From contig JBAZRI010000003.1 in the NCBI GenBank assembly GCA_041662965.1, forward strand, positions 65,331-129,330: DNA of 64,000 nucleotides, in the 5' to 3' direction. The notes below the pieces were generated by a model. That model had not been told where the DNA came from, did no database searches, and worked only from the letters and a program-made list of their open reading frames with translations. This document shows, one piece after another, positions 1 to 64,000 of this stretch. Position numbers and translations under genes: made by a program. This stretch comes from Patescibacteria group bacterium. Lineage in GTDB: Bacteria > Patescibacteriota > Patescibacteriia > Patescibacteriales > GWC2-42-12. Positions within the stretch are counted from its first letter, which is position 1. Each line of letters begins with the position of its first letter.

Positions 1-99
1 CGCAACGAGAAAAAAACTAACCCAAGACTTCGCATTCTGTAAAAACCGACATCTTTGCGCGACAGGTTCTACTAAAAATTGTCAAAAAATAAACTATAA

Positions 100-3000
100 T
101 TAATCCGCTTTCTGTCGATACCCCGTGCCCGCCGGAATCGGCCGGCCGATAATGACATTTTCTTTAAGCCCTTCAAGATGATCAACCTTGCCGGTAACCG
201 CCGCGTCAATCAAGACTCTGGCGGTTTCCTGGAACGAAGCCGCTGATAAAAAGCTATTGGTGGTGAGCGATGATTTGGTTATGCCTAATAACAACTCTTC
301 GCCCTTGGCCGGCTTTTTATCTTTAGCTTTTACCTCTTCATTGGTCCGGTCAAAAATCGCTTTTTCTACGATTTCTCCGGGCAATAACTCCGTATCGCCG
401 GCGTCATTAACATAAACGCGCGCGAACATTTGTCTAGCGATTATCTCTATATGCTTGTCATTCAGCGGCTGGCCCTGGGAGGAATAAACGTACTGAATTT
501 CTTTAATAATATATTTTTGCGCTTCTAATTTGCCGCGCAGCTGGTACAATTGATGCAGATCCAAAGAGCCCTCGGTTAATTGGTCGCCAATTTTAACTTC
601 GTCGCCATCTTTAACCCAAACGCCAAAGCCTTTCGGCACGATAAACTCTTTAACCTTTTCCACGTCGCTCACAACTTTAATTAATTTTTCATTTAATTTA
701 ACCACGCCGGCCTTTCTGGCTTTAAAAACTTTTTTGCCGATAGCGAACAATTCGCTGTTTTTAACGACTTCGGCGCCGTCTTTAACCAATATTTTTACGT
801 CTTTCTTTTTATTGTCTTTATCTTCTAGAGAGGCTTCCTTAACCGCTTCGGTAAAATAATATTTATCGCTTTCCGCGCCTTGATAATATATCTTTAAAAT
901 TTTTGATTGCGGATTGGAAATAATCATTTCTCCGGCTTCGCCGGCGATTGTCCTTTGCGCCGTCTCAATTTTAACCTTGCCGGCAACGTCGGCGACAAAA
1001 GCTTTCTTTTTCGGCGGGCGCCCTTCAAAAATTTCTTCAACGCGAGGCAGACCTTGGGTAATATCTTCTTGGCCGGCTACGCCGCCGGTATGGAAGGTTC
1101 TCATGGTAAGCTGAGTTCCCGGCTCGCCGATTGACTGAGCCGCAATAATGCCTACGGCCGTGCCGATCGCTACCTTCTTGTTATATGCCAGGTCATAGCC
1201 ATAACATTTAGCGCAGATGCCACGGTGTATTTTACAAGTCAAAACCGATCTGACTTTGACTTCTAAAATATCTTCTTTAGCAATTTTTTCCCCGAGCTCT
1301 TCGGTAACTAGTTCCCCGGCTTTTATTAAAACCTTGCCTTTTGCGTTTTTTAAATCAGCGGCTAAAAATCTGCCGGTCATGCGCTTAACCAAGTTTTCAC
1401 CCATCTCTTCGCTTTCTTTTTTAATAATTAACAAGCCTTCTTTGTCTCCGCAATCATCTTTGACGATTATGACATCTTGGGAAACATCAACTAAGCGCCT
1501 GGTTAAATAACCGGCGTTAGAAGTACGGAGAGCCGTATCGGATAAACCTTTGCGTACGCCGTGCGTGGCGATAAAATATTCAAGAACCGAGAAGCCTTGC
1601 TTAAAATTTCCTTTAACCGGCAATTCAATAATGTCGCCGGACGGAGAAGTTACCAAGCCCTTCATGCCTAAAATTTGCGTCAGCTGGGCCCAGGAACCGC
1701 GAGCGCCTGATTCAATCATGGAATAAACCGGCCCGTCTTTCGGCAGATGGTGGCGGCAGATTTCCGTTACTTTTTCTTTGACCGTGGTCCAAAGCTCAAT
1801 AATTTTGCTGTAGCGCTCGCTGTCGGTTAACAATCCGTCATGATATTGCTCGCTGATTTCTTCAGCTTGCTTGGAAGCTTGAACCAGCATTTCGTCTTTC
1901 TCGTAAAGATGAGGTATGTCGTCCATGCCCCAGGATAAACCGCTTTTGGTAATATATTTAAAACTAGCCTTTTTCAAACTATCCAATAAATCAATCGTCG
2001 GCTGTTCGCCGTAGAATCTTAAGCATTCTTTAACTAAATTTTTTAGCTTGCTCTTACCCACGGTTTCGTTGACGAATCGCAGTTTCGGCGGCAAAACTTC
2101 ATTAAAAATAATCCGGCCGACGGTAGTAATTATTAATTTGCCGTCTATCATCGCCCTGATTTTCTGCTGTAATTTTATATTTTTCATGCTGTAAGACAGC
2201 TTGGCATCTTCGGGCGAATAAAAATTTTTCAGCTTTTTTTCATCAGCGTCCAAATAGGCCTGGTCAATATTGGTAATATAAAAAGCTCCCCAAACAATAT
2301 CCTGGTTGGGCGCCACGACCGGATCGCCGGTAGCCGGCTTGAGTAAATTATGGCTGGCCAGCATGATATCGCGAGCTTCGGCGATCGCCTCTTCGGTTAA
2401 AGGCACGTGAACCGCCATTTGGTCGCCGTCAAAATCGGCGTTAAACGCTGTACAAACCAAAGGATTGATCTGGATAGCTAAACCTTCAATTAAAATCGGC
2501 TTAAACGCCTGGATGCCTAAGCGGTGCAAAGTCGGCGCGCGGTTTAACATCACATATGATTTTTTAACAATATCCTCAAGAATATCCCAAACCTCGTCTT
2601 TGCCTGATTCAATATAGCGGGAAGCGCTTCTGACGTTATGGACGATTTCTTTGTTTATCAGCTGGCTGATTATAAAAGGCTTGAATAATTCTAAAGCCAT
2701 GCGCTTAGGCAAACCGCATTGGTCTAAATTCAAATTCGGGTTGACGACGATTACGCTGCGGCCGGAATAATCAATTCTTTTGCCAAGTAAATTCTGTCTG
2801 AATCTGCCCTGCTTGCCTTTTAATGAATCGGCGAGCGACTTAAGCATTCTTTTCTGCCCGGTAGAGGCGACAACCGTTTTGCCGTGCCTGATAGAATTAT
2901 CAATTAAAGCGTCAACCGCTTCCTGAAGCATCCTTTTTTCATTGCGGCAGATAACTTCCGGCGCGTTAAGGTCAATCAGCTGTTTTAAGCGATTGTTGCG

Positions 3001-4044
3001 GTTAATAATCCGGCGGTATAAATCATTTAAGTCTGACGTGGCGAAACGTCCGCCGTCAAGCGGCACCATAGGCCTTAAATCGGGCGGTATAACCGGCACC
3101 ATATTTAAAATCATCCATTCGGGCCTTAAATTATTGGCTCTCAAGCTTTTCAATAATTTTAAACGCCTGATCATTTTATCTTTTTTTGAGTCAATCGCGG
3201 TTAAAAGCTCTTTATCTATAATGGCAATCGTTTTATCCAAATCAATTCTTTCCAAAAGTTTCCTAATGGCGCTGGCGCCGATATCGGCGGTAAAAATATG
3301 CCCGTATTTTAAGCTTAAATTTTGATAAACGCTTTCGGAAATTATGGTTAAAGGCTTTAAGTCTTTTAATTCTTTCTGCGCCTGGTCAAAAGCCTGCTCT
3401 AGATTATTAATTTTGTCATTTTTTATTTTTTCCAAAGATTCAATTTCTTGGCTTAAAATATTGGCAATCTCAAACTCGCTCTTGCCTTGAGTCAGTAATT
3501 TGCCTTTTTTATTTTTAATTTCATTAACCTGCTTTTGCCAATCATTTTCAATGGATTTTCTCTTATTCTTATATTCCTGCTTAATTTGTTCAATGGTGGC
3601 CAAGCATAATTCTTGGTTAACATCGGAAATAATAAAACTGGCGAAATAGACCACTTTTTCTAAAGCCTGCATGGGTAAATCTAAAATTAAGCCGATTTTT
3701 GAAGAAGTGCCGCGCAGAAACCAAATATGGCTTACCGGCGCTTCAAGCTTAATATGCCCCATGCGCTCGCGCCTGACCAAGCTTCTGGTTACTTCCACGC
3801 CGCACCTGTCGCAAATTATGCCTTTATAGCGGATTTTTTTATATTTGCCGCAATAGCACTCCCAATCTTTTGACGGGCCGAAAATACGCTCGCAAAACAA
3901 GCCGTCTTTTTCCGGTTTTTGCGTGCGATAATTAATGGTTTCCGGGCGGATGACTTCGCCGTGGGACCAATGTAAAATTTCTTCAGGTGAAGCTAATTTT
4001 AATTTAATGGCGTCAAAATCGGTGGTCTTTATTGGATTAAGCAT
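100..4044 (-). CDS. rpoC: DNA-directed RNA polymerase subunit beta'
   Basis: 1314-aa ORF with the catalytic NADFDGDQMAVH motif and an N-terminal Zn-finger Cys pattern (CYCGKYKK...CDRCGVEV). Lies directly downstream of rpoB. Confidence 0.97.
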   Translation of the reverse strand: MLNPIKTTDFDAIKLKLASPEEILHWSHGEVIRPETINYRTQKPEKDGLFCERIFGPSKDWECYCGKYKKIRYKGIICDRCGVEVTRSLVRRERMGHIKLEAPVSHIWFLRGTSSKIGLILDLPMQALEKVVYFASFIISDVNQELCLATIEQIKQEYKNKRKSIENDWQKQVNEIKNKKGKLLTQGKSEFEIANILSQEIESLEKIKNDKINNLEQAFDQAQKELKDLKPLTIISESVYQNLSLKYGHIFTADIGASAIRKLLERIDLDKTIAIIDKELLTAIDSKKDKMIRRLKLLKSLRANNLRPEWMILNMVPVIPPDLRPMVPLDGGRFATSDLNDLYRRIINRNNRLKQLIDLNAPEVICRNEKRMLQEAVDALIDNSIRHGKTVVASTGQKRMLKSLADSLKGKQGRFRQNLLGKRIDYSGRSVIVVNPNLNLDQCGLPKRMALELFKPFIISQLINKEIVHNVRSASRYIESGKDEVWDILEDIVKKSYVMLNRAPTLHRLGIQAFKPILIEGLAIQINPLVCTAFNADFDGDQMAVHVPLTEEAIAEARDIMLASHNLLKPATGDPVVAPNQDIVWGAFYITNIDQAYLDADEKKLKNFYSPEDAKLSYSMKNIKLQQKIRAMIDGKLIITTVGRIIFNEVLPPKLRFVNETVGKSKLKNLVKECLRFYGEQPTIDLLDSLKKASFKYITKSGLSWGMDDIPHLYEKDEMLVQASKQAEEISEQYHDGLLTDSERYSKIIELWTTVKEKVTEICRHHLPKDGPVYSMIESGARGSWAQLTQILGMKGLVTSPSGDIIELPVKGNFKQGFSVLEYFIATHGVRKGLSDTALRTSNAGYLTRRLVDVSQDVIIVKDDCGDKEGLLIIKKESEEMGENLVKRMTGRFLAADLKNAKGKVLIKAGELVTEELGEKIAKEDILEVKVRSVLTCKIHRGICAKCYGYDLAYNKKVAIGTAVGIIAAQSIGEPGTQLTMRTFHTGGVAGQEDITQGLPRVEEIFEGRPPKKKAFVADVAGKVKIETAQRTIAGEAGEMIISNPQSKILKIYYQGAESDKYYFTEAVKEASLEDKDNKKKDVKILVKDGAEVVKNSELFAIGKKVFKARKAGVVKLNEKLIKVVSDVEKVKEFIVPKGFGVWVKDGDEVKIGDQLTEGSLDLHQLYQLRGKLEAQKYIIKEIQYVYSSQGQPLNDKHIEIIARQMFARVYVNDAGDTELLPGEIVEKAIFDRTNEEVKAKDKKPAKGEELLLGITKSSLTTNSFLSAASFQETARVLIDAAVTGKVDHLEGLKENVIIGRPIPAGTGYRQKAD

Positions 4045-4069
4045 ACTTTAATGCAAAATTAAAATTTTC

Positions 4070-4168
4070 TGTCATTGCGAGAAGCACGTAATCGGGCGAC
4101 GAAGCAATCTCCGGTTAAAATCAGAGTACGTGAGATTGCTTCGCTTCCTTCAGTCGCTCGCAATGACA
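4070..4168. repeat. TGTCAT-headed GC-rich palindromic repeat, two inverted half-units forming a ~99-nt hairpin in the rpoB-rpoC spacer
   Basis: TGTCATTGCGAG...GCGACGAAGCAATCTC is mirrored by GAGATTGCTTCGC...CTCGCAATGACA. The same unit recurs at 12602, 16086, 45290 and 59845. Confidence 0.9.
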
Positions 4169-4212
4169 ATAAAAAATAATTTTATATTTTAAATGTCATT
4201 TTTAATTATTTG

Positions 4213-7200
4213 TTATCTTTGCTCTCTTTCTCCAAAATTCTGCCTTCTCTCCCCTTCTTCCGCTGGTTTGTCATCGCCTTGCCGTTCTAGATTTACCACC
4301 TGATCGCCCTGTAAAAGCTCAACGTCTAAGCATAAACCTTTTAATTCCCTGACTAAAACGTTAAATGATTCCGGAACATTTAATTTTCTAATCGGCTCTC
4401 CTTTAATAATCGCCTCATAAGCCTTGCTCCGGCCCGGCACGTCATCCGATTTAATGGTTAATATTTCCTGCAGGCAATGAGCCGCGCCATAAGCCTCAAG
4501 CGCCCAAACTTCCATTTCGCCGAAACGCTGGCCGCCGAATTGGGCTTTGCCGCCTAGAGGCTGCTGGGTAATTAAAGAATAAGGCCCGATGGAACGCTGG
4601 TGCATTTTATCTTCAACCATATGGTTTAATTTCAGCATATATTTATAGCCAATCACCACCTGGTTGTCGTAAGCCTCGCCGGTTTTGCCGTCATAAAGAG
4701 TTACTTTGCCGTTGGTCGGCAGGCCGGCTTTCTTTAATTCTTCTTTAATTTGCGCCTCGCTAATGCCGTTTAAAGGCGGCACGGCAATTTTATAATTTAA
4801 TTTTTTTGCCGCGTAGCCTAAATGAGTTTCTAAAAGCTGGCCTAAATTCATTCTGGAAACAACGCCTAAAGGCGATAAAATTATTTCAATCGGCGTGCCA
4901 TCGGCTAAATAAGGCATATCTTCAATCGGCACGACTTTAGAAATAACTCCTTTGTTGCCGTGCCGGCCGGCCATTTTATCGCCGATTTGAATTTTTCTTA
5001 AGTTGGCCACGGTTACCTGAATTGACTGGATTACTCCGGCCGATAGCTTGTCGCCGTCTTCGCGGGAAAACAATTTAATATCAACCACTTTGCCGTGTTC
5101 ACCATGCTCTAAATACAGTGAAGAATCTCTAACGTCTTTGGCTTTTTCGCCGAAAATCGCGCGCAGAAGTTTTTCCTCGGCCGATAGTTCGGTTTCGCCC
5201 TTGGGCGTAATTTTACCGACTAAAATATCGCCTGAAGAAACTTCGGCGCCAATTCGGACAACGCCGCGCTCATCCAAGTCTTTTAATTTTTCCTCGCTGA
5301 TGTTAGGAATGTCATTAGTGATTAATTCCGGACCGAGCTTAGTGTCGCGCACGTCAATCGTATAATTTTCTATATGAATTGAAGAATAAACGTCTTCTTT
5401 CATTAAGCGCTCGGAGATAATCACCGCGTCTTCATAATTAAAGCCTTCCCAACTCATAAAAGCCACGAGCACATTGCGCCCCAGTGACAATTCGCCGTCA
5501 TCTACGGCCGAGCTGTTGGTTAAAACATCGCCTTTTTTTACTTTATCGCCGTGATTAACAATCGGGCGCTGATTTATGCAGGTTGAAGCGTTAGAGCGTA
5601 AAAATTTATTTAAAATATATTTGGTAGTCTGGCCTTTTTTACTTTTAAATTCAATTGAACCGCCGTCCATTTTAACGATTTCGCCGTCGTCAGGAGCTAA
5701 AATAATATGCCCTGAATCAGTAGCCGCCCGCGCTTCCATGCCCGTGCCGACGATCGGCGCTTCGGCGGTTATTAAGGGAACTGCCTGGCGCTGCATGTTT
5801 GTTCCCATTAAAGCCCTGATGCCGTCGTTATGCTCTAAAAAAGGAATTAAAGAAGTGGCCACGGAAACGATTTGATTCGGCGCCACGCCGATTAAATCTA
5901 TTTTTTCCACCGGCTCAAGCGAAGGCTGGCCGTATTTTCTGGCTTCGGCTTTTAGAACTTTAAAATAGCCGTTAGCGTCAACCGGAGTAGTCGCGGGCGT
6001 GGTAATATATTTTTCCTCTTCAAAAGCATCAAGATAAACAATCTCATCGCCTAAAACCGGCACGATCGGAATGGTAACATGGCCCATTTTCGCCTTTAAC
6101 TCGGCCGCGGTTTTTTTATCAATAACCTCGCCGGCCTTGATAATCAATTTGCCTTTTTTATCGCCCTTGATCTCATAAATATCTTCACGGGCGATTTTAT
6201 TAAGAGTCTTGGCCGGATCATTGGCTATGTCATGCAAAACCACGCGGTAAGGCGCTTCAATAAAACCATAACTGTTAAGGCGCGCGTAGCTGGCTAAATG
6301 GCCGACTAAGCCGATATTCGGGCCTTCCGGAGTAGCAATCGGGCAAATACGGCTATAATGGGTGGTATGCACGTCGCGCACTTCAAAGCCGGCGCGTTCG
6401 CGGGTTAAACCGCCCGGGCCCATGGCTGATAACCGGCGCTTATGTTCAAGCTCGGCCAAAGGATTGGTCTGATCCATGAATTGCGATAACTGCGAAGACA
6501 TGAAAAATTCCTTGACCACGCTGATGACCGGACGGGCGTTAATTAATTTATTTGGCGTCAGAGAGTCTATATCCATAATACTCATTCTGTCTCTGACGAT
6601 TCTTTCCATTCTGGCCAAACCGACTCTGAATTTATTTTGAATCAACTCGCCGATCGCTCTGACGCGGCGGTTGCCTAAATGGTCTATATCGTCTTCTCTC
6701 TCCTGGGTAATATTTAATCTGACGATTTCTTTAACGATGGCGATTAGATCTTCCCTTCTTAAAACTCTGTTTTCTTTATTATTGGGAATATTCTGGCCGA
6801 AGCGCTTATTCATCTTATAGCGGCCCACGCGGTCAAAGTCATAGCGGTCAAATCTGAAAAACATGGAATGGATTAATTGCCTGGCATTATCGGTCGTAGC
6901 TAAATCACCCGGCCTTATCCTCTTATATACTTCCTTAAGCCCTTCGGCCTCGTTTTTGGCCGCGTCTTTGGCTAAAGTGGCTTCAATATAGCCGGACAAA
7001 CTTTTCTGGCCGTCGATTCCGCCGGTCAATTCGTTTTTCTCGGTGAACAACTGCCTGATTTCTTCATCCGCTCCATAACCGAAAGCCCTGAATAAAGAAG
7101 TAATGGCGACTTTTCTTTTACGGTCAATTCTGACCCAGATGACATCATTCATGTCGGTTTCAATTTCCAGCCAAGCGCCGCGGTTAGGTATGACTTTGGC

Positions 7201-7674
7201 GCCGTAATATTTTTTGCCCTTAACGAATTCCGAAGTGAAAATAACGCCGGCGCTTCTGATCAACTGCGAAACCACGACTCTTTCAATGCCATTGACTATA
7301 AAAGTGCCGTTTTTAGTCATTAAAGGAAAATCGCCTAAAAACACCTCCTGAGTAACGGCTTGGCCGGTTTTTTTATTGGATAATTTAGCCTTGACTCTAA
7401 GCGAAGCTTCATAAGTGATATTTTTAGACTTACTCTCGCTTTCGTCAAATTTAGGCTCGTCCAAATAATAGTCTTCCAAAGACAATTCAAGGTCGCGGCC
7501 GATAAAATCGGTGATCGGAGAAACTTCTTCAAACAAATCTTTGAGTCCATCAGTCAAAAACCAATTATAAGAATCTTTTTGAATTTCAATTAAATCCGGC
7601 AAATCAATCGATGCCTTGGTATCGCTGAAAAATTTCCGGCCGGCTGATTTTATTTTCGTAGTCATAATATTCAA
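4213..7674 (-). CDS. rpoB: DNA-directed RNA polymerase subunit beta
   Basis: 1153-aa ORF with conserved beta-subunit blocks (GEMEVWALEAYGAA, NMQRQAVPL, GRHGNKGV). The true start may be a few codons inside. Confidence 0.97.
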   Translation of the reverse strand: MNIMTTKIKSAGRKFFSDTKASIDLPDLIEIQKDSYNWFLTDGLKDLFEEVSPITDFIGRDLELSLEDYYLDEPKFDESESKSKNITYEASLRVKAKLSNKKTGQAVTQEVFLGDFPLMTKNGTFIVNGIERVVVSQLIRSAGVIFTSEFVKGKKYYGAKVIPNRGAWLEIETDMNDVIWVRIDRKRKVAITSLFRAFGYGADEEIRQLFTEKNELTGGIDGQKSLSGYIEATLAKDAAKNEAEGLKEVYKRIRPGDLATTDNARQLIHSMFFRFDRYDFDRVGRYKMNKRFGQNIPNNKENRVLRREDLIAIVKEIVRLNITQEREDDIDHLGNRRVRAIGELIQNKFRVGLARMERIVRDRMSIMDIDSLTPNKLINARPVISVVKEFFMSSQLSQFMDQTNPLAELEHKRRLSAMGPGGLTRERAGFEVRDVHTTHYSRICPIATPEGPNIGLVGHLASYARLNSYGFIEAPYRVVLHDIANDPAKTLNKIAREDIYEIKGDKKGKLIIKAGEVIDKKTAAELKAKMGHVTIPIVPVLGDEIVYLDAFEEEKYITTPATTPVDANGYFKVLKAEARKYGQPSLEPVEKIDLIGVAPNQIVSVATSLIPFLEHNDGIRALMGTNMQRQAVPLITAEAPIVGTGMEARAATDSGHIILAPDDGEIVKMDGGSIEFKSKKGQTTKYILNKFLRSNASTCINQRPIVNHGDKVKKGDVLTNSSAVDDGELSLGRNVLVAFMSWEGFNYEDAVIISERLMKEDVYSSIHIENYTIDVRDTKLGPELITNDIPNISEEKLKDLDERGVVRIGAEVSSGDILVGKITPKGETELSAEEKLLRAIFGEKAKDVRDSSLYLEHGEHGKVVDIKLFSREDGDKLSAGVIQSIQVTVANLRKIQIGDKMAGRHGNKGVISKVVPIEDMPYLADGTPIEIILSPLGVVSRMNLGQLLETHLGYAAKKLNYKIAVPPLNGISEAQIKEELKKAGLPTNGKVTLYDGKTGEAYDNQVVIGYKYMLKLNHMVEDKMHQRSIGPYSLITQQPLGGKAQFGGQRFGEMEVWALEAYGAAHCLQEILTIKSDDVPGRSKAYEAIIKGEPIRKLNVPESFNVLVRELKGLCLDVELLQGDQVVNLERQGDDKPAEEGERRQNFGEREQR

Positions 7675-7682
7675 TTTATTTC

Positions 7683-7792
7683 ATCAAGTTAAAATTTAAT
7701 GGCCATAGAGCTTGGCTCGCTATTAAATTTTAACTTGATACATTATATTTTTTGAAAATATTAAAAACTTTTTTTGAAAAAGTTTTTAAAGG
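7683..7792 (-). promoter_or_regulatory. Hairpin plus TATAAT cassette (copy 1 of 3) immediately upstream of rpoB
   Basis: 18-bp AT stem (7683-7700 / 7722-7739) around the conserved loop GGCCATAGAGCTTGGCTCGCT. This is followed by a conserved 53-nt block that reads TATAAT on the minus strand and contains the AAAAACTTTTT/AAAAAGTTTTT palindrome. Copies at 10749 and 61051. Confidence 0.6.
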
Positions 7793-7912
7793 TTAAAAAA
7801 CAAAAAAACCCCAACCAGTTTTTTAATAGCTGTGAGTTAACGCGGAATATTTAATTAATGAGATAAGTCTTCACTTATTTTAGTTTTAAAATATGAACAG
7901 GATATTTTATCG

Positions 7913-7940
7913 CCCCCTTTGAACAAAGGGGGTTAAGGGG
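7913..7940. repeat. Small GC-rich palindrome plus G-run (CCCCCTTTG-AA-CAAAGGGGG-TTAAGGGG)
   Basis: Perfect 9-bp inverted repeat followed by a GGGG tail. Same architecture as the in-ORF elements at 8777, 44541 and 54365. Confidence 0.7.
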
Positions 7941-8030
7941 ATTTTATCTTTTTGATAACAAAAAAACGGCCAGTTTATACCTTTCCATCCTGCTTGTTAC
8001 TGCTTTGACGGAGCCGTTGAGTTTTTATTC

Positions 8031-8056
8031 TGTCATCCCCATATAACCGGGGACGT
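8031..8056. repeat. TGTCAT-headed mini-palindrome (TGTCATCCCC...GGGGACG)
   Basis: Shares the TGTCAT head with the other sub-families. A similar unit is at 45272. Confidence 0.6.
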
Positions 8057-8311
8057 AGAATGAGTTTTATTATGTATCAATTTTTAGCTTGTTGAAAACT
8101 TATTAAATACTAACAACAATCATTAGGCTTGTCAAGGGTTTTCGGTTTAAATTTTATAAAATTACGCAAGCCTATTTAATTTACTTTAATTTTAGCCATA
8201 ATACATAATTTTTTTATTATATCAACATACTGGAGGGCATAATTATCCACAGGTTAGACACGAAGGAAATAATTTTTCAAATTAGTGTTATAAAATATAA
8301 AATTGTTATTT

Positions 8312-9742
8312 TTATTTTTCCAACTCCTTCAATTCCTCCTTCACCACCTCCCTGTCATCCCAAGGAATTTTTACGCCTTCGGGCCCGCAAATAGCCTGCT
8401 CGCAGCCTTTGCCGGTAATTAAAACCATATCGCCTTCGCCGGCCAAAGACAAAGCTTTTTTAATAGCCGCGCGCCGATCTTCAATTTTAAATAAATTTTC
8501 ATTTTCTTTTTTGCCGGCGTTTTTCGCTCCGACCGCCACCTGATCAATAATTAATTTCGGATCGTCGTCGTAAGGATCTTCGTTGGTTACGATTACTATA
8601 TCGGCTTTTTCTCCGGCCAAGGCTCCGAGCTTCGGCCGCCTAGCAACGTCGCGCCCGCCCCCGGCAGAGCCTATTACATGGATTATTTTACTATGCTCTA
8701 ATTTTAAAATAGTGCCGTATATTTTTTTTAAAGCCTCAGGCTCAAAAGCATAATCAACTATAACCGTAAAGCTTCCCCCCTCTCCTTTAAAAGGAGAGGG
8801 GCGGGGTGAGGTTATCAGCTCCAGCCTGCCGGGAATGCCATCAATTTTTTCCAAACCGATTTTTATTTTTTCCAAATCCACCCCTTGGCTAAGCCCTAAA
8901 CAAACCGCGGCCATGGCGTTAGCCGCGTTATATTCGCCCAATTGCTTTAAATTTACTACTGCCTCATCTTTTACTTTAAAACTCACGCCATTTTGGCTTG
9001 ATTCAATATTGCCATATTTTACAATCTGCGTTTTATCATCCGCCGGCTTGGCTTTTAATTCGCCTTTGGCATATTGCCACTTTTCTTCAGCCCAAAAAGA
9101 CAAAAAGAAATCAGCATATTTGTCATCGCCGTTAGCGATAATGGTTTTTTTAACCCGGTTAGACTCTATTTTCTTAAAACCATTTTCAGTTTTAACCACT
9201 CGCTTTTTATCATCGGCATATTTTGTTTTGCCTTGTTTTAAATGAAAAAATAATTTGCCTTTAGCCTGCTTATAGTTGGCAAAACTGCCGTGGGCTTCAA
9301 TATGCTCGGGATAAAGGCCGGTAAAAATTAAGATGTCGTAATTTATAAATTTGTGGCGGAATTGTTCAATGCCTTGCGAAGTGGTTTCAACGATAGCGTA
9401 TTGGCAGTTATTTTTTACCATTTGTTTTAGCATTTTTTGGGTAAAAAACCTGCCGGCCATGGTCATTTTTTTGTTATTCAGCCATTCGCTTCGGCCGTCA
9501 TTAAAAATAGCCGTTGAGGTAAAGCCGGTTTTATAGCCGGCCGAAGCCAGCATTTTAGAGATTAAATAAACGCTGGTGGTTTTACCGGTTGTGCCGGTTA
9601 CGCCGATAACGATAAGTTTATTTGACGGCCAGCCGTACCAAGCAGAAGCAATCAGGCTTAATAAAAAATGATAGGCCGGTTGTAGGGCCTTAAATAACTT
9701 TGTGGGTATATATTGTTTAATTATGTGCAGTAATTGTTCCAT
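8312..9742 (-). CDS. Mur ligase family protein (MurE-like UDP-MurNAc-peptide ligase)
   Basis: 476 aa with the P-loop GVTGTTGKTT, central and C-terminal Mur-ligase blocks (VDYAFEP), and a FemAB neighbour. Which amino acid it adds cannot be told from sequence. Confidence 0.8.
   Translation of the reverse strand: MEQLLHIIKQYIPTKLFKALQPAYHFLLSLIASAWYGWPSNKLIVIGVTGTTGKTTSVYLISKMLASAGYKTGFTSTAIFNDGRSEWLNNKKMTMAGRFFTQKMLKQMVKNNCQYAIVETTSQGIEQFRHKFINYDILIFTGLYPEHIEAHGSFANYKQAKGKLFFHLKQGKTKYADDKKRVVKTENGFKKIESNRVKKTIIANGDDKYADFFLSFWAEEKWQYAKGELKAKPADDKTQIVKYGNIESSQNGVSFKVKDEAVVNLKQLGEYNAANAMAAVCLGLSQGVDLEKIKIGLEKIDGIPGRLELITSPRPSPFKGEGGSFTVIVDYAFEPEALKKIYGTILKLEHSKIIHVIGSAGGGRDVARRPKLGALAGEKADIVIVTNEDPYDDDPKLIIDQVAVGAKNAGKKENENLFKIEDRRAAIKKALSLAGEGDMVLITGKGCEQAICGPEGVKIPWDDREVVKEELKELEK
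8777..8811. repeat. GC-rich palindromic element inserted in frame inside the Mur ligase ORF
   Basis: CCCCTCTCCTTT-A-AAAGGAGAGGGG followed by CGGGGTGAGG. Translated on the minus strand as ...TSPRPSPFKGEGGS.... Near-identical element at 44541. Confidence 0.85.
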
Positions 9743-9767
9743 AATTTACTGACGAGTTAAAATTTTA

Positions 9768-10739
9768 TTAAAACGTTCTTCTGGCTTGCCTGACCATTTT
9801 ATAAATACTGTACCAATTTTGATCAAAAATATAATCAAACGTTCCCGGATAATCATGCTCAAAGCCGCCAAAGCCTTTTTTAAATCTGGTTACTCCCGGC
9901 CACCTTTTTTCATTAATGCCGCATAAATCATAATATTTGAAACCCGCGGCTTTAACTTCTTTAATTATTTGCCAATGAAGCAAATAAGGCGCCATGACTT
10001 CGCGATCATGATCGGCCGAAGCGCCGTGCAAATAAGAAACCGTATCGCCGAAATAAGAAAAAATACCCGTAACTAACGGCTTGCCCTTATATTCGGCAAA
10101 ATACAGTTTTATAAAATCGCTGTCCGCTTCCAGCATTTTTTTGTAATAATCTATGCCGTGCGGGCGAAAATTATCCCGCTCGCCGGTTAAATTCATTAAT
10201 CGCCAAAAATCATCAAAACGCTCCGGCCCGGCTTCGACCATTTTTACTTCTTTTTTGGCCGCAAGTTTTATATTATACCTGGTTTTCTGATGCATCTCTT
10301 TCAATAATTCTTCTTCCGATTTGGTTAAATCTAAAATCAAGGTTTTGCTTGGCTGAATATCAAGAGTTTTCTGGATTTCTATCGGAGAGATATCAATCTT
10401 AAAAACCGGCTCAAAGCGAAGGAAAATCACATCTTCATTTTCCGCGAATTTTTTCAGCGCGTCAAATAATTCTTTTAAAATTTTTAATTTATCCTGATTG
10501 GCCCCGATAATCGGCCCGCGCGGGCATAAAAAATAACTCTTGCCCATGGGCAAGGTTTTTTTGACAAAAGTGGCCGCGGCCGCCAATTCATTATTCTCCA
10601 AAACGCCTAATCTGATAATTTTCCCGGCCGCCTTGCCCTGGAATTCCCCCCATTCAAACGATTGCAAAAACTGGCTCATAGTCTCTCGGCTAACAAAATC
10701 ATTCAGCTGTTTTTTGTCTGTGATAGTGATTATTTGCAT
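9768..10739 (-). CDS. FemAB-family peptidoglycan bridge aminoacyltransferase
   Basis: 323 aa with a FemAB-like N-terminus (FLQSFEWGEFQ) and overall family pattern. Adjacent to the Mur ligase. Confidence 0.75.
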   Translation of the reverse strand: MQIITITDKKQLNDFVSRETMSQFLQSFEWGEFQGKAAGKIIRLGVLENNELAAAATFVKKTLPMGKSYFLCPRGPIIGANQDKLKILKELFDALKKFAENEDVIFLRFEPVFKIDISPIEIQKTLDIQPSKTLILDLTKSEEELLKEMHQKTRYNIKLAAKKEVKMVEAGPERFDDFWRLMNLTGERDNFRPHGIDYYKKMLEADSDFIKLYFAEYKGKPLVTGIFSYFGDTVSYLHGASADHDREVMAPYLLHWQIIKEVKAAGFKYYDLCGINEKRWPGVTRFKKGFGGFEHDYPGTFDYIFDQNWYSIYKMVRQARRTF

Positions 10740-10748
10740 ATTATATTT

Positions 10749-10858
10749 ATCAAATAAAAATTTTATGGCCGTAGGGCTTTGCCCGCTATAAAATTTATAT
10801 TTGATACATTATATTTTTTGAAAATATTAAAAACTTTTTCTAAAAAAGTTTTTAAAGG
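10749..10858 (-). promoter_or_regulatory. Hairpin plus TATAAT cassette (copy 2 of 3) between the ruvA stop and the FemAB-family start
   Basis: Different AT stem (10749-10766 / 10788-10805), conserved loop GGCCGTAGGGCTTTGCCCGCT, and a distal block (10806-10858) nearly identical to 7740-7792. Confidence 0.6.
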
Positions 10859-10859
10859 C

Positions 10860-11438
10860 TTATTTACCTAACTTTTTTAAAGCTTGCCTGATTCTTTCGC
10901 CCGAATCTTTAATTTTAGCGTCAACATTATTTAAAGCTTCCCGCGCTTGCGAAAGAGAATAGCCTAAAGCCATTAGCGCGTCAATCTCGTCGCTTGAGCC
11001 TAATTGGCTGCCGCCGGGCAGACCATCGCCAAAATTTAATTTGCCGATTTTTTCTCTTAATTCTAAAACCACCCTTTCCGCGGTTTTACGGCCGATGCCG
11101 GAAACCTTGGTTAAGAGCGCCGGATCGCCGCGGCCGATTGATTCTTTAATATCCGCTACTGTGGCGATGGACATAGCTCCTAAAGCCGATTTCGGGCCGA
11201 TGCCGGAAATGGAAAGCAATAATTCAAATAATTCCAGCTCTGCCGTACTTTTAAAACCGTATAAATTCAAAGCGTCTTCGCGCACCTGCTGATACGTATA
11301 AAATTCAATCTCTTGATTAAGGTTTAAGTCAACATAAAGCAAGGGCGAAATAAAAACTTGATAACCGATATTATTTACTTCAAGTATCACAAAACCCTGG
11401 CCTTTATGCTTAATTTTTCCTTTTAAATATGAGATCAT
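10860..11438 (-). CDS. ruvA: Holliday junction branch migration complex subunit RuvA
   Basis: 192 aa with a typical RuvA N-terminus (MISYLKGKI...) and HhH motifs (SGIGPKSA, VSGIGRKTAERV). Confidence 0.9.
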   Translation of the reverse strand: MISYLKGKIKHKGQGFVILEVNNIGYQVFISPLLYVDLNLNQEIEFYTYQQVREDALNLYGFKSTAELELFELLLSISGIGPKSALGAMSIATVADIKESIGRGDPALLTKVSGIGRKTAERVVLELREKIGKLNFGDGLPGGSQLGSSDEIDALMALGYSLSQAREALNNVDAKIKDSGERIRQALKKLGK

Positions 11439-11490
11439 AATACCTTTATTTTCTCATAAATTGCTTAAAGATGCAATCTATAATAATTTA

Positions 11491-11518
11491 AAAGAGCACG
11501 ACTACCGTCATGCTCTTT
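11491..11518 (-). terminator. Hairpin terminator after the membrane protein gene
   Basis: AAAGAGCA-CGAC-TACC-GTCA-TGCTCTTT hairpin flanked by A/T runs. Confidence 0.5.
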
Positions 11519-11541
11519 TATATATAATCTTCTAAATTTTC

Positions 11542-12525
11542 TTACGCCTTCACCATATTATTCACCGCCCTGACTAATTTGCTGACTCCGCCCTTTTTTT
11601 CCAGTTCCAAAAACAAGCCGGTCCAGGAAGAAATTTGGAAAACCGCCAAAGCCGCTCCGGCCGAAACAACAATGAATAAAAAACTGGCAAAAGCCAAAAT
11701 AGCGATCAGCCAAGAGCCGACTAAAGAAAAAGCATAGTAAAATATCAAACCTAAAAATAAAAACGGCACGGCTAAAATTAGAATCGCCAAAACTATAGCC
11801 AACCCGACCAGCAGGTTGATGAAAAATAAAATAATCGCCATCTCAAAGCTAATCAGCCAATTTTCCTTAAACAGGCGCCAGCCTTGCTTAATCGCCGGTA
11901 CAACTTTGCTTTTATTGATAACCGCGTAAGCCACGGCGTATTTCATGATAAAAGATAAAATAATAGCCACCGGCGCGACAATAATTAAAGCAAAAATATA
12001 AAAAAGTTTAGCGTTAAAATTCCCTTGGTAAAAAATCGCCGGCAGGCTGACGGCCACTAATAATATATAAATAATGGCTTTGATTATAATATTTAAAGTC
12101 AGCACCGGCCAAAAATTTAAAATTCCGGAATTAAAACCGTCCCGGAGAGTATGCTTTTTTTGCTTAATAACCGCGGCGGAATTATTAACTACGGCCGCCT
12201 GCGAAACTATAACCAGCCAAATTAAAAATAAGCAAACAGCCAAAACAATCAAGCAAGTAATTAAAACAAAAATCATATTTAAAGTATCCTGTTTTAATAA
12301 ATTGCCGATATTAGTAAGAGTATGGCCGCTGAATATTCCGGTAGAAAAAATCCTCTGCCAAGACGGAAATAAAGCCTGCCCGGGGTTGGCGCCCGAGTTA
12401 TTGAATAAAATTTCAAATTCTCCGCCATTGCCTAAGAGCGCGGCAAAAATGCCAAACCACCAGAGATATTTATTGCGCCAGGTTAATTGCCAGGCCTGTT
12501 TTAAAATATTTCTATAAAATGGCAT
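11542..12525 (-). CDS. Multi-pass membrane protein, unknown function
   Basis: 327-aa ORF with several long hydrophobic segments and no recognisable catalytic motif. Confidence 0.6.
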   Translation of the reverse strand: MPFYRNILKQAWQLTWRNKYLWWFGIFAALLGNGGEFEILFNNSGANPGQALFPSWQRIFSTGIFSGHTLTNIGNLLKQDTLNMIFVLITCLIVLAVCLFLIWLVIVSQAAVVNNSAAVIKQKKHTLRDGFNSGILNFWPVLTLNIIIKAIIYILLVAVSLPAIFYQGNFNAKLFYIFALIIVAPVAIILSFIMKYAVAYAVINKSKVVPAIKQGWRLFKENWLISFEMAIILFFINLLVGLAIVLAILILAVPFLFLGLIFYYAFSLVGSWLIAILAFASFLFIVVSAGAALAVFQISSWTGLFLELEKKGGVSKLVRAVNNMVKA

Positions 12526-12601
12526 AAAAAATCCTCCTAATACCGCTTTTAAAGCGAGGTTTAATTATTAATACTTATATTATACCACAAGATATATCGC
12601 C

Positions 12602-12645
12602 TGTCATTGCGAGAAGCCTGTAATCAGGAGACGCGGCAATCTCAC
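12602..12645. repeat. TGTCAT-headed repeat, single half-unit
   Basis: TGTCATTGCGAGAAGCCTGTAATCAGGAGACGCGGCAATCTCAC, followed by the GCCTGCCGGCAGGC palindrome at 12665-12678. Confidence 0.8.
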
Positions 12646-12725
12646 ATAGCAAATACGAGTTCCCTGCCTGCCGGCAGGCGCAGTAAAAAAAATCACTAAT
12701 CAAAGCCTTTGCCCGCTGTTAACAA

Positions 12726-14558
12726 TTATTCTCCTTCTTTTAGCTTAGGGCCGACAATTTTTTCAAACTCCTCTTTTTCCAAAGTCTCTTTAACTAACAG
12801 CTCGGCCACGACTTTTTCTAAAATTTCGCGTTTGGCTTTAACCAAGCCTTTGGCTTGATGCACGGCCTTATCAATAAAATTGGATATTTCTTTATCAATC
12901 TGCTCGGCCACTTTTTCGCTGTAATCGCGCTGCTCATGAATTTCCCGGCCTAAAAATATCATCTCGTCTTTTTCGCCGTAAGTGCGCGGTCCTAAAGTAT
13001 CGCTCATGCCGAAATCGGTAATCAATTTTCTGGCCAAATTAGTGGCACGGCGCAAATCAGATGTGGCACCGGTGGTAACTTCGCCGAAAATCTCTTCTTC
13101 TGTAATATAGCCGGCGAGCAAAACGGCGATTTCTTCAACATACTCGGTCTTAGAATACATATGTTTGTCTTCTAAGGGCAGCTTTAAAGTATAGCCGCCG
13201 GCTTGGCCGCGGGCGATAATGGAAACCTTTTGCACCGGATCGCTATGCAGTAGAAAGTGGGCGACAACGGCGTGCCCGGCTTCGTGGTAGGCGGTTATTT
13301 TTTTCTCTTTATCTGACAAAATTCTTGATTTTCTTTCCGGACCGAGCATGACTTTTTCAATGGAAGAAAAAATTTCTTCCAAATCAATTATTTTTTTATT
13401 CTTCATGGCGGCTAAAATCGCGGCTTCATTTAAAAGATTGGCTAAATCCGCGCCCGTAAAGCCCGGCGTTCTTTCCGCCACTCTCTTTAAGCTTACTTCT
13501 TTGCCTAACGGCTTTTTCTTGGAGTGAACCTTTAAAATCGCCTCGCGATCGGCCAGGTCTGGCTCGTCTAAAATAACCCGGCGGTCAAAGCGCCCGGGCC
13601 GCAGAAGCGCTGGATCTAAAACGTCGGGGCGGTTAGTGGCCGCGATAACAATAACGTTAGTAGTCACGTCAAAGCCGTCCATTTCCACTAAAATCTGGTT
13701 TAAAGTCTGCTCGCGCTCGTCATGCGAGCCGCCGAGTCCGGCGCCGCGCCGGCGGCCGACCGCGTCAATTTCATCAACAAAAATTATGCAAGGCGCGCTT
13801 TTTTTGGCTTTACGGAATAAATCTCTGACGCGCGAAGCGCCGACGCCCACGAACATTTCCACGAATTCGGAGCCGGAGATGGAAAAAAACGGCACGCTGG
13901 CCTCGCCGGCGACCGCGCGGGCCAGCAAAGTTTTACCCGTGCCCGGTGAACCCAAAAGTAAAACGCCGCGCGGCGTGCGCGCTCCCAGCTCGGAAAATTT
14001 CTTAGGATTTTTTAAAAATTCAACCACCTCGGATAATTCTTCTTTAGCCTCTTTGGCCCCGGCCACGTCTTTAAAAGTCACCTTGCCTTTAAATTCCCGG
14101 CCGGTTTCTCTGGCCTGGGACTGGCCGAACATCATAGCTTTGGAATTAGCGCCCTGGACCGAGCGCATCATGAAATAAATAAAAACGCTGATCAGTAAAA
14201 AAGGAATTAAAAACGGCAGAATCGTTGCCAGCCAAAAATCCAAGCCTTGATTATCCTGCACTTCAATCAATAGGCCGTTTAATTTGCTCGGATCAACATT
14301 ATAATTTTTAACAATCTGCGAAAAAGTGTCACCCGGCTCTTTTTTTACCACTTGGCTTTTTCCATCCTTTAAAGTCGTTCTTATTTCATTGCCGACAATG
14401 GCGATTTTGGCCACCGTCTGATTATTAATCTGGCCGATTAAAGTCTCCACTCCGACTTGCTCGGCTTTTTGCCCGCCGCCGCCGAAAAAACTGAAAAGCG
14501 CGGCAATCAGCAAAAATACCGTAAAAAATATTAAAAAGTTTTTGATTAAATTTTTCAT
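12726..14558 (-). CDS. ftsH: ATP-dependent zinc metalloprotease FtsH
   Basis: 610 aa with an N-terminal TM segment, Walker A GSPGTGKT, an AAA+ module and the HEAGHAV zinc site. Confidence 0.95.
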
Positions 14559-14571
14559 TTATTTTTCCGTT

Positions 14572-14619
14572 TGTCATTCCCGCGTAGGCCTGCCTGCCCG
14601 GTAGGTAGGCGGGAATCCA
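14572..14619. repeat. TGTCAT-headed repeat, TGTCATTCCCGC...GCGGGAATCCA sub-family
   Basis: TGTCATTCCCGCGTAGGCCTGCCTGCCCGGTAGGTAGGCGGGAATCCA. A related unit is at 45334-45360. Confidence 0.8.
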
Positions 14620-14665
14620 CTTCCTTAATTTAATAAATTATATAGCATTTACTCATTTCTGGCAA

Positions 14666-16072
14666 TCAGGCGGAAAATTTATCCCTGAAAAAATTATCCA
14701 AATCAGCTATTTTAACTCTCGCCTGTTCCATAGTATCGCGGTCGCGCACCGTTACGTCGCCTTTTTCCAAACTGTCAAAATCAACGGTTAAGCAATAAGG
14801 CGTGCCGATTTCATCCTGCCGGCGGTAGCGCTTGCCGATATTGCCGTGATCGTCAAATTCGCACATGTAATTAATTTTTAAATTTTTATAAATCTCTTTG
14901 GCTTTTTTAACCAGTTCCGGCTTATTTTTTAAAAGCGGGAAGATGGCGATTTTAATTGGCGCCAAATGCTTAGGAAATTTCATAACCACTCTAATTTCGC
15001 CTTTAACTTCTTCTTCAGAGTAGGCAAAATCAAGGAACATCAAAAGTAGCCGATTGAGTCCGACTGATGTTTCCATAATATGCGGAATAAATTTCTCGCC
15101 GGTTTTTTCATCGGTATAATTGAGTGGAACGCCGGAAAATTTTGCATGCTGGCTCAAATCCCAATTGCCTCTGGCGTGGATTCCTTCAACCTCGTCAAAT
15201 CCGCCGAATATTTTAAAATCGTACACAATATCGTAAGCCTCGGAAGCGTAATGAGCCAGTTTTTCGTGTTTAAACCATTTTATTTTATCCGCCGGAATGC
15301 CATTGGCTAAATACCACTGCCATCTTAAATCTTTCCACATTTCGTATTTCTCTTTCATCATGCTGGGATGGAGAAAATATTGCATTTCCATTTGCTCAAA
15401 TTCCCGCGTCCGAAAAATAAATTGCCGCGCTACAATTTCGTTTCGGAAAGCCTTGCCAACTTGGGCGATGCCGAACGGCAGTTTTTTATGGAGTGAATCG
15501 ACCGTATTTTTATATTCCAAATATATGCCGCCACAAGTTTCCGGCCTTAGATACACAACATTTTCTTCTTTTAGCTCTTCGGTCGGAGAACCGATGTTTG
15601 ATTTCACCATCAGCGAAAATATTTTCGCGTCGGTTAATTTATCCGAACCGCAATTAGGGCATTTTAACTTCTTCTTCTCCCGAAGTTCGGTCAAATGCTT
15701 ATTAATTTCTTCTAAAGTGGCTTTATCCGCTTCAATCCCGTAATTTTTCAGCAAATGATCCGCCCTAAATCTGTTTTTGCAATCTTTGCAGTCAATTTGA
15801 GGATCATTAAAACCGCCCACGTGCCCGGAAGCCACCCAGGTTGTCGGATGCATAAAAATCGCGCTATCAAGGCCGACAACATCATCCCGCGTTTGAATCA
15901 TGCTTTTCCACCACGAATCACGGATATTATTTTTTAACAGCGTTCCATAATGGCCATAATCATAAATCGCCGCCAAGCCGCCGTAAATTTCCGAAGACGG
16001 ATACACAAACCCCCGCCGCTTGCATAAAGAAGCGATTTTTTCCAATGTTGTGTTATCCTTTTTATTTGCCAT
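14666..16072 (-). CDS. glyQS: Glycine--tRNA ligase (dimeric class II GlyQS type)
   Basis: 468 aa with a typical N-terminus (RRGFVYPSSEIYGG) and class II motifs. Confidence 0.9.
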   Translation of the reverse strand: MANKKDNTTLEKIASLCKRRGFVYPSSEIYGGLAAIYDYGHYGTLLKNNIRDSWWKSMIQTRDDVVGLDSAIFMHPTTWVASGHVGGFNDPQIDCKDCKNRFRADHLLKNYGIEADKATLEEINKHLTELREKKKLKCPNCGSDKLTDAKIFSLMVKSNIGSPTEELKEENVVYLRPETCGGIYLEYKNTVDSLHKKLPFGIAQVGKAFRNEIVARQFIFRTREFEQMEMQYFLHPSMMKEKYEMWKDLRWQWYLANGIPADKIKWFKHEKLAHYASEAYDIVYDFKIFGGFDEVEGIHARGNWDLSQHAKFSGVPLNYTDEKTGEKFIPHIMETSVGLNRLLLMFLDFAYSEEEVKGEIRVVMKFPKHLAPIKIAIFPLLKNKPELVKKAKEIYKNLKINYMCEFDDHGNIGKRYRRQDEIGTPYCLTVDFDSLEKGDVTVRDRDTMEQARVKIADLDNFFRDKFSA

Positions 16073-16085
16073 ATTATTAACTCCC

Positions 16086-16208
16086 TGTCATTGCGAGGAG
16101 CGAATTAAGCGAAGCGTAATGAGCGACGCGGCAATCTCCGGTTCAATGGCATATACGTTGATTTTTACCAGAGATTGCTTCGCCATGAGTACATGGCTCG
16201 CAATGACA
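16086..16208. repeat. TGTCAT-headed repeat, two inverted half-units (long hairpin)
   Basis: TGTCATTGCGAGGAGCG...GCGGCAATCTC is mirrored by GAGATTGCTTCGCC...GCTCGCAATGACA, located upstream of glyQS. Confidence 0.85.
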
Positions 16209-16280
16209 AATATTATTTGTTATTAGCTAAACTATAGCTTAATTTATTATATCATTTTTTTATATCTTAAGTCTATTTTA

Positions 16281-16309
16281 AAAGCGCCTCTAATTCAGAA
16301 GCGCTTTTA
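16281..16309 (-). terminator. Intrinsic terminator after rpsA
   Basis: AAAAGCGC-loop-GCGCTTTT hairpin immediately after the stop, with a T-run on the minus strand. Confidence 0.55.
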
Positions 16310-16313
16310 AATT

Positions 16314-17570
16314 TTATTTTTCCTTTTTCTTCTTCGCCGATTTGTCCTTTTTCTCTGGCGCGTCATCAGCCTTTTCTTTCTTCACCTTTTTAGTTTTAGC
16401 CTTTTTTTCGCCTTCGTTTTTTTTATCTTCTTTATGTTTACTTTTTACGGCAGGCTGTTCGGCCTCGGCCGAAACGGACAAGCCTAAGCGGTGATCTTTC
16501 GGCTCAATGGAAACAATGGTAAAATCCCGTTTTTCTCCCGAGTGAAAAGCCTCGCTGATTTTTTGCCCCGCGGCCAAGCCGATCTGGCTGATATGCGCTA
16601 AGCCGTGGATATCCGGGTCCAACTCAACGAACAAGCCGAACGGGTTAACTTTAAGGATAGTGCCGGAAACCACCTGGCCGACTTTATATTTCTTTTCCAC
16701 GTCATGCCAAGGATCAGTTAAAAGCTTCTTGGCTGATAAAAATATTTTTGAGCCTTCAATGGAAATTATTTCGGCCTTGACTTTGTCCCCGACTTTAAAT
16801 AAGTCCGACGGATCATCAATGCGCTGCCAAGCCAATTCGGAAATATGAATCAAGCCTTCTAAGTTTTCGCCAAAGCTGACGAAGACTCCGAAGTCGGTTA
16901 AGGCCGTAATCGCGCCTTCGACCACGCTGCCGACTTTATATTTGGAAATTATGTCTTTTTGCTTTTCTTGCCAAGCTTCTTTCTCGCTGACAATTAATTT
17001 TTCGTCTTTTTCGTCCAAAGTCATAACTTTGACTTCAAAGTCAGTGCCGACGAAAGATTTTAACTTGTCTAAAATTCTGCCTTTATCGCCGCCGTTAACT
17101 CGCGGATAATTTTCCGGCGCTAATTGCGACACCGGTAAAAAGCCCTGAATTTGGCCATAGCTTACCAGTAAGCCGCCTTTATTGGCGTCTTGAACTCTGA
17201 ATTTCAATATGGTTCTATTTTCATAAGCATCAAATAAAGCGCTCCAGGCTTTTTGCTGGCCGGCGCTCCTGAATGACAGCTCTAAATCCCCGTTTTCATT
17301 TTCCTCTTCAACGATAGTCGCTTCAACTTCATCGCCCGGCTTTAAATTGGCGTATTCTTCGGCTTCAAAATAAAGCTCGCGGCCGCGCACCACGCCGGTA
17401 GCTATGCCGTCAATATCAAGCTTAACCTCGGCTTTTGAAGCGGACAAAACCGTACCCTTGATAATTTCTCCGACTTGAGGAATCTTGGCGTTTTCCGCGT
17501 CCAATAATTTTTGAAAATCATCGTTGGAAACGTCAGATTGCCCGTTATTTAACTTAGTTTCTTCCGTCAT
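16314..17570 (-). CDS. rpsA: 30S ribosomal protein S1 (four S1 domains) with a lysine-rich C-terminal tail
   Basis: 418 aa with repeated S1 OB-fold signatures (G.V.G.V..i..fG.FV) and a KKxK-rich tail. Confidence 0.85.
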   Translation of the reverse strand: MTEETKLNNGQSDVSNDDFQKLLDAENAKIPQVGEIIKGTVLSASKAEVKLDIDGIATGVVRGRELYFEAEEYANLKPGDEVEATIVEEENENGDLELSFRSAGQQKAWSALFDAYENRTILKFRVQDANKGGLLVSYGQIQGFLPVSQLAPENYPRVNGGDKGRILDKLKSFVGTDFEVKVMTLDEKDEKLIVSEKEAWQEKQKDIISKYKVGSVVEGAITALTDFGVFVSFGENLEGLIHISELAWQRIDDPSDLFKVGDKVKAEIISIEGSKIFLSAKKLLTDPWHDVEKKYKVGQVVSGTILKVNPFGLFVELDPDIHGLAHISQIGLAAGQKISEAFHSGEKRDFTIVSIEPKDHRLGLSVSAEAEQPAVKSKHKEDKKNEGEKKAKTKKVKKEKADDAPEKKDKSAKKKKEK

Positions 17571-17699
17571 AAAATAAAAAAATTATCCTAACCTCTCTTC
17601 GCAGAGAAGTCCTTTAGCCGCCTTGACTAAAGGCTTAATTATAGGCGTTATTTAATTTGTTTTTATATTATACACTATTAATTTAAAATTGCAAGCATT

Positions 17700-18119
17700 T
17701 CAATTAAACACCAGACTATTTTTTATATCTAATAAATATTTTCTACAAATATTTTTCTCTTCTTTATCTACCAATTCAAAAACCAAGTTATCAATATTTA
17801 TTTTGCCGCCGGTCTTTTTAATATAATGTTTAATCTCGCATTTTTTTTCACCCGCTTCTTCCATATAAAAACTAATATTTTTCGCGCCGATTGTTTTAAA
17901 GCCTTCGGGCAAATCAAAGCCATAGCCCATTAAAACATTGCTGATAAGCAAACCGTCTGCGGTCTCGGCTATAACGTAAGGCGAAACTTGATGGGCGATT
18001 TGCGAACTTAGCCAATCAACGCTTTCATCGCGCATTAAAGCGTACCAAATAGCGAAAATGCCGGCGCCGGTCGCTAAAAATAAAATTAAAAATTTTACAG
18101 TATAATTTTGCTCGCGCAT
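17700..18119 (-). CDS. Hypothetical membrane-anchored protein
   Basis: 139-aa ORF with one N-terminal hydrophobic helix. Confidence 0.5.
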   Translation of the reverse strand: MREQNYTVKFLILFLATGAGIFAIWYALMRDESVDWLSSQIAHQVSPYVIAETADGLLISNVLMGYGFDLPEGFKTIGAKNISFYMEEAGEKKCEIKHYIKKTGGKINIDNLVFELVDKEEKNICRKYLLDIKNSLVFN

Positions 18120-18313
18120 AATTAAAAAATAACAATATCTATAATCTATTCATATTTTATCTTTTTTACCAATTTTAGGCAAATAAAATATCAATATAAT
18201 TATAATTTGTATTTTAAAGGCGAGCCTAGAAAAATTTAGGTTTAAATTTGCGGAAAAAAATAATAAAATATAAAAAAGAGCGCTATTACGCGCCCTTTTT
18301 TCTAAAAATTATA

Positions 18314-19285
18314 TTAATTGCAACTGGCCGCCGCGCCGCCGGCCGCGGCCGCGGCCGCGCCAAAACCCGCGGCCGGAGCCGCGCTCGATACTTGCTGAGA
18401 ACATTCCGCCGGAGGAGTATTAAAGGCCGCGCAAATACCGGCTAAATAACTGGCCGAATCTCTGCCGGCGCTAGATTGAACGCCATTAATAACTAAGGTC
18501 GGGCTGCCGCCGATATTTTTAGATTGGGCGTTTGCTTCTTCTGCCGCGTATAAATTTACGCTGTCAGTTTTTATGCAAGCGTCTATCGTCGATTTATTGA
18601 TTCCGTATTTAGTATATAACACGTTTACTAATGGTTCTGAACATTGAGCGTCAGAGCCGCATGATCCGATTCCGGAATCAAGCGCAAAAGCCAAAACATA
18701 ATCTAATAATTTTGTAGGATATTTTTTCTCAATGCATAATTGTCTTTGAGCTTCAAGTTTTTCGTGCTCTCCATGCATCGCCCCAATCTGTCTTATTTTG
18801 AAATCAATTTTACTTCCTAATAATTTTACCGCGGGAATAATTCCTTTTTCAGATTGAGTCCCGTAAGGGCAATAAGTAAATACATATAATTCAACAGAAG
18901 GCTTATCGCTTTTTGGTACAACCGTAGGAGCGGCGGCTTGAGTATCGGCGGCCGGAGCGGCGGCTTGCTTCGCCTTTTCCTCGATGAAAGCCGCTATATC
19001 AATGCCTGATTGAAAAAATTTCCCCCCGTCTTTGGTCATGTACGAATTATATTTTTGGCCGCTGACATCCAATTCAATATTATAAACATCTCCTTCTAAA
19101 ACCGCGCTTTTAACCGTAGCCTTGGTATCGGCCGGCAGTAAATTTTCATTAATAAACTTTTCCGCCGCGGCCTTGGCTTCTTCCGGGTTAAGAGTTTTCT
19201 TAACATTTTTCGCCGTAGGAATGGCTAAAGAACAGCCGCTAACCAATAAAACCGACAACAAGCTTAATAGTATTAGTTTTTTCAT
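18314..19285 (-). CDS. Lipoprotein with thioredoxin/DsbA-like domain and Ala/Gly-rich C-terminal tail
   Basis: Signal peptide with lipobox LLVSGC, CPYG redox motif (YVFTYCPYGTQ), and the tail AAPAAGFGAAAAAAGGAAASCN. Confidence 0.65.
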   Translation of the reverse strand: MKKLILLSLLSVLLVSGCSLAIPTAKNVKKTLNPEEAKAAAEKFINENLLPADTKATVKSAVLEGDVYNIELDVSGQKYNSYMTKDGGKFFQSGIDIAAFIEEKAKQAAAPAADTQAAAPTVVPKSDKPSVELYVFTYCPYGTQSEKGIIPAVKLLGSKIDFKIRQIGAMHGEHEKLEAQRQLCIEKKYPTKLLDYVLAFALDSGIGSCGSDAQCSEPLVNVLYTKYGINKSTIDACIKTDSVNLYAAEEANAQSKNIGGSPTLVINGVQSSAGRDSASYLAGICAAFNTPPAECSQQVSSAAPAAGFGAAAAAAGGAAASCN

Positions 19286-19371
19286 GTTTTTGAGTTATAA
19301 ATTATTTATCTTAATAGAATAGCAAATAATGTATAAAGTATCAAGTATTATGGTTTCCGGGATACTTAATA

Positions 19372-21513
19372 CTATTTTGTTGGCAACTCAAAGCAAAACC
19401 TACTGCCCTTGCCTTCGCCGTCCGACTCGGCCCAGATCTTGCCGTGGTGCGCTTCAATCATCATGCGCGCCACGTACAGACCCAATCCTGTGCCTTCGGT
19501 ATGGATCAGCGACGTGCCGGTGCCGCGGGAAAATTTCTTAAACAGATTTACCATATCTTCCGGCCTAATGCCCATGCCCGAATCAGCCACGCAAAATTTT
19601 ATTTTATTTCCCGCCTGTTCAAGCTTAACCGTCACACTGCCCTGCTTAGTGTATTTTATGCCGTTATCAATCAAATTCATGACTACCTGCCTGATTTTTT
19701 CCTCGTCAATTTTTAAAAGCGGCAGAGGCTTAGCCGGCGGCTTGTATTGCAAAATCAAATTTTTCTTTTTGGCGTTGCCGGATAATTCCTCTACGACGCT
19801 CTCGGCCATCTTGTTTAAATCAACTTCCTGGAAATCAAACTGCAGGCGGCCGGATTCAATGCGGGAGATATTCAGCAGATTTTCCACCAGCTGAATTAAC
19901 CTTTCGTTGGATAAAAAAACTTTTTCTAAAGATTCGGTTTCCGGCTTGGTTAAGGCGCCGAAATTGCCTTCTAGCATCATGGAAATATAGCCTTTAATCA
20001 CGGTTAGCGGCGTGCGCAGTTGATGCGAAGCGATGGAAATAAATTCCGATTTGGCCGCGTCAAGCTTTTTTAGCTGGATGTTGGCTTTTCTTAAATCGCG
20101 CGTGGCTTTTTCCACTTCTTTTTCCATTTTAACGCTGAAATTTTTGGTTTCTTTGTATAGTAAGGCGTTTTCTAGGGCAATGGCGGTTTGCGCCCCGACC
20201 ACTTCTAAAACCTTTAAATCTTCTTCATTATACATATCGCCCGACTCTTTAGCGCCTAGAGCGATTAGGCCGATGGTTTTATCTTTAACGTTTAAGGGGG
20301 TTAATATCTCAACCCCTAATTTAAGCAGTATGCCTAAAGTTTTATTATTTTTAAATTGCGTTTTTATGTCATCGGTAATAATAGTTCGGTTTCTCTTTAT
20401 ATAAATTTCATTTAATTTTTTATCCTCATCAAATTCTTGCTGTCCGCCCGTGTTAAAGCCGTTATTGTAATTTATGATATATTTCTTGGTTTTCTCACTG
20501 TAAGTTAAAATGCCGATGGCTTTGGCATGGAAAGCGCTGGACAAGGTGTCAAAAATATAGCCGTAAATTTTTTCCGCCTCTAAAGTGGAGCGCAGTTTTT
20601 CCGATAGCGTGGCGATTACTTCACTGCTATCGTATAACGAAGAGAAAAAATATTTATTGGCCAGGCGGTAAAAACGGTGTCTGATGGACGGATAAACAGA
20701 AATTGACCCTATTAACATAAAAAGATTCGCCCAGTCGGAATATTGAGTAAAATATCTGTCAAAAAAATATTTTATGCCAACCGCGGCTAGCAGTATTGAA
20801 ATTAACGAAGATAAATAAACCGAGTAGCGCCGCATCACCAATTTAATATCCATGAGGCGATGAGCGATAATGGCGTAGGCGGTTAAAATAACGTACAATG
20901 ATACTAAAATATTTCCAATTGGTAAAATCGGTATATTATACCAAAGAAAAAAATTTGTTGAACCGCCTAAAAAACCTATGCCTGTCCCTAGAAGCAAAAA
21001 TTTAATTTGCAATCTTTTAGCCCCGATAGAATATTTATAATTAACTATAAACAAAACTACAGAATAAACAACGAAGCTAAAAAACATTAATAAAAATAAC
21101 CAATACAAACTACCCGCCACAGGCCAAAATTTAAAAGATAATTTTGAAGAAATCCTTTCGACTAATAAGTCGCTAGGTGATATAAAAGCTAAAAATACAA
21201 CAAATAAATATCCAACATATAACAAAATTCTATTATATAATATTTTATCTGCTTCTAAATAAAACAAAGTAAACCTTAAATAAAATAATGGAATAAAAAG
21301 TGAAAAAACTGTTAAAATTTTACACCATAATAATGCGCTTTGAGAATTGTCGGCAACCTGCCATAAAAAATAAGCGACGCTCCAAAAAGCTACGCTAAAA
21401 CAAAATAAAACAAAACTAATATTTATATTAGATTTCTTTTTGCGTAAAATAATTACGCCTAAAATTAAACTGGTTAAAGCATTTATTAATGCCGAAATAG
21501 CGTAAAAACTCAT
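19372..21513 (-). CDS. Sensor histidine kinase (multi-TM N-terminus, GAF-like region, HisKA, HATPase)
   Basis: H-box IASHQLRTPL and N/G boxes (DNGIKYT, DSGMGI, GTGLGL). I placed the start at MSFYAIS (21513) because the longer ORF runs through an upstream hairpin. Confidence 0.85.
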   Translation of the reverse strand: MSFYAISALINALTSLILGVIILRKKKSNINISFVLFCFSVAFWSVAYFLWQVADNSQSALLWCKILTVFSLFIPLFYLRFTLFYLEADKILYNRILLYVGYLFVVFLAFISPSDLLVERISSKLSFKFWPVAGSLYWLFLLMFFSFVVYSVVLFIVNYKYSIGAKRLQIKFLLLGTGIGFLGGSTNFFLWYNIPILPIGNILVSLYVILTAYAIIAHRLMDIKLVMRRYSVYLSSLISILLAAVGIKYFFDRYFTQYSDWANLFMLIGSISVYPSIRHRFYRLANKYFFSSLYDSSEVIATLSEKLRSTLEAEKIYGYIFDTLSSAFHAKAIGILTYSEKTKKYIINYNNGFNTGGQQEFDEDKKLNEIYIKRNRTIITDDIKTQFKNNKTLGILLKLGVEILTPLNVKDKTIGLIALGAKESGDMYNEEDLKVLEVVGAQTAIALENALLYKETKNFSVKMEKEVEKATRDLRKANIQLKKLDAAKSEFISIASHQLRTPLTVIKGYISMMLEGNFGALTKPETESLEKVFLSNERLIQLVENLLNISRIESGRLQFDFQEVDLNKMAESVVEELSGNAKKKNLILQYKPPAKPLPLLKIDEEKIRQVVMNLIDNGIKYTKQGSVTVKLEQAGNKIKFCVADSGMGIRPEDMVNLFKKFSRGTGTSLIHTEGTGLGLYVARMMIEAHHGKIWAESDGEGKGSRFCFELPTK

Positions 21514-21611
21514 AGTAATAAATAATATAATTATTATACCATATTTATTATTTTTAGATAAGAAAAGAGGGCGGAATTTTATCCGAAGATAATAATCCAC
21601 CCTCTGTAAGT

Positions 21612-22808
21612 CTACTCGATCACCGCAATGTTAAAAATACGATGCGGAGTCTGAATAACCCTAATTCCTCTTCCTTTATAAGCCTCGAAGAGAATATTCC
21701 TCCATTCTTTATCGGAGCGATATTTCATCTTCGGCCATTGAATTAGGATGTGCAAAAACGGTCGCTCAATAAAGTTATCAGCGATATTGGCCGTAATAAT
21801 TTTGGCATGGCCATTGATGCCGAAACTCGCGAGTAGAGCCTTAATACGTTTCGGGGTATAGTAGTAATCCCCTAAGCCAATGCATGTAATAATATTAAAG
21901 CGCTCTGATTGAACTCCGTTTTGGAAAAGAATATTTGATAGGTATTTTTCAGCTCGACTGGTAGAGACATTCGAACTAATAAATTTAAAACACTTTTCAT
22001 CGAGTTTAAATATCCCTATCAATTCACGAGCACGTTCACGAGCAAATAATGAATCAGGCTCAACCGATACTACGTGGTATTCAAATTTAGACCCATCGTC
22101 AATTGCTCGTCTGATTCCCATCATAGTGGCCTGAAGTTGACCCCCAGCGACCTCTAATATGGAAATCTTTCTCCCCGGATTTTTGGCAGCCAATCTGTTG
22201 ATGGTCCGTCGATATTCATCGGCTATAATTTCTAGCCGAGATCTGACGTCCTGGGCAATCGGCATACCGACCCAGAAAATTGACCACGTTTTAATTAGCT
22301 TGTTGACGATTCTAAAAGGCGTAATTTTATTTTCCCAGTCTTGGGAAAATTTAGCCGGCTTAATCCCAAAACGTTCGAAAGCGTTATAAATAACATCCAA
22401 CGAACGAGACAGGGCCGAGTATTGACGTATTTCTCTCAGCATCGGCGAACCGATAAAGAGAAATCCATCAAACCAAAAACTTGATGACCGGATGGTGTGA
22501 CGCGGATCTTTAATTCGCCTGATTTTAGCGATCGCGAGTCCTATTAAACCCTTAACGTATGGCCATAATAGAATTGCACTACCAATGAACAAAAGGCTGA
22601 TTAAAGAAAGGTTGGAAAAAAATAATCCAATAATCACTGTTGCCAATATCGGCCAACCGACATAAATCAAGCATTCTACCGTCTGATACCTGTTTTTATT
22701 TCCTGTCTCCAGAGGGTCATTAAAAACCTCCTGAATAATTATGGCCCCGTTTTTAATGTCAACGAAGCTCGCACTCTCTGTCTTCAAATTTTCGTTGACT
22801 AGCAACAT
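21612..22808 (-). CDS. Membrane-anchored protein with a C-terminal class I SAM-methyltransferase-like domain
   Basis: N-terminal TM helices, then ILEVAGGQ (motif I-like) and VVSVEPD (post-I acidic) motifs. GGAGGTG sits 6 nt before the ATG at 22808. Confidence 0.55.
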   Translation of the reverse strand: MLLVNENLKTESASFVDIKNGAIIIQEVFNDPLETGNKNRYQTVECLIYVGWPILATVIIGLFFSNLSLISLLFIGSAILLWPYVKGLIGLAIAKIRRIKDPRHTIRSSSFWFDGFLFIGSPMLREIRQYSALSRSLDVIYNAFERFGIKPAKFSQDWENKITPFRIVNKLIKTWSIFWVGMPIAQDVRSRLEIIADEYRRTINRLAAKNPGRKISILEVAGGQLQATMMGIRRAIDDGSKFEYHVVSVEPDSLFARERARELIGIFKLDEKCFKFISSNVSTSRAEKYLSNILFQNGVQSERFNIITCIGLGDYYYTPKRIKALLASFGINGHAKIITANIADNFIERPFLHILIQWPKMKYRSDKEWRNILFEAYKGRGIRVIQTPHRIFNIAVIE

Positions 22809-22823
22809 GCAATTCACCTCCCT

Positions 22824-23120
22824 TTAATTAATCGGCCCCTCGCGGAAGAACTTCCGCGGACCTTTAATAAAACCATAAAGCTGGCAGCCGACAAGAACGC
22901 CTAAGCTGCGCAAAAACATCAGCGGATACCGTAAAAAGTTTTTGATTATTGTAATTTCCTCTTCCCAAATATCTGCTAACTCTTCAGCTATCTTTAGAAT
23001 TAAAACGCTTACATAATAGCAGACGATAATTACCAACTCCGCCATCCAGATAATAAAAAGAATTCTCATTACCCACGAAGTCAAAATATAATCTACTAGG
23101 CCTATCAAGTTTTCCCACAT
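22824..23120 (-). CDS. Small membrane protein (98 aa)
   Basis: GGAGG-N7-ATG at 23120 and two hydrophobic helices. The longer 172-aa ORF has no RBS and a Cys-rich junk N-terminus. Confidence 0.55.
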   Translation of the reverse strand: MWENLIGLVDYILTSWVMRILFIIWMAELVIIVCYYVSVLILKIAEELADIWEEEITIIKNFLRYPLMFLRSLGVLVGCQLYGFIKGPRKFFREGPIN

Positions 23121-23182
23121 GTTTCTACCTCCATTTTTTTCAGAATTTTTCCACCGCCGAAAAGGAGGTGGTTTATTTTTTA

Positions 23183-23365
23183 TTAACTTCTGCATCTGCC
23201 AACCGGTAAATTCGGTGTGCCGATATATCTTTCCGCTATTTTTTCCTTTATTAGCTTCGGCAACTTTACAAACAGCCACAAAGCACCGCTTGCTACTGCT
23301 AAAAATAACAGCCCTAGCCAGACTACAACAACAATAAACCAATAAATTGGATTGCTCTTTTTCAT
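23183..23365 (-). CDS. Small membrane protein (60 aa)
   Basis: GAGGAG RBS before the ATG at 23365 and a hydrophobic core (IYWFIVVVVWLGLLFLAVASGALWLF). Confidence 0.5.
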   Translation of the reverse strand: MKKSNPIYWFIVVVVWLGLLFLAVASGALWLFVKLPKLIKEKIAERYIGTPNLPVGRCRS

Positions 23366-23776
23366 TTTATTCTCCTCTTTTCTTTTTGAAGTTTGTTTAT
23401 TTATATTTTCACCCTAAGGTGTTTTAACGAGCTTTTTGTTATTACCGACAGCTTAGTTAAAAACTGCCTAGCAAATAACAACTTTTATCTTGATTTTACC
23501 AATATTTAATTAAAATCAAATTAAAAAGTGTTATCCTAAATAACACTTTTATAATAAGCAAAAAATAAGATTTTGTCAATAGTTTATCAAAGGTTGGCTA
23601 ATTTTAGGTAAATTATAATAATTTTACCCTAGCTATGCTATTTTAAATTTATCCACTCCTCTGGCGATGGCAGGCGTAATAAATAAAATTGTTATATTAA
23701 TTAAACTTTTGATATAATATTGATATATTTGCTTCGCGTTATTCGGTATCATAAGAATAATAATAAATATAATTTA

Positions 23777-24985
23777 ATGGTATTATCAAAGAGAAGAGTA
23801 ATATTTGAATTTTGGCCTTTTTTTATTTATAAGTTTTTAAAAGGCGCCTGCTTTATCACTAGCATAACTTTCTTTTTGTATTTCAGGGAAAAAGGAATTG
23901 ATTTCTTTAAAGCTTCTTTCTTGCTTTCAATCCTTTTTTTATTGCCGATTTTTTTTGAAATAATCACCGGGGCAATCGCCGACACATTCGGCCGTAAATT
24001 TTCAGTGCTAACCGGCATCGCCGGGGAAATATTGATTCTTTTAGCAATTATTTATACCGCTAATTACTTCTTGCTTATTGGTTTTTTTGTTCTCTGGGGA
24101 ATCATCACAACTTTCACAACCGGCGCCGACGACGCCTGGGCGATTGAGCTCGCACCAGACGAGTTAAAGGAAGAATATCTTGATAACTTCTACCCGCTAT
24201 CATCAAGTTTCTATAGCGTTGGTATGATCGTTGCCGGTCTTTTATCGGGCTGGCTCTTGTTTTTTTCTAACAATCAGGCCGTTTGGGTTGCCCGCCTGAT
24301 TATTATAATAATCACCTTGCTTGTTTTGTCTTTTACAAAAGAAAATTTTAAAAAAGAAAAGGATGGCAGCTCAAAATTTTTTCAACTCAAAGCGAGCCTT
24401 AAAAAGGGATATGAATTTTTTATCATCAACGCAAACACTAAAAATATTATTTTGGGAGAATTTTTCGCTACAATTGCCTTGGTTGGAATCGGCAGTGTGG
24501 CAATGCAAAAATATCTTTTGGATTCAGGCCTAAAAGAAAGCAACTGGGGCTTGGTTTATTCATTGTCGGCTATCGCGGGTATTTTTATACCTTTATTGGC
24601 TATCGGAATGACAAAAAAGTTTTCAAATCAAAAAATTTATCTTATTATCGTTTATGCTTCCCAAATTATTTTATATCTTTCCGCCAGTCTTTTGCTTAAT
24701 CCCCTGTTTGCCGTTTTATTAATTTTTCTTCATAACAGCCTGGAAGATGCCTTCAACCCGGTTAACTCGGCCTTTTTTCAAAAAGAGATCCCATCGAAAA
24801 TCAGAGCCACCCTCGGCTCTCTCCGGGCCGCCTCGCTTGGCCTAGCCGCCTTTAGCGGCACAATTCTTGGCGGTTTTTTAACAAATTATAGCAGCGGTCA
24901 AGCGTCAATCTTCGGCCTTGCCCTGCTGATTATTCCAGCAATCATTTTCTATGCTAAAATTAAAACACCTGCCTTACAAAATTAA
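23777..24985 (+). CDS. MFS transporter
   Basis: About 12 predicted TM segments and the MFS loop motif (GAIADTFGRK). ATG at 23777 is preferred over the TTG at 23720; TATAAT lies at 23713-23718. Confidence 0.8.
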   Translation: MVLSKRRVIFEFWPFFIYKFLKGACFITSITFFLYFREKGIDFFKASFLLSILFLLPIFFEIITGAIADTFGRKFSVLTGIAGEILILLAIIYTANYFLLIGFFVLWGIITTFTTGADDAWAIELAPDELKEEYLDNFYPLSSSFYSVGMIVAGLLSGWLLFFSNNQAVWVARLIIIIITLLVLSFTKENFKKEKDGSSKFFQLKASLKKGYEFFIINANTKNIILGEFFATIALVGIGSVAMQKYLLDSGLKESNWGLVYSLSAIAGIFIPLLAIGMTKKFSNQKIYLIIVYASQIILYLSASLLLNPLFAVLLIFLHNSLEDAFNPVNSAFFQKEIPSKIRATLGSLRAASLGLAAFSGTILGGFLTNYSSGQASIFGLALLIIPAIIFYAKIKTPALQN

Positions 24986-25043
24986 TAAAAAATTTGAATA
25001 GATATTTGGCTAATTTTAGATATATAATTGCAATTTTATGTTT

Positions 25044-26447
25044 TTATATCATTAATAAAATTAAATAGTATGGAATAAAATACAAAACCTGGCCGTTCAC
25101 TTCTTTTCTATCCATTTCACTTTTTGTTACAACCACTCCGTATCCCAGCTTTTTCGCCTTTATATAATCTGCCAAAACCGAAAGTTCTTTAGAGCTGATA
25201 TTGTTTGAAAATTTAACTTCAACCGGCAAGTATTTATTATTAATATTAATTATAAAATCTATTTCCTTTTCTCCTTGCCGCCAAAAACTCAAGCTATCTA
25301 TTAATTTATTAGTTTTATATTTTAATTCAAACACGTTATAAACCACATTCTCAATAATTTTTCCAAAAGCCTGCGGAACTTCATCGACGTGATCCGCCCT
25401 GAAATGATTAAGAGCGCAGGTAAAGTTAATGCAGGGAGTATATAATTTTTTTAAAATTCTGCCTTGCTTAATCGGACTTTTGTGATATTTATAAAGTACT
25501 TCCACGACATAACTGTCTTTCAAATATTCCAAATATTTATTTAAAGTTATAAAAGACACTCCGGCCTCTTGGCCGATATTCTTTAGCTCGAAAATTGAGC
25601 CGGCATTATTGATTAATTGGCGCGTAATCAATTTGAATTGGTCGATTTTTTCAATATTAAAAATACGAATGCAGTCCTCCAATACTTTGCCTATCACCGA
25701 TTCGACGATATATTCGTGCTTTCTTTCCGGACTGGCAATTTGCCTGGTTTCGGGAAATTGGCCGACAGTTATATATTCTCTGCTCAAATCGGCAATTTCC
25801 TTGCCGTGGTGGGTGTTATAAATGCTTAATTTTCCGAACTGTTTCGGCAATTCAAACAAATCAAATTTTTCCGCTAAATTAGCTCTACCATAATTAATTT
25901 TTGCGAACTCCCTGAATGACATCGGCGGTAGATAAAAATCAAAAATTCTGCCAGCCAGACTTTCCCGATACTTGCCCCTTAATAAAACGCTTTGCGAGCC
26001 GGTAACAATAAACTTAATTTTTTTACCGGACAAATCATAGTATTTTTTCAAAACTGATTGCCAATCTTCAATATATTGAATCTCGTCCAATAAAATATAG
26101 ACCAGTTCATCTAAGGCGAGGCTCGGCCTAGCTATAATATCTCTAAAATAAACAGACAGAACCTCATCAAGAAATTCCGCCTTTTGTATTTGACTGGCAT
26201 AATCAAATAAAAAATAAAAAATATTTTTTGGTTGAACTTTTTCTTCTATCAGCCGGCCGATTAATTGCTTAACAATCGTACTCTTGCCAACGCGCCGCAA
26301 GCCAACGATATTAAGCATTAAAGGGTGCCCCAAATTGTTAATTATAACCTCATAGAGATCTCTTTTCTCCCATTTTGCCTCTTCCGCTTTATACTGATTA
26401 TTTTCCCACCAGCCATTTTTCAAGGCTAAATCTTGGCTTGTTATCAT
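25044..26447 (-). CDS. AAA+ ATPase of the AAA_14/DUF4143 type
   Basis: 467 aa with Walker A GLRRVGKST and Walker B LLDEIQ, plus a C-terminal region resembling the restriction-endonuclease-like DUF4143. Confidence 0.7.
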   Translation of the reverse strand: MITSQDLALKNGWWENNQYKAEEAKWEKRDLYEVIINNLGHPLMLNIVGLRRVGKSTIVKQLIGRLIEEKVQPKNIFYFLFDYASQIQKAEFLDEVLSVYFRDIIARPSLALDELVYILLDEIQYIEDWQSVLKKYYDLSGKKIKFIVTGSQSVLLRGKYRESLAGRIFDFYLPPMSFREFAKINYGRANLAEKFDLFELPKQFGKLSIYNTHHGKEIADLSREYITVGQFPETRQIASPERKHEYIVESVIGKVLEDCIRIFNIEKIDQFKLITRQLINNAGSIFELKNIGQEAGVSFITLNKYLEYLKDSYVVEVLYKYHKSPIKQGRILKKLYTPCINFTCALNHFRADHVDEVPQAFGKIIENVVYNVFELKYKTNKLIDSLSFWRQGEKEIDFIININNKYLPVEVKFSNNISSKELSVLADYIKAKKLGYGVVVTKSEMDRKEVNGQVLYFIPYYLILLMI

Positions 26448-26579
26448 ATATTTATAATTAAAGCGTTATATAACTAAATTACAATTTAACTATACTATAC
26501 ATAAGCTATAATGTCAAGAACTGGCTAATTTTAGTAATTTTATTGCAATTTTATACTTAATATGCTATTTTATTAATAT

Positions 26580-27284
26580 ATGGTAAATAAAATAACCAGC
26601 AATAAATCATATAAACAACTGGCTGAATATTACGATGAGCTTACCAATTTAAGGGTGTTTACCGTTTATAAATCTATTATCGGTAAAACTAAAGGTTCGC
26701 GTATGCTTGATCTGGGCTGTGGCACCGGGAATTTGCTTAAATATTATTCTTCAAAAAATGAAACATACGGCATTGACGGTTCGCCGGAGATGATTAAAAT
26801 CGCCGAAGCGAAAGATAAAAATACTTATTATTCCGTCGGCGATATAAGGAATTTTAAAAACAATAAAAAATTTGATCTTATTACCTGCACATTTGATGTA
26901 ATTAACCATCTGCCGACTTTAAAAGATTGGGAGCGACTATTTAAAATGGCGGCTGCCTGTCTTAGCGCTGGCGGCATATTTATTTTTGATTTTAATACGA
27001 TTGAAGGCTTTAAAAATTATGGCGGACGGACAATTTTTAAAAAAATCGGCCGAGATTACATTCTTATGCGGGTAAAAGCCGAGGGGCAAATTTGCTTTTG
27101 GATAATTGACGGCTTTATAAAAAAATCATCGGGATTATTTAAGCATAAAAAATTTATTATTGAGGAACGCTCTTATCCGAATAAATTGATTATAAAAAAA
27201 GTAAAAAAATATTTCTCTATCATAAAAATTATAAATCTGGACAACAACCGGATATATATTAAGGCAAAAAAGAGAGTGGCTTAA
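26580..27284 (+). CDS. Class I SAM-dependent methyltransferase
   Basis: Motif I LDLGCGTGN. 234 aa. Confidence 0.8.
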   Translation: MVNKITSNKSYKQLAEYYDELTNLRVFTVYKSIIGKTKGSRMLDLGCGTGNLLKYYSSKNETYGIDGSPEMIKIAEAKDKNTYYSVGDIRNFKNNKKFDLITCTFDVINHLPTLKDWERLFKMAAACLSAGGIFIFDFNTIEGFKNYGGRTIFKKIGRDYILMRVKAEGQICFWIIDGFIKKSSGLFKHKKFIIEERSYPNKLIIKKVKKYFSIIKIINLDNNRIYIKAKKRVA

Positions 27285-27299
27285 CGGTTAAGCCACTCT
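27273..27299. terminator. Bidirectional hairpin between the convergent methyltransferase and radical-SAM genes
   Basis: Perfect 13-bp stem AGAGTGGCTTAAC-G-GTTAAGCCACTCT overlapping the methyltransferase stop. Confidence 0.6.
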
Positions 27300-27309
27300 T
27301 AAATTTCAA

Positions 27310-28575
27310 CTAAATACTCAGCGCCGCCTCCACTCTTGATTGTTGAGTATAAGCGAAATCCTCTGGTGAGTGCAGGGAGCGCAGCTTATCCAGCCGCGAA
27401 TCATTCCACATTTCAAGAAGATCATCCGTCATAATGTTGCCTAGCTTTAATAATTCCTCGGCTCGTTGCTTGGCGTCCAAATAACAATCCCCTTTGCTGG
27501 AAATGGCAAAATTATAAATTCCCAAACTCATGGCGCTAAGAGTTCCGGCCAGCGGGTGATACTCATTATTTCCCAAATGATGCAATTCTGATTTCCAAAA
27601 AGGATTTCTCATTTTAACTTTACCTGCGGCCGCCCAGCGCAGACATGTTTGCGCCATATATTTTAAATCCTCGTCGTCAAGCAAAAAATCTTGCATTGTT
27701 TCCTTGGCTCGGCCATATGGAGTAACTGCGTTAAGATAAATGGAGGATGCTCCGTATTCACCGGCAAGCTCAGCAATTTCATCTAGCTCGCCGATATTTT
27801 TTTTATGGACCGCTGCCGCAACGGTAAAAGCCAAGCCGGCATCATTGAGCAGGCGCAGACGGCGCAAAGTTTTTAAAAATGACCCTTTGCCTCGCAGAAA
27901 ATCATGAGTTTCCGCCGTTGCTCCATCTAAACTGGTTTGTATACTGATAAGATGCTTTAAAGATTTAAGACCGGAAGCTTGCTGCTCATCGAGATTGTCA
28001 TAGTCAGTCAACAGAGTTAAGCCAAATTGCATCTCATCGGCGATTTCAAGAATCCGTTGTGTATATGGAAGTGATAATGGCTCTCCGCCGGAGATAACCA
28101 ACATAAGAACGCCGGCTTCTCGCAATCGTTGTATTATTTTCACCCAATCGTCAAAGATCAGCTCTTTTTGTCTGTTGATGCGACTGTTTGCATTCGTGGC
28201 GCAATGACGGCAATATTTCGGGCAATAGTCGGTAATATAAATTGTAACGCTAGATGGCGCCGCTAAGCAATCGGTTCTAAAATTATTTTTACTTTCGTTG
28301 AAAATCAAAATACCTGAAGCCTCATTTCGTCGGTCTATCAATCCTTGTTCATCATAAAAAGTGATAAAATCCTGAATTTCTTGATCGCCGATCATCATTC
28401 CCTTAACAATTAAATTTTTACGCAATTCACTTATAGTCAAAGGGGTATTGAGAAGACGGAGAATCTCAAAAGCATCTTCATTAAATTGCCAATAACGCCC
28501 GCTAAAAGATTGAAAGGCCAAACAGCCAAACCATTCATGACGCAATATAATTCCTTCCTTCAGCGCGTATTTCAT
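27310..28575 (-). CDS. Radical SAM enzyme with an N-terminal peptide-binding-like (RRE/PqqD-like) extension and no SPASM cysteine pattern
   Basis: CX3CX2C motif (CPKYCRHC) about 115 aa into the protein. GGAGGTAAA-ATG start at 28575. The C-terminal third has only two Cys. Confidence 0.8.
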   Translation of the reverse strand: MKYALKEGIILRHEWFGCLAFQSFSGRYWQFNEDAFEILRLLNTPLTISELRKNLIVKGMMIGDQEIQDFITFYDEQGLIDRRNEASGILIFNESKNNFRTDCLAAPSSVTIYITDYCPKYCRHCATNANSRINRQKELIFDDWVKIIQRLREAGVLMLVISGGEPLSLPYTQRILEIADEMQFGLTLLTDYDNLDEQQASGLKSLKHLISIQTSLDGATAETHDFLRGKGSFLKTLRRLRLLNDAGLAFTVAAAVHKKNIGELDEIAELAGEYGASSIYLNAVTPYGRAKETMQDFLLDDEDLKYMAQTCLRWAAAGKVKMRNPFWKSELHHLGNNEYHPLAGTLSAMSLGIYNFAISSKGDCYLDAKQRAEELLKLGNIMTDDLLEMWNDSRLDKLRSLHSPEDFAYTQQSRVEAALSI

Positions 28576-28595
28576 TTTACCTCCAATGGATTGAT

Positions 28596-28630
28596 GGTGA
28601 GGATTTACGCTATAGCCGTAAATCCTCACC
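28596..28630 (-). promoter_or_regulatory. Intercistronic hairpin between the peptide gene and the radical SAM gene
   Basis: Perfect 14-bp stem GGTGAGGATTTACG / CGTAAATCCTCACC with a 7-nt loop and no U-tract. Confidence 0.7.
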
Positions 28631-28650
28631 TGAGTTGTGCCACCGGTCAG

Positions 28651-28773
28651 TTATTTGGACCTGATAGCGGGTTGAATTTCCGATGGTGCCGGGGCCGATA
28701 CTTCGCCATGGTTAATCATCACGGCAGGCTGAGGCCGTATAACGACCACTTCCTTTGGATTTAGAGTGCGCAT
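28651..28773 (-). CDS. Candidate RiPP precursor peptide (40 aa): MRTLNPKEVVVIRPQPAVMINHGEVSAPAPSEIQPAIRSK
   Basis: Hand-translated small ORF. AAAGGAGGG lies 7 nt upstream of the ATG and the stop is TAA. It sits immediately upstream of, and on the same strand as, the radical SAM gene. Confidence 0.6.
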   Translation of the reverse strand: MRTLNPKEVVVIRPQPAVMINHGEVSAPAPSEIQPAIRSK

Positions 28774-29032
28774 CCCCATCCCTCCTTTCTTGAGCATAAA
28801 TTGTAAGGCATAACAACATCCTTACGCCCTCACCTAAAATAAAATATTCTCAACTTTTAGTATTTAGTATTAAGACATTTTAATGAGCTTTTTATTATCG
28901 CTAATAACCTTTTAAGCTATAACGATAACACCTTTAAAATAGTCTGAATTGCCGTGATTGTCAAGAATTGTGTCAGAAGAATGCGGGCGTAAAATTATCT
29001 CAACTAAAACGGCTTTTTTTATATAATCATTT

Positions 29033-29515
29033 TTGTTGTATAATTTAACTATGAACACCTATTTAAAAAAATTCATAGACGTTAAATTCAAAAAACCGGG
29101 TAAAGCCCTGGATTTGGGAGCCGGAGATTTTTCCGATATAACAGACTTAAAAAAACTTGGCTGGGAGGGTGAAGGCGTGGATATAAAAACCGGCGTGGAT
29201 TTGGAGAAACCATATCAATCAAAAAATAAGCCTTTTGATTTAGTATATACGAATTATGTTCTGCAAAAATTAAAAAATAAAGAACAGCTTATTAAAACAG
29301 CCTATAGTAATTTAAAAAACAGCGGTTGGTTTTTTATTCATACTTTTGATAAATCAGACCCTAACGGCAAATCCGATATAACCGCTGATTTTTTAGAAAA
29401 ATTATTAAAAAAACAAGGTTTTAAAAATATCGCCGTTAAAATATTTGATTTTTACGACGATGAAGCCGGACATAAGCATTGGCATAAAATTTTAGAGGCC
29501 AAGGCGCGAAAATAA
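29033..29515 (+). CDS. Small class I SAM-dependent methyltransferase
   Basis: Motif I LDLGAGDF. 160 aa. Divergent from the peptide gene. Confidence 0.7.
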   Translation: MLYNLTMNTYLKKFIDVKFKKPGKALDLGAGDFSDITDLKKLGWEGEGVDIKTGVDLEKPYQSKNKPFDLVYTNYVLQKLKNKEQLIKTAYSNLKNSGWFFIHTFDKSDPNGKSDITADFLEKLLKKQGFKNIAVKIFDFYDDEAGHKHWHKILEAKARK

Positions 29516-29576
29516 AAACCCGACAAATTAATGCCGGGTTTTATAATTTTAAACACAAACTTTTATAAAATATCGC

Positions 29577-29867
29577 CTACTCAATATTAAATCTATATCC
29601 ATTAACTTCTTCCAATAATTTCAAAGTGGCGATTACCGACTGATTATCGGAACGCTTTATAATAAATTTTCTGCCGTACTTTTTTACCAGCGGAGTTAAG
29701 AACTCATCGCCCCAGGACGGCGAAAAAGTATTGACCCCGTAAAAATCAGCCTCAACATTTTCTATTTTATCTGCGCTTGGCAAAGAAGGCATAAAAGCGG
29801 CTAAAGCTTCTTTGCCTAATTGCCTTGAAGTTAAAGTTGCGCCGAATTTTTTTAGTTGTATTATCAT
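29577..29867 (-). CDS. STAS-like small protein (DUF4325-like)
   Basis: 96 aa. The pattern (LTSRQLGKE...FYGVNTFSPSWGDEF) resembles the STAS-like DUF4325 family that partners with GHKL ATPases. Confidence 0.55.
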   Translation of the reverse strand: MIIQLKKFGATLTSRQLGKEALAAFMPSLPSADKIENVEADFYGVNTFSPSWGDEFLTPLVKKYGRKFIIKRSDNQSVIATLKLLEEVNGYRFNIE

Positions 29868-29892
29868 ATTATTTATTTTATCAATAACACTT

Positions 29893-30627
29893 TTAAAACT
29901 TAACTAACGCCAAACAACCGTTAACCGGCGTTTTCGCTTCAGCTATGTCTATGCCATGGCTTTTTTTATTTATTCTTAATTCGGCCTGCCCGCTCTTGAA
30001 TAAAAAATCATATTTGTTTTCCGCAACTATTTTTCTAACAAATTTAAGACCGTTGCCCCGGCTTTCCGGCGCCCGCCCGGATATTATTTCGGTAAAAGCC
30101 ATTTTTACCGCGTCTTGATCATCTTTTAAATCTGGCCTGACCTTTCTTAAGGTAGTTAAAACTCCCTGGCCTCGATCGGCAATCGCCAATTGCCGGTTAT
30201 TAAGATTATAGATAAAAAACACCCCCGGAACATCCGGCCAGTTGCCGAGATTGTGGTCATAGGCATTATTGCCGATTTCTCCGACGACGGAAGTAATTAA
30301 AGAAAACCTGTCTTGCAGAATGCCGGATTTAATAAGTTCGGTTTCCAGCCTTGACAGCCGCGCCTGAAAAATTGAACTGTTGGGACAGTAAAAATCGGCC
30401 AGAGGTTCAACGGCTGTATCGCCGCTTGCCCATTTTAAAGCCAGTTTATAAATATCCAAATTAGGCATCAATTCGGCCAATAAATTTCTGTCATAGTATC
30501 TATGCCCGGAGCTTTTAAGGCGAACCGCCGGCAATTTTCCGCTTTTATCCCAGCGGCGAAGCGTATCTAGAGAAACTCCTAATATTTGCGTGGCCTGATT
30601 AATTGTTATTAACTCTTTATTTTGCAT
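29893..30627 (-). CDS. MerR/excisionase-type HTH fused to a GHKL (histidine-kinase-like) ATPase domain
   Basis: N-terminal HTH (ITINQATQILGVSLDTLRRWDKSGKL). C-terminal N-box-like EIGNNAYDH, and G-boxes DRGQGV and GNGLKFV. Confidence 0.65.
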   Translation of the reverse strand: MQNKELITINQATQILGVSLDTLRRWDKSGKLPAVRLKSSGHRYYDRNLLAELMPNLDIYKLALKWASGDTAVEPLADFYCPNSSIFQARLSRLETELIKSGILQDRFSLITSVVGEIGNNAYDHNLGNWPDVPGVFFIYNLNNRQLAIADRGQGVLTTLRKVRPDLKDDQDAVKMAFTEIISGRAPESRGNGLKFVRKIVAENKYDFLFKSGQAELRINKKSHGIDIAEAKTPVNGCLALVKF

Positions 30628-30657
30628 AATAGTATTATACCTTATTTTTTAAAACTA

Positions 30658-30685
30658 TGCAAATACTGATTTTAAATAATTTGCA
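30658..30685. promoter_or_regulatory. Inverted repeat TGCAAAT-N14-ATTTGCA upstream of the HTH-GHKL gene (candidate operator)
   Basis: Perfect 7-bp arms 31-58 bp upstream of the start at 30627. A third TATGCAAAA half-site lies at 30754-30762. Confidence 0.4.
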
Positions 30686-30763
30686 AAAATAATTAAATTT
30701 AGCTAAAATTAAACAAAAATATTAAATAATATGATATTACTAAGATTACAATCTATGCAAAAT

Positions 30764-30795
30764 AGAAAAGGCCTGATTTTACTCAGGCCCTTTTT
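30764..30795 (-). terminator. Intrinsic terminator after the ArgA-like GNAT gene
   Basis: GGCCTGA-loop-TCAGGCC with T-runs on both strands. Confidence 0.6.
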
Positions 30796-30796
30796 G

Positions 30797-31273
30797 TTAA
30801 AAATTTTTGATGAGCGCGATTTCCTTGCAGTCTACTGACCCCGGTACGGCGATATTGCGCGGACAGCGGATACAATCTGTCCACATTTTTTTAGGCAGCA
30901 TCTCCATGCCAACTTTTTTAAAACCGTGCTTTTCAAAAGTATTAGGGCGTAAAGTTAAAGTGTAAACTATTTTTATGCCCAGATCCTCTATCCTCTCCAT
31001 CACTGCCGAAATTAGCATAGAGCCTATGCCGTGATTAAAATATTTTTTATCCACAACCCAAGAAACTATTTCCGCTTTTTCATCTTCACCGATTTTAAAA
31101 GCCACGCTGCCGGCAAATTGGCCATCATAGTCAGCCGCCAAAAAATTCGGCAACATGACCGTTAGCTCGGCTCTGCTTTTTGGCAGAAGCAACTCTTCCT
31201 TAGCATAGAGCTTGATTAAATCGTGAATTTTTACTATATCACTAACTACCGCTTGTCTAATTATTATTTTCAT
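30797..31273 (-). CDS. GNAT acetyltransferase of the short ArgA-like (COG1246, N-acetylglutamate synthase-like) type
   Basis: 158 aa. The N-terminal IRQAVVSDIVKIHDLIKLYAKEELLLPKS pattern, the GNAT core, and the C-terminal KMWTDCIRCP...C motif are typical of this subfamily. AGGAG RBS. Confidence 0.65.
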   Translation of the reverse strand: MKIIIRQAVVSDIVKIHDLIKLYAKEELLLPKSRAELTVMLPNFLAADYDGQFAGSVAFKIGEDEKAEIVSWVVDKKYFNHGIGSMLISAVMERIEDLGIKIVYTLTLRPNTFEKHGFKKVGMEMLPKKMWTDCIRCPRNIAVPGSVDCKEIALIKNF

Positions 31274-31371
31274 GATGAATCTCCTTTTTTGATTAAAATT
31301 TAACCGGTTGTTTCGTTTACCCTTTACGCTCCCCTATGCGCAGCATCACCTCCTTTCATTTTCAAAGAACT

Positions 31372-31394
31372 AAAAAACGGCCTTTTTGAGGCCG
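31372..31394 (-). terminator. Second short intrinsic terminator in the GNAT leader (CGGCC-TCAAAAA-GGCCG-T6)
   Basis: 5-bp all-GC stem with a 7-nt loop, followed by TTTTTT on the minus strand. Confidence 0.5.
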
Positions 31395-31421
31395 CTTGAT
31401 AGTTCGTAAAGTATAAATATT

Positions 31422-31505
31422 TTAAACACTAACAAACAGCCTCAAAAAAATAGTTTGAGTTGCGCGGCGTCTGTTTATAATTGCGTGTATTTTATTTTTT
31501 GCCAT
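31422..31505 (-). CDS. Candidate Arg-rich leader peptide (27 aa): MAKNKIHAIINRRRATQTIFLRLFVSV
   Basis: Hand-translated. AGA-CGC-CGC triplet of Arg codons. The ORF overlaps alternative hairpins upstream of the terminator at 31372-31394. No Shine-Dalgarno sequence is seen. Confidence 0.35.
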   Translation of the reverse strand: MAKNKIHAIINRRRATQTIFLRLFVSV

Positions 31506-31513
31506 ATAATATT

Positions 31514-31789
31514 AAAAAACCTCGTCTTCAAATAGAAAAAATTCTATTCAAGGACGAGGTTATTTAGTCTCGTGGTACCACCCTGATTCCCCAATTTTAT
31601 TATCGGAGCGCTCATTAAGCTATTTGCCCGCGGTAGCAAACCGCTCCGGCCTACTTAGGTTCAGCCGGCAATCTCCGGAAGCGCGTTCAGCATTACTGGC
31701 CTGCCGGGCTCGCACCATTACCCGGCTCGCTTAGAGGCTTAAATATTGCTTACTATTTTCCTTCAATGATTAGGTTGATTTTTAAGATC
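31514..31789 (-). promoter_or_regulatory. T-box riboswitch leader (specifier most likely CGC, Arg) with a terminator/antiterminator
   Basis: T-box sequence AATCAGGGTGGTACCACGAG (31569-31588). Stem I AG-bulge AGCGA and distal loop GGTGCGA. AGTA S-turn and GAA-CGC-G specifier loop. Terminator CCTCGTCC...GACGAGG plus T6 (31514-31559). Confidence 0.8.
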
Positions 31790-31795
31790 AATTAT

Positions 31796-31824
31796 ATTGT
31801 AATATATAAATAATTTTTTGTCAA
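31796..31824 (-). promoter_or_regulatory. Sigma-70-type promoter for the T-box leader
   Basis: TTGACA (31824-31819), a 17-nt spacer, and TACAAT (31801-31796). Confidence 0.6.
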
Positions 31825-31838
31825 ACTGACAAACTTTT

Positions 31839-32357
31839 TTACAAAACTTTCTCAAGAATAATCCCTCGTCGGCGATACCTTTCCTTCATTTCAGCAAAAG
31901 TAACTACGCCTAAATTTTCATGTATTTCATGGTTTATTTCGGTTATTTCACCGCCGAACCATTCGGGCGGAATAAAATTAAGCATGTCTTCATCATTATC
32001 AAATTCAACTTCCACTCTAACATAACCGCTTAATTTTTCTTTATAAATATCTAGCTCGCATATCAAATTATTAAGCGGTAACAAGTATCTTAATTTTTTA
32101 TGAGATTGGACGGTAGCGCCGATCAGGGCTTTAAACTCTCCTTCTTTAATATGAATAACATGCTCAATTCTTTCCTGCGCGGAATTATCTTCTTTTTTGA
32201 TTAAATGATAATCATTGCCTTTTTGGCGAATTTTTAAAGCATCAACCGCGTTAGAATCAAAAAAATCTCCGATTTGAATTTCAATCGGCTTGAATTGATT
32301 TAAATTATTGGGCAAATATTTTACTAAATAAACCCGTTCTCTTTCTGTTTGTTTCAT
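31839..32357 (-). CDS. CYTH-domain (triphosphate tunnel metalloenzyme) protein
   Basis: 172 aa with an N-terminal ExExK-like signature (TERERVYLVK) and a beta-barrel-type pattern. Confidence 0.6.
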   Translation of the reverse strand: MKQTERERVYLVKYLPNNLNQFKPIEIQIGDFFDSNAVDALKIRQKGNDYHLIKKEDNSAQERIEHVIHIKEGEFKALIGATVQSHKKLRYLLPLNNLICELDIYKEKLSGYVRVEVEFDNDEDMLNFIPPEWFGGEITEINHEIHENLGVVTFAEMKERYRRRGIILEKVL

Positions 32358-32379
32358 AAAAATTAATACAAACTATTGC

Positions 32380-32925
32380 TTATAAAACTTTCGCGTATGA
32401 ATAGCAATCTTTCATTTTTCCGTCTTTCTCTTTTAGCGCTTTCCGCATCCGCCCTTCTTTCCGGTAGCCGTTTTTTATAGCCACTTTTTCGCTGGCAATA
32501 TTGGCCGGCTGCATTAATATTTCAATCCTCATAAGCTTTAGTTTCTTAAAGCAAACATCTTCCATTAATTTAACTGCTCTACTGGCAATGCCTTTACCCC
32601 AATATTTTTCATCTATAAAATAACCGATTTCTCCAACATATCTCCGGTGATAATTTATTTTCACGCCAATCGCGCCAACAACCTCTTCGCCATAAATAAT
32701 CGCGTAATTCCATTCGGTATTCTCTTTCTGCCGTTTCGTATTGCCTTTAAGCCAATTTTTCTCGGCTAAAACAGACTTCGGCCGGACGCTTGTCAGATAA
32801 ACAAAATTCTGGTTATTTAAAATCTCGTAAAATTTTTTGGCGTCGCTGATTTTTTGCGGCCTTAATTTTATTTTTGGCATAAAATTAAATATTAGTCTCT
32901 TATGCGCGAATTTTATCATATTCAC
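32380..32925 (-). CDS. GNAT acetyltransferase (RimJ/RimL-like)
   Basis: GNAT motif A (YWGKGIASRAV). The start is uncertain; an alternative ATG is at 32880. Confidence 0.7.
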   Translation of the reverse strand: MNMIKFAHKRLIFNFMPKIKLRPQKISDAKKFYEILNNQNFVYLTSVRPKSVLAEKNWLKGNTKRQKENTEWNYAIIYGEEVVGAIGVKINYHRRYVGEIGYFIDEKYWGKGIASRAVKLMEDVCFKKLKLMRIEILMQPANIASEKVAIKNGYRKEGRMRKALKEKDGKMKDCYSYAKVL

Positions 32926-33002
32926 TGATAATTTTCAATAAAATATATCTGCTTTAAATTAATTTTGACACTTCTCTAATCTTCCTCTAAAATTAACTAC
33001 AT

Positions 33003-34232
33003 ATGAAACAATCCCAACTTTTCACCAAAACTGAACGCTTCGCTCCTAAGGACGAAGAAACTATAAATGCTCAACTTTTAACGCGGGCCGGTTTTACCGA
33101 GAAGCTAATGGCCGGAGTCTATAATTACCTGCCCCTAGGGCTTTTGACCCTTAGGAAAATTGAACAGGTAGTTAGGGAAGAAATGAATAAAATCGGCGGA
33201 CAGGAAATTTTAATGGCCATGCTGCATCCTAAGGAAAACTGGGAGAAAACCGGTGGCTGGGATAATATTGACATTCTTTTTAAAATTAAAAGCCGAACGG
33301 AAAAAGAATACGCGCTGGGGCAAAGCGAAGAAGAAGTGGTTACTCCCCTAATCATGCACCGGGTGCAGACAAGCAAAAACCTACCTTTGGCGGTTTACCA
33401 GATTCATTGGAAATTCCGCGATGAGCTAAGGGCTAAATCAGGGCTCTTAAGAGGCCGGGAATTTTTAATGAAAGACATGTACAGTTTCCATGCCGATCAG
33501 GACGACTTTGATAAATTTTATAAAATCGCCAAACAGGCCTACTTAAAAATATTTGAACGCCTGGGCTTAACGGCAAAAGTGACCGAAGCTTCAGGCGGAA
33601 GTTTCAGTAAAAAAATATCCTATGAATTCATGGTTCTGACCGACGCCGGAGAAGACGATATTCTGTATTGCGATGAATGTGTTTTTTGCGTTAATAAAGA
33701 AATCGCCGAACAAAAAGAATTTGATTCTTGCCCGAAATGCAAAAAGGGCAAATTAAACCGCGCTAAAGCCTCCGAGGTTGGCAATGTTTTTGATTTAGGG
33801 CAAAAATACGGCCAAGATTTTGGCTTGTCATTCAAAGATGAAAAAGGAGCAAAAAAATATCCGGTTATGGGCTGTTATGGCATCGGCATCTCGCGCCTTA
33901 TCGGCGTAATTGTTGAAAAAATGCATGATGACAAGGGCATTATTTGGCCGGAAGCGGCCGCGCCGTTTAAAACCCATCTTATTTCTTTGGGGCAAAACGA
34001 GCGGGCGGAAAAAATTTATTCCGACTTGAACAAAAATCAAATTGAAGTTTTATATGACGACCGAGAAGTAAGCGCCGGCGAAAAATTCGCTGACGCGGAT
34101 TTAATCGGCCTGCCTTATCGCTTAGTGGTGAGCGAAAAATCTCTTAAAGCCGGCGGAGTTGAATTAAAAAAACGAGCGGAAAAAGAAAGTAAAATTATTG
34201 AAGAAAAGAATGTAATAAAAGAGTTAAAATAA
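33003..34232 (+). CDS. proS: Proline--tRNA ligase, short form lacking the INS editing domain
   Basis: 409 aa. Bacterial ProRS N-terminus (LLTRAGF...YNYLPLGL), class II motifs, and GCYGIGISR. The INS position is occupied by a ~37-aa CxxC...CxxC segment. Confidence 0.85.
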   Translation: MKQSQLFTKTERFAPKDEETINAQLLTRAGFTEKLMAGVYNYLPLGLLTLRKIEQVVREEMNKIGGQEILMAMLHPKENWEKTGGWDNIDILFKIKSRTEKEYALGQSEEEVVTPLIMHRVQTSKNLPLAVYQIHWKFRDELRAKSGLLRGREFLMKDMYSFHADQDDFDKFYKIAKQAYLKIFERLGLTAKVTEASGGSFSKKISYEFMVLTDAGEDDILYCDECVFCVNKEIAEQKEFDSCPKCKKGKLNRAKASEVGNVFDLGQKYGQDFGLSFKDEKGAKKYPVMGCYGIGISRLIGVIVEKMHDDKGIIWPEAAAPFKTHLISLGQNERAEKIYSDLNKNQIEVLYDDREVSAGEKFADADLIGLPYRLVVSEKSLKAGGVELKKRAEKESKIIEEKNVIKELK

Positions 34233-34298
34233 ATACAATAGAAAAAAGACGAGATTAAAAAACTCGCCTTTTTTATTGTAATTTTAAATTTTTAAGGC

Positions 34299-34428
34299 GA
34301 GCCTAGAAAAATTTAGGATAAAATTTATGGCAAAATTTCTTTACAAAATTTTCCTGTTTGAGCCGTTAGGCGAGTTGAAAATTTTGTTAGAAATTATTGG
34401 CATAAATTCCTAAATTTTTCTCCAGCTC
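34299..34428. repeat. ~130-nt imperfect long hairpin with the core CTGTTTGAG-hairpin-CGAGTT
   Basis: ~50-bp imperfect inverted arms around 34354-34376. The left arm begins with the recurrent GCGAGCCTAGAAAAATTTAGG motif. Confidence 0.7.
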
Positions 34429-34483
34429 GCGATTTTTGCGCCGCTTTTTCTAAAAAAGCGGCCCCGAGCGGAGCGGAAACATA

Positions 34484-36010
34484 TCACTTAAACACCTGCG
34501 CCGTGAACGTTAAAATTTGCGTGCTTTTATCCTTGTAGCAATCCGGCGCCAGCCCGGCTTTTTGCCAGCAGAGTTCTGATAAAAATTCTTCTAGGGTCCA
34601 ACCGGTGTCGGTGGCTACTTGGGGTAAAAACACTCCGCTTTGCGCGCCTCGCCTTATAATCACGCCGTGCCGGCCTAACTCTATTTTTTGCCAATCATCA
34701 ATCGGTTCCGGTGTTGATAAAACACTAACTTCATATTCTAACTTGCTTAATTCATCTTCGCTTACCGGGTTAAAACGCCCGTCTTCCGAACAGGCGGCCA
34801 CCGCCATGTCGCGCACTACCTGCCACAGCGGCTCGTCTGACGGCACAATTTGCCCGATACAGCCGCGCAGTCGCCCGTCTTTTTCTAGCGTCACGAACGC
34901 ACCCTGTTTTTGATTTAATCTCTCATCGGTAACATTAAATTCCGGAATCTTACTATTCTTCACATAGCTTTCCACTGTCTGTCTCGCTATATCTAGAAGC
35001 TTCTTCTTCTGCTCATCACTTAATTCGTTAATATTTTTAAATTTTTCATTGTCATTTTGCATTTTGCTATTTACATTTTCCATTTTAGCAAAAGCGACCG
35101 TCCCGTATCCGACCACCCTTGCTTTATCGCCGATTAACGGCGCGTCGCCGCTATTGGCATATTTTAAAATTTCAACTTTATCCCAGCCGGCTAATCGCGC
35201 TAACTCTATAGCGGTTTTAACCGCGTCAATGCCGCAAAGCGCGGTTTGCTCGTTAGCGTAGCCGGCGCTTTCCACGCCCTTGATATAACCGACGAATTCT
35301 TCGGCAGTAGCGGTTTTTATTTTTTCCAAAGTTTCTTTATCAATTTTATTAGCGTCTTCATACTCCGGGTAATGCGACATGTCAGTGGAAATTATTACTA
35401 TGTCATCCTGGCTTAAATTATCTTTTAAAGCCTCGGCTAATTTTTTATAACTATCTTCATCTTGGTTGCCGAATAAAATCGGCAAAATTTTAAAATCGCC
35501 CTCTAAAACCGTTTGTAAAAACGGAATTTCCACTTCTAAAACATGATCTTCTTTATGGATTGAGCCGTCATATTTTATGTCGCCGCCTGCCGCGATTAAT
35601 TTTTCCGCCAACTCTTTATCTACCGCTACGGTTCCGAGCGGCGTCTGCCAGCCGTCGCTATCATCAATGGCTATGCCGTCAAAATAGGCTTTATGGGAAT
35701 TACTGATAATCACGGCTGTGTTAATTTTTTTGCCCTCTAGTTGTTTAAAGGCATAAGCCGCCGCCGCTCCGCTATAATCATAGCCCGCGTGCGGCACTAT
35801 AATGGCTTTAACCCGGCCTTCTATTTTCTCCGCCAGCGCCTGTTTTAAATACCTCCGGATTTGATCGGTAATCGCGCCCGGCTCATTTGGATAAAATTGC
35901 CCGGCTACGGCCGCCGGTCTGATGGTTTTTAACATATCATTAGTCGCCTGTTTCTGACCGCAGGCGGTTAAAAGCATTAAAACTAAGAATAAAAATAATA
36001 ATTTCTTCAC
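34484..36010 (-). CDS. Fusion protein: Memo-like (AmmeMemoRadiSam protein B) plus AMMECR1 (protein A) domains, with a lipoprotein signal peptide
   Basis: Lipobox LLTAC. Memo block AGQFYP...VPHAGYDYSG. AMMECR1 block GAFVTLEKDGRLRGCIG. Confidence 0.75.
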   Translation of the reverse strand: MKKLLFLFLVLMLLTACGQKQATNDMLKTIRPAAVAGQFYPNEPGAITDQIRRYLKQALAEKIEGRVKAIIVPHAGYDYSGAAAAYAFKQLEGKKINTAVIISNSHKAYFDGIAIDDSDGWQTPLGTVAVDKELAEKLIAAGGDIKYDGSIHKEDHVLEVEIPFLQTVLEGDFKILPILFGNQDEDSYKKLAEALKDNLSQDDIVIISTDMSHYPEYEDANKIDKETLEKIKTATAEEFVGYIKGVESAGYANEQTALCGIDAVKTAIELARLAGWDKVEILKYANSGDAPLIGDKARVVGYGTVAFAKMENVNSKMQNDNEKFKNINELSDEQKKKLLDIARQTVESYVKNSKIPEFNVTDERLNQKQGAFVTLEKDGRLRGCIGQIVPSDEPLWQVVRDMAVAACSEDGRFNPVSEDELSKLEYEVSVLSTPEPIDDWQKIELGRHGVIIRRGAQSGVFLPQVATDTGWTLEEFLSELCWQKAGLAPDCYKDKSTQILTFTAQVFK

Positions 36011-36495
36011 AAAAGTTCTAATATTTTAAGCTCTAGCCTGCCGCTTCCGCTGTCATAAACCGCGAAGCTGGCTTTATTAAAAACTCCGCCTAAAGTTCCC
36101 GGATTGGCCGTAGTAATTCCGTCCTTAGCTTCAATCCACGGCTCATGCGTATGGCCGTAAAAAACCACAACGCATTTTTTTTGTTCTAAAACTTTTTTGA
36201 TAAACCAGGGCTCATGGCATAAGCCGACGGTTTTTCCCTCAATCTCAAACGCGCCGAACCTGCCTAAATAATTTATATTGCTATGTTTGCCGATCTCCGG
36301 CTCTTGATAAATTTCCAAATTGCCTCTAATTAAATAAACAGCTTTAAAACTCGCCGCCAGATGTTTCAAAGTTTCCGCATTCACCACGTCGCCGCAGCAA
36401 ATCGCGCTGGTAATTTCCTGGTCTCTGCCCCAATTTATACATTTTTCCAGATTAACCAAATTATCGTGAATATCCGCTATAACTAAAAATTTCAT
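36007..36495 (-). CDS. YfcE/MJ0936-type metallophosphoesterase
   Basis: Motifs DIHDN, GDV and GHTH. 162 aa. Confidence 0.8.
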   Translation of the reverse strand: MKFLVIADIHDNLVNLEKCINWGRDQEITSAICCGDVVNAETLKHLAASFKAVYLIRGNLEIYQEPEIGKHSNINYLGRFGAFEIEGKTVGLCHEPWFIKKVLEQKKCVVVFYGHTHEPWIEAKDGITTANPGTLGGVFNKASFAVYDSGSGRLELKILELL

Positions 36496-36508
36496 AGTTT
36501 TTATTAAT

Positions 36509-36613
36509 AATTCAGCTGCAAAAAATTGTTTTTATCGCGCATACGAAATTGTAGCGACCGCAGGGAGACCAAATTTCGTCTAAGCAGAAAAAACAATTTT
36601 TTGCAGCTGAATT
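36509..36613. repeat. Conserved-core / locus-specific-stem hairpin, family B' copy 1
   Basis: 25-bp outer stem AATTCAGCTGCAAAAAATTGTTTTT / its complement. Core GCGCATACGAAATTGTAGC...AAATTTCGTCTAAGC is shared with 42455-42601. Confidence 0.75.
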
Positions 36614-36622
36614 ATGCGTAAG

Positions 36623-37759
36623 CTATTTCAACGTCGCCCAAATCTCATAAACTACCCCTAAAATAAGCAGTAGCGATAAAAAATAAGCCATGGGTTTAGT
36701 TAATTTATTCTTTATAATTGAGACCTGCTCCGGCTTAGCTTTGACTCTGAATACCAGCCAAATTAAAATGATGCCGGATAATCCGCCGGCCACGGCTCCG
36801 GTAAAGCTGATAACTTTAGTTAAGTTGGCCCAGCCGACCAAATATAAAAAATAAGGAATAAAACAAGCTAAAAACCAGGACAATTTATTGCTTAAACCAA
36901 GATCCCATTGATAAATTTCTTCCATGGCTTGAGCAGTGACTATGTATGATGTGATTATGGCTAAAAGCCCGAAAATCAAAGAAAAAATAATAACGCCGTC
37001 ATTTAAAACCAAACTTAAGCCGGCTAAAGTATCGGGCGTTGTGCTCGCGCCGGTTATGCCTAAGATTGCCAAGACAAAAATTAGCGTCAACACGGCCGGA
37101 ATAAAAGTGCCCCAGGCGATGGCGCTTTTAATTTTTTCTTTTTCATAAGCTAGCAAGCGGCAAATTTCAGGAATGGCCGCGCCGCCGCTGACGGCGAAAA
37201 ATATCGGCCCATAAGGCAAAAAGACGTTTCTCCATTCCACTAAATGATAATTGGCCAATTGGATATGGCCAAAGCCTCGCCAGATGATCAAACCGATGGC
37301 GATTACTAAAAAAGAGGTTAAAACCAATTCGGTGCCGGCGATCATTTTTATGTCAAAAAAAGTAATTAAAGAAACGCCGGCGAAAATAACGGTTGAATAC
37401 AAAAAAATACTGCCGCCCAAATAAGGATTCAATAATTGGTGTAAAAAAAGGCCGCCGACAATAATATAGGCCAAAACCGAACCGTAGCTGCCGATGGCGT
37501 CAATGATAAAAGTCAATTTCTTGCTTTTTTGATTAACATATCTGCCGACAAAACCGGGCAGACGATGCTTATTCTTAGTTGATAAAACCACTTCAGCGAA
37601 AAGCAGATGAAAAAAATATTGAATCGCGGCCAAGGCCGCTATATAAACAAACAGCGGTATAATGCCTGATTTATTTATAACAAAAGGTATGGCGAATAAA
37701 CCCACGCCGATAATCGTACCCATTAAGGTTGCCACGGCCAAAAGATAATTTTTTGACAT
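36623..37759 (-). CDS. Amino acid permease-like membrane transporter
   Basis: 378 aa with about 11 TM segments. Resembles the aromatic/hydroxy amino acid permease family. Confidence 0.6.
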   Translation of the reverse strand: MSKNYLLAVATLMGTIIGVGLFAIPFVINKSGIIPLFVYIAALAAIQYFFHLLFAEVVLSTKNKHRLPGFVGRYVNQKSKKLTFIIDAIGSYGSVLAYIIVGGLFLHQLLNPYLGGSIFLYSTVIFAGVSLITFFDIKMIAGTELVLTSFLVIAIGLIIWRGFGHIQLANYHLVEWRNVFLPYGPIFFAVSGGAAIPEICRLLAYEKEKIKSAIAWGTFIPAVLTLIFVLAILGITGASTTPDTLAGLSLVLNDGVIIFSLIFGLLAIITSYIVTAQAMEEIYQWDLGLSNKLSWFLACFIPYFLYLVGWANLTKVISFTGAVAGGLSGIILIWLVFRVKAKPEQVSIIKNKLTKPMAYFLSLLLILGVVYEIWATLK

Positions 37760-37780
37760 AAAATATGTTCTCTATTAACT

Positions 37781-37880
37781 AATTGGGCTAAATTTGTAAA
37801 ATTTTCGTACGAGGACTGTTTGAGCCCGAGTACTCTCGGGCGAGTTCCGCAGTAGAAAATTTAATAAATTTAGCCCAATT
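37781..37880. repeat. Conserved-core / locus-specific-stem hairpin, family B copy 1
   Basis: Outer stem AATTGGGCTAAATTT.. and conserved arms TTTTCGTACGAGGACTGTTTGAG / CGAGTTCCGCAGTAGAAAAT around the central hairpin CCCGAG-TACT-CTCGGG. Confidence 0.8.
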
Positions 37881-37903
37881 ATCATGTATTTTAACTAAAA
37901 AAT

Positions 37904-38491
37904 CTATTTTCTCAAATTTATCTCGTAATTTATCTGCTCAATCTTCCTTAAATGCCCTTTGGCCTGATCATATTTGGTGCGCAGATAGCTCCTCATATCA
38001 AATTCAACCAATTCAGCCATAATGTCGTTGGCAATCTGATTAATTTTTTTCACTTCGTTAATATTACCCAGGGTAGCCATTTTTATGGCCTGGCGGACTA
38101 ACTCGCCGATTAAATCGCTGATCCCGCCGAGATAACTTTCATAGTCAACTTTTATGCCCTGAATTTTATCGACTTTTTTTCCAATCATTACTAAATAAAA
38201 CATTTTCGCTTCAACGTATTCTTCTAAAGCCGCCTTATAAGACCCTTCCTGCATTAAGCGGGAGGAATTGAATTTTTTTTCCAAATTTTTTAAAATCTCT
38301 TCAAGCTCCTTAAGTGTCTTTTCCGCGCCGGCTATATCGTCTCGATGCAGGGAAAATATTGCTTTTTTAGAATCATGCAAAACTATATTAGCTAAGCTAA
38401 TAATTTGCCGGCGCTCATTACCATGCGCGTCAAAATCTTTTTTTAACTGCTGGACGAATTTTTTATTGATCATAGATAGTGTAAAATGCAA
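37904..38491 (-). CDS. Translin-family-like protein (COG2178-like)
   Basis: All-helical 195 aa with YLGGISDLIGELVR, which resembles the translin signature. Confidence 0.45.
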   Translation of the reverse strand: MHFTLSMINKKFVQQLKKDFDAHGNERRQIISLANIVLHDSKKAIFSLHRDDIAGAEKTLKELEEILKNLEKKFNSSRLMQEGSYKAALEEYVEAKMFYLVMIGKKVDKIQGIKVDYESYLGGISDLIGELVRQAIKMATLGNINEVKKINQIANDIMAELVEFDMRSYLRTKYDQAKGHLRKIEQINYEINLRK

Positions 38492-38535
38492 AAATCAAAA
38501 TGTAAAATTTTTGATTTTTTAATTTTTAATTTATT

Positions 38536-40239
38536 TTACTCCGCTACTCTGAATATTTCTTCAACGGATGTGATGCCGTCAAGCGCTTTTAAAAGCCCGT
38601 CCTGGGCCATGGTAATCATGCCGTTTTTCTTGGCGTTATCGCGCATGTCATATTCGCTGGCCGCGCCGCCTAAAATTAATTTTTCAATTTCCTTATTCAT
38701 GGTTAAAACTTCATAAATGCCGATTCGCCCTTTATAGCCGATGCCTTGGCAAGTTTCACAGCCCTGGCCCTGAAAAAATTTTAAATTGTTAAAATCAATT
38801 TTTTTCTTGTCTTCTTCCAAAAGCTCGCCTAAAAGGCTTTTCACTCTGTCTAAAACTTCGTCTACCAATTTTATTTCCTGCTTGCATTTCTGGCAAATTT
38901 TTCTAACCAATCTTTGCCCAAGCATGGCGTTTAAAGCCGGCGCCAATAAATACGGTTTAGTCCCCATGGATAAAAATCTTGGCACCGTGCCGGCCGCGTC
39001 GTTAGTATGGATAGTGGATAAAACCAAATGGCCGGTTAAAGCGGCTTGAATGGCGATTTCCGCCGTTTCTAAGTCGCGGATTTCGCCAACCATGACAATA
39101 TCCGGATCTTGGCGCACGATTGAGCGCAGCCCTTGGGCAAAAGTATAATTTTTACTGGCTTGCGATTGGTTTATGCCGGCGAGCTGATATTCAATCGGGT
39201 CTTCAATGGTTATGATTTTAGTTTCTTGATTATTTAATTTTTTAAGTATGGCGTAAAGCGTGGTGGTTTTGCCCGAACCGGTCGGGCCGGTAGTAATAAT
39301 CATGCCGTTAGGCCGCTCAACTTCTCTTTTTAACTGATCAAAAGCTCGGTCGCGGATGCCTAAATCAGTAAATTCCAAACCAACGGCGCTGGAACGCAAT
39401 AAGCGCATAACCACGCTTTCGCCGAAATTAGTGGGTAAAAACGAAACCCTGATATCAATGCGGTCATCTTTCATGTAGATTGACAGCCGGCCATCCTGGG
39501 GCTTATCCGTAATATTTATTTTTACCGCGGCTAAAAGTTTCATGCGGGAAATTATTTTATCCCAAGACGATTTATCTAAACTGGCCACGTCATGCAAAAC
39601 GCCGTCAATCCTAAACCTGACCTTTATTAATTTTTCTTCGGCTTCAATATGGACATCCGAAGAGTCTGATTTTACGGCCGCGGCCATGATCATGGTGACG
39701 ATTTCGGTAATTTGCGCCCGGCTTATCTCGGCCTGCAAATCCTTAAAGCTGGAAAATTTTTCTCCATATTTATTTAATTCTTCTTCCGTGATTTTAATGC
39801 CCCTGACGACTTCCCTGACTTTTGGCATGGTTTTATACATCTCTAAGCCGAAATTGAAGCTATTCTCGGTGATTAAATAAATGCTGACCTCTGAAAAATA
39901 TTTTTCTGATAAACTTTTAGCCAAAGCCTGCACTTTTTCATCTTGGGGCGCTAAGCTGGCTAATTTAATATTTTTGCCGTCATAATAAAAACACAGCGTT
40001 TCCAGCGCCTTAACCTCCTCTTCATTAATTAAAATTAAAGCTTCCGGGCTGATAGGAAAACCGAATAAATCAACATAAGGCAAGCCGGCGCCATCCGCCG
40101 CCTGTTTGGTTAAACGCTCCAGCTCTTTTATTTTCAGCTTTTTTTCTTTAACTTTAAACTTAGCCGCCGCGCTTTCATCGTTAACGTCCTGCCCGGCGGC
40201 GCTACTGAATAAATCATTGATGGATTGGTTGTTTGGCAT
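38536..40239 (-). CDS. Type II/IV secretion system ATPase (GspE/PilB family)
   Basis: Walker A GPTGSGKTTT, Asp and His boxes, and a C-terminal tetracysteine (CQKC...CETC). Confidence 0.9.
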   Translation of the reverse strand: MPNNQSINDLFSSAAGQDVNDESAAAKFKVKEKKLKIKELERLTKQAADGAGLPYVDLFGFPISPEALILINEEEVKALETLCFYYDGKNIKLASLAPQDEKVQALAKSLSEKYFSEVSIYLITENSFNFGLEMYKTMPKVREVVRGIKITEEELNKYGEKFSSFKDLQAEISRAQITEIVTMIMAAAVKSDSSDVHIEAEEKLIKVRFRIDGVLHDVASLDKSSWDKIISRMKLLAAVKINITDKPQDGRLSIYMKDDRIDIRVSFLPTNFGESVVMRLLRSSAVGLEFTDLGIRDRAFDQLKREVERPNGMIITTGPTGSGKTTTLYAILKKLNNQETKIITIEDPIEYQLAGINQSQASKNYTFAQGLRSIVRQDPDIVMVGEIRDLETAEIAIQAALTGHLVLSTIHTNDAAGTVPRFLSMGTKPYLLAPALNAMLGQRLVRKICQKCKQEIKLVDEVLDRVKSLLGELLEEDKKKIDFNNLKFFQGQGCETCQGIGYKGRIGIYEVLTMNKEIEKLILGGAASEYDMRDNAKKNGMITMAQDGLLKALDGITSVEEIFRVAE

Positions 40240-40274
40240 AATTACATTATAACTTATTTTTTCAATAAAAAAAA

Positions 40275-40301
40275 GGCGTTTGCCATAATCTCAAAAACGC
40301 C
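40275..40301 (-). terminator. Intrinsic terminator after the M18 aminopeptidase gene
   Basis: GGCGTTT-loop-AAACGCC flanked by A8/T7 runs. Confidence 0.6.
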
Positions 40302-40314
40302 TTTTTTTATTTAT

Positions 40315-41739
40315 TTAATTTTCTAAAAATGCCTTATAAGCTAAATAAGCGCAATACAAATCGGCTTTAGAAGAAATCTCCAGCGGCGCGTGCATATTGA
40401 ATAAAGGCACGCCGGCGTCAATTACCTCCATATTGCGATTGGCTAAATATTTGGCGATTGTGCCGCCGCCGCCTTTGTCAATTTTACCCATGCCGCCGAC
40501 CAACTGATAAACAATAGCTTTATTCTTATTATATAATTCTACCAACTCCCGCATGAATTTCCCCGATGCTTCGCTGGTTGAATATTTGCCGCCATGGCCG
40601 GTGTATTTTTCAATAGCTAGGCCGTAGCCTAAGCGGCAAGTATTGCGAACGTCAAAAACATCTTTGTAATCCGGATCCAATCCGGCCGTAACGTCAGCGC
40701 TAATTGCCTGACTCTTGGCAAAAATTTTATAAACACGATCAAGGTCATCTTCCCCGTCGACTAGCTCTGACAAATCAGAAATAAAAATTTCTAAAAAATA
40801 TGAATTGGCGCCGGTATTGCCGGCCGAACCGATTTCTTCTCGGTCTACCATGGCTAAAACCTGCGTTTTTTCACTCGTCTTTGATTCTATAATGCCCATC
40901 AAGGCGGTATAAGCGCAAATCAGATCATCTTGGCTGAAAGCTGAGATCAAACTGCGGTCAAAACCTAAATCGCGAGCCTTTTCGCAAGGCACGGCTCTAA
41001 GTTCAGCGCTGGCCAAATCAATTTCTTTCATGCCATACTCGACCCACAAATATTCTAAAATAGCCAATTTAACTTTTTCTTTTATTTTTTCATCTTTAAC
41101 CGGAATTGAGCCAACTACTAAATTTAATTCTTCGCCCAGCACCTCCTTTGATTCAACTTTTGAGCCCGGGGCGCCGTGGCGGTCTATATGAGGCAATAAA
41201 TCAGTAATCATAAAAATCGGATCGCTGTCTTTCTCGCCGATATTAATTTCTACTTTCTTGCCGTTTTCCAAATAAACCTGGCCGTGCAAAGCCAAAGCGA
41301 TGGTCGGCCACTGGTATTTTTTTATGCCGCCATAATAATGAGTTTTCAAAAAGGCCAAGCTTTCATCTTCGTATAAAGGCATGACTTTTAAATCCAAGTG
41401 CGGCGAATCAATATGAGGCATAATCATATTAAAGCCATGGTTTAGCGGCTTTTTCCCGACCTTAGCTAAAAATAAGCTCTTGTCGCGGTTAACCGCGTAA
41501 ACTTTATCGCCTGCTTTAAGCGATTTTAGCTCGGCCATATCTTTAAATCCGGCCTGTTTAACTAAAGCCATGCTCGCGGCTACGGCTTCAGGTACGGTTT
41601 TTGACTGATTTAAAAACTTTTTATAACCTTCGGAAAATTTAAAAGCTGACTGTTTAGTTTTCTCATCCCAAACCTCCCAGGCATTTCTCTTCTGCATGGT
41701 TAACTTTTTTTCCAAATCTTTATAATTTGTTTTTGACAT
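40315..41739 (-). CDS. M18-family aminopeptidase
   Basis: 474 aa with the overall M18 (aspartyl aminopeptidase-like) pattern, including HIDSPHLDLK. Confidence 0.75.
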   Translation of the reverse strand: MSKTNYKDLEKKLTMQKRNAWEVWDEKTKQSAFKFSEGYKKFLNQSKTVPEAVAASMALVKQAGFKDMAELKSLKAGDKVYAVNRDKSLFLAKVGKKPLNHGFNMIMPHIDSPHLDLKVMPLYEDESLAFLKTHYYGGIKKYQWPTIALALHGQVYLENGKKVEINIGEKDSDPIFMITDLLPHIDRHGAPGSKVESKEVLGEELNLVVGSIPVKDEKIKEKVKLAILEYLWVEYGMKEIDLASAELRAVPCEKARDLGFDRSLISAFSQDDLICAYTALMGIIESKTSEKTQVLAMVDREEIGSAGNTGANSYFLEIFISDLSELVDGEDDLDRVYKIFAKSQAISADVTAGLDPDYKDVFDVRNTCRLGYGLAIEKYTGHGGKYSTSEASGKFMRELVELYNKNKAIVYQLVGGMGKIDKGGGGTIAKYLANRNMEVIDAGVPLFNMHAPLEISSKADLYCAYLAYKAFLEN

Positions 41740-42446
41740 ATGGTTGTAATTATTAATTTATAATTTTCATCAATATAGAAATCAATTTCGCTTCTAACGC
41801 CGAACTTATTTTTAAAATAAATTCCCGGCTCAATCGTATAGCCGATATTAAGCGGCAGCGATTGCCGGCCTTTTCTGCTGATTCTGGTCCTTCTGCCATG
41901 AGGGCTAACCAAACCCAGTGAATGCCCGGTACTATGCAAAAATTTTTCGGCCAGTCCATGATCATTTAAATAATTTCTGGCCGCGTCATCAATCTCTTTA
42001 CCCAACGGTATTGTTTTATTTTTTAAATTGCTTTGTAAATACTTTATTGCCATCTCTCTGGCTTGCGCCACAATTCTAAACGCATCAACATGCTGTTTCG
42101 GTAGCTTCCTGCCATAATACATCATCCAGGTAATATCCGCAAACGGCGCGCCAATTTCCTCTAACCTTGCCCAAATATCAATCATTATTATGTCGCCTTT
42201 TTTTAATCGGCGCGGTTTCTCGGCATAATAGTGGACATGAGCCGTACTTTTGCCAAAAGCCACGATTGATTTCTGTTTATCGGATTTTAGATGATATCTT
42301 TTATATCGCTTTTTTATAAATTGCCTGATTGCTACATCCGTAGTCTCTGGATTATATTTTATAAATTCAACAATTTTTTTTATTATCTTGCGTAAAGCTT
42401 CGGCGGCCTGTTTATGCTGTTTTATTTGTTTTTTAGTCCAAGACAT
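41700..42446 (-). CDS. M24-family peptidase (creatinase/aminopeptidase P fold, catalytic domain only)
   Basis: 248 aa with HSTGHSLG and the pita-bread fold pattern. The 3' end overlaps the next gene by 40 nt. Confidence 0.7.
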   Translation of the reverse strand: MSWTKKQIKQHKQAAEALRKIIKKIVEFIKYNPETTDVAIRQFIKKRYKRYHLKSDKQKSIVAFGKSTAHVHYYAEKPRRLKKGDIIMIDIWARLEEIGAPFADITWMMYYGRKLPKQHVDAFRIVAQAREMAIKYLQSNLKNKTIPLGKEIDDAARNYLNDHGLAEKFLHSTGHSLGLVSPHGRRTRISRKGRQSLPLNIGYTIEPGIYFKNKFGVRSEIDFYIDENYKLIITTICQKQIIKIWKKS

Positions 42447-42454
42447 TATAATAT

Positions 42455-42601
42455 TGTCCGGTTTGGGAAAATTATTTTATAGCGCATACAAAATTGTAGC
42501 TGATTTTTTTCAAAAAATAATCATCTAATATAATAAAATATTCTTTGAAAAAAATCACCAAAATTTTGTCTAAACGGGAAAATAATTTTCCCAAACCGGA
42601 C
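42455..42601. repeat. Conserved-core / locus-specific-stem hairpin, family B' copy 2
   Basis: 24-bp outer stem TGTCCGGTTTGGGAAAATTATTTT / its complement. Core arms GCGCATACAAAATTGTAGC and AAATTTTGTCTAAAC, with an AT-rich central insert. Confidence 0.7.
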
Positions 42602-42636
42602 ATTAAGCATGCTGATTTAAAAAACCAATTTTTATT

Positions 42637-43509
42637 TTACCAACTCCCGCTCGACCCGCCGCCGCCGGACGACCCGCCGCCGAAGCCGCCGAAACCGCCG
42701 CCGCCGAATCCACCTGATCCGCCGCGTCCGCCGCCGATCCACCAAGGTATATGGCCGCCGGCCTTGCCGGCCTGATATTTTTTAGAAACTACATAATCAA
42801 ATAACAAGCCGAACGGAATTAAAAAACCGATAGCGGCTATGCCGAAAAATAAAAAGCCTTTGATTATGCCGATTACTATCCCAATAACCGCGCCGACGAT
42901 GCCGCCGGCCCACCACGATTTGCTTCTGCCTAAGATGCTGGCCAGCCACATAAAACCGAAAATAACTATATAAAAAATAAATTCCGGATCAAACGACGAT
43001 TTTTTATCGCCGCTGTTTTGGCTGTCGCTTGGCACATATTCTCCTTTAGTCGCGGCCATTATCTGGTCAACTGCTTTATCCAGCCCGCCGTAAAAATCAT
43101 TAGCGCGAAAAGCCGGCTGCATCATCTGATTGATAATCCAATTGGATTGGGCGTCGGTTAAAGCGCCTTCTAAACCATAGCCGACTTCAATCCGCATTTC
43201 CCGGTCATCTTTGGCTACCAATACTAAAACACCGTTATCTTTTCCTTGCTTGCCGATCTGCCAATCTTCAAATAGTTTAACCGCGAAATTTTCAATCGTA
43301 TCGCCTTCAAGGCTGGCTATTAAAACCACGGCGATTTCATTGCTGGTTTCTTGATTAAACTGCGCTAATTTATTCTCCAGCGCTTGTTTTTGTTCAGAAG
43401 AAAAAGTTCCGGCATAATCATTAACAAAACCGCTGGGCTGCCCGGGATTATAGTAGGCAAAAACCGGCCAAGCAAAAAATAATAATAAAATTATGATTAT
43501 TTTTTTCAT
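42637..43509 (-). CDS. TPM-domain (YgcG-like) protein with a C-terminal TM region and a Gly-rich tail
   Basis: Signal peptide MKKIIIILLLFFAWPVFA, the TPM pattern, and a GGFGGGG tail. The longer ORF start at 43626 reads through a repeat and was rejected. Confidence 0.8.
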   Translation of the reverse strand: MKKIIIILLLFFAWPVFAYYNPGQPSGFVNDYAGTFSSEQKQALENKLAQFNQETSNEIAVVLIASLEGDTIENFAVKLFEDWQIGKQGKDNGVLVLVAKDDREMRIEVGYGLEGALTDAQSNWIINQMMQPAFRANDFYGGLDKAVDQIMAATKGEYVPSDSQNSGDKKSSFDPEFIFYIVIFGFMWLASILGRSKSWWAGGIVGAVIGIVIGIIKGFLFFGIAAIGFLIPFGLLFDYVVSKKYQAGKAGGHIPWWIGGGRGGSGGFGGGGFGGFGGGSSGGGGSSGSW

Positions 43510-43524
43510 AATTAGAAATCTCAA

Positions 43525-43624
43525 GATTGGGCAAGGCTTATTTAATTTTCGTGCGAGGACTGTCTGAGGCCGAGCAATCTCGACCGAGTTCCGCAGTAGA
43601 AAATTAAATAAGCCTTGCCCAATC
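43525..43624. repeat. Conserved-core / locus-specific-stem hairpin, family B copy 2
   Basis: Outer stem GATTGGGCAAGGCTTATTTAATTTTC / its complement. Same conserved arms as 37781. Central hairpin GGCCGAG-CAAT-CTCGACC. Confidence 0.8.
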
Positions 43625-43659
43625 ATTTATGCTATAACTTACATTTTGCTAAACTGTTA

Positions 43660-44214
43660 TTAGAAATTTACCGCTGGCGCGTTTTCCGCTCCGGCCGCGG
43701 CTTCAAAATAAGCTTTTTCCGAAAAGCCGAACATAGAGGCAAGCCATTTGGCCGGGATGCGTTTTACCATAACATTGAAATCACGCGCCGCGTCATTAAA
43801 TCTTTTTCTTTCCACGCTGATTCTGTTTTCCGTGCCTTCTAACTGCACCATCAAAGTCTGCACGGTTTCTATGGATTTTAACTGCGGATAATTTTCCATA
43901 ATTACGAGCAGCCGCCCTAAAGCGCTTTCAACTTGCGTCGCGGCATCGGCTTTTTCGTTGACGGTTTGGGCGCCGGCATAACGCGTGCGAGCATCGGCTA
44001 AATCACCGAATACTTTCTGCTCCTGGCCCATAGCGCCTTTAACGGAATTAACTAAATTCGGAATCAAATCAAAACGCCTTTGGTATTGGGTTTCAACTTG
44101 CGCCCACATATTGTCTACGCCTTCATTGGCCGTAACCATTTTGTTGTAAGTGCCCCAGACATAAAGCGCCAGGACGGCGGCAACAACCGCCAGAATGATA
44201 AGAACTTTTTTCAT
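43660..44214 (-). CDS. LemA family protein
   Basis: 184 aa with an N-terminal TM segment and the LemA pattern (YNKMV...RRFDLIPNLV). Classic pairing with the TPM protein. Confidence 0.85.
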   Translation of the reverse strand: MKKVLIILAVVAAVLALYVWGTYNKMVTANEGVDNMWAQVETQYQRRFDLIPNLVNSVKGAMGQEQKVFGDLADARTRYAGAQTVNEKADAATQVESALGRLLVIMENYPQLKSIETVQTLMVQLEGTENRISVERKRFNDAARDFNVMVKRIPAKWLASMFGFSEKAYFEAAAGAENAPAVNF

Positions 44215-44221
44215 AGTTTTT

Positions 44222-45262
44222 TTACTTATTAATTATATTTAATTTTAATTTTTTCCCTCTGCTTTTAGTCGCATAATAACCGGTCAGCATCGTAGCCAGT
44301 TTAATAATTTCTTCTTGGCTTTTCGAATCGCCTAATTTTAATTCGCTCATTTTCAATTCTTCAAGAACTTGAATTTCCCTTTCCATTATACTTGATACAT
44401 TATACTGTATACCTCTTAAAAGGCTCGTCGGCCCGTTTTCGTCAGCTAATTGTATTATCACGTCTCCCTTTTGCGCTAATTTTTCCAAATTTTCATTATC
44501 CTTTTCATCTCGCCCGATTACTAATAAAATATTTTTTTCTCCCTCTCCTTTATAAGGAGAGGGTTGGGGTGAGGTATCTTTAAGCCAAAACGCCCGGCCG
44601 TATTTTAATAATGCGATATCATTGCTAGCGCAATCAGGCCAATATCCAAGAATTTTAAGCAATTTTTCGCTAAATTCCGGATCGGTTAAAAGGCAGCCGC
44701 CGCCCGGGCTGGCATATTCTTTTATACCATATTTTTTTACCAGCTCTAATTGGCGCTGGCGCGATCGGCCGCTTATATCCAATAACTTCCCCCTGATTAA
44801 TTTGCCCTGTTTTTCCGGTTCGCTTATATTAAGTAATTTTGCCGACAGCGGCCTGACTAATTTGCCTTCCAACCCGGCTATTTTTTCCACTATTTTTAAA
44901 GCTTCTTTATTTTGCGACATCGGCCTTTGCCCTAAGACTTCGCCGGTCGCCACAAAATCAAATTTTTCTTTCTCCATTATCTCTTTAGCCTTTTTTAGCA
45001 TTAGGCCGTGGCAATCAACGCAAGGATTCATGTTTTTACCATAGCCATGAGCCGGATTTTTTACCATTTTTAAATGTTCATCCGAAAAATCAATTTCAAT
45101 TAATTTTATGCCTAACTCTCCGGCCGCTTTTTTAGCCCTGTCCGCGCTAAAAAAATTACTTTTAAAGCTTAATCCGGTAACTTCAACGCCTTGCTCCATT
45201 AAAACGCGCGCCGCCAGCATTGAGTCCAGCCCACCCGATAATAGCACTAGGGCTTTAGTCAT
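44222..45262 (-). CDS. PP-loop ATPase (ThiI/MnmA-like tRNA thiolation family)
   Basis: SGGLDS PP-loop. The start is set at MTKALVLL because the longer ORF translates a TGTCAT repeat (LRSLWSLAMT). Confidence 0.65.
   Translation of the reverse strand: MTKALVLLSGGLDSMLAARVLMEQGVEVTGLSFKSNFFSADRAKKAAGELGIKLIEIDFSDEHLKMVKNPAHGYGKNMNPCVDCHGLMLKKAKEIMEKEKFDFVATGEVLGQRPMSQNKEALKIVEKIAGLEGKLVRPLSAKLLNISEPEKQGKLIRGKLLDISGRSRQRQLELVKKYGIKEYASPGGGCLLTDPEFSEKLLKILGYWPDCASNDIALLKYGRAFWLKDTSPQPSPYKGEGEKNILLVIGRDEKDNENLEKLAQKGDVIIQLADENGPTSLLRGIQYNVSSIMEREIQVLEELKMSELKLGDSKSQEEIIKLATMLTGYYATKSRGKKLKLNIINK
44541..44574. repeat. GC-rich palindromic element inserted in frame inside the PP-loop ATPase ORF
   Basis: CCCTCTCCTT-TAT-AAGGAGAGGG followed by TTGGGGTGAGG. 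Translated as ...SPQPSPYKGEGEK.... Same family as 8777. Confidence 0.85.
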
Positions 45263-45271
45263 AATATTATC

Positions 45272-45360
45272 TGTCATCCCCGCCCCGTTTGTCATTGCGA
45301 GCGACCAGAGGGAGCGAAGCAATCTCATTTATTTGTCATTCCCGCACAGGCGGGAATCCA
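45272..45360. repeat. Three different TGTCAT-headed units in tandem
   Basis: TGTCATCCCCGCCCC, TGTCATTGCGAGCGACCAGAGGGAGCGAAGCAATCTC and TGTCATTCCCGCACAGGCGGGAATCCA. Confidence 0.85.
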
Positions 45361-45452
45361 TTTTCTACTTAAACCCAATAATCTGATACCCGTATTTCTC
45401 AACATTTTCTTTAATTATTTTCTTTATTTATTTAGTGCGAGCCTAGAAAAAT

Positions 45453-48395
45453 TTATATTTTTCTTATTCCTAACTTTACCATTTCCCCATTTACCTTAAT
45501 TCCCTCGCCTTTAACTTCGCTTTCCATTATTTTTTCGCATAAAACATCTCTTTTTAGCTCCTCTGCCATTTTTGCAAAAACATTTTTTATCAATTCACTA
45601 TCGCTCTGCCAGGACAAAACAATTTTATCTTTAATAGTCAACCCGGCGTTTTTGCGCATACTATTAACCATACGTACAATTTCCCGCTTTAAGCCTTCAA
45701 GCTTTAATTCGGGTGTTAAGGTCGTATCAATTTTAACTTCAATATTTCCATCGCCATATTCGCTAACAACATTTTTAACATTTAATTCATCTTTTATCAA
45801 TTCAACATATTCATCTCTTAATTCGTGGCTCGTAAATCGTAATTCCGAGAGCGGCTGCCTAACTTTAATGCCCGCTTTATCCCTTTCCGCTAATCCCAGC
45901 TCTACAATTTCTCTCACCATCTCCATCTGTGTAATTATTTTTATATCTTCGGCTTCCATCGGGTCGTTATATTCCACCCAAGCGGTTAAATGCACTGACT
46001 TATTTTCATCTTTAAAATTCAATCCGGTTACTTTCTGCCAAATAGTCTCGGCCATAAACGGCATAACCGGAGCGATAATTTTAGCTAATTCCAGCAAAAC
46101 AAACCTGGTTATTATAACCGCCGCTTTTTGATCGGCTTGATCGTCGGATTTAAATCTATCGCGCGATCTTCTTAAATACCAGGTAGAAAAATCATTGATA
46201 AAATCGCTTATCGGCCGAGTGGCTTTAGGCAGATTATAATTTTTCATGTTTTCGGTTACGTCTTTCGCTAAAATATTTAATTTCGCCAGTATCCATTTAT
46301 CCAAAATATTTTCGCCTTCCGGCCTGGCGCATTCTTCGCCGGCGGCTTCTTCCTGATACATTTCATAAAATTTATACACATTCCATAAAATCATGATATT
46401 TTTTCTGAAAACATCTCTTAAATCGCGCTCATTAAAAAATAAATTTTCCGCTTGCATCACGGCTGAACTCATTAAATAAAAACGCAAAGCGTCCACGCCG
46501 TATTCGTTAATCACTTTCCAGGGGTCGGGATAATTCTTTTTTGATTTGCTCATCTTATCGCCTTTTTCATTTAAAATTACGCCGGTGGCGATAACGTTTT
46601 CAAAGCTGTTGGAATCAAATAAAGCCGCGGCTAAGACGTGCATAACGTAAAACCAGGCCCTGGTCTGGGAAATATATTCGCTGATGAATTGCGCGGGAAA
46701 ATTGGCTTCAAATTTTTCTTTATTGGCAAATGGATAATGCATTTGAGCGAAAGACATGGAGCCGGATTCTACCCAGCAATCCAAAACTTCGCTGATGCGT
46801 TTCATCTGGCCGTCGCGCTTGGCGCATGGCCAGGTTAAGCCGCTAACTTTATGGATATGAATATCGGTAATATTTTTCTCACCGCTTTTTTCTTGCAATT
46901 CTTTAACCGAGCCGATTACTTCCAGCTCACCGCATTTATCGCATTGCCAAACCGGAATCGGCGTGCCGAAATAGCGGTTGCGTGAAATATTCCAGTCCGG
47001 CGCCTGCTCAATGCCTAAAGCGAACCTCCCCCCTTTTAAATATTCAGGGAACCAATTTATCCGTTCGTTTAATTCCAACATCCGCTTTTTTAGTTTGCTG
47101 ACGGCCATAAACCAGGCTGGAATGGCGTTATAAAATAATTGGGTATCACAGCGATGGCAAAATGGATAAGAATGGGTTGTTTGTTCGGTGGTAAAAACCA
47201 AGCCGCGCTTTTCTAAATCTTCAATTACCATTTTATTGGCTTTTTTAAAATATATGCCCTTAAATTTTGGCACGGTTTCGTTAAAAATCCCTTTTTCGTC
47301 CAGCATGGGTATAACCGGCAAATCATATTTTAAGCCAAGGTTGTAATCGTCTTCGCCATAAACCACGGCCGTATGCACTACGCCCGTACCGTCTTCGGTG
47401 GTAACGAAATCAGCCGCGAAAACTTTATAAACCGGTTTGCCACTATCCTTAAACGCCGGCACTTCAAATAATGGCTCGTATTCCAAACCAACCAAATCTT
47501 TACCCTTAATGTCATCGTGCACAATCTCAATTTCTTTATTTTTGAAAATTACGCCGGACAAAACTTTTGAGGCGGCAATTAACATCTCTTTTACTCCTTT
47601 AATCCTGAAGGCAGTATAATCAATATCTTCTCCGACCGCTAAGGCCACATTTCCCGGAAGCGTCCAGGGGGTGGTTGTCCAGGCGAGTATATAAGCTGAA
47701 TCTTTTGTTTCTTTGCCTTCGCCGTATTTTTGGCCTGGCTTTAATTTAAATTTCGCATAAACACTCTGTTCGGTTATTTCTTTATAACTATTATCCATAG
47801 CCACTTCAAAATTGGAAATCGGGGTTTCGCATCTGGGACAATAAAGTTGGACTTTCCGGCCCTGATAAATCAAGTCTTTTTCCCATAAATTCTTAAAGGC
47901 CCACCAGACCGATTCCATATAATTAACATCCATGGTTTTATAAGAATCTTTAAATTCCACCCAGCGGCCGATGCGCCGGATCATAACTTCCCAGATGTCG
48001 GCGTATTCTAAAACGCGCGAACGGCAGGTTTCGCAAAACTCTCCCACGCCGATTTTTTCAATTTCTTTTTTGCCGCTGATTTTTAAATCCTGCTCAATGA
48101 TATTTTCAATCGGCAGGCCGTGGCAATCCCAGCCCCAGCGCCGCTCAACGCGGTAGCCCTGCATAGTCCAAAATCTAGGTATAACGTCTTTGGAAATGCT
48201 GGATAAGAGATGCCCGTAATGCGGCTCGCCCGTGCCGAACGGCGGGCCGTCATAAAAAACATAATCGCCCCGCGGCGCGGATTTTTCAACTGACTTCTTA
48301 AAAATTTCATTTTTATCCCAAAAATTCAAAACCTCCTCTTCCATAGCCGGAAAAGGGCTTTTAATCTGTTCTCTTTCCTGTTTTTTATTAGGCAT
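45453..48395 (-). CDS. ileS: Isoleucine--tRNA ligase
   Basis: 980 aa with the HIGH-type motif (PHYGHLL), KMSKS, and a CP1 editing domain. Confidence 0.93.
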   Translation of the reverse strand: MPNKKQEREQIKSPFPAMEEEVLNFWDKNEIFKKSVEKSAPRGDYVFYDGPPFGTGEPHYGHLLSSISKDVIPRFWTMQGYRVERRWGWDCHGLPIENIIEQDLKISGKKEIEKIGVGEFCETCRSRVLEYADIWEVMIRRIGRWVEFKDSYKTMDVNYMESVWWAFKNLWEKDLIYQGRKVQLYCPRCETPISNFEVAMDNSYKEITEQSVYAKFKLKPGQKYGEGKETKDSAYILAWTTTPWTLPGNVALAVGEDIDYTAFRIKGVKEMLIAASKVLSGVIFKNKEIEIVHDDIKGKDLVGLEYEPLFEVPAFKDSGKPVYKVFAADFVTTEDGTGVVHTAVVYGEDDYNLGLKYDLPVIPMLDEKGIFNETVPKFKGIYFKKANKMVIEDLEKRGLVFTTEQTTHSYPFCHRCDTQLFYNAIPAWFMAVSKLKKRMLELNERINWFPEYLKGGRFALGIEQAPDWNISRNRYFGTPIPVWQCDKCGELEVIGSVKELQEKSGEKNITDIHIHKVSGLTWPCAKRDGQMKRISEVLDCWVESGSMSFAQMHYPFANKEKFEANFPAQFISEYISQTRAWFYVMHVLAAALFDSNSFENVIATGVILNEKGDKMSKSKKNYPDPWKVINEYGVDALRFYLMSSAVMQAENLFFNERDLRDVFRKNIMILWNVYKFYEMYQEEAAGEECARPEGENILDKWILAKLNILAKDVTENMKNYNLPKATRPISDFINDFSTWYLRRSRDRFKSDDQADQKAAVIITRFVLLELAKIIAPVMPFMAETIWQKVTGLNFKDENKSVHLTAWVEYNDPMEAEDIKIITQMEMVREIVELGLAERDKAGIKVRQPLSELRFTSHELRDEYVELIKDELNVKNVVSEYGDGNIEVKIDTTLTPELKLEGLKREIVRMVNSMRKNAGLTIKDKIVLSWQSDSELIKNVFAKMAEELKRDVLCEKIMESEVKGEGIKVNGEMVKLGIRKI

Positions 48396-48505
48396 AATAT
48401 AAAAAATTTCACGAATTATTTATTTATTTTAGCCTAAATTAAGCTAAATGTCAAAGAAAATTATAGGCTTGATTAAATCGGTAATTTTGTTAGAATTTAA
48501 TCAAT

Positions 48506-49132
48506 ATGATTATTTCTTTCATCGGCATGTCAAACGTCGGCAAGTCAACCTGGTCGACTAAACTGGAAAAATTAAAAGGCTTTAAAAAATATTGCTGCGA
48601 CGATTTGATCGAAAGCTATTTAAGCCCGGAATTAAAAGCCTTGGGCTACGCCGGCATAAATGACTTAAGCCGCTGGCTGGGTCAGCCTTACGACCGGAGG
48701 TATAAAAAAAACAGCCAAAAATTTTTAGAGCTTGAGGCTAAATCTTTAAAAGACAGTTTTGAAAGAATTGACAGCCTAACAAGCGAAATTGACGTTGTGT
48801 TGGATACGACCGGCAGCGTTATTTATCTATTCGAGGAAATATTGAAAACCTTAGCCGGCCGGACAAAAATAATATATCTTGAAGCTCCGATCGGCATGAT
48901 GGAGCTGATGATTAAAAATTATATCGCCAACCCTAAACCGGTAATCTGGGGGGATTTATACCGACCGCTGGCCGGAGAAAATAAAGCCGAAACTTTAAAA
49001 AGATGCTATCCTGAATTATTAAAATATCGAACCGGCCTATATGAAAAGCTAGGCGCGATCAAGCTTGATGACTTTACTAGGACAAAAAAAGATTTTACTT
49101 TAGAAAATTTGCTTGAGCTGGTCAATGGATAA
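48506..49132 (+). CDS. P-loop NTPase / small-molecule kinase-like protein
   Basis: Walker A GMSNVGKST at the N-terminus. 208 aa. Substrate unknown. Confidence 0.45.
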   Translation: MIISFIGMSNVGKSTWSTKLEKLKGFKKYCCDDLIESYLSPELKALGYAGINDLSRWLGQPYDRRYKKNSQKFLELEAKSLKDSFERIDSLTSEIDVVLDTTGSVIYLFEEILKTLAGRTKIIYLEAPIGMMELMIKNYIANPKPVIWGDLYRPLAGENKAETLKRCYPELLKYRTGLYEKLGAIKLDDFTRTKKDFTLENLLELVNG

Positions 49133-49150
49133 CTATTTCTCAATTTAAAA

Positions 49151-49177
49151 AATAACCCCGCGCTTTACGGGGTTATT
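49151..49177. terminator. Bidirectional intrinsic terminator between convergent genes
   Basis: AATAACCCCG-CGCTTTA-CGGGGTTATT flanked by A6 and T5 runs. Confidence 0.75.
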
Positions 49178-49191
49178 TATTTTTAAGTATC

Positions 49192-50736
49192 TTATTCCCA
49201 TTCAATCGTTCCGGGCGGTTTTGAAGTTATGTCATAAACCACGCGATTAATTCCTTTAACTTCATTAGTAATGCGCGTTGAAATTTTAGCTAAAAGTTTA
49301 TAAGACAAAAATGCCCATTGAGCTGTTAAAAAATCATTCGTGGTAAATGACCTGACAATAATAGGATAACCATAACTTCTGGCGTCTCCTTGCACGCCCA
49401 CAGAACGTATTGTTGGCAAAACCGCAAAATGTTGAGTGCTATTTTCTCCGCTTTTTTCAATTTCACCACACACAATGGCATCGGCCTGCCTTAAAATTTT
49501 TAATTTTTCTTTAGTTACCTCGCCAATAATTCTAATCGCTAATCCCGGCCCCGGGAACGGAGTACGGTAGACTATTTTTTTTGGCAAACCTAATTTGTCC
49601 CCAATTTTACGAACTTCATATTTATATAGATCGCGCAACGGTTCAATTAATTTAAAGCCAATTTTTTCCGGCAGACCGCCGACATTATGATGGGATTTTA
49701 TAACTGCCGTGTGCTTTCCCCCGGAACTTACGCCCGAACTAACAGCATCAGTATATAAAGTGCCTTGAACAAGCCATCTGGTTTTAAAAAGTTTCTTGGC
49801 TTCTCTTTCAAAAATTCTTATGAATAATTCTCCAATAACCTTTCGCTTTTTTTCTGGATCTGTTACCCCCTTTAGTTTCTCTAAAAATTCTTTTTCCGCA
49901 TACACTATCCGCAAATTCATTTTCATGTAAGTTTTAAAAACTTTTTTTAACTCTCTAGTTTCGCCTTCTCGCATAAGACCAGTATCCACATAAACGCAGG
50001 TAAGATTTCTGCCAATGGCCCTATGAACAATAGTGGCAGCCACCGCGGAATCGACCCCGCCCGAGAGTCCGCAAACCGCTCGATCATTGCCAATTTGTTT
50101 CCGAATATTTTTTATTGATTCCTTAATAAAATCCTCCATTAACCAAGATCTCTTAACTCCGGTTATTTCAATAAAATTTATGATGATCATATGGCCGTTA
50201 GTAGTATGCAGTACTTCTGGATGAAACTGCAATCCATAAATTTTACGTTTTTCATCCGCCATTGAAGCAATTAAACAATTATTCGAACTGGCAATTTTCA
50301 TAAACCCTTTAGGTAGCTTAATAACAGAATCGCCATGGGACATCCAAGTATCTTGAATTTTCTTTAAGCCGATAAAAATTTTGCTGGGTTTGTTTATGGT
50401 AATTTGCGCGGGGCCATATTCTCGTTTTTTTCCAGCCTTTACTGTACCTCCCAACATAAATGCAGTTAATTGCATGCCATAGCAAATTCCTAGAATTGGG
50501 ACTCCCAAATCAAAAATTTTTTTATTTACCCGCAAAGCGCTTTTATCTGACAGATTTTGCGGTCCACCCGACAAAATGATGCCTTTACTCTGCGCTAATT
50601 TGTCTATGGGAAAATCGGGGGAAACAAGTTCAGCCAAAACGCCGGCCTCGCGAATACGCTTGGTAATTAAATGCGAATATTGCGAGCCAAAATCTAAAAC
50701 ATATATTATGTCTTTCGTTGGTAATGTTTGTAGCAT
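49192..50736 (-). CDS. guaA: GMP synthase (glutamine-hydrolysing)
   Basis: 514 aa with a GATase domain (ICYGMQ), the PP-loop SGGVDS, and the typical C-terminal ...PPGTIEWE. Confidence 0.95.
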   Translation of the reverse strand: MLQTLPTKDIIYVLDFGSQYSHLITKRIREAGVLAELVSPDFPIDKLAQSKGIILSGGPQNLSDKSALRVNKKIFDLGVPILGICYGMQLTAFMLGGTVKAGKKREYGPAQITINKPSKIFIGLKKIQDTWMSHGDSVIKLPKGFMKIASSNNCLIASMADEKRKIYGLQFHPEVLHTTNGHMIIINFIEITGVKRSWLMEDFIKESIKNIRKQIGNDRAVCGLSGGVDSAVAATIVHRAIGRNLTCVYVDTGLMREGETRELKKVFKTYMKMNLRIVYAEKEFLEKLKGVTDPEKKRKVIGELFIRIFEREAKKLFKTRWLVQGTLYTDAVSSGVSSGGKHTAVIKSHHNVGGLPEKIGFKLIEPLRDLYKYEVRKIGDKLGLPKKIVYRTPFPGPGLAIRIIGEVTKEKLKILRQADAIVCGEIEKSGENSTQHFAVLPTIRSVGVQGDARSYGYPIIVRSFTTNDFLTAQWAFLSYKLLAKISTRITNEVKGINRVVYDITSKPPGTIEWE

Positions 50737-50958
50737 ATTTATTATTAATTAAACTCCTTGCTAAATGTAATAAAAAATTATCACAATTGTTATTATCAAT
50801 CAGTCTAAATCAAATAACAAACATTGTCAAAATAATTTATTTTCTGCGGGGATTTTTATTTAAAAAATTGGATTAATTAATTTCAGGCGGGTATCATTTT
50901 TTATCTTTTTATGGTATAATATTGTTAATGAAAATAATTTTACTTTAAGAATAAGACT

Positions 50959-52950
50959 ATGTGGCAAGAAAATATAATACTTATATTAATTTTCTTAGCA
51001 GGCCTTTCTAATTTCAGCTTAGCCGCTTATGTTTATAGAAATGGACCGGGCAAGAGGCTTAATAGGAATTTTTCATATCTTGGGTTTGTAATTTTTTTAT
51101 GGTGCCTTAGTAATTTTGTCTCCTTAATCAGCCGCAACTTGGCTTGGATTCGCTTAACTTACGCCTTAGGCTTGCTCGTGGTTTTATTTTCATTTTTTTT
51201 GGCCGGCGCAATAGCTGAAAAAGAGATAAAGAAATCAATAAAATTCTTCTTATTCTTGATAAGCGCTATATTATTTATTGCTTGTTTCTCCCCCTTGTTT
51301 ATATATAATATCAACAGTTATGGAGTAAGCGGCGTTGATGCCAGATTCGGACCTTTGTTCAGATGGTGGGAAGTTTATATGATAGTTATAGGCGCTGTCG
51401 GAATATATCTGCCTATTAAAGCTTTGCCGCTGCTTGATGACCGCAGGAAAAAACAAATAGCATATTTTTATGTCGGCTGCTTTTCCTTCGGGATCTGGTC
51501 AAGTTTTACCAGCGTTATTCTGCCGTTTTTCGGATATACAAAACTTTTGAATCTTGACGCTCCGAGTACTATTTTTTTTACCGGCCTTACCAGCTACGCC
51601 ATAATTAAATATGAAATAATGGGAATAAAATCATTATTTTTCAAAGCCTTTGCCTATTCATTAATTATAGGATTCATTAGCGGTGTATTAGCGGTTGTTA
51701 TTTTCCTGGTATCATGGTTTTTTAACAACTTCGGTTCAACCGCGGCCTATTTAATTTCAATTATTGTTTCTATTATAATCTTTTTAATTGGCAGATCTTT
51801 TTATAAAGAAACTAAAGAGCTGGAAATGGCGAAAAAAAGCCTTACGGCAATGCTCCAAAAATCAGAAGAAGATCGATTGAAAGCTGAAGCAGAGAAAAAT
51901 AAAACTTTAACAATCATCAAAAATTTCAGCGATGGGCTTTTAATTATTAACGAGGAAGGCAAAATTATTATCGTCAATCCTGTGGCTGAAAATTATTTAG
52001 GGCTTAAGTCCAATAATATTCTGAAAAAAAATATAACCAGCTTATTTGAAAATCTACCCGGTTTAAAAGCGATAGCTTCTGATTTGCCGATAACCGCGGA
52101 TAAAATAGTTAAAAAAGAAATTGAAATAAACAAAAATTTAATCATTGAAATATCAGCCATTAAGCTAAACTTCAAAAAAAAGAATATCGGCAATTTAATT
52201 ATTATGCACGATATAACCAGGGGTAAAAATGTAGAAAGATTAAAAACTGAGTTCGTTACCTTGGCCGCCCATCAACTCCGCACGCCTTTAACGGCGATTA
52301 AGTGGTCATCGCGAGCGCTTTTAGACGGAGATGCCGGTCATATCGTTCCGGAGCAGCGTGAATATATCGAAAAAATAGATATTAGCACTGAACGAATGAT
52401 TTATTTAATAAAAGATCTTTTGAATGTCGGACGTTTGGAAGAAGGCCAGTATATATATAAAGCATCAAAATTCAAAATTAAAGACGCTTTTTTTAATGTT
52501 TTATCTAATATAAAAGAAAAGATTGACCATAAAAAAATTAAGTTAGACTACAAGCTGCCGGCTGATGAGCTGCCGTCGATCAGCGCCGATCAAGAAAAAA
52601 TAGAGATAGTTATGCAAAATTTTATAGAGAATGCGATTAACTATTCATTCGAGGGAGGCCTGATCTTAATTACGATTGAAAGGAGCGGAGAAAAATGGTT
52701 TTTTAAAGTGGCTGACTCGGGCATCGGAATTTCAGAAGAGAGCAAAGGACGAATTTTTAAAAAATTTTATAGAAGCGAAGAAGCATTTAAAAAAAATACT
52801 GAGGGGTCAGGCCTCGGCCTGTTTATGTGCAAAAATATCATTGAAAATCATGGAGGGGAAATCGGCTTTGAATCTGCGATGGGCAAAGGCTCAACTTTTT
52901 ATTTTTCATTACCGCTCAAATCTGCGATAAAAGAAAAACCTACTAATTAA
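50959..52950 (+). CDS. Sensor histidine kinase (multi-TM N-terminus, PAS-like, HisKA, HATPase)
   Basis: H-box AAHQLRTPL and G-boxes DSGIGI and GSGLGL. Extended -10 TGGTATAAT at 50912-50920. Confidence 0.85.
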   Translation: MWQENIILILIFLAGLSNFSLAAYVYRNGPGKRLNRNFSYLGFVIFLWCLSNFVSLISRNLAWIRLTYALGLLVVLFSFFLAGAIAEKEIKKSIKFFLFLISAILFIACFSPLFIYNINSYGVSGVDARFGPLFRWWEVYMIVIGAVGIYLPIKALPLLDDRRKKQIAYFYVGCFSFGIWSSFTSVILPFFGYTKLLNLDAPSTIFFTGLTSYAIIKYEIMGIKSLFFKAFAYSLIIGFISGVLAVVIFLVSWFFNNFGSTAAYLISIIVSIIIFLIGRSFYKETKELEMAKKSLTAMLQKSEEDRLKAEAEKNKTLTIIKNFSDGLLIINEEGKIIIVNPVAENYLGLKSNNILKKNITSLFENLPGLKAIASDLPITADKIVKKEIEINKNLIIEISAIKLNFKKKNIGNLIIMHDITRGKNVERLKTEFVTLAAHQLRTPLTAIKWSSRALLDGDAGHIVPEQREYIEKIDISTERMIYLIKDLLNVGRLEEGQYIYKASKFKIKDAFFNVLSNIKEKIDHKKIKLDYKLPADELPSISADQEKIEIVMQNFIENAINYSFEGGLILITIERSGEKWFFKVADSGIGISEESKGRIFKKFYRSEEAFKKNTEGSGLGLFMCKNIIENHGGEIGFESAMGKGSTFYFSLPLKSAIKEKPTN

Positions 52951-53015
52951 TAAAATAATTTCTAGCATTCTCCGATAAAATTAACTATAAAAAATATTTT
53001 TTGCGAAAACTCTTG

Positions 53016-53041
53016 TTGACAATTTTTTTTCATGGTATAAT
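53016..53041 (+). promoter_or_regulatory. Promoter with TTGACA and extended -10 TGGTATAAT
   Basis: TTGACA at 53016-53021 and TGGTATAAT at 53033-53041. The spacer is short, so it probably functions through the extended -10. Confidence 0.55.
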
Positions 53042-53126
53042 AAAAATACAGTTAAAAAAATTTCACATAACCGGCAGAATTTTTTACAAAAAATCTTTTG
53101 CTAAAACGAGAGGGGGTGCAAAAAAT

Positions 53127-53204
53127 ATGGCAAAGAAAAAAGCTAAGAAGAAAGCGACCAAGAAAGTTGCTAAGAAGAAAGCGACCAAGAAAAAGAAAAA
53201 ATAG
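53127..53204 (+). CDS. Polybasic micro-protein (25 aa): MAKKKAKKKATKKVAKKKATKKKKK
   Basis: RBS GAGAGGGGGTG about 8 nt upstream of the ATG. Has its own promoter and terminator and an internal direct DNA repeat (24-nt unit, 27-nt period). Confidence 0.5.
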   Translation: MAKKKAKKKATKKVAKKKATKKKKK

Positions 53205-53232
53205 TTTATAAAGTTTTGCTTTATAAATAAAA

Positions 53233-53266
53233 AATAGAAGCGGTTTGAATCGTTTCTATTTTTTAT
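53233..53266. terminator. Hairpin terminator shared by the micro-ORF and the convergent PHP gene
   Basis: AATAGAAGCG-loop-CGTTTCTATT followed by T6. Confidence 0.6.
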
Positions 53267-53277
53267 TCGGATAAATT

Positions 53278-54576
53278 TTAAAATAAACTTCTTTGTTTGT
53301 TTTTTTCTTTTTCTTGTTCGCTGAAAATTTTAATTTCTCCGTATTGCCCGTCAAAGCCAGGCTTGATGATTAAATTGCCTTGGCGCGCCCGCTTTACGGC
53401 CTCGGCTATTGCCGGATCGGTTATAGCCGTTAAATCTTTTAGGCTAATATTTAATAAAATATTAAGCTCGTTAGCTCCTGATTTTATTAAATTATTATAC
53501 GCTGACCGCACTCTTTTTGAATACCTTGATTTAACGTCTAAAGCTTCGGCGATTATTTTATCAAGCTCAACTAATTTAATAAACGGCGCAGCCGATAAAG
53601 GTTTAAAGCCTAAAGGTCGGTCAGCCAGTTCGTCAACTCGGTTCATCACGCCGATAGTTAAAGATTTTTTGCAAACCGGACAAATATTTTTATGTTTTTT
53701 AGTTTGTTCCGGAGTAAAGCTTACGCCGCAGGCGCGATGGCCGTCATAATGGTACATGCCTTCTTCCGGATAAAATTCTATAGTGTATTTAATGCCGGCG
53801 GCGCCATTCTGAGAAATTTTTTTATTTTTAATAATATCATAAATTTCATCATAGTTGATAATTTTCATCTCAAACACATTGGCTTCGCGCGCGATATTCG
53901 GTAAAGAATGAGCGTCGGAATTGGAAAGCACGGTTAATTTATCCAAAGCCGATAAGCGCCAATTCATCTCCGGGTCGCTTGAAAGTCCGGTTTCTATGGC
54001 GTAAATATTTTCCGTATACTCGTGAAAGCATTCTTCCATTTTATCAAAGCCTGATTTTGAACCGAAAACCGCGAACCACGGCGTCCAAATATGCGCCGGA
54101 TAAATTAAAAATCTTTTATCAATCCCTAGGCACAATTTCATTAAAGTCGGGGCGCTCATGCCTAATATCGGCCGTCCGTCCGAGCGAATATTATATTTTT
54201 TATCTAAAAAATTATTTAATTCCTCAACCGCTTTTATGTTGGGCGCGTGGATTACTAAGTGAATGCGCCTGGCTTTGCCCCCGTCTTTATAAATTAAGGC
54301 TACTTCGGTTGATAAAATAAATTTTACCCTATCGTCTTTAGCGCTTTTTAGTTTATATAGCCCGGCTCCTCCTCCTGGCAAGGGGGAGCTAGAGGGGGTT
54401 ATTTCTTCCAATTTATTTTTTATATCGGAAAACCAAAGAGGATAAGTAAAATCACCGGTAGCGATTATATCAACGCCCTTAATTCGGCAGGCGGCGTCAA
54501 TATTTTCCAATGTCAGCTCCGGCGAGCAGGAGCGGGAATATTTAGAATGGATATGTAAATCTAAAATTTGCTGCAT
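53278..54576 (-). CDS. PHP-domain protein, endonuclease Q-like
   Basis: N-terminal LDLHIHSKYSRSCS PHP motif and an internal CPVC zinc-ribbon-like motif. 432 aa. Confidence 0.6.
   Translation of the reverse strand: MQQILDLHIHSKYSRSCSPELTLENIDAACRIKGVDIIATGDFTYPLWFSDIKNKLEEITPSSSPLPGGGAGLYKLKSAKDDRVKFILSTEVALIYKDGGKARRIHLVIHAPNIKAVEELNNFLDKKYNIRSDGRPILGMSAPTLMKLCLGIDKRFLIYPAHIWTPWFAVFGSKSGFDKMEECFHEYTENIYAIETGLSSDPEMNWRLSALDKLTVLSNSDAHSLPNIAREANVFEMKIINYDEIYDIIKNKKISQNGAAGIKYTIEFYPEEGMYHYDGHRACGVSFTPEQTKKHKNICPVCKKSLTIGVMNRVDELADRPLGFKPLSAAPFIKLVELDKIIAEALDVKSRYSKRVRSAYNNLIKSGANELNILLNISLKDLTAITDPAIAEAVKRARQGNLIIKPGFDGQYGEIKIFSEQEKEKNKQRSLF
54365..54398. repeat. GC-rich hairpin plus G-run inserted in frame in the PHP/EndoQ-like ORF
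   Basis: GCTCCTCCT-loop-AGGGGGAGC followed by TAGAGGGGG. Translated as ...PSSSPLPGGGAGLY.... Confidence 0.6.
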
Positions 54577-54597
54577 AAAATATATTATAATATACCT

Positions 54598-54692
54598 AAA
54601 AATTCCGCAAATAATAGTAAATTTTCGTGCGAGGACTGTTTGAGGACGCCATTAGGCGGACGAGTTCCGCAGTAGAAAATTTGCTGTTATTT
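54598..54692. repeat. Conserved-core / locus-specific-stem hairpin, family B copy 3
   Basis: Outer stem AAAATTCCGCAAATAA.. / its complement. Conserved arms TTTTCGTGCGAGGACTGTTTGAG and CGAGTTCCGCAGTAGAAAAT. Central CGCC-ATTA-GGCG. Confidence 0.8.
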
Positions 54693-54734
54693 GCGGAATT
54701 TTATCTGTTTAATAATTTAAGAAGCTAGGCTATT

Positions 54735-55241
54735 TTACCCAAAATATTTTAAATGCTTGCCAATCGGCAGGCCTCTTTGCTTCTCGCCGACATCAACGTC
54801 CAGCCATTTATCATTAATTTTTACCTGCAAATATTGATGTAATATAAAATTAACAAACACATGCCGGCGCCTTATATCCTCTTCTTTAAACCAGCCGCTA
54901 CTAACCAAAAAAATTTTCAATAAATAATTATTTACCGTACACGGTAAATAACCGCCCATCCGCCAGGCCTCGTCTAAAGATTTAAACAAATAATTGAATT
55001 TTAAAAAAGTATTAAAGCGCTCGGAGCGATATCTTGAGCCAAGATAATCATAAGCTAATCGTAAAAATTCTTCGTCCGTACGCGACTGCGCTTTATACTC
55101 TTCAATTTTTACTCGCATTTCAGCCGGCATCTGCTCGGGAATTTTTTCTTCAGAAAAACCCAAATGCGGAATAACTAAACGAGATAAAACAAAAACTAAT
55201 AAAATATAAATTGCGATAATATAGACAATATAATAGATCAT
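54735..55241 (-). CDS. Membrane-anchored protein with a possible transglutaminase-like Cys-His-Asp core
   Basis: N-terminal TM segment, then an ordered C (GYLPCT), H (ILHQY) and D (WLDVD). Confidence 0.35.
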   Translation of the reverse strand: MIYYIVYIIAIYILLVFVLSRLVIPHLGFSEEKIPEQMPAEMRVKIEEYKAQSRTDEEFLRLAYDYLGSRYRSERFNTFLKFNYLFKSLDEAWRMGGYLPCTVNNYLLKIFLVSSGWFKEEDIRRRHVFVNFILHQYLQVKINDKWLDVDVGEKQRGLPIGKHLKYFG

Positions 55242-55244
55242 ATA

Positions 55245-55997
55245 TTAAATATTTTTTCTTCTGTCCGCTTCGGCTAACTGCTCCGGCGTATTTATACCAA
55301 ACCATTGATCGGGATTTTTTAATTTTACCGCGGCCAGTTTAGACCGGCTGGCTAAAGCCTCTTCTATGAAACTGGGCAACCCGTATTCTCCTAGGCCGCT
55401 GATCGGCTTTAAATTTAAATAATGCTTTTTAAACCAAGCCCTTTTAAAGCAAAAAGTGTTAGTGTTAATTTCTCTAACTTCCTCTAATTCCGGCGTCATA
55501 TTTTCTTTTTCCACGATTTTCATCACCTGGCCGTTCTCCCCGCGGACAACGCGCCCCAGCCCCTTAGGGTCAGGCGGCTCGCAAGTCAAAATGCTGATAT
55601 CATTATTATTTTCTAGATGCAATTCAATTAATTCAAAAAGCGAATTGAATTTATAAAAAGCCGAATCATCGCCGTTTATTACCAAAAAATTAGTAAAATT
55701 TGCCGGCAACGCGCTTTCACCTATCAGCGCGGCATGAGCCGTGCCTAAACGCTCAGTTTGCGCGGCATAAATATAACCTTGGCCGATGGTTTCTTTAACT
55801 AATTCGGCCTTAAAACCGACTACTAAAAAAATTTGGCTTTTATCCAGCCCTCCCTTTTCTAATTCTTCTAAAATATAACTGATAATCGGCCGCTCGTTTA
55901 TTTTATAAAGCACCTTGGGCAAATCAACGCAACCCAGCCTTTTACCCTGGCCGGCCGCTAAAATCACTATAGCGAAATTTTTTAATTTCTGCTCCAT
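55245..55997 (-). CDS. Sugar-1-phosphate nucleotidyltransferase, GlmU N-terminal-domain-like (no LbH acetyltransferase domain)
   Basis: LAAGQGKRLG signature. 250 aa. Last gene of the glmS-glmM cluster. Confidence 0.75.
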   Translation of the reverse strand: MEQKLKNFAIVILAAGQGKRLGCVDLPKVLYKINERPIISYILEELEKGGLDKSQIFLVVGFKAELVKETIGQGYIYAAQTERLGTAHAALIGESALPANFTNFLVINGDDSAFYKFNSLFELIELHLENNNDISILTCEPPDPKGLGRVVRGENGQVMKIVEKENMTPELEEVREINTNTFCFKRAWFKKHYLNLKPISGLGEYGLPSFIEEALASRSKLAAVKLKNPDQWFGINTPEQLAEADRRKNI

Positions 55998-55998
55998 A

Positions 55999-57363
55999 TT
56001 AATTTAATTTATTTTCAATAACCTCTCCTATTTTTTCAGCCAAATTTTTAATTTCTTTTTCATCTTTTCCCTCAACCATTATCCGGCATAAAAGCTCGGT
56101 GCCGCTATAGCGCACTAATACCCTGCCTTCTGCGCCTAAATATTTTTCCGTGTCTTTTATCGCCTTGTTAATTTCCGGCACGGTAGAAAAATCCGGTTTA
56201 GTTTTTACTTTGACATTAATTAATATTTTAGGCGCCAAATAAACTTCTTTGGCTAATTCCGACAGCGGTTTATTAAAATATTTCATTGCCGAAAGCAGCA
56301 TCAAACCGCTTAATATGCCGTCGCCGGTCGTATGATAATCTAAAAAAATAATATGCCCGGATTCTTCGCCTCCTAAAACTGCTTTTTCATTTACTAACGC
56401 CCTATAAACTTGCCTATCACCTACGTCAGTTTGGAAATGCCTAATTCCCAAATTTCTTAAACCATTAATGAAACCGATATTACTCATCGATGTACTAGCA
56501 ACCAGATTATTTTTTAAAATATCTTTTTTCTTTAGCATTTTAGCGCAGATATAAAGCAAGTGGTCTCCGGTTAAACGCTCTCCTTTTTCATCAATAGCGA
56601 TTAATCTGTCGCCGTCCCCGTCAAAAGCCAAGCCGATATCGGCTCGCTTTTTAAGAACCGCTTTTTGCAAATCTTCGGCGTGCTCGGATCCGCAAGCTTT
56701 GTTTATATTTTTCCCGTTCGGAGAATTAAAAATCACCGCTGCTTCCGCGTCCAATTTCTTAAAAATATAGGGAGCAACTTTAAATGTTGCTCCGTTAGCG
56801 CAGTCTAAAACAATCTTTAAGCCTTTTAAATTGCCGCCATTTAAAATATTTATCAAAAATTCGGCGTATTTTTTATTATAATCATTAAGTGATCTCGCGT
56901 TAGAATCAGCTATAATTTCTAGGGCGGCCGGGTAAGCTCTCCTCCCGGCGCGGGCCTTCCCTCCGGCTATTAATTTTTCTATCTGCTCTTCTTCAAGGTC
57001 CGTTAATTTCGCGCCGTCGTTTTTAAAAATTTTAAAGCCGTTATGGTTGTAAGGATTATGCGAAGCTGAAATCACTAATCCTAAACCGGCGCTTTCCTTT
57101 TTTGCTAAATAAGCTATGGCCGGAGTCGGGATTATTCCGGCTGAAATTATTTTACCGCCAGACTCTACTATGCCCCGTGAAACCGCCAATTCCAATAAAG
57201 GGCCGGACGCCCTGGTGTCTCGGCCGATAATTATTACCGGCGTGATTTTGTTTTTTCGGCAATACTGCATTAAAGCCTTGCCCAGTTTAAATGCCAGCAC
57301 TTCATTCATGGTTTCGCTTCCCGCCACGCCCCTGATGCCGTCGGTGCCGAATAATTTTTTCAT
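55999..57363 (-). CDS. glmM: Phosphoglucosamine mutase
   Basis: 454 aa with the active-site loop SASHNP and the alpha-D-phosphohexomutase pattern. Confidence 0.9.
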   Translation of the reverse strand: MKKLFGTDGIRGVAGSETMNEVLAFKLGKALMQYCRKNKITPVIIIGRDTRASGPLLELAVSRGIVESGGKIISAGIIPTPAIAYLAKKESAGLGLVISASHNPYNHNGFKIFKNDGAKLTDLEEEQIEKLIAGGKARAGRRAYPAALEIIADSNARSLNDYNKKYAEFLINILNGGNLKGLKIVLDCANGATFKVAPYIFKKLDAEAAVIFNSPNGKNINKACGSEHAEDLQKAVLKKRADIGLAFDGDGDRLIAIDEKGERLTGDHLLYICAKMLKKKDILKNNLVASTSMSNIGFINGLRNLGIRHFQTDVGDRQVYRALVNEKAVLGGEESGHIIFLDYHTTGDGILSGLMLLSAMKYFNKPLSELAKEVYLAPKILINVKVKTKPDFSTVPEINKAIKDTEKYLGAEGRVLVRYSGTELLCRIMVEGKDEKEIKNLAEKIGEVIENKLN

Positions 57364-57384
57364 AAAATAAAAAATATTTTACCA

Positions 57385-57993
57385 TTATTTAACTACAACC
57401 AGCCAATTAGCCGCCAAATCCGAATTTTCTTCGTCAGCCTTAAAGCCAAGCGCTAAACTAAATTTTACTGATGCGTTGTTTTTATTATCCATTCCAGCCC
57501 AAAACCTAAGGCCGGAAAATTTTTTCTCATAAATATCCATCGCGAATAAGGTGAAATTTTTCATCAGCCCCTTACCCCGAAAACTTGGATAAGAACGCCA
57601 AACGGCCGTATGCCAATAAGTTTGCTCTTTATCTTTTTCCTCGATTCCAAACTTTATTGATTTTTTACCCAGTGATTTTGGTCCAAACCAAACTAATGCG
57701 GCTAAGGCATCAGTTCGTTTGTGAATAAGCATAAATGGCGTGCGATCTTTCCTATACCAATCTTCATAAGAGCCTTCGCCAAAACGCCTTCTGTCGCCAG
57801 TATTATTTTGCAGATCAACGTCGGTTTTATCCAGAGATAATCGTTGAAGTTGCTCGGTATATTTTTTATCAAGCCCGATAAAAATACTAAATTCTTCGCC
57901 GTCTTTAGTTATGGCGTCGGCAATATGAACCGAACTGTAAATCGGCAGAGGCAGCGAAAAATTTTCTAAATTTTTTTTAGAAATAATTTTCAT
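57385..57993 (-). CDS. GNAT-like protein embedded between glmS and glmM
   Basis: 202 aa with the motif-A-like FRGKGLM and overall beta-alpha GNAT-like spacing. Weak call. Confidence 0.35.
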   Translation of the reverse strand: MKIISKKNLENFSLPLPIYSSVHIADAITKDGEEFSIFIGLDKKYTEQLQRLSLDKTDVDLQNNTGDRRRFGEGSYEDWYRKDRTPFMLIHKRTDALAALVWFGPKSLGKKSIKFGIEEKDKEQTYWHTAVWRSYPSFRGKGLMKNFTLFAMDIYEKKFSGLRFWAGMDNKNNASVKFSLALGFKADEENSDLAANWLVVVK

Positions 57994-57997
57994 ATAT

Positions 57998-59836
57998 TTA
58001 TTCCACGGTTACCGACTTTGCTAAATTCCTCGGCTTATCAACGTCCCGGCCGTTTAACACCGCCATATGATAAGCGAATAATTGCAAAGGAATGGTGGCC
58101 AAGATCGGCGTCAACATTTCCAAAGTTTTCGGTATATAAATTACTTGGTCCGCCACTTCTTTTATTTTAGTATCGCCTTCCGTGGCGATGGCGATAATTT
58201 TCCCGCGGCGCGCTTTTATTTCCTGCATGTTGGAATAATTCTTTTCATAAACGCTGTCGGCCGGCGCGATGACTAAAGAAGGAAAATTTTCGTCCAGTAA
58301 AGCGATAGAGCCATGCTTCATTTCGCCGGAAACAAAGCCTTCGGCATGAATATAGGAAATTTCTTTTAATTTAAGCGCGCCTTCAAAGGCCACCGGGTGA
58401 TTATATTTCCTGCCCAGATAAGCAAAATGCTTAGATTGATAAAACTCTTGGGCAATTTTCTTTATCTCTTTTTCAGTGGATAAAACCTGCTTTATTTTAT
58501 CCGGCAGCTTAATCAATTCCTGAAGGATTCTCTGCCCCATGACTAAAGACATTTGCCTTTGCCGGCCCATCATTACAGCCATTAAAGCCAGAATCGCGAC
58601 TTGCGAGGTAAAAGCCTTGGTTGAAGCCACGGAAGTTTCCGGCCCGATATGATTATAAATTCCGGCGTCGGTCTCGCGGGCGATAGTTGAGCCAACGACG
58701 TTAACAATGCCTAAAACCAGCGCGCCTTTTTCTTTAGCTTCCCTCAGCGCGGCCAAAGTGTCGGCGGTTTCACCCGATTGGCTTAAAGCGATAACTAAAG
58801 TTTTATTGTCTAAAACCGGCTTGCGATAGCGAAACTCGGACGCATAATCAACTTCCGTTGATATGCCGGCGTATTCTTCAAACATATATTCGCCGACCAA
58901 ACCGGCATGGCGCGCCGTGCCGCAGGCAACGATTACAATTTTTTCTATTCCTCTTATTTTATCAACCACTTGATCCAAACCGCCTAATTTAGCCTTGCCT
59001 TCGTCTAAAATAATCCGGCCGCGCAGGCTATTGGCGATTGAAGCCGGCTGTTCAAATATCTCTTTAAGCATAAAATGCGGAAAGCCGCCTTTTTCGCTTT
59101 CTTCTAAGTTCCAATCAATCTCTGTGGTTTCCTTGGCCACAGTTTCATTTTTTAAATTATAAATTTTAAGGCCGTCGCCGTTTATTTCGGCTATTTCATT
59201 ATCATCCAAATATATAACTTGCTTAGTGTAGCGGATTATGGCCGAAACGTCGGAAGCAATGATAGTTTCATTGTCGGCCAAGCCTAAAACCAAAGGCGAA
59301 CCGCATCTGGCCGCCAATAATTTGTCCGGTTCGTCAACGTGATAAAGCGCCAAGCCGTATGTGCCTTTTAAAATTTTTAAAGCCTTGATTAAAGTAGTTG
59401 TTAAGTTGCCGTCATATAAATCTTCTAAAAGATGCGCGATCACTTCCGTGTCGGTTTGCGAAACGAATTTATGCCCTTTGGCGATTAACCGGGTTTTTAA
59501 TTCCTGATAATTTTCTATAATGCCGTTATGCACCAGCCAAATTTTTTTCTGGCAATCGCAATGCGGATGCGCGTTTTCTTCCGACGGCGCGCCATGAGTG
59601 GCCCAGCGCGTATGAGCGATGCCTAAGCCCGACCCCTTAACCGAAGACAAATCCATAAGATTTAATTTCTTCTCTAGCTCCGCGATTTTACCCACAGCCT
59701 TAGACGTAAAAACGCCAGCCGCGGTTTTTATTGATATGCCCGAGCTGTCATAGCCCCGATATTCAAGCCGCTTTAAGCCATCAAGCAAAATCGGCAAAAC
59801 ATTATTTTTTCCAATATAACCGACGATTCCACACAT
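57998..59836 (-). CDS. glmS: Glutamine--fructose-6-phosphate aminotransferase
   Basis: 612 aa with the MCGIVGY Ntn start, two SIS domains, and the C-terminal ...KSVTVE. Confidence 0.96.
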   Translation of the reverse strand: MCGIVGYIGKNNVLPILLDGLKRLEYRGYDSSGISIKTAAGVFTSKAVGKIAELEKKLNLMDLSSVKGSGLGIAHTRWATHGAPSEENAHPHCDCQKKIWLVHNGIIENYQELKTRLIAKGHKFVSQTDTEVIAHLLEDLYDGNLTTTLIKALKILKGTYGLALYHVDEPDKLLAARCGSPLVLGLADNETIIASDVSAIIRYTKQVIYLDDNEIAEINGDGLKIYNLKNETVAKETTEIDWNLEESEKGGFPHFMLKEIFEQPASIANSLRGRIILDEGKAKLGGLDQVVDKIRGIEKIVIVACGTARHAGLVGEYMFEEYAGISTEVDYASEFRYRKPVLDNKTLVIALSQSGETADTLAALREAKEKGALVLGIVNVVGSTIARETDAGIYNHIGPETSVASTKAFTSQVAILALMAVMMGRQRQMSLVMGQRILQELIKLPDKIKQVLSTEKEIKKIAQEFYQSKHFAYLGRKYNHPVAFEGALKLKEISYIHAEGFVSGEMKHGSIALLDENFPSLVIAPADSVYEKNYSNMQEIKARRGKIIAIATEGDTKIKEVADQVIYIPKTLEMLTPILATIPLQLFAYHMAVLNGRDVDKPRNLAKSVTVE

Positions 59837-59844
59837 ATATTTCT

Positions 59845-59880
59845 TGTCATTGCGAGGAGCCTCAGCGACGAAGCAATCTC
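59845..59880. repeat. TGTCAT-headed repeat, single half-unit, directly upstream of glmS
   Basis: TGTCATTGCGAGGAGCCTCAGCGACGAAGCAATCTC. Confidence 0.8.
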
Positions 59881-59895
59881 ACGAACGACATATTA

Positions 59896-60642
59896 TTATA
59901 TAAATTTCCACAGTTGCAAAAATATTGTTTTCTGCGTCTGATAGATCATTTCATTCTCTATAATCACCCCCACCGGATTATTGCGGCTGTCGCGGGAGAT
60001 AAAAGCGCATTTATCCGCGTAAATTAAAATATAAGTCATATTATCTTCACTCTCCCGATCGGTTTTAAGCCATTTTCTTTCGTCTAGGCCGTAAGTGCCG
60101 CCGCCGGAAGATAAAGAAATAGTATTAACTTTTATCTTGCTCTTAATTCTCTTTTTATTAAAATCCGGATAAGCGCCATAAACGTCTTCGCGCACCCCGG
60201 CCGCGGAATAAACATAATATTCTTTAACTTCAAGCTCTTTAGCCGAATTTAAAATATCATCTAAAATAAACTTTATGCCTGCTTTGCCTTCATAAAATTT
60301 AGTCACCGGCTTATTGCCGCCCTTTTCCTGAAGCGATTTCAGCTCGGGAATTAATTCTTTGATTTTTTCCCCGGCGTTTTTAAGCTCGTCCGCGCGGTCA
60401 GCCAGTAATTTTAAAATTTTTTCCGGATCTTCAGCCACGAAATGTTGCCTGGTGTTTTTATGGAAAAAGCTCACCAGCCCGGCTTCCTGCAGTTTTTTTA
60501 AAATGTCGTAAGTCGTGCCGCGATTTAAATTAGTTAAGGAAGCTAAATTTCTAACCGAGCCGGCGCCATGCTCTAAGAGCGATAAATAAACAGCGGTTTC
60601 TTTATCGCCTAAGCCTAATTTTTTTAAAATGGCTATGTCCAT
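59896..60642 (-). CDS. TrmB-family transcriptional regulator
   Basis: N-terminal wHTH (LGLGDKETAVYLSLLEHGAGSVRNLASLTNLNRGTTYDILKKLQEAGLV). Confidence 0.8.
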   Translation of the reverse strand: MDIAILKKLGLGDKETAVYLSLLEHGAGSVRNLASLTNLNRGTTYDILKKLQEAGLVSFFHKNTRQHFVAEDPEKILKLLADRADELKNAGEKIKELIPELKSLQEKGGNKPVTKFYEGKAGIKFILDDILNSAKELEVKEYYVYSAAGVREDVYGAYPDFNKKRIKSKIKVNTISLSSGGGTYGLDERKWLKTDRESEDNMTYILIYADKCAFISRDSRNNPVGVIIENEMIYQTQKTIFLQLWKFI

Positions 60643-60673
60643 ATTATTTTCTCCTCTTCTCGCGAAGGAGAGG

Positions 60674-60880
60674 CTAAGTAAGACTAATATTTTTAATAAT
60701 TTGTTGGCCGGTTTGGCAATTAAATTTTATTCCATCATGCCCTTCAGCTTTAGCTTTATTTATTAACTGCCTTAATTTATTTAGATCTTCTTTTTGGCAA
60801 AATTTCTGGCAATTAACGCAATTTATATTTTTAAGCTTCTTGCCGCTAGATTTCTTCTTAAACATAATAAATTTTCTCAT
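60674..60880 (-). CDS. Small basic Cys-containing protein, unknown function
   Basis: 68-aa ORF with CVNCQKFC...C. No RBS recognised. Confidence 0.35.
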   Translation of the reverse strand: MRKFIMFKKKSSGKKLKNINCVNCQKFCQKEDLNKLRQLINKAKAEGHDGIKFNCQTGQQIIKNISLT

Positions 60881-61050
60881 CGTAAATTGTTATTTAATCA
60901 GCATAACTCAATAATTTATTATTGTCAATAATTTTTCTACAATAATATAATATAATAAAATAAATAGCTTAAATTAGCTATTTATTTATAATATACTTGT
61001 CAACTAATATAACTACAATTATAAAGTTATCCACAGTAAAAGGCATTATA

Positions 61051-61176
61051 GTTTTATTAAAATTTTTGGCCGTAGAGCTTTGCTCGCTAAAAATTTTAAT
61101 AAAACACATTATATTTTTGGAAAATATTATTTATCCCCGTAGGGGGAAAACCTTTTTTGAAAAGGTTTTTAAAAAC
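61051..61176 (-). promoter_or_regulatory. Hairpin plus TATAAT cassette (copy 3 of 3), downstream of the 5S rRNA
   Basis: Stem 61051-61067 / 61089-61105 and loop GGCCGTAGAGCTTTGCTCGCT. The distal block carries an extra CCCCGTAGGGG palindrome. Confidence 0.55.
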
Positions 61177-61194
61177 AATTAAAAAAGCACCATG

Positions 61195-61312
61195 GTTCCG
61201 GCGCTGGCCTACTCTCCCAGGGCTTATGCCCAAGTACCATCGGCGCTGATGAGCTTGACTTCCGTGTTCGGGATGGGAACGGGTATGGCCTCATCGCTAG
61301 AAGCACCAGAAC
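61195..61312 (-). rRNA. rrf: 5S ribosomal RNA
   Basis: The minus strand reads GTTCTGGTGC...CCCGTTCCCATCCCGAACACGGAAGTCAAGC...GGGAGAGTAGG...GCGCCGGAAC. Helix I closes with 10 bp including G-U pairs. Confidence 0.9.
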
Positions 61313-61386
61313 TATGATGCCTTTTTATATGTTTATCAAAAAAGTATAGAGATTGCTTAAGCAATTTATTTTTTCAAAACAAAAAT

Positions 61387-64000
<2,614 letters not shown>

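Follow-up and report, generated by a model that had tools for sequence, protein, structure and literature searches.

The window, that is, the whole 64-kb stretch of Patescibacteria DNA analysed here, carries three copies of a cassette of ~110 nucleotides (nt) at the coordinates given in the first-pass annotation of this DNA. The cassette comprises two hairpins, and its element strand is the minus strand of the window, on which its parts follow one another in the order upstream stop codon, hairpin A, linker, hairpin B, short A/U spacer and AUG. The neighbours of the three copies likewise all lie on the minus strand, namely, rpoB (copy 1), ruvA followed by a FemAB-family gene (copy 2) and the 5S/23S rRNA genes (copy 3). 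The earlier assignment of rpoB, the FemAB-family gene and 5S rRNA as neighbours holds, but the placement of copy 3 upstream of a small open reading frame (ORF) needs correction: no ORF is found directly downstream of this copy, and the nearest small one starts 170 nt off. The 21-nt loop consensus occurs in the window only at 7701-7721, 10767-10787 and 61068-61088, compared with 0.02 matches expected by chance, and both the TATAAT block and an A/T palindrome are present exactly three times, at the same places as the loops. Three weaker covariance-model matches (at 24255, 51179 and 40261) were dismissed as not belonging to the family. Every copy in the window folds, on either strand, into a much more stable structure than shuffled sequence does (z = -4.7 to -7.8). 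The parts of the copies and the features flanking them are listed below in the direction of the element strand, P2 being a 4-bp mini-hairpin within the apical domain of hairpin B.

8107..8135, minus strand: context of copy 1, canonical promoter (TTGACA-17-TAGTAT, TG present) located ~360 nt before hairpin B
~7800-7830, minus strand: context of copy 1, terminator-like hairpin and U run, which come after the promoter and a non-coding leader
7761..7792, minus strand: copy 1 hairpin A with the conserved 5' flank CCU, supported by covariation in the family
7761-7789, minus strand: copy 1 stem of hairpin A, UUAAAAACUUUUU / AAAAAGUUUUUAA, closing a loop of 3 nt
7740..7760, minus strand: copy 1 AU-rich linker UAUUUUCAAAAAAUAUAAUGU, 21 nt, unpaired in the consensus fold
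7742-7747, minus strand: copy 1 TATAAT hexamer inside the linker, a proposed cleavage site or weak -10
7683..7739, minus strand: copy 1 hairpin B, 18-bp stem in which 7683-7700 pairs with 7722-7739
7701-7721, minus strand: copy 1 apical domain AGCG-GAGC/CAA/GCUC-CUAUGGCC
7663..7682, minus strand: copy 1 spacer of 17 nt without a Shine-Dalgarno (SD) motif, then the rpoB ATG (7665-7663)
10860-10862, minus strand: ruvA stop codon, at the edge of copy 2
10827..10859, minus strand: copy 2 hairpin A (10827-10855) with its 5' flank
10806..10826, minus strand: copy 2 AU-rich linker, TATAAT at 10808-10813
10749..10805, minus strand: copy 2 hairpin B, 18-bp stem with one mismatch
10767-10787, minus strand: copy 2 apical domain, P2 being GGGC/GCCC
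10737..10748, minus strand: copy 2 spacer AAAUAUAAU, 9 nt, then the ATG of the FemAB-family gene
61147..61173, minus strand: copy 3 hairpin A variant AAAACCUUUU / AAAAGGUUUU, with C-G to CC-GG compensation; it starts ~20 nt past the 3' end of 5S rRNA (61196)
61130..61146, minus strand: copy 3 extra GC mini-hairpin module CCCCCUACGGGGAUAAA, the same module being present at other loci
61106..61129, minus strand: copy 3 AU-rich linker, TATAAT at 61108-61113
61051..61105, minus strand: copy 3 hairpin B, 17-bp stem in which 61051-61067 pairs with 61089-61105
61068-61088, minus strand: copy 3 apical domain

Hairpin A is A/U-rich, spans 13 bp and conforms to the consensus UU(A/G)AAAACUUUUU-nnn-AAAAAGUUUU(U/C)AA. 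This is the adjoining block, AAAAACTTTTT-N3-AAAAAGTTTTT, that had already been recognized in the first-pass annotation, which missed, however, that the block is itself a covarying 13-bp hairpin. The linker between the hairpins is AU-rich and single-stranded, 20-21 nt in length (AAAAAAUAUAAnGU / UAUUUUCAAAAAAUAUAAnGU); covariation was looked for in a potential AUAUUUU/AAAAUAU pairing inside it, and none was found. Hairpin B includes 17-19 bp, nearly all of them A-U, and is crowned by an apical domain conserved in sequence, AGCG-[P2]-CUAYGGCC, which is laid out as A-GC-G[P2]C-UACG-GC-C, with UACG forming a bulge. Optional GC mini-hairpin modules (CCCCnnnnGGGGAUAAA) are accommodated at two insertion points in the linker region and add ~19 nt each. 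RNAalifold, when applied to unfitted sequences, independently recovered both hairpins and left the linker unpaired. At one locus (L130), hairpin A is absent.

A search for the loop consensus in further genomes, extending the genome-wide search suggested in the first-pass annotation, brought to light a family of at least 153 distinct copies in pooled genome and metagenome scans, with covariance-model scores of 60-107 bits, hosted by ~18 or more low-GC Patescibacteria (Falkowbacteria/Parcubacteria-like) MAGs and by metagenomes. The genome scan, in which each species was represented by one genome and the loop pattern was used as the query, returned ~50 true copies, after ~70 of the 120 matches in the genome collection had been dropped as stem-less chance matches in high-GC genomes; the metagenome scan, with P2 left free, contributed at least 115 further loci. 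The hosts recovered in the genome scan are low-GC MAGs labelled Patescibacteria, Parcubacteria, Falkowbacteria or simply 'bacterium'. Several host MAGs are labelled 'uncultured Gammaproteobacteria', a label contradicted by their content and GC of 30%-45%, and a protein neighbouring the cassette in one MAG has homologues named Falkowbacteria, Parcubacteria or Patescibacteria. Copy number reaches at least eight per genome, a lower bound, in three MAGs. The four matches in IMG/VR proved to be stem-less chance matches in GC-rich contigs, and with no true viral copies among them a viral origin was rejected. Searches of Rfam with the whole window at gathering thresholds matched only 23S and 5S rRNA and, elsewhere, a T-box, leaving the cassette unmatched, whereas Rfam 15 matches to the region 7600-8350 at E-values up to 10 were confined to far-sub-threshold hairpins resembling miRNAs or sRNAs. 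The loop sequence was not found in the full-text literature searched, and a literature search on Parcubacteria promoters and leaderless topics returned nothing relevant.

In a megablast comparison of the window with the other loci, the sole matches beyond rRNA and a few genes are the cassettes, which are 85%-91% identical over 120-135 nt; at the locus most closely related to the window (L083), coding DNA is 74%-80% identical. The cassette is among the most conserved non-coding sequences of these genomes, above protein-coding DNA, and its 85%-91% identity, compared with at most 74%-80% for coding DNA across MAGs, points to strong purifying selection. The element is real, structured and strongly conserved; it belongs to a Patescibacteria lineage and had not been described before.

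Covariation was counted in 113 copies aligned with the covariance model. Standard pairs occupy 97.7% of the cells, 22 of the 24 pairs show both-side changes (322 cells in total), none of 500 shuffles matched the observed values, and sliding the partners by 1-3 columns lowers pairing to 28%-53%. Strong covariation is seen in both hairpins as well as in P2. The covariation of the mini-hairpin had been noted from the window, but the 'one compensatory pair' described there understates what is seen in the family, where P2 takes the forms GAGC/GCUC, GGGC/GCCC, GAGU/ACUC, GGAC/GUCC and GAAC/GUUC and, in four copies, is swapped for GC hairpins of 6-7 bp, with AGCG and CUAYGGCC remaining unchanged. Hairpin A is near-perfect in 118 copies and displays both A-U to G-C and C-G to CC-GG compensation. 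As for hairpin B, the stems do pair within each copy in the window, but they do not differ completely, as had been claimed, since copies 1 and 2 agree at 14 of the 18 positions of the stem; in the family as a whole, frequent variation is limited to 5-7 of the 18 pairs, and the rest are nearly fixed as A-U. The helices are maintained across homologues by compensatory changes, as in a structured cis-acting RNA element.

One observation leaves room for a DNA-level reading. In none of the three helices is G·U favoured over A·C: the counts are 17 G·U against 19 A·C for hairpin B, 1 against 5 for hairpin A and ~6 against 5-8 for P2, an atypical pattern for an RNA structure under selection on a single strand. 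The cassette could be read as a palindromic repeat (a REP, a MITE or a single-stranded-DNA hairpin), the hairpins of which would form in DNA, be it on the template of the lagging strand, in an intermediate of transposition or recombination, or in a similar setting, with gene boundaries being merely tolerated insertion sites. The presence of some inverted copies, the GC mini-hairpins, which behave as modular insertions, and the multi-copy nature of the element, with assemblies breaking at copies (e.g. at L055), are also compatible with this reading. In Correia elements of Neisseria, REP/BIME and BOX, the inverted-repeat arms are conserved, either orientation is found and the elements move within a species. 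The cassette resembles these repeats in being a multi-copy intergenic element of ~100-150 nt with RNA hairpins, some of the repeats also carrying -10-like boxes or undergoing RNase III processing.

The placement of the cassette relative to genes, nevertheless, is difficult to reconcile with a DNA-level repeat. Of the 153 elements, 81 are flanked by co-oriented ORFs on both sides and a further 46 by a single one within 150 nt. Co-orientation with a callable neighbour is seen in ~90%-95% of copies, which agrees with the minus (coding) strand favoured earlier as the functional orientation; only ~5-6 copies (~4%) are inverted with respect to both neighbours. In the inverted copies, it is the outer end of hairpin A that faces the next ATG, at a distance of 7-9 nt upstream of it. 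The upstream stop codon is most often located 52-55 nt before hairpin B, that is, at the cassette edge, 1-5 nt before the cassette, and the base of hairpin B most often lies 8-12 nt before the ATG, which places hairpin B in the 5' leader of the downstream gene, as had been supposed. The distances to stop and start codons are precise, the 8-12 nt to the start codon being observed in half of the copies (77/153). Positions are orthologous across species, e.g. before thrS and before the 'MLPEKW' and 'MKLPFKF' genes. Furthermore, stems differ within one genome while the flanking 53-nt block is identical, the opposite of what copying followed by drift would produce, and there are no terminal inverted repeats, target duplications or viral copies, nor was a transposase seen nearby. 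Unlike in Correia, REP and BOX elements, the arms covary and the loop is the conserved part, while ~95% of copies have the same orientation and different species have them at orthologous positions. A mobile repeat of the REP/MITE type was therefore rejected on account of the compensating arms, the fixed loop and flank, the nearly uniform orientation and the lack of visible flank duplications, and we regard the DNA-level reading in general as improbable.

Two further classes of hairpin-forming element were considered. TIGR-Tas systems of CPR bacteria produce stem-loop tigRNAs, in which box C (RUGAUGA) and box D (CUGA) flank two variable spacers inside the hairpin (bioRxiv 10.64898/2026.09.09.750476; PMC12045711). 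The interior of the cassette hairpin is instead an invariant stretch of 21 nt with no box C/D motifs, and cassettes, unlike tigRNAs, occur as single units at gene starts; identity with tigRNAs was rejected. The same applies to integron attC sites: the hairpin bases are AUCAA...UUGAU, the R''/R' core sites (GTTRRRY) are lacking and the flanking genes are housekeeping ones.

As anticipated from the window, the element is common to unrelated genes. Those located downstream of it include genes for RpoB, a FemAB-family protein and ribosomal proteins S12, S7, L25, L33, L6, L19, L35 and S6; SSB, NusB, the epsilon subunit of ATP synthase, HPF and ThrRS; as well as an MraY-like transferase, glycosyltransferases and an epimerase. 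Cassettes are found at the junctions S12-S7, S8-L6, IF3-L35, AtpD-AtpC and S6-SSB, all of which are operon-internal in model bacteria. Placements around stable RNA genes include positions before 23S rRNA, between 23S and 5S, after 5S and after tRNA, and at two loci (L160 and L195) the cassette is followed by a canonical terminator and no ORF.

The spacers between hairpin B and the start codon are characteristic in that U occupies position -1 in 91% of copies and SD-like motifs are found in only 2 of 138. Within the window, 5 of the 43 genes have an SD motif. A hairpin located 8-12 nt before every AUG is not a rule of the genome, being found for only about one-third of genes. The idea that these lineages lack an anti-SD sequence comes from the literature (PMC9297842). 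The 16S rRNA of a cassette-bearing relative, however, ends in GGAUCACCUCCUUUCU, so that this idea, and with it the notion of the cassette as a replacement for SD pairing, was dropped. A search for complementarity between the loop and 23S rRNA, 5S rRNA or the 5' part of 16S rRNA gave nothing consistent.

The first-pass annotation had interpreted the cassette as a portable promoter followed by a 5' hairpin. An elaborated version of this reading, in which hairpin A and the U-rich tract terminate upstream transcription, TATAAT or the overlapping TAAnGT serves as an internal -10 element and hairpin B forms the new mRNA 5' end, appears to us rather unlikely, although several observations speak for it. 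TATAAT is perfect in all three copies in the window, and a T-A-x-x-x-T pattern is conserved in the family: in a sample of 45 copies that had not been selected on the TATAAT block or linker, the shifted register TAAnGT has its first T, the following A and its last T in 39, 43 and 37 copies, respectively. As in a sigma-70 promoter combined with an intrinsic terminator, a TATAAT-like hexamer and an A-tract, hairpin and U-tract come in the right order, and the order hairpin A, -10 and hairpin B is right in ~95% of copies. Some copies lie behind canonical terminators or the end of an rRNA operon, where a restart promoter would be needed; several cassettes follow an apparently genuine terminator, for instance, after 5S rRNA and in L105. 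Elsewhere in the genome, TATAAT-N6-ATG starts look leaderless, so that promoters dominated by the -10 element may exist.

The architecture of the cassette itself, on the other hand, speaks against a promoter. The -35 region on the minus strand, already flagged as poor, turned out to be missing altogether, as was a TG extension: the promoter scan did not call the cassette TATAAT, and the sequence located 17 nt upstream of it is AAGTTT, even though these genomes are rich in canonical promoters of the form TTGACA-N16-18-TAnnnT. Only 2 nt separate the end of the hexamer from a stem with covarying outermost pairs, and a normal start site ~7 nt past TATAAT would fall inside this stem and remove 4-7 nt of the 5' arm of hairpin B. 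When the unselected copies are read in the TATAAn register, no more than 24 of the 45 end in T, and the most conserved linker bases in this sample are the A-run (45/45) and the G at -2 (42/45) rather than the -10 positions. The sequence upstream of the hexamer changes where the GC mini-hairpins are inserted, and as these occupy two points there is no fixed upstream promoter geometry. Nor does hairpin A make a convincing terminator: it was not called in the terminator scan and, with one G-C pair in 13, is expected to terminate poorly. The cassette thus departs from the sigma-70 promoter and terminator pair in having no -35 element and no G+C-rich stem, in the hexamer abutting a covarying stem and in its location downstream of T-box terminators.

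The last of these features is particularly informative. In two species (loci L084 and L126), a stop codon is followed by a canonical promoter, a T-box leader, the T-box terminator, the cassette and, after 11-13 nt, thrS; the T-box was matched by Rfam with E = 9e-6, and its sequence and terminator are aligned at high posterior. Because the cassette is located between the T-box terminator and thrS, transcription from the upstream promoter must read through it, and since T-box control of thrS requires RNA polymerase to pass, hairpin A is no efficient terminator there. A constitutive promoter within the thrS cassette would bypass the riboswitch, whereas a terminator in the same place would defeat it. 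A similar series, in which a canonical promoter is followed by a short leader (containing a GC hairpin and a U run), the cassette and the gene, is found for copy 1 in the window and for L112 (23S), L085 (L19), L109 (L35) and L115 (S12). The cassettes that separate 23S from 5S, or genes known to be co-transcribed in model bacteria, also stand against a terminator-promoter arrangement. Our conclusion is that the cassette is transcribed, as part of a leader or as intercistronic RNA, and may have weak promoter activity at most. The lack of a -35 element, the start site in a covarying stem, the operon-internal copies and the T-box-thrS loci indicate that the earlier annotation was probably wrong about the promoter; about the hairpin and its orientation it was right.

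What a transcribed cassette might do is suggested by its architecture, in which an AU-rich single strand between the two hairpins and an invariant G located 2 nt before hairpin B would fit an RNase processing site of the T7 R1.1-like or RNase Y/E type; an AU-rich single strand between two hairpins is a classical layout for endonucleolytic processing. We tentatively favour, with a probability of roughly 45%, a model whereby the cassette is an mRNA punctuation or insulator element that is cut in the linker, leaving hairpin A to protect the 3' end and hairpin B to cap the 5' end. The cassette would be transcribed together with the flanking genes and would mark the boundary between two expression units; upstream of it lies an ORF stop codon, an attenuator or T-box terminator, or an rRNA or tRNA. 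The cut would be made by an endoribonuclease within the AU-rich linker, beside the A-run that never varies and the G that precedes hairpin B by 2 nt, whereupon hairpin A might protect the new 3' end of the upstream RNA, whereas hairpin B, almost without a 5' overhang, might cap and thereby stabilize the new 5' end of the downstream mRNA and insulate the unstructured, SD-less AUG region from the upstream sequence. Cleavage after attenuators would remove the leader, and the model also fits the copies around rRNA and tRNA genes. Cleavage, stabilization and protein binding are thus what we infer from the sequences of the family.

The apical domain, invariant apart from the replaceable P2, looks like a protein-docking internal loop or bulge and, within the insulator model, could be the docking site for the nuclease or another RNA-binding protein. 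The same property is open to a different interpretation, which we consider unlikely, namely, that the cassette is the operator of a post-transcriptional regulon, in which the apical domain would bind a trans-acting protein or the ribosome, with no obligatory cleavage, and binding would coordinate the translation or stability of housekeeping mRNAs (those for RNA polymerase, ribosomal proteins, cell-wall genes and thrS). Invariance of the apical domain alongside covariation of P2 is what a protein-binding internal loop or bulge typically shows. Together with a fixed distance to the AUG, spacers devoid of SD motifs and an enrichment of the downstream genes in translation, transcription and envelope functions, this would suit an operator. 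Such a role, however, does not account for copies located before 23S and 5S rRNA, after 5S rRNA or tRNA, or before no ORF, leaves the conservation of hairpin A and the linker unexplained, and comes without a candidate protein.

To return to the punctuation and insulator model, we find it possible but doubtful that the cassette, in its more specific form, is a natural insulator employed across this Patescibacteria branch, with the linker being cut either by a dedicated nuclease acting on the apical domain or by the RNA itself; that the RNA is a self-cleaving motif is by itself very improbable.

Intercistronic RNase III signals are known from the early mRNAs of bacteriophage T7 (R1.1 and others), and operons processed by RNase Y or RNase E with a protective 5' hairpin include cggR-gapA in Bacillus subtilis and saePQRS in Staphylococcus aureus. 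By analogy, it is these systems, operons with 5' stabilizer hairpins among them, together with engineered insulators, that the cassette would seem to work most like. It shares with the T7 and RNase Y/E signals the location of hairpins between co-transcribed cistrons, variable helices and a conserved internal loop or bulge. In those systems, cleavage leaves hairpin-protected ends while the genes stay one transcription unit, and the equivalent step in the cassette is our proposal. The cassette differs from them in having two hairpins around a conserved AU-rich linker and an invariant 21-nt apical domain, and in its fixed position 8-12 nt from an SD-less AUG, in the chromosomes of a candidate phylum. 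Hairpin B finds parallels in the 5'-terminal stabilizer hairpins of the ompA 5' untranslated region in Escherichia coli and of the aprE and ermC leaders in B. subtilis, as well as in the synthetic insulator RiboJ, which make expression independent of the upstream sequence. Here, too, a stable stem-loop would be located at or close to the 5' end of the mRNA and a short distance before the translation start, although for hairpin B, unlike for these hairpins, the 5'-terminal position is predicted. Whereas the latter are single-gene or engineered devices, the cassette is a natural multi-copy family with a sequence conserved across species.

The cassette precedes core genes of Patescibacteria (CPR bacteria), including rpoB, thrS, many ribosomal protein genes, cell-wall genes and rRNA genes. 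If it is indeed a processing or insulator module, it would make mRNA maturation and SD-independent initiation accessible to concrete tests in an uncultivated phylum, add a new RNA family to genome annotation (and one that also breaks assemblies) and supply synthetic biology with a compact natural part. Should the insulator model be correct, every gene served by the cassette would receive the same hairpin-capped 5' end and the same SD-less start context, whatever lies upstream, amounting to a general way of maturing mRNAs and of presenting start sites independently of SD motifs in this phylum. On a more practical note, the hexamer in the linker illustrates how promoter calling in an AT-rich genome can be led astray even by a perfect TATAAT.

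Besides the cassette, the ~110-nt two-hairpin element, the window harbours a second repeat family, present in seven copies on both strands. The copies are listed here together with the other repeats and signals considered below.

Repeats and sequence signals in the window (coordinates, strand, feature)
4159-4168 and 16199-16208, plus strand, second repeat family, CGCAATGACA ends
59845-59854, 45290-45299, 16086-16095, 12602-12611 and 4070-4079, minus strand, second repeat family, CGCAATGACA ends
54661-54675, 43585-43599 and 37841-37855, minus strand, third repeat family
45334-45343 and 14572-14581, minus strand, short GC hairpin, GGGAATGACA
45272-45281 and 8031-8040, minus strand, short GC hairpin, GGGGATGACA
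8135-8107, minus strand, canonical promoter TTGACA-17-TAGTAT
~7800-7830, minus strand, terminator-like AAAAAACUGGUUGGGGUUUUUUUGUUUUUU
8243-8251, 31047-31055 and 61027-61035, plus strand, perfect DnaA box, TTATCCACA
40237-40251, 30625-30639 and 54574-54589, minus strand, TATAAT-N6/7-ATG at an annotated gene start

Members of the second family consist of GAGATTGC(TT/CG)CG, 13-31 variable nucleotides and CYCGCAATGACA, and an ATG often follows 5-25 nt downstream, examples being rpoC and two genes whose starts lie at 16072 and 59836. The GA-rich flanks are conserved around a variable centre, whereas the cassette displays the opposite pattern; k-turn hairpins and stem-loop tigRNAs are candidates for comparison worth testing. 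The third family (AATTTTCTACTGCGGAACTCG...CTCA(A/G)ACAG) lies within long hairpins located upstream of genes or at the gene start. The window also contains short GC hairpins, related to one another and ending in AUGACA(A/G)A, three of which form a tandem array directly 5' of a probable ATG near 45262.

Several hairpin modules also occur in a non-coding stretch of 520 nt (7793-8311, minus strand) that separates a Mur ligase gene from the cassette copy preceding rpoB. This stretch, for which Rfam yielded no match, encompasses the canonical promoter and the terminator-like sequence listed above, and probably represents either a small RNA or a long leader or attenuator of rpoB. It also holds one of the three perfect DnaA boxes, and another lies 15 nt downstream of the cassette copy that follows the 5S rRNA gene, so that two of the three adjoin cassettes.

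The three TATAAT-N6/7-ATG arrangements suggest leaderless mRNAs in this genome. An SD-like 4-mer at positions -20 to -4 precedes only 5 of the 43 genes of the whole window (background, 6%), and a U stands directly before the ATG in 32 of them. In a cassette-bearing relative, the 16S rRNA nevertheless retains the canonical anti-SD (GGAUCACCUCCUUUCU; L240, 12960-12976). Given the scarcity of SD-like motifs, translation initiation seems to be largely SD-independent, although the anti-SD is intact.

Outside the window, two cassette loci carry divergent T-box leaders upstream of thrS (L084, 5406-5617, minus strand; L126, upstream of 3387-3475). With 33.5 bits against the 93 bits that Rfam sets as its gathering threshold, these fall far short, yet both the T-box sequence and the terminator are plainly recognisable. 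By comparison, the T-box of the window itself (31547-31775, minus strand) reaches 115 bits. T-boxes of these lineages are probably under-annotated. Several cassette-carrying MAGs (L002, L009, L015, L021, L022, L026 and others) are labelled 'uncultured Gammaproteobacteria', but their GC of 30%-43% and Patescibacteria-type content indicate that these labels are probably wrong. Contig ends fall within hairpin B of the cassette at both ends of L055 (contig CAZPEL010000040.1) and at the start of L086; the cassette is a repeat at which metagenome assemblies break.

In L112 (3291-3457), immediately 5' of the cassette preceding the 23S rRNA gene, a canonical terminator stands ~120 nt beyond a perfect TTGACA-16-TATAAT promoter. 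This unit may correspond to a small RNA, to a leader peptide (MIKILILTRLKSG) or to an attenuator. Between cassette and 23S there is a second promoter-like site, TTGACA-17-CAAAAT. In L070 (422-662 and 811-885), a group I intron adjoins the tRNA-Pro gene, after which the cassette stands. Insertions and introns are known in CPR rRNAs, and the 23S rRNA of L174 (117-4219), ~1.5 kb longer than that of L112, suggests by its length an insertion or intron.

What the first reader, a model, noticed from the sequence alone, without database searches (positions are those of the whole stretch)
8777..8811. GC-rich palindromic repeat inserted in frame inside housekeeping ORFs (Mur ligase and PP-loop ATPase)
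Seen:
- A ~35-nt element is present at 8777-8811 inside the Mur ligase gene: CCCCTCTCCTTT-A-AAAGGAGAGGGG-CGGGGTGAGG.
- Almost the same element is at 44541-44574 inside the PP-loop ATPase gene: CCCTCTCCTT-TAT-AAGGAGAGGG-TTGGGGTGAGG.
- Both are in the same orientation and neither breaks the reading frame. They add SPRPSPFKGEGG and SPQPSPYKGEGE peptide loops.
- Their GC-rich, palindromic composition contrasts sharply with the surrounding AT-rich coding sequence, which argues for secondary insertion rather than ancestral sequence.

From established knowledge, in-frame invasion of ORFs by palindromic elements is known for Rickettsia palindromic elements. I am not aware of it being described for CPR-type genomes.

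The hairpin could also act at the mRNA level, for example as a pause or processing site.
Basis: partly seen in the sequence, partly recalled or inferred. Interest (0 to 1): 0.6.

Follow-up and report, generated by a model that had tools for sequence, protein, structure and literature searches.

The report
Triplex-motif repeat inside essential genes
Two essential genes of this Patescibacteria genome each carry, in frame, a 35-base copy of a small repeat (BoxC/PIT/TM_ECO) already known from many bacteria but described in E. coli only between genes; related sequences suggest it may travel with a small endonuclease gene.

Summary
Refined coordinates are 8778-8812 and 44541-44575, with zero chance matches in shuffles.

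The element is not a CPR-specific palindrome. It has the three-block architecture of the BoxC / PIT / TM_ECO "intrastrand triplex motif" of E. coli (Holder 2015): C-block, loop, G-block, loop, mirror G-block. One base triad is changed on all three blocks.

Both copies are secondary, lineage-specific, in-frame additions:
- They replace short beta-turns in MurE and in a PP-loop ATPase.
- Close relatives (80-87% identity) lack them, and so do 150 distant MurE representatives.
- The MurE insert models as a low-confidence loop.
- The blocks are nearly invariant at DNA level while the loops and flanking codons vary.

The filled state is scattered over the MurE tree, and a different variant occupies the same site.

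In-frame copies also occur in HsdR, PriA, LigA, Mfd, MetRS and other genes of other phyla.

New lead: DUF559 (Vsr-like endonuclease) genes are bracketed by inverted copies, including in a CPR contig. This suggests a mobile cassette of which solo copies are remnants.

Verdict: a known element family in a context I found no report of. Moderate interest.

The parts
8778..8812 (-). TM-type element, copy 1 (35 nt). On the + strand: C-block 8778-8786, loop 8787-8791, G-block 8792-8800, loop 8801-8803, mirror G-block 8804-8812. Read on the - strand as T-S-P-R-P-S-P-F-K-G-E-G inside murE.
   Evidence: The architecture matches TM_ECO of PMC4666352.
44541..44575 (-). TM-type element, copy 2 (35 nt). C-block 44541-44549, loop 44550-44554, G-block 44555-44563, loop 44564-44566, mirror G-block 44567-44575. 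Read on the - strand as T-S-P-Q-P-S-P-Y-K-G-E-G inside the PP-loop ATPase gene.
8312..9742 (-). murE (476 aa), host of copy 1. The insert is residues 312-325, between strands 308-311 (LELI) and 326-330 (TVIVD), at the junction of the Mur_ligase_M and Mur_ligase_C domains.
44222..45328 (-). PP-loop ATPase (ThiI/MnmA-like N-terminal domain plus NFACT-R_2), host of copy 2. The insert replaces the turn FWLK-DENDK-N.
7913..7945 (+). Third three-block motif with a different block sequence (CCCCCTTTG-AA-CAAAGGGGG-TTAA-GGGGATTTT). It is intergenic, between rpoB and murE, and is a probable variant of the same kind of element.
   Evidence: A similar variant lies in L129 at 338-355, and another inside L129 murE.

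Best explanation
The two 35-nt sequences are solo copies of the BoxC / PIT / TM_ECO-type repeat. This is a three-block element: pyrimidine block, loop, complementary purine block, loop, mirror purine block. As single-stranded DNA it can fold into a hairpin, and it forms a purine-motif triplex in vitro in the E. coli study.

Shown:
- They entered (or replaced) short surface turns of MurE and of a PP-loop ATPase secondarily.
- They lie in a frame that contains no stop codon and encodes a Pro/Ser/Gly-rich peptide, T-S-P-x-P-S-P-x-x-G-E-G.
- The MurE copy is predicted to form a loop between two beta strands. No model was made for the PP-loop ATPase.

Inferred:
- They persist as tolerated selfish or neutral DNA rather than for a host function.
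- Copies survive only at permissive loops, so the same loops are found occupied again and again across lineages.

Proposed, not shown at this locus:
- The family spreads as, or with the help of, a small cassette in which a DUF559 (Vsr-like PD-(D/E)xK endonuclease) gene is bracketed by two inverted copies.
- Gene-less pairs and solo copies like the two here would be its non-autonomous remnants.
- Allele-to-allele gene conversion, as in homing, would explain the patchy distribution at identical sites in conserved genes.
For: Family identity:
- The blocks and spacing match the published TM_ECO pattern CCCTCNCCC-N3-6-GGGNGAGGG-N3-GGGNGAGGG. The only departure is one triad changed on all three blocks (C-G*G to T-A*T). 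All nine triads remain canonical for a purine-motif triplex.
- The pattern is pan-bacterial and also occurs in viral contigs.

Secondary, lineage-specific insertion:
- MurE relatives at 80-87% identity have KNAEPA where ours has TSPRPSPFKGEGGS.
- PP-loop relatives have DENDK.
- None of 150 MurE representatives at 50% identity or less has the insert.
- PDB sequences show a gap at that position.
- Residues 315-322 have pLDDT below 50 and lie between two strands.

DNA-level rather than protein-level conservation:
- Across four MurE lineages, 1 of 27 block positions varies against 6 of 9 loop positions.
- The flanks are 60-82% identical, and roughly a quarter to a half of same-amino-acid flank codons (about 40% on average) differ synonymously.
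- One lineage (P0006) keeps the length but has lost the palindrome, which argues against a required peptide or structure.

Recurrent occupation of the same site:
- The filled state is scattered over the MurE tree, with many filled/empty neighbouring tips, while the empty loop sequence is conserved.
- A different block variant in another frame sits at the same site (P0049).
- A clean +36-nt insertion occurs in a distant clade (P0106).

Generality:
- In-frame copies occur in HsdR, an Eco57I-type methylase, UDP-galactopyranose mutase, Mfd, LigA, VgrG, YgiQ, PriA and MetRS of other phyla.

DUF559 link:
- All 7 DUF559 matches in 2.1 Mb of element-bearing loci lie within 150 nt of a copy. Most are bracketed on both sides.
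- 14 of 120 DUF559 homologues begin or end in an element-encoded peptide, against 0 of 150 control proteins and 0.02 per 120 in shuffles.
- A CPR (Levybacteria) contig has copy-DUF559-copy.
- E. coli ycjD (DUF559) has TM_ECO no. 9 168 nt away.
- The E. coli 'palindromic pairs' have the same layout without the gene.
Against: - No DUF559 gene is present in the 64-kb window or in about 130 kb of close relatives, so nothing at this locus shows how the copies arrived.
- No target-site duplication or fixed junction is visible. The net length change differs between sites (+24, +30, +36 nt).
- The orientation of the flanking copies relative to DUF559 is not uniform (L093 and L169 differ from the majority). 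The copies could be targets of the endonuclease gene rather than its ends.
- No MurE or PP-loop allele carrying a full cassette at these sites was found among the sequences seen.
- The NJ tree has no support values.
- Patchiness could also come from recombination between alleles unrelated to any endonuclease.
- Holder et al. found no association with mobile elements in E. coli.
- The genome-wide copy number in this organism could not be measured.
Confidence: 0.7

Rival explanations
1. The copies arise and spread without any dedicated enzyme. Hairpin- or triplex-forming DNA stalls replication, and repair by template switching or gene conversion from other copies writes the motif into new places. 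Loops of conserved genes are simply where such events are tolerated.
For: - Holder et al. link the motif to local instability, deletions and rearrangements and found no transposase association.
- Junctions here are untidy, with loss of 0-12 nt of the old loop.
- Further DNA is nested inside the element in P0027, P0031 and P0040.
- There is no DUF559 near these copies.
Against: - It does not explain why nearly the same 27 block bases recur across phyla.
- It does not explain why DUF559 genes are so tightly bracketed by inverted copies.
Confidence: 0.2
2. The insert has a host function. Either the Pro/Gly-rich loop modifies the enzymes, or the hairpin acts in the mRNA as a pause, processing or stability signal.
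For: - The RNA hairpins are strong (-17 to -24 kcal/mol).
- The blocks are conserved at DNA level.
- The same loop is occupied in many lineages.
Against: - The same element sits in unrelated proteins and in intergenic DNA across bacteria.
- Closest relatives do without it.
- One lineage let it decay while keeping the length (P0006).
- Earlier work found no promoter or terminator activity for the E. coli copies.
- The model gives a low-confidence loop.
Confidence: 0.08
3. The segment is ancestral to these proteins and was lost in relatives.
For: Many relatives share it at exactly the same position.
Against: - The empty loops (KNAEPA and NEGQN types) are conserved among themselves and with distant representatives and PDB sequences. 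A deletion could not recreate them.
- The element is also in an unrelated gene 36 kb away.
Confidence: 0.02

Closest known systems
BoxC / PIT (potential intrastrand triplex) / TM_ECO repeats of E. coli and other Proteobacteria (Holder et al. 2015, PMC4666352, and earlier work cited there)
   Same: - Same three blocks, same spacing (9-5-9-3-9 against 9-[3-6]-9-3-9) and nearly the same sequence.
- Loops vary more than stems.
- Dispersed copies, and no adjacent transposase.
   Different: - One triad is changed on all three blocks.
- Here the copies lie inside essential genes and are translated, whereas the 23 E. coli K-12 copies are all intergenic.
- The host is a small AT-rich Patescibacteria genome.
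- The published TM_ECO census covered Proteobacteria only.
Rickettsia palindromic elements (RPE)
   Same: Short palindromic DNA inserted in frame into conserved protein-coding genes at tolerated sites. Presence is patchy among orthologues, and there is no obvious host function.
   Different: From established knowledge, RPEs are about 100-150 bp, unrelated in sequence, confined to Rickettsia and without a mirror third block. The element here is 35 nt and belongs to a family spread over many phyla.
REP elements with their RAYT transposases; MITEs
   Same: Small G+C-rich hairpin repeats. Proposed relation of many non-autonomous copies to a rare protein-coding partner flanked by inverted copies.
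   Different: - No GTAG or CGTC head (the criterion of PMC3733652).
- RAYT genes were not searched for.
- No target-site duplication.
- The candidate partner is a DUF559 Vsr-like endonuclease, not a Y1 or DDE transposase.
Homing endonuclease genes, including the Vsr-like I-Bth0305I family (listed with DUF559 in PMC3424549)
   Same: - Sporadic presence at identical positions in highly conserved genes, next to conserved motifs.
- An endonuclease of the Vsr/DUF559 fold.
- Apparent decay to endonuclease-less remnants.
   Different: - There is no intron or intein, so the DNA is translated through.
- No endonuclease gene is present at the two sites in this window.
- Cleavage specificity of DUF559 proteins for these sites is untested.

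Membership tests
BoxC / PIT / TM_ECO triplex-motif repeats | Three consecutive blocks: pyrimidine block, loop of 3-6, complementary purine block, loop of 3, second purine block | tested here: met
   Both copies are 9-5-9-3-9 nt.
BoxC / PIT / TM_ECO triplex-motif repeats | Sequence pattern CCCTCNCCC / GGGNGAGGG / GGGNGAGGG, with one mismatched triplet allowed | tested here: met
   Ours is CCCTCTCCT / AGGAGAGGG / GGGTGAGGT. The three departures all fall in one triad, which becomes T-A*T.
BoxC / PIT / TM_ECO triplex-motif repeats | Third block mirrors the second, so that every triad is a canonical purine-motif triad | tested here: met
   By inspection all 9 of 9 triads are G*G-C, A*A-T or T*A-T in both copies. 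The L129 variant keeps the mirror with different blocks.
BoxC / PIT / TM_ECO triplex-motif repeats | Actual triplex formation | not testable with these tools
   Only the hairpin could be folded. Holder et al. saw a triplex in vitro for single strands, not in duplex DNA or in vivo.
BoxC / PIT / TM_ECO triplex-motif repeats | Many dispersed copies per genome | tested here: inconclusive
   Two copies plus one variant in 64 kb. The rest of the genome was not available.
BoxC / PIT / TM_ECO triplex-motif repeats | Intergenic location (as described for E. coli K-12) | tested here: not met
   Both copies are inside ORFs. This is a described habit of the family rather than part of its definition.
Rickettsia palindromic elements | In-frame insertion in conserved ORFs, patchy among orthologues | tested here: met
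Rickettsia palindromic elements | Element of about 100-150 bp homologous to RPE consensus sequences, in Rickettsia | tested here: not met
   The element is 35 nt and the host is Patescibacteria. Sequence comparison with RPE consensus sequences was not run; RPE size is from established knowledge.
REP / RAYT | GTAG or CGTC tetranucleotide at one end of the palindrome | tested here: not met
   Neither end of either copy carries it. The criterion is from the abstract of PMC3733652.
REP / RAYT | RAYT (Y1 transposase) gene flanked by the repeats | not tested
   No profile search for PF01797 was run on the window.
MITE | Terminal inverted repeats with target-site duplication | tested here: not met
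   Filled and empty allele comparisons show no duplication. Instead 0-12 nt of the target are lost.
Homing-endonuclease-type element (DUF559 / Vsr-like) | Endonuclease gene inside the inserted DNA at this locus | tested here: not met
   tblastn with 120 DUF559 proteins found nothing in the window or in relatives' loci.
Homing-endonuclease-type element (DUF559 / Vsr-like) | Sporadic occupation of an identical site in a conserved gene | tested here: met
Homing-endonuclease-type element (DUF559 / Vsr-like) | Endonuclease cuts the empty site | not testable with these tools
   Needs biochemistry.

The most novel reading that the evidence does not exclude
BoxC/PIT/TM_ECO repeats, whose mode of spread has stayed unexplained, are the ends and remnants of a very small pan-bacterial mobile cassette. 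That cassette encodes a DUF559 Vsr-like endonuclease bracketed by two inverted three-block copies. It can home into conserved protein-coding genes without an intron or intein and is simply translated through. After the endonuclease gene is lost, 35-nt in-frame scars remain, such as those in MurE and the PP-loop ATPase here.
Probability: 0.3. Interest if true: 0.8.

Novelty: new variant of a known kind. Interest (0 to 1): 0.58.

Why it matters
The repeat family has been catalogued in E. coli and many other bacteria without a known origin, mobility mechanism or function, and it was described as intergenic.

Three results change that picture:
- The repeat is translated inside essential genes of a minimal genome, and inside helicases, ligases, restriction enzymes and tRNA synthetases of other phyla.
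- Occupation of the same sites is patchy and homing-like.
- The repeat is tightly associated with DUF559 endonuclease genes.

This turns a descriptive curiosity into a testable mobile-element hypothesis and gives DUF559 proteins (including E. coli YcjD) a candidate role.

Practical consequences:
- The encoded peptides (PSPxPSP..GEG, GEGxGEG, LTPxLS, PHPxPLP) are a recurrent source of odd loops and spurious ORFs in annotation.
- They mark permissive insertion sites in enzymes such as MurE.

Tried and rejected
- Rfam: no family covers the element. Only chance microRNA-model matches to the hairpins appeared.
I used individual contig look-ups instead.
- Search for a full DUF559 cassette inside MurE or PP-loop alleles: none among the 120 + 120 close homologues or the 150 representatives.
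- CPR-specific repeat: rejected.
- Ancestral segment: rejected.
- REP/RAYT identity: rejected for lack of the GTAG/CGTC head.
- G-quadruplex reading of the G-rich strand: considered, because the strand has runs GG, GGGG, GGGG, GG. It was not pursued, because the mirror third block and its compensated triad fit the published triplex architecture better.
- Common target sequence at insertion points (ATA^AAG, ATA^AAT, GAT^GAA): too few sites to call.
- Literature searches found no report of in-ORF copies of this family or of a DUF559 link. The library is incomplete, so this is absence of evidence only.
Full report
OBSERVATION

The pattern CCCTCTCCTT-N(1-5)-AAGGAGAGGG occurs twice in 64 kb, at 8778-8800 and 44541-44563, and the tail GGGGTGAGG occurs only at these two places. 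Dinucleotide-preserving shuffles gave no match.

Both copies lie in genes on the minus strand:
- MurE, 8312-9742, 476 aa (TIGR01085 311 bits; Mur_ligase_M and Mur_ligase_C).
- A 368-aa PP-loop ATPase with ThiI/MnmA-like N-terminus and an NFACT-R_2 domain, 44222-45328.

On the coding strand both read ACC TCA CCC Cnn CCC TCT CCT Tnn AAA GGA GAG GGn, giving T-S-P-[RQ]-P-S-P-[FY]-K-G-E-G. The hairpin is significantly more stable than shuffles. As RNA it has -23.6 and -17.1 kcal/mol. The same MurE protein is recorded from four independent sources, so the feature is not an assembly artefact.

WHAT THE ELEMENT IS

The hits came from Alpha-, Beta-, Gamma- and Deltaproteobacteria, Planctomycetota, Chloroflexota, Acidobacteriota, Bacteroidota, Verrucomicrobiota, Bifidobacterium, Omnitrophota and others. 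A scan of viral contigs did the same. E. coli genomes hold a median of four related places each.

A literature search on the block sequences led to Holder et al. 2015 (PMC4666352). That paper describes exactly this element as TM_ECO, earlier called BoxC or PIT. Its pattern is CCCTCNCCC-N3-6-GGGNGAGGG-N3-GGGNGAGGG. It has 23 copies in E. coli K-12, all intergenic, and 3610 copies in 262 proteobacterial genomes. It forms a purine-motif intrastrand triplex in vitro as a single strand. It has no promoter or terminator activity and no transposase association, and it is associated with local genomic instability. Enterobacter sp. 638 has 100 copies of the hairpin part. Rfam has no model for it.

Read as blocks, the window copies are:
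- CCCTCTCCT / TTAAA / AGGAGAGGG / GCG / GGGTGAGGT (8778-8812)
- CCCTCTCCT / TTATA / AGGAGAGGG / TTG / GGGTGAGGT (44541-44575)

Compared with the E. coli consensus, the only departures are the last base of block 1, the first of block 2 and the last of block 3. These are the three members of one triad, which changes from C-G*G to T-A*T. All nine triads stay canonical for the purine motif.

A MurE relative (P0049, L129) carries a variant with different blocks at the same site, ACCCCCTCT-TTA-ATCTCCCCCTT-ATC-AAGGGGGAGA, and it keeps the mirror relation. A further variant (CCCCCTTTG / CAAAGGGGG / GGGGATTTT) lies in the window's rpoB-murE spacer at 7913-7945. The three-block architecture, not just the palindrome, is therefore what is conserved.

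SECONDARY AND LINEAGE-SPECIFIC

MurE homologues (120 closest, 63-100% identity):
- The span from GRME to VDYA is 19-20 residues in most (loop KNAEPA or NEGQN).
- It is 28-31 residues in about twenty that carry TSP[QR]PSPxxGEG.
- At DNA level the empty allele of the closest relative (87% identity) reads ATC|AAG AAT GCA GAG CCG GCT|TTT. The window reads ATA|36-nt element|GGA AGC|TTT, a net +24 nt.
- In a distant clade, P0106 has a clean +36 nt with the old loop apparently retained after it.

PP-loop ATPase:
- Relatives have FWLK-DENDK-N. Ours and three others carry the element between GAT and GAA, with 3-6 nt of the old turn missing.

Wider comparison:
- None of 150 MurE representatives at 50% identity or less has the insert.
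- Solved MurE structures align with a 7-9 residue gap there.
- In an AlphaFold model (mean pLDDT 85), residues 312-325 form a loop between strands 308-311 and 326-330, with pLDDT below 50 at 315-322.

DNA-LEVEL CONSERVATION AND DECAY

I compared four MurE lineages whose flanks are only 60-82% identical in nucleotides. In those flanks roughly a quarter to a half of same-amino-acid codons (about 40% on average) differ synonymously. Across the element, just 1 of 27 block positions varies, against 6 of 9 loop positions. So the blocks are either young or held constant as DNA, for example by conversion from other copies.

P0006 keeps the 28-residue span but has lost the palindrome through many substitutions. 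P0027, P0031 and P0040 have extra DNA nested inside the element. These states argue against a required peptide or structure.

RECURRENT OCCUPATION OF THE SAME SITES

On a neighbour-joining tree of the 120 MurE proteins (loop columns excluded; no support values), filled alleles are scattered. There are many filled/empty neighbouring tips, including the window protein and P0002.

Because the empty loops are conserved among themselves, they cannot be products of deletion. The pattern needs one of the following:
- many independent gains at one position;
- transfer of a filled or an empty patch between alleles.

The flanks of the window allele match its empty sister, not other filled alleles, so any transferred patch is short. 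The PP-loop turn also carries many other unrelated inserts in relatives, which shows it is a permissive spot.

NOT CONFINED TO CPR

Among the 120 genomic loci, many copies lie in long open frames. Pfam confirmed real host genes:
- HsdR (GC 38%)
- an Eco57I-type methylase (Flavobacteriaceae)
- UDP-galactopyranose mutase (Muribaculaceae)
- Mfd (two inverted copies)
- LigA (Planctomycetota)
- VgrG
- YgiQ
- PriA (Gastranaerophilales)
- MetRS (Variovorax)

Several sit a few residues from highly conserved motifs: Walker A of PriA and HsdR, EIRGE of LigA, VDYA of MurE.

A LEAD ON MOBILITY

In PriA (L093) and MetRS (L004), the in-frame insertion is a whole DUF559 domain (PF04480, E = 4e-37 and 3e-30) bracketed by two inverted copies.

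Evidence for a general association:
- Searching 2.1 Mb of element-bearing loci with 120 DUF559 proteins gave seven matches. All lie within 150 nt of a copy, and most have copies on both sides. Copies plus 150 nt make up about 5% of that DNA.
- Of 120 DUF559 homologues found with the domain alone as query, 14 begin or end in an element-encoded peptide. The controls were 0 of 150 and 0.02 per 120 in shuffles.
- Most of these homologues sit on very short contigs, as multi-copy DNA does.
- One is from Candidatus Levybacteria. Its contig reads CCCTCTCCC-TTTGAT-GGGAGAGGG-AAAA-GGGAGAGGG, 9 nt, DUF559 ORF, CCCCTCACCCC-GA-CCCTCTCCC-TTGA-GGGAGAGGG, lying between a Fic gene and a DNA ligase gene.
- E. 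coli's DUF559 gene ycjD has TM_ECO no. 9 168 nt downstream.

The commonest layout is [C, loop, G, G*] gene [C*, C, loop, G]. This gives a 21-nt terminal inverted repeat. It is also the layout of the five gene-less 'palindromic pairs' of E. coli K-12. The Vsr/DUF559 clade already includes a homing endonuclease.

I therefore propose that the family is carried by, or mobilised by, such cassettes, and that the two window copies are solo remnants. The caveats are real:
- no DUF559 in the window or in its relatives' loci;
- non-uniform orientation in two cases;
- no full cassette seen at these two sites;
- the copies might be targets rather than ends.

VERDICT

The interpretation as an RPE-like secondary in-frame insertion is supported, but the element is a member of a known pan-bacterial family rather than a CPR novelty.

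What I found no report of:
- the coding, translated context;
- the patchy re-occupation of identical sites;
- the DUF559 association.

I rate it a new variant of a known kind, of moderate interest. The cassette hypothesis is the most novel reading not excluded.

Noticed in passing
window 7913-7945 (+): A third three-block motif with different blocks (CCCCCTTTG-AA-CAAAGGGGG-TTAA-GGGGATTTT) lies in the rpoB-murE spacer. Similar variants occur in L129 at 338-355 and inside L129 murE at 3050-3072.
   Followed up: partly
L252 3285-3707 (Candidatus Levybacteria contig JACPGQ010000055.1): A DUF559 ORF (3330-3698) is bracketed by two inverted three-block copies, between a Fic gene and a DNA ligase gene. 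This is a compact cassette of about 420 nt in a CPR genome.
   Followed up: partly
L004 1307-1794 and L093 2407-2850: A whole copy-DUF559-copy cassette is read in frame inside methionyl-tRNA synthetase (Variovorax MAG, in the linker before the tRNA_bind domain) and inside PriA (Gastranaerophilales MAG, just before Walker A).
   Followed up: partly
L131 (E. coli K-12, NC_000913.3 1351204-1351760): The DUF559 gene ycjD has TM_ECO no. 9 168 nt downstream and a partial hairpin overlapping its stop codon. The five 'palindromic pairs' of K-12 have the cassette layout without a gene.
   Followed up: partly
L027, L030, L103, L006, L046, L117, L071: In-frame copies of the same element occur inside HsdR, an Eco57I-type methylase, UDP-galactopyranose mutase, Mfd (two inverted copies), LigA, VgrG and YgiQ in other phyla.
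   Followed up: partly
L127 and L128 (murE of P0027 and P0040); P0031 (protein sequence only): Extra DNA is nested inside the element itself: 24 nt (CCAGCCCGACACCGGTCTGGCGGG) within the C-block, and in P0040 a further roughly 60 nt in the hairpin loop. P0031 shows a similar nested insert in its protein sequence.
   Followed up: no
PP-loop ATPase homologues P0149, P0154, P0162, P0167, P0181, P0183, P0200, P0207, P0222, P0235: The same beta-turn carries other, unrelated odd inserts (for example ANADLCGLMRTNAEKMC, TRMGADTGRMAAN, TRMNTNKKRIYTNHEW). These look like translations of other short repeats.
   Followed up: no
window 61387-64000 (-): The partial 23S rRNA covers 2348 model positions in 2614 nt, leaving about 266 nt extra. 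This may be an insertion in the rRNA gene.
   Followed up: no
window 31547-31775 (-): A T-box leader (115 bits) is present in this Patescibacteria window.
   Followed up: no
table: Most DUF559 homologues come from contigs of only 0.5-3 kb, as expected for multi-copy DNA that breaks assemblies.
   Followed up: no

What the first reader, a model, noticed from the sequence alone, without database searches (positions are those of the whole stretch)
27310..28773. Unannotated RiPP-like locus: Cys-free 40-aa peptide, intercistronic hairpin, radical SAM enzyme without SPASM cysteines
Seen directly in the sequence:
- A small minus-strand ORF (28773->28651) falls below the ORF-track cutoff. It encodes MRTLNPKEVVVIRPQPAVMINHGEVSAPAPSEIQPAIRSK and has a strong RBS (AAAGGAGGG, 7 nt before the ATG).
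- 20 nt after its stop there is a perfect 14-bp stem / 7-nt loop hairpin (28596-28630) with no U-tract.
- GGAGGTAAA-ATG then starts a 421-aa protein whose only canonical cluster motif is CPKYCRHC (CX3CX2C), about 115 residues in.

From established knowledge:
- A peptide gene, a partial-attenuator hairpin and a modifying enzyme is the classic RiPP operon layout. The hairpin sets the precursor:enzyme stoichiometry.
- An N-terminal ~100-aa extension ahead of a radical SAM core is where PqqD-like RiPP recognition elements sit.

What is unusual:
- The enzyme's C-terminal third has only two Cys (TCLRW, GDCYLD), so the 7-Cys SPASM or twitch auxiliary-cluster pattern is absent.
- The peptide has no Cys, Trp, Tyr or Phe and a single His. 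It therefore does not fit sacti-/ranthipeptides, streptide, darobactin, mycofactocin or PQQ. It would fit triceptide-type precursors only through its single His.
- The peptide carries a duplicated Pro-rich motif (IRPQPAV / IQPAI).
- Two class I methyltransferases flank the pair (26580-27284 and 29033-29515).

This could be an undescribed radical-SAM peptide-modification chemistry (epimerisation, an aliphatic C-C or C-O crosslink, or C-methylation) in a CPR-like genome.
Basis: partly seen in the sequence, partly recalled or inferred. Interest (0 to 1): 0.85.

Follow-up and report, generated by a model that had tools for sequence, protein, structure and literature searches.

The report
New cluster-less radical SAM peptide-maturation module
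A tiny 40-residue peptide gene, a radical SAM enzyme that has lost its usual extra iron-sulfur clusters, and a methyltransferase form a conserved, unnamed peptide-modification system found mainly in ultra-small (CPR) bacteria; what it does to the peptide is still unknown.

Summary

- **Peptide gene.** The 40-aa ORF (28773->28651) has one homologue next to the enzyme gene in 22 of 22 related loci that have enough flanking DNA. Enzyme identity across these loci runs from 100% down to about 36%. Pro6 and Asn21 are invariant at a fixed spacing. Substitutions fall mainly at third codon positions.
- **Enzyme.** The 421-aa protein has a PqqD-like recognition domain at its N-terminus, a radical SAM core, and a SPASM-derived C-terminal domain with no cluster cysteines. 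Two members have only four Cys in total, so the family must work with a single [4Fe-4S] cluster.
- **Hairpin.** An intercistronic hairpin recurs at the same position, with different sequences, in 10 of 14 loci.
- **Methyltransferases.** The downstream one (26580-27284) is a conserved partner, present in 15 loci. The upstream one (29033-29515) is not conserved.
- **Naming.** No Pfam or NCBIfam family and no paper I could find names the enzyme or the peptide.

The chemistry is inferred only. Losing the auxiliary clusters argues for a redox-neutral outcome such as epimerisation near Asn21. However, the candidate H-donor Cys364 is Val in 3 of 43 members. I rate this a new variant of radical SAM RiPP maturation, of moderate to high interest.

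The parts
28936..28964 (-). Candidate sigma-70-like promoter (TTGACA-17-TATTTT) about 160 nt upstream of the peptide gene
   Evidence: This is weak: the region has no more promoter-like sites than its shuffles (9 found, 11.7 expected).
28651..28773 (-). Precursor peptide gene, 40 aa plus stop. Inferred leader is roughly residues 1-17 (L4-x-P6, EVVVIR). The conserved segment P16-A-x-M-I-N21-H-G...P28 is followed by a variable tail.
   Evidence: One homologue sits beside the enzyme in 22 of 22 loci. P6 and N21 are invariant. Substitutions are biased to the third codon position. There is a single copy in the window.
28596..28630 (-). Intercistronic 14-bp stem / 7-nt loop hairpin with no T-run. 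Inferred to be a partial terminator or a stabiliser of the upstream mRNA 3' end.
   Evidence: z = -6.0. One search shows a hairpin at the same position with different sequences in 10 of 14 relatives, several followed by T-runs.
28321..28575 (-). N-terminal RiPP-recognition-element-like domain of the radical SAM protein (about residues 1-85)
   Evidence: model has strands 3-5, 9-14, 17-22 and 27-31, then helices 33-41, 48-57 and 64-76. SuiB aligns from residue 6; full-length SuiB match. PqqD hits in 7 of 25 members. R12, E14, F16, G17 and Q30 are invariant.
27310..28575 (-). Radical SAM peptide maturase, 421 aa. Cluster motif at C118-x3-C122-x2-C125. SPASM-derived C-terminal domain (about residues 345-405) without cluster cysteines. 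Family motif G-x-C364-Y-L-D367-x-K369.
27273..27299 (-). Intrinsic terminator (12-bp stem followed by CTTTTTT) 10 nt after the radical SAM stop codon. It overlaps the 3' end of the convergent methyltransferase gene.
26580..27284 (+). Partner class I SAM methyltransferase, 234 aa, convergent with the radical SAM gene
   Evidence: It is adjacent in 15 family loci, convergent in 14 and co-directional in L004. Its identity to the window protein falls broadly in step with that of the radical SAM protein (82% down to 33%); nearest solved relatives include amine N-methyltransferases (CalS10, DesVI/TylM1 type) and, weakly, BpumL and CypM.

Best explanation
This is a compact ribosomal-peptide maturation module.

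**Shown**
- The 40-aa peptide gene and the radical SAM gene are adjacent on the same strand. They are separated by a conserved hairpin and followed by a terminator.
- The enzyme is a fusion of a PqqD-like recognition domain, a radical SAM core and a SPASM-derived domain.
- It can hold only the one SAM-cleaving [4Fe-4S] cluster.
- A methyltransferase is a conserved partner in the CPR lineages.

**Inferred**
- The two genes are co-transcribed. The hairpin lets peptide message outnumber enzyme message.
- The peptide's N-terminal L-x-P...EVVVIR part binds the recognition domain as an added beta-strand. This places the segment around the invariant Asn21, exactly 15 residues after the invariant Pro6, in the active site.
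- 5'-deoxyadenosyl radical removes a hydrogen atom from a residue in A-x-[ML]-[IL]-N-[HYFN].
- There is no auxiliary cluster to take up an electron. The substrate radical is therefore most likely resolved without net oxidation.
- My leading guess is hydrogen-atom return to the opposite face, that is, L-to-D epimerisation at or next to Asn21. The donor would be Cys364 (or a substitute), helped by the invariant Asp367 and Lys369 that occupy the former cluster site.
- The methyltransferase then methylates the product in the CPR lineages. The second clade, with its longer downstream precursors, does without it.

I put the 'RiPP-type module' part at about 0.85 and the 'epimerisation' part at about 0.3.
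For: **Peptide is a real, co-evolving gene**
- One homologue lies next to the enzyme in 22 of 22 loci with flank.
- P6 and N21 are invariant.
- Substitutions favour the third codon position, for example 3/3/11 and 5/3/12 by codon position.
- Two loci carry precursors with two tandem copies of the whole motif.
- Database copies are all unnamed.

**Enzyme architecture**
- Radical_SAM matches at E = 2.7e-20.
- The AlphaFold model has mean pLDDT 93.1.
- Foldseek matches SuiB at 6e-17 over the full length and SkfB at TM 0.71/0.77, followed by CteB and TigE.
- The PDB profile search gives SkfB at 1.9e-28, and SuiB aligns from residue 6.

**Single cluster**
- SPASM Cys1 is replaced by M349 and Cys2 by the invariant D367. 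The CX2CX5CX3C segment is deleted.
- P0035 and P0145 have four Cys in all.

**Other supporting points**
- The hairpin is conserved and a terminator follows the enzyme gene.
- The methyltransferase is linked to the pair.
- In the Gracilibacteria locus L004 the module is co-directional and followed by a YcaO gene. The two peptides of the L004 type (L004 itself and P0141, whose source organism was not checked) end in a Cys-containing tail.
- Precedent from the literature: proteusin epimerases carry only the radical SAM cluster and use a conserved Cys as hydrogen donor (PMC8326336). EpeE uses Cys223, and an Asp210 mutant of it has been crystallised (PMC13012085).
Against: - No chemistry was or can be tested here.
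- Cys364 is Val in 3 of 43 family members, and these still sit beside intact LNY-type peptides. A strictly essential hydrogen donor would be invariant.
- The sister family does not conserve this Cys.
- No specific homology to proteusin epimerases or EpeE was seen beyond the superfamily level. EpeE scores 2e-4 over the core only.
- I could not measure the distance from Cys364 to the active site, because model coordinates are not exposed.
- No protease or exporter is conserved with the module, so the fate of the product is unknown.
- The methyltransferase is convergent in 14 of 15 loci, so it is not in the same transcript.
- The promoter call is weak.
Confidence: 0.6

Rival explanations
1. The system is the same RiPP module, but the radical SAM enzyme makes a new covalent link or another net-oxidative change. 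Examples are a C-C, C-O or C-N macrocycle, or a dehydrogenation, between the Asn21 region and the conserved Pro about 7 residues later. The radical SAM cluster itself or an external acceptor would take the electron.
For: - The two conserved anchors N21 and P28 are 7-8 residues apart in every peptide.
- The invariant Asp367 and Lys369 at the former cluster site could do acid-base work.
- Cys364 is not strictly conserved.
- The closest folds, SuiB, SkfB and CteB, are all cross-linkers.
Against: - Known peptide cross-linking SPASM/twitch maturases keep at least one auxiliary cluster. Here none is possible.
- No Cys, Trp or Lys partner is conserved.
- The residue after Asn varies among H, Y, F and N, so an aromatic partner is not universal.
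Confidence: 0.25
2. The peptide is the precursor of a small redox cofactor or metabolite, as PqqA and MftA are, rather than a secreted or signalling peptide. Only a few residues around Asn21 would end up in the product.
For: - The best HMM relatives include MftC (4.4e-30) and PqqE (2.4e-25).
- No exporter or leader protease is conserved.
- Only a short segment of the peptide is invariant.
- Mycofactocin pathways also include a methyltransferase (my own knowledge).
Against: - All scores lie far below family cut-offs: 105 against 265 bits for MftC, and 89 against 381 for PqqE.
- The C-terminal Val-Tyr or Glu...Tyr targets are absent.
- Auxiliary clusters are absent.
- No peptidase, dehydrogenase or glycosyltransferase is conserved nearby.
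- Tandem-repeat and long-tailed precursors, and the YcaO pairing in L004, fit peptide products better.
Confidence: 0.07
3. The small ORF is not the substrate. It would be a regulatory upstream ORF or leader peptide, or a small partner protein, and the enzyme would act on some other molecule.
For: - The hairpin between the ORF and the enzyme gene could be read as an attenuator.
- In one clade the small gene lies downstream of the enzyme.
Against: - A translated-leader attenuator would not conserve amino-acid sequence across enzyme identity down to about 36%, nor keep working when moved downstream of the enzyme.
- The enzyme carries a peptide-recognition domain and matches RiPP maturases over its full length.
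- Precursors with duplicated motifs exist.
Confidence: 0.05
4. The enzyme is a decayed, inactive relic of a SPASM maturase that lost its auxiliary clusters.
For: All SPASM cysteines are lost.
Against: - The CX3CX2C motif and about 50 other positions are invariant across 25 aligned members, whose identity to the window protein falls to 35%.
- The family-specific C-Y-L-D-x-K motif is conserved.
- The peptide is under purifying selection.
- The partner methyltransferase's identity falls broadly in step with the enzyme's.
- A sister family shares the same cluster-less build.
Confidence: 0.03

Closest known systems
SuiB (streptide), SkfB and CteB: RiPP maturases built as recognition domain + radical SAM core + SPASM/twitch domain
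   Same: - The three-part architecture and fold are the same. Foldseek gives SuiB at E = 6e-17 over about 435 columns and SkfB at TM 0.71/0.77. The profile search gives SkfB at 1.9e-28.
- A short precursor gene sits next to the enzyme gene.
   Different: - Sequence identity is only 17-19%.
- All auxiliary-cluster cysteines are lost.
- The precursor has no conserved Cys, Lys or Trp to cross-link.
- No NCBIfam model of these families comes near its cut-off.
Proteusin radical SAM epimerases (PoyD, OspD), with the Asn N-methyltransferase PoyE
   Same: - Only the radical SAM cluster is present.
- One conserved Cys is proposed as the hydrogen donor (PMC8326336).
- A radical SAM enzyme paired with a SAM methyltransferase acting on Asn-containing peptides is a precedent (the PoyE role is from my own knowledge).
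- The enzymes act on aliphatic and Asn residues.
   Different: - Their recognition domain is C-terminal and their leaders are long and nitrile-hydratase-like (PMC8326336).
- No family-level sequence match was seen.
- Here the Cys is present in only 40 of 43 members.
- This is a working analogy, not membership.
EpeE/YydG epipeptide epimerase
   Same: - The precursor is short.
- The mechanism is C-alpha hydrogen abstraction followed by hydrogen return from a Cys (PMC13012085).
- It appears among the fold matches (8ai1, E = 1.7e-8).
   Different: - EpeE keeps an auxiliary [4Fe-4S] cluster in an extended twitch domain (PMC13012085).
- Its 8ai1 chain is 344 residues and matches this family only over the radical SAM core (query 110-214 to chain 30-136), so it shows no counterpart of the ~100-residue N-terminal recognition domain.
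- Sequence similarity is limited to the core (2e-4).
MftC (mycofactocin) and PqqE (PQQ)
   Same: - Both are among the best HMM hits.
- Both are peptide-modifying radical SAM enzymes that depend on a PqqD-type recognition element.
   Different: - Their recognition element is a separate protein (my own knowledge).
- SPASM clusters are present.
- Their targets are C-terminal Val-Tyr or Glu/Tyr.
- Scores lie far below their cut-offs.
Unnamed sister family (P0154, P0156-P0158, P0160, P0162, P0175, P0182, P0185, P0198)
   Same: - Size is about 420-440 aa, with the same N-terminal R-x-E-x-F-G start and CX3CX2C motif.
- The C-terminal domain lacks a cluster motif.
- Each of the three loci I fetched has a small conserved ORF next to the enzyme gene.
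   Different: - Profile scores drop to 180-270 bits.
- The small ORF is a different family (...P-[LI]-E-I-[ST]-R...[VL]-D-E-[NT]...) and overlaps the enzyme's stop codon downstream.
- The hairpin Cys and the D-x-K motif are not conserved.

Membership tests
Radical SAM superfamily | CX3CX2C cluster motif and PF04055 core | tested here: met
   C118, C122 and C125 are invariant in 43 of 43 members. PF04055 matches at E = 2.7e-20, 73.6 bits against a cut-off of 29.5.
SPASM/twitch subfamily | C-terminal SPASM-type domain (beta-hairpin fold, PF13186) | tested here: met
   PF13186 matches residues 355-400 at 22.4 bits against 21.5, and matches 23 of 25 members. The model has the hairpin strands at 355-358 and 363-365.
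SPASM/twitch subfamily | Cysteines that bind one or two auxiliary [4Fe-4S] clusters | tested here: not met
   In an alignment with eight SPASM proteins, Cys1 aligns to M349 and Cys2 to D367, and the CX2CX5CX3C segment is deleted. Two members have four Cys in total.
RiPP recognition element (PqqD-like domain) | Winged-helix domain of three strands plus three helices, detectable as PF05402 or by fold | tested here: inconclusive
   The topology broadly fits: four short strands then three helices. The SuiB recognition-domain region aligns. PF05402 is below its cut-off in the window protein (14.2 against 23.4 bits) and reaches E <= 0.1 in 7 of 25 members, best 1.3e-4. Peptide binding was not tested.
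RiPP biosynthetic system (general) | Genetically encoded precursor peptide conserved next to its modifying enzyme | tested here: met
   22 of 22 loci with flank
RiPP biosynthetic system (general) | Demonstrated post-translational modification, leader removal and export | not testable with these tools
   No protease or transporter is conserved nearby. Mass spectrometry is needed.
Sactipeptides / ranthipeptides | Cys residues in the core that form thioethers | tested here: not met
   The window peptide has no Cys, and no Cys column is conserved.
Mycofactocin (MftC/MftA) | TIGR03962 at or above 265 bits, and a precursor ending in Val-Tyr | tested here: not met
   Score is 105 bits. The peptide ends in ...IRSK.
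PQQ (PqqE/PqqA) | TIGR02109 at or above 381 bits, and an E-x3-Y precursor motif | tested here: not met
   Score is 89 bits. The window peptide has no Tyr.
Triceptides (three-residue cyclophanes) | A conserved aromatic residue starting an aromatic-X-X motif, and a SPASM enzyme with auxiliary clusters | tested here: not met
   The position after Asn21 is H, Y, F or N across the family. No auxiliary clusters are possible.
Proteusin-type radical SAM epimerases | Single cluster and a strictly conserved hydrogen-donor Cys, with a C-terminal recognition domain and a nitrile-hydratase-like leader | tested here: not met
   The single-cluster feature is met. The Cys is present in 40 of 43 members. The recognition domain is N-terminal. 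The leader is short. Epimerase activity was not tested.

The most novel reading that the evidence does not exclude
This is a new RiPP class. It would be defined by an L-x-P-x14-N precursor and a recognition-domain-fused radical SAM enzyme. That enzyme has swapped its auxiliary Fe-S site for an invariant Asp/Lys pair and performs a transformation not yet described for peptide radical SAM enzymes at or beside an invariant Asn. The product, methylated in CPR bacteria, might act as a signal, possibly read by the 7TM histidine kinase that recurs nearby.
Probability: 0.3. Interest if true: 0.8.

Novelty: new variant of a known kind. Interest (0 to 1): 0.6.

Why it matters
- **Mechanism.** Peptide-modifying radical SAM enzymes of the SPASM lineage are thought to need auxiliary clusters. 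This family, and a sister family, have deleted them yet stay under strong selection with their peptides. They are a natural test of what the radical SAM core can do alone.
- **Tractability.** The module has only three genes and a 35-40-residue substrate with two invariant residues. Heterologous expression should be straightforward.
- **Biology.** CPR/Patescibacteria have tiny genomes and few known specialised metabolites. A conserved modified peptide in several CPR lineages could bear on how these episymbionts talk to or act on hosts and neighbours. Related copies lie on contigs assigned to Elusimicrobiota and Bacteroidota.

Tried and rejected
- **Peptide-enzyme co-folding.** I built linker fusions of ten matched pairs (A3) to see whether the leader docks on the recognition domain.
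- **Hairpin covariation.** RNAalifold on six spacers recovered the stem, but MAFFT misaligns the more distant ones. Support is modest, with 6 of 13 pairs showing double changes. The per-sequence folds are the better evidence.
- **Alternative cluster site.** I asked whether C18, C103 and C364 might bind a cluster. Rejected: they are missing independently in several members, and two members have only four Cys.
- **Second methyltransferase and other neighbours.** The methyltransferase at 29033-29515, the AAA/DUF4143 ATPase, the MerR-type gene, the DUF4325 gene and the MFS transporter have no counterpart in any related locus.
- **Extra precursor copies.** None elsewhere in the window.
- **Named families.** Pfam and NCBIfam give nothing for the peptides. 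The enzymes from both clades and from the sister family score only sub-threshold superfamily hits.
- **Literature.** Five full-text searches on CPR/Patescibacteria RiPPs, radical SAM epimerases and cluster-less maturases found no description of this family. The library is incomplete, so this is absence of evidence only.
- **Base composition.** The peptide and enzyme genes are 40-44% GC against 31-37% in the flanks, but other nearby genes reach 43%. This is no clear sign of recent transfer.
Full report
**1. The observation**

Reading the minus strand of 27200-28900 and listing ORFs confirms each sequence statement.
- A 40-codon ORF (28773->28651) encodes MRTLNPKEVVVIRPQPAVMINHGEVSAPAPSEIQPAIRSK and sits behind AAAGGAGGG.
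- Twenty nt after its stop there is a perfect 14-bp stem with a 7-nt loop (28630-28596) and no T-run.
- GGAGG-TAAA-ATG then opens a 421-aa ORF (28575->27310) with CPKYCRHC at residues 118-125.
- The spacer folds at -31.6 kcal/mol, six standard deviations below its shuffles.
- An intrinsic terminator follows the large ORF at 27299-27273.
- Both flanking genes are class I methyltransferases.

**2. What the large protein is**

- Pfam finds Radical_SAM at E = 2.7e-20. It finds a marginal but above-threshold SPASM match at residues 355-400 (22.4 against 21.5 bits), and a weak PqqD match at residues 25-55.
- NCBIfam lists only peptide- and cofactor-maturase relatives (ScmE, MftC, PqqE, StsB, WgkB, AlbA, SkfB), all far below their cut-offs.
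- An AlphaFold model built on 25 family sequences is confident, with mean pLDDT 93.1 and pTM 0.90. It shows four short strands and three helices at the N-terminus, then the radical SAM barrel, then a small hairpin-containing domain.
- Foldseek against the PDB puts SuiB first, aligned over its full length (E = 6e-17). SkfB (TM 0.71/0.77), CteB and TigE follow.
- A profile search of PDB sequences agrees. SkfB scores 1.9e-28, and SuiB aligns from residue 6, which covers its recognition domain.
- Across the family, SPASM is detected in 23 of 25 members and PqqD in 7 of 25.
- The build is therefore that of a RiPP maturase with a fused recognition element.

**3. No auxiliary cluster**

- I aligned 35 family members with eight SPASM proteins.
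  - The first canonical SPASM cysteine corresponds to M349 (M, V, I, F or L in the family).
  - The second, in the 'vyPC' position, corresponds to the invariant D367.
  - The CX2CX5CX3C segment is simply missing.
- In 43 members the only cysteines conserved besides the radical SAM triad are these:

| Cysteine | Members carrying it |
|---|---|
| C364 | 40 of 43 |
| C18 | partly conserved, missing in several members |
| C103 | partly conserved, missing in several members |

- P0035 and P0145 have four cysteines in all. The family must therefore work with one [4Fe-4S] cluster.
- D367 and K369 are invariant in all 43.

**4. The small ORF is a real, co-evolving gene**

- The database search gave a tight clade of 37 proteins (36-100% identity, full length). 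These are mostly from Patescibacteria, Gribaldobacteria and Gracilibacteria. A gap then separates them from ordinary SPASM proteins.
- I fetched their loci. I then searched six-frame translations with an HMM of the peptides.
- Every locus with enough flank has exactly one homologous small ORF beside the enzyme, 22 of 22.
- The peptide alignment has two invariant residues, Pro6 and Asn21, at fixed spacing. Leu4 is nearly invariant. In the ten upstream-type precursors aligned, Pro16 and Pro28 are also invariant.
- The consensus is L-x-P-x-E-[VIL]-x-[VI]-[IV]-x-x-Q-P-[AS]-x-[ML]-[IL]-N-[HYFN]-[GST]-x4-P, followed by a variable tail.
- Among close relatives, substitutions pile up at third codon positions.
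- In a second clade the precursor lies downstream of the enzyme and is 65-128 aa long. This clade includes a 670-kb Flavipsychrobacter contig. In two loci the precursor carries two tandem copies of the whole motif.
- All database copies of the peptide are 'hypothetical protein'. The window holds one copy.

**5. What else belongs to the module**

- All-against-all comparison of ORFs in 18 loci finds only one other conserved neighbour. It is the 234-aa methyltransferase at 26580-27284.
  - It is adjacent in 15 loci, convergent in 14 and co-directional in the Gracilibacteria locus.
  - Its identity to the window protein falls from 82% to 33%, broadly in step with the enzyme's.
  - Its nearest solved relatives include amine N-methyltransferases (CalS10, DesVI/TylM1 type) and, weakly, the RiPP N-terminal methyltransferases BpumL and CypM. 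This hints at N-methylation but does not show it.
- The upstream methyltransferase (29033-29515) and the other window neighbours are not conserved.
- No protease or exporter is conserved.
- A hairpin occupies the peptide-enzyme spacer in 10 of 14 loci, with unrelated stem sequences. Several are followed by T-runs. This fits the partial-terminator or mRNA-stabiliser role known from other bacteriocin operons (my own knowledge; the function is inferred).

**6. Mechanism**

*Shown:* the gene order, the domain build, the single cluster, and the conserved peptide with its two invariant positions.

*Inferred:*
- The leader binds the recognition domain.
- The P6-N21 ruler places the A-x-[ML]-[IL]-N segment at the active site.
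- The radical is resolved without net oxidation, because the electron-accepting clusters are gone.
- Epimerisation is the best precedent. Proteusin epimerases have only the radical SAM cluster and a conserved Cys donor (PMC8326336). EpeE returns a hydrogen from Cys223 (PMC13012085).
- Cys364 lies three residues before the former cluster-ligand position, in the second hairpin strand. This region faces the substrate in SPASM maturases (my own knowledge).

*Against:* three members have Val364 yet keep intact LNY peptides. The sister family does not conserve this Cys. I therefore hold epimerisation at about 0.3 and keep a new cross-link or other chemistry as a serious rival.

**7. Comparison with known systems and novelty**

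- The module works like an RRE-dependent radical SAM RiPP pathway.
- It fails the defining tests of sacti- and ranthipeptides, mycofactocin, PQQ, triceptides and proteusins (see the membership table).
- An exhaustive profile search of 1.84 billion representatives returned, among its 150 best hits, about 14 representatives at E < 1e-112. A second, also unnamed, family follows with the same cluster-less build and its own small adjacent ORF.
- Five literature searches found no description.
- I rate it a new variant of a known kind. It is interesting because it is compact, conserved in CPR bacteria, and lacks the clusters thought necessary in this enzyme lineage. The rating is tempered because many uncharacterised radical SAM RiPP families exist and the chemistry here is unknown.

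Noticed in passing
window 31547-31775 (-) and 30797-31273 (-): A T-box leader (Rfam RF00230, 115 bits) lies about 270 nt upstream of a 158-aa GNAT acetyltransferase. The usual T-box targets are aminoacyl-tRNA synthetase, transporter or biosynthesis genes. I did not determine the specifier codon or the true regulated gene.
   Followed up: partly
L014:3739-5019: In this relative (P0009, 401 aa, 4 member sequences) the peptide reading frame runs straight into the radical SAM gene...MINHGEVSVPMSSEIRTAAGMIIGDQ.... The recognition domain is deleted, giving a natural peptide-enzyme fusion, or else an assembly artefact.
   Followed up: no
L091:5233-5619 and L097:3921-4172: These precursors carry two tandem copies of the complete recognition-plus-LNY motif. 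Both sit beside enzymes that have Val instead of Cys364.
   Followed up: partly
L004:3799-8847 (Gracilibacteria, genetic code 25): Here the peptide, radical SAM gene and methyltransferase are co-directional. They are followed by a 355-aa protein with no Pfam hit and a 602-aa YcaO protein. Peptides of this type (L004 and P0141) end in a Cys-containing tail (..NNVCSK..KDICS), which suggests an added azoline or thioamide step.
   Followed up: partly
L093:2059-2340, L094:1590-1775, L095:1402-1560: A sister family of cluster-less radical SAM proteins with a recognition domain (P0154-like) has its own conserved small ORF overlapping the enzyme stop codon. Its motif is P-[LI]-E-I-[ST]-R...[VL]-D-E-[NT]-[IV]. 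In L094 a TrpRS/TyrRS-like gene (PF00579) follows it.
   Followed up: partly
window 19372-21600 (-); L001:7474-9266; L003:7700-9269; L097:462-2108: A HisKA_7TM sensor histidine kinase lies within 0.5-6 kb of the module in four loci, including one from the distant clade. The window and L097 kinases share 28% identity in the 7TM region (E = 3e-10) and 44% in the kinase core. This could be a peptide sensor, or just a common CPR gene.
   Followed up: partly
window 29577-30627 (-): A MerR-type HTH protein (244 aa) is followed by a 96-aa STAS-like DUF4325 protein, next to the module but not conserved with it. An AAA_14/DUF4143 ATPase lies on the other side at 25044-26447.
   Followed up: no
window 61196-64000 (-): A 5S rRNA gene and a partial 23S rRNA gene lie at the window end. 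No tRNA gene is found anywhere in the 64 kb.
   Followed up: no
L009 (6.5-kb contig binned as Candidatus Methanoperedens) and L005 (Elusimicrobiota single-cell genome): Family members turn up outside CPR bacteria. The archaeal assignment rests on a short binned contig and may be a binning error.
   Followed up: no
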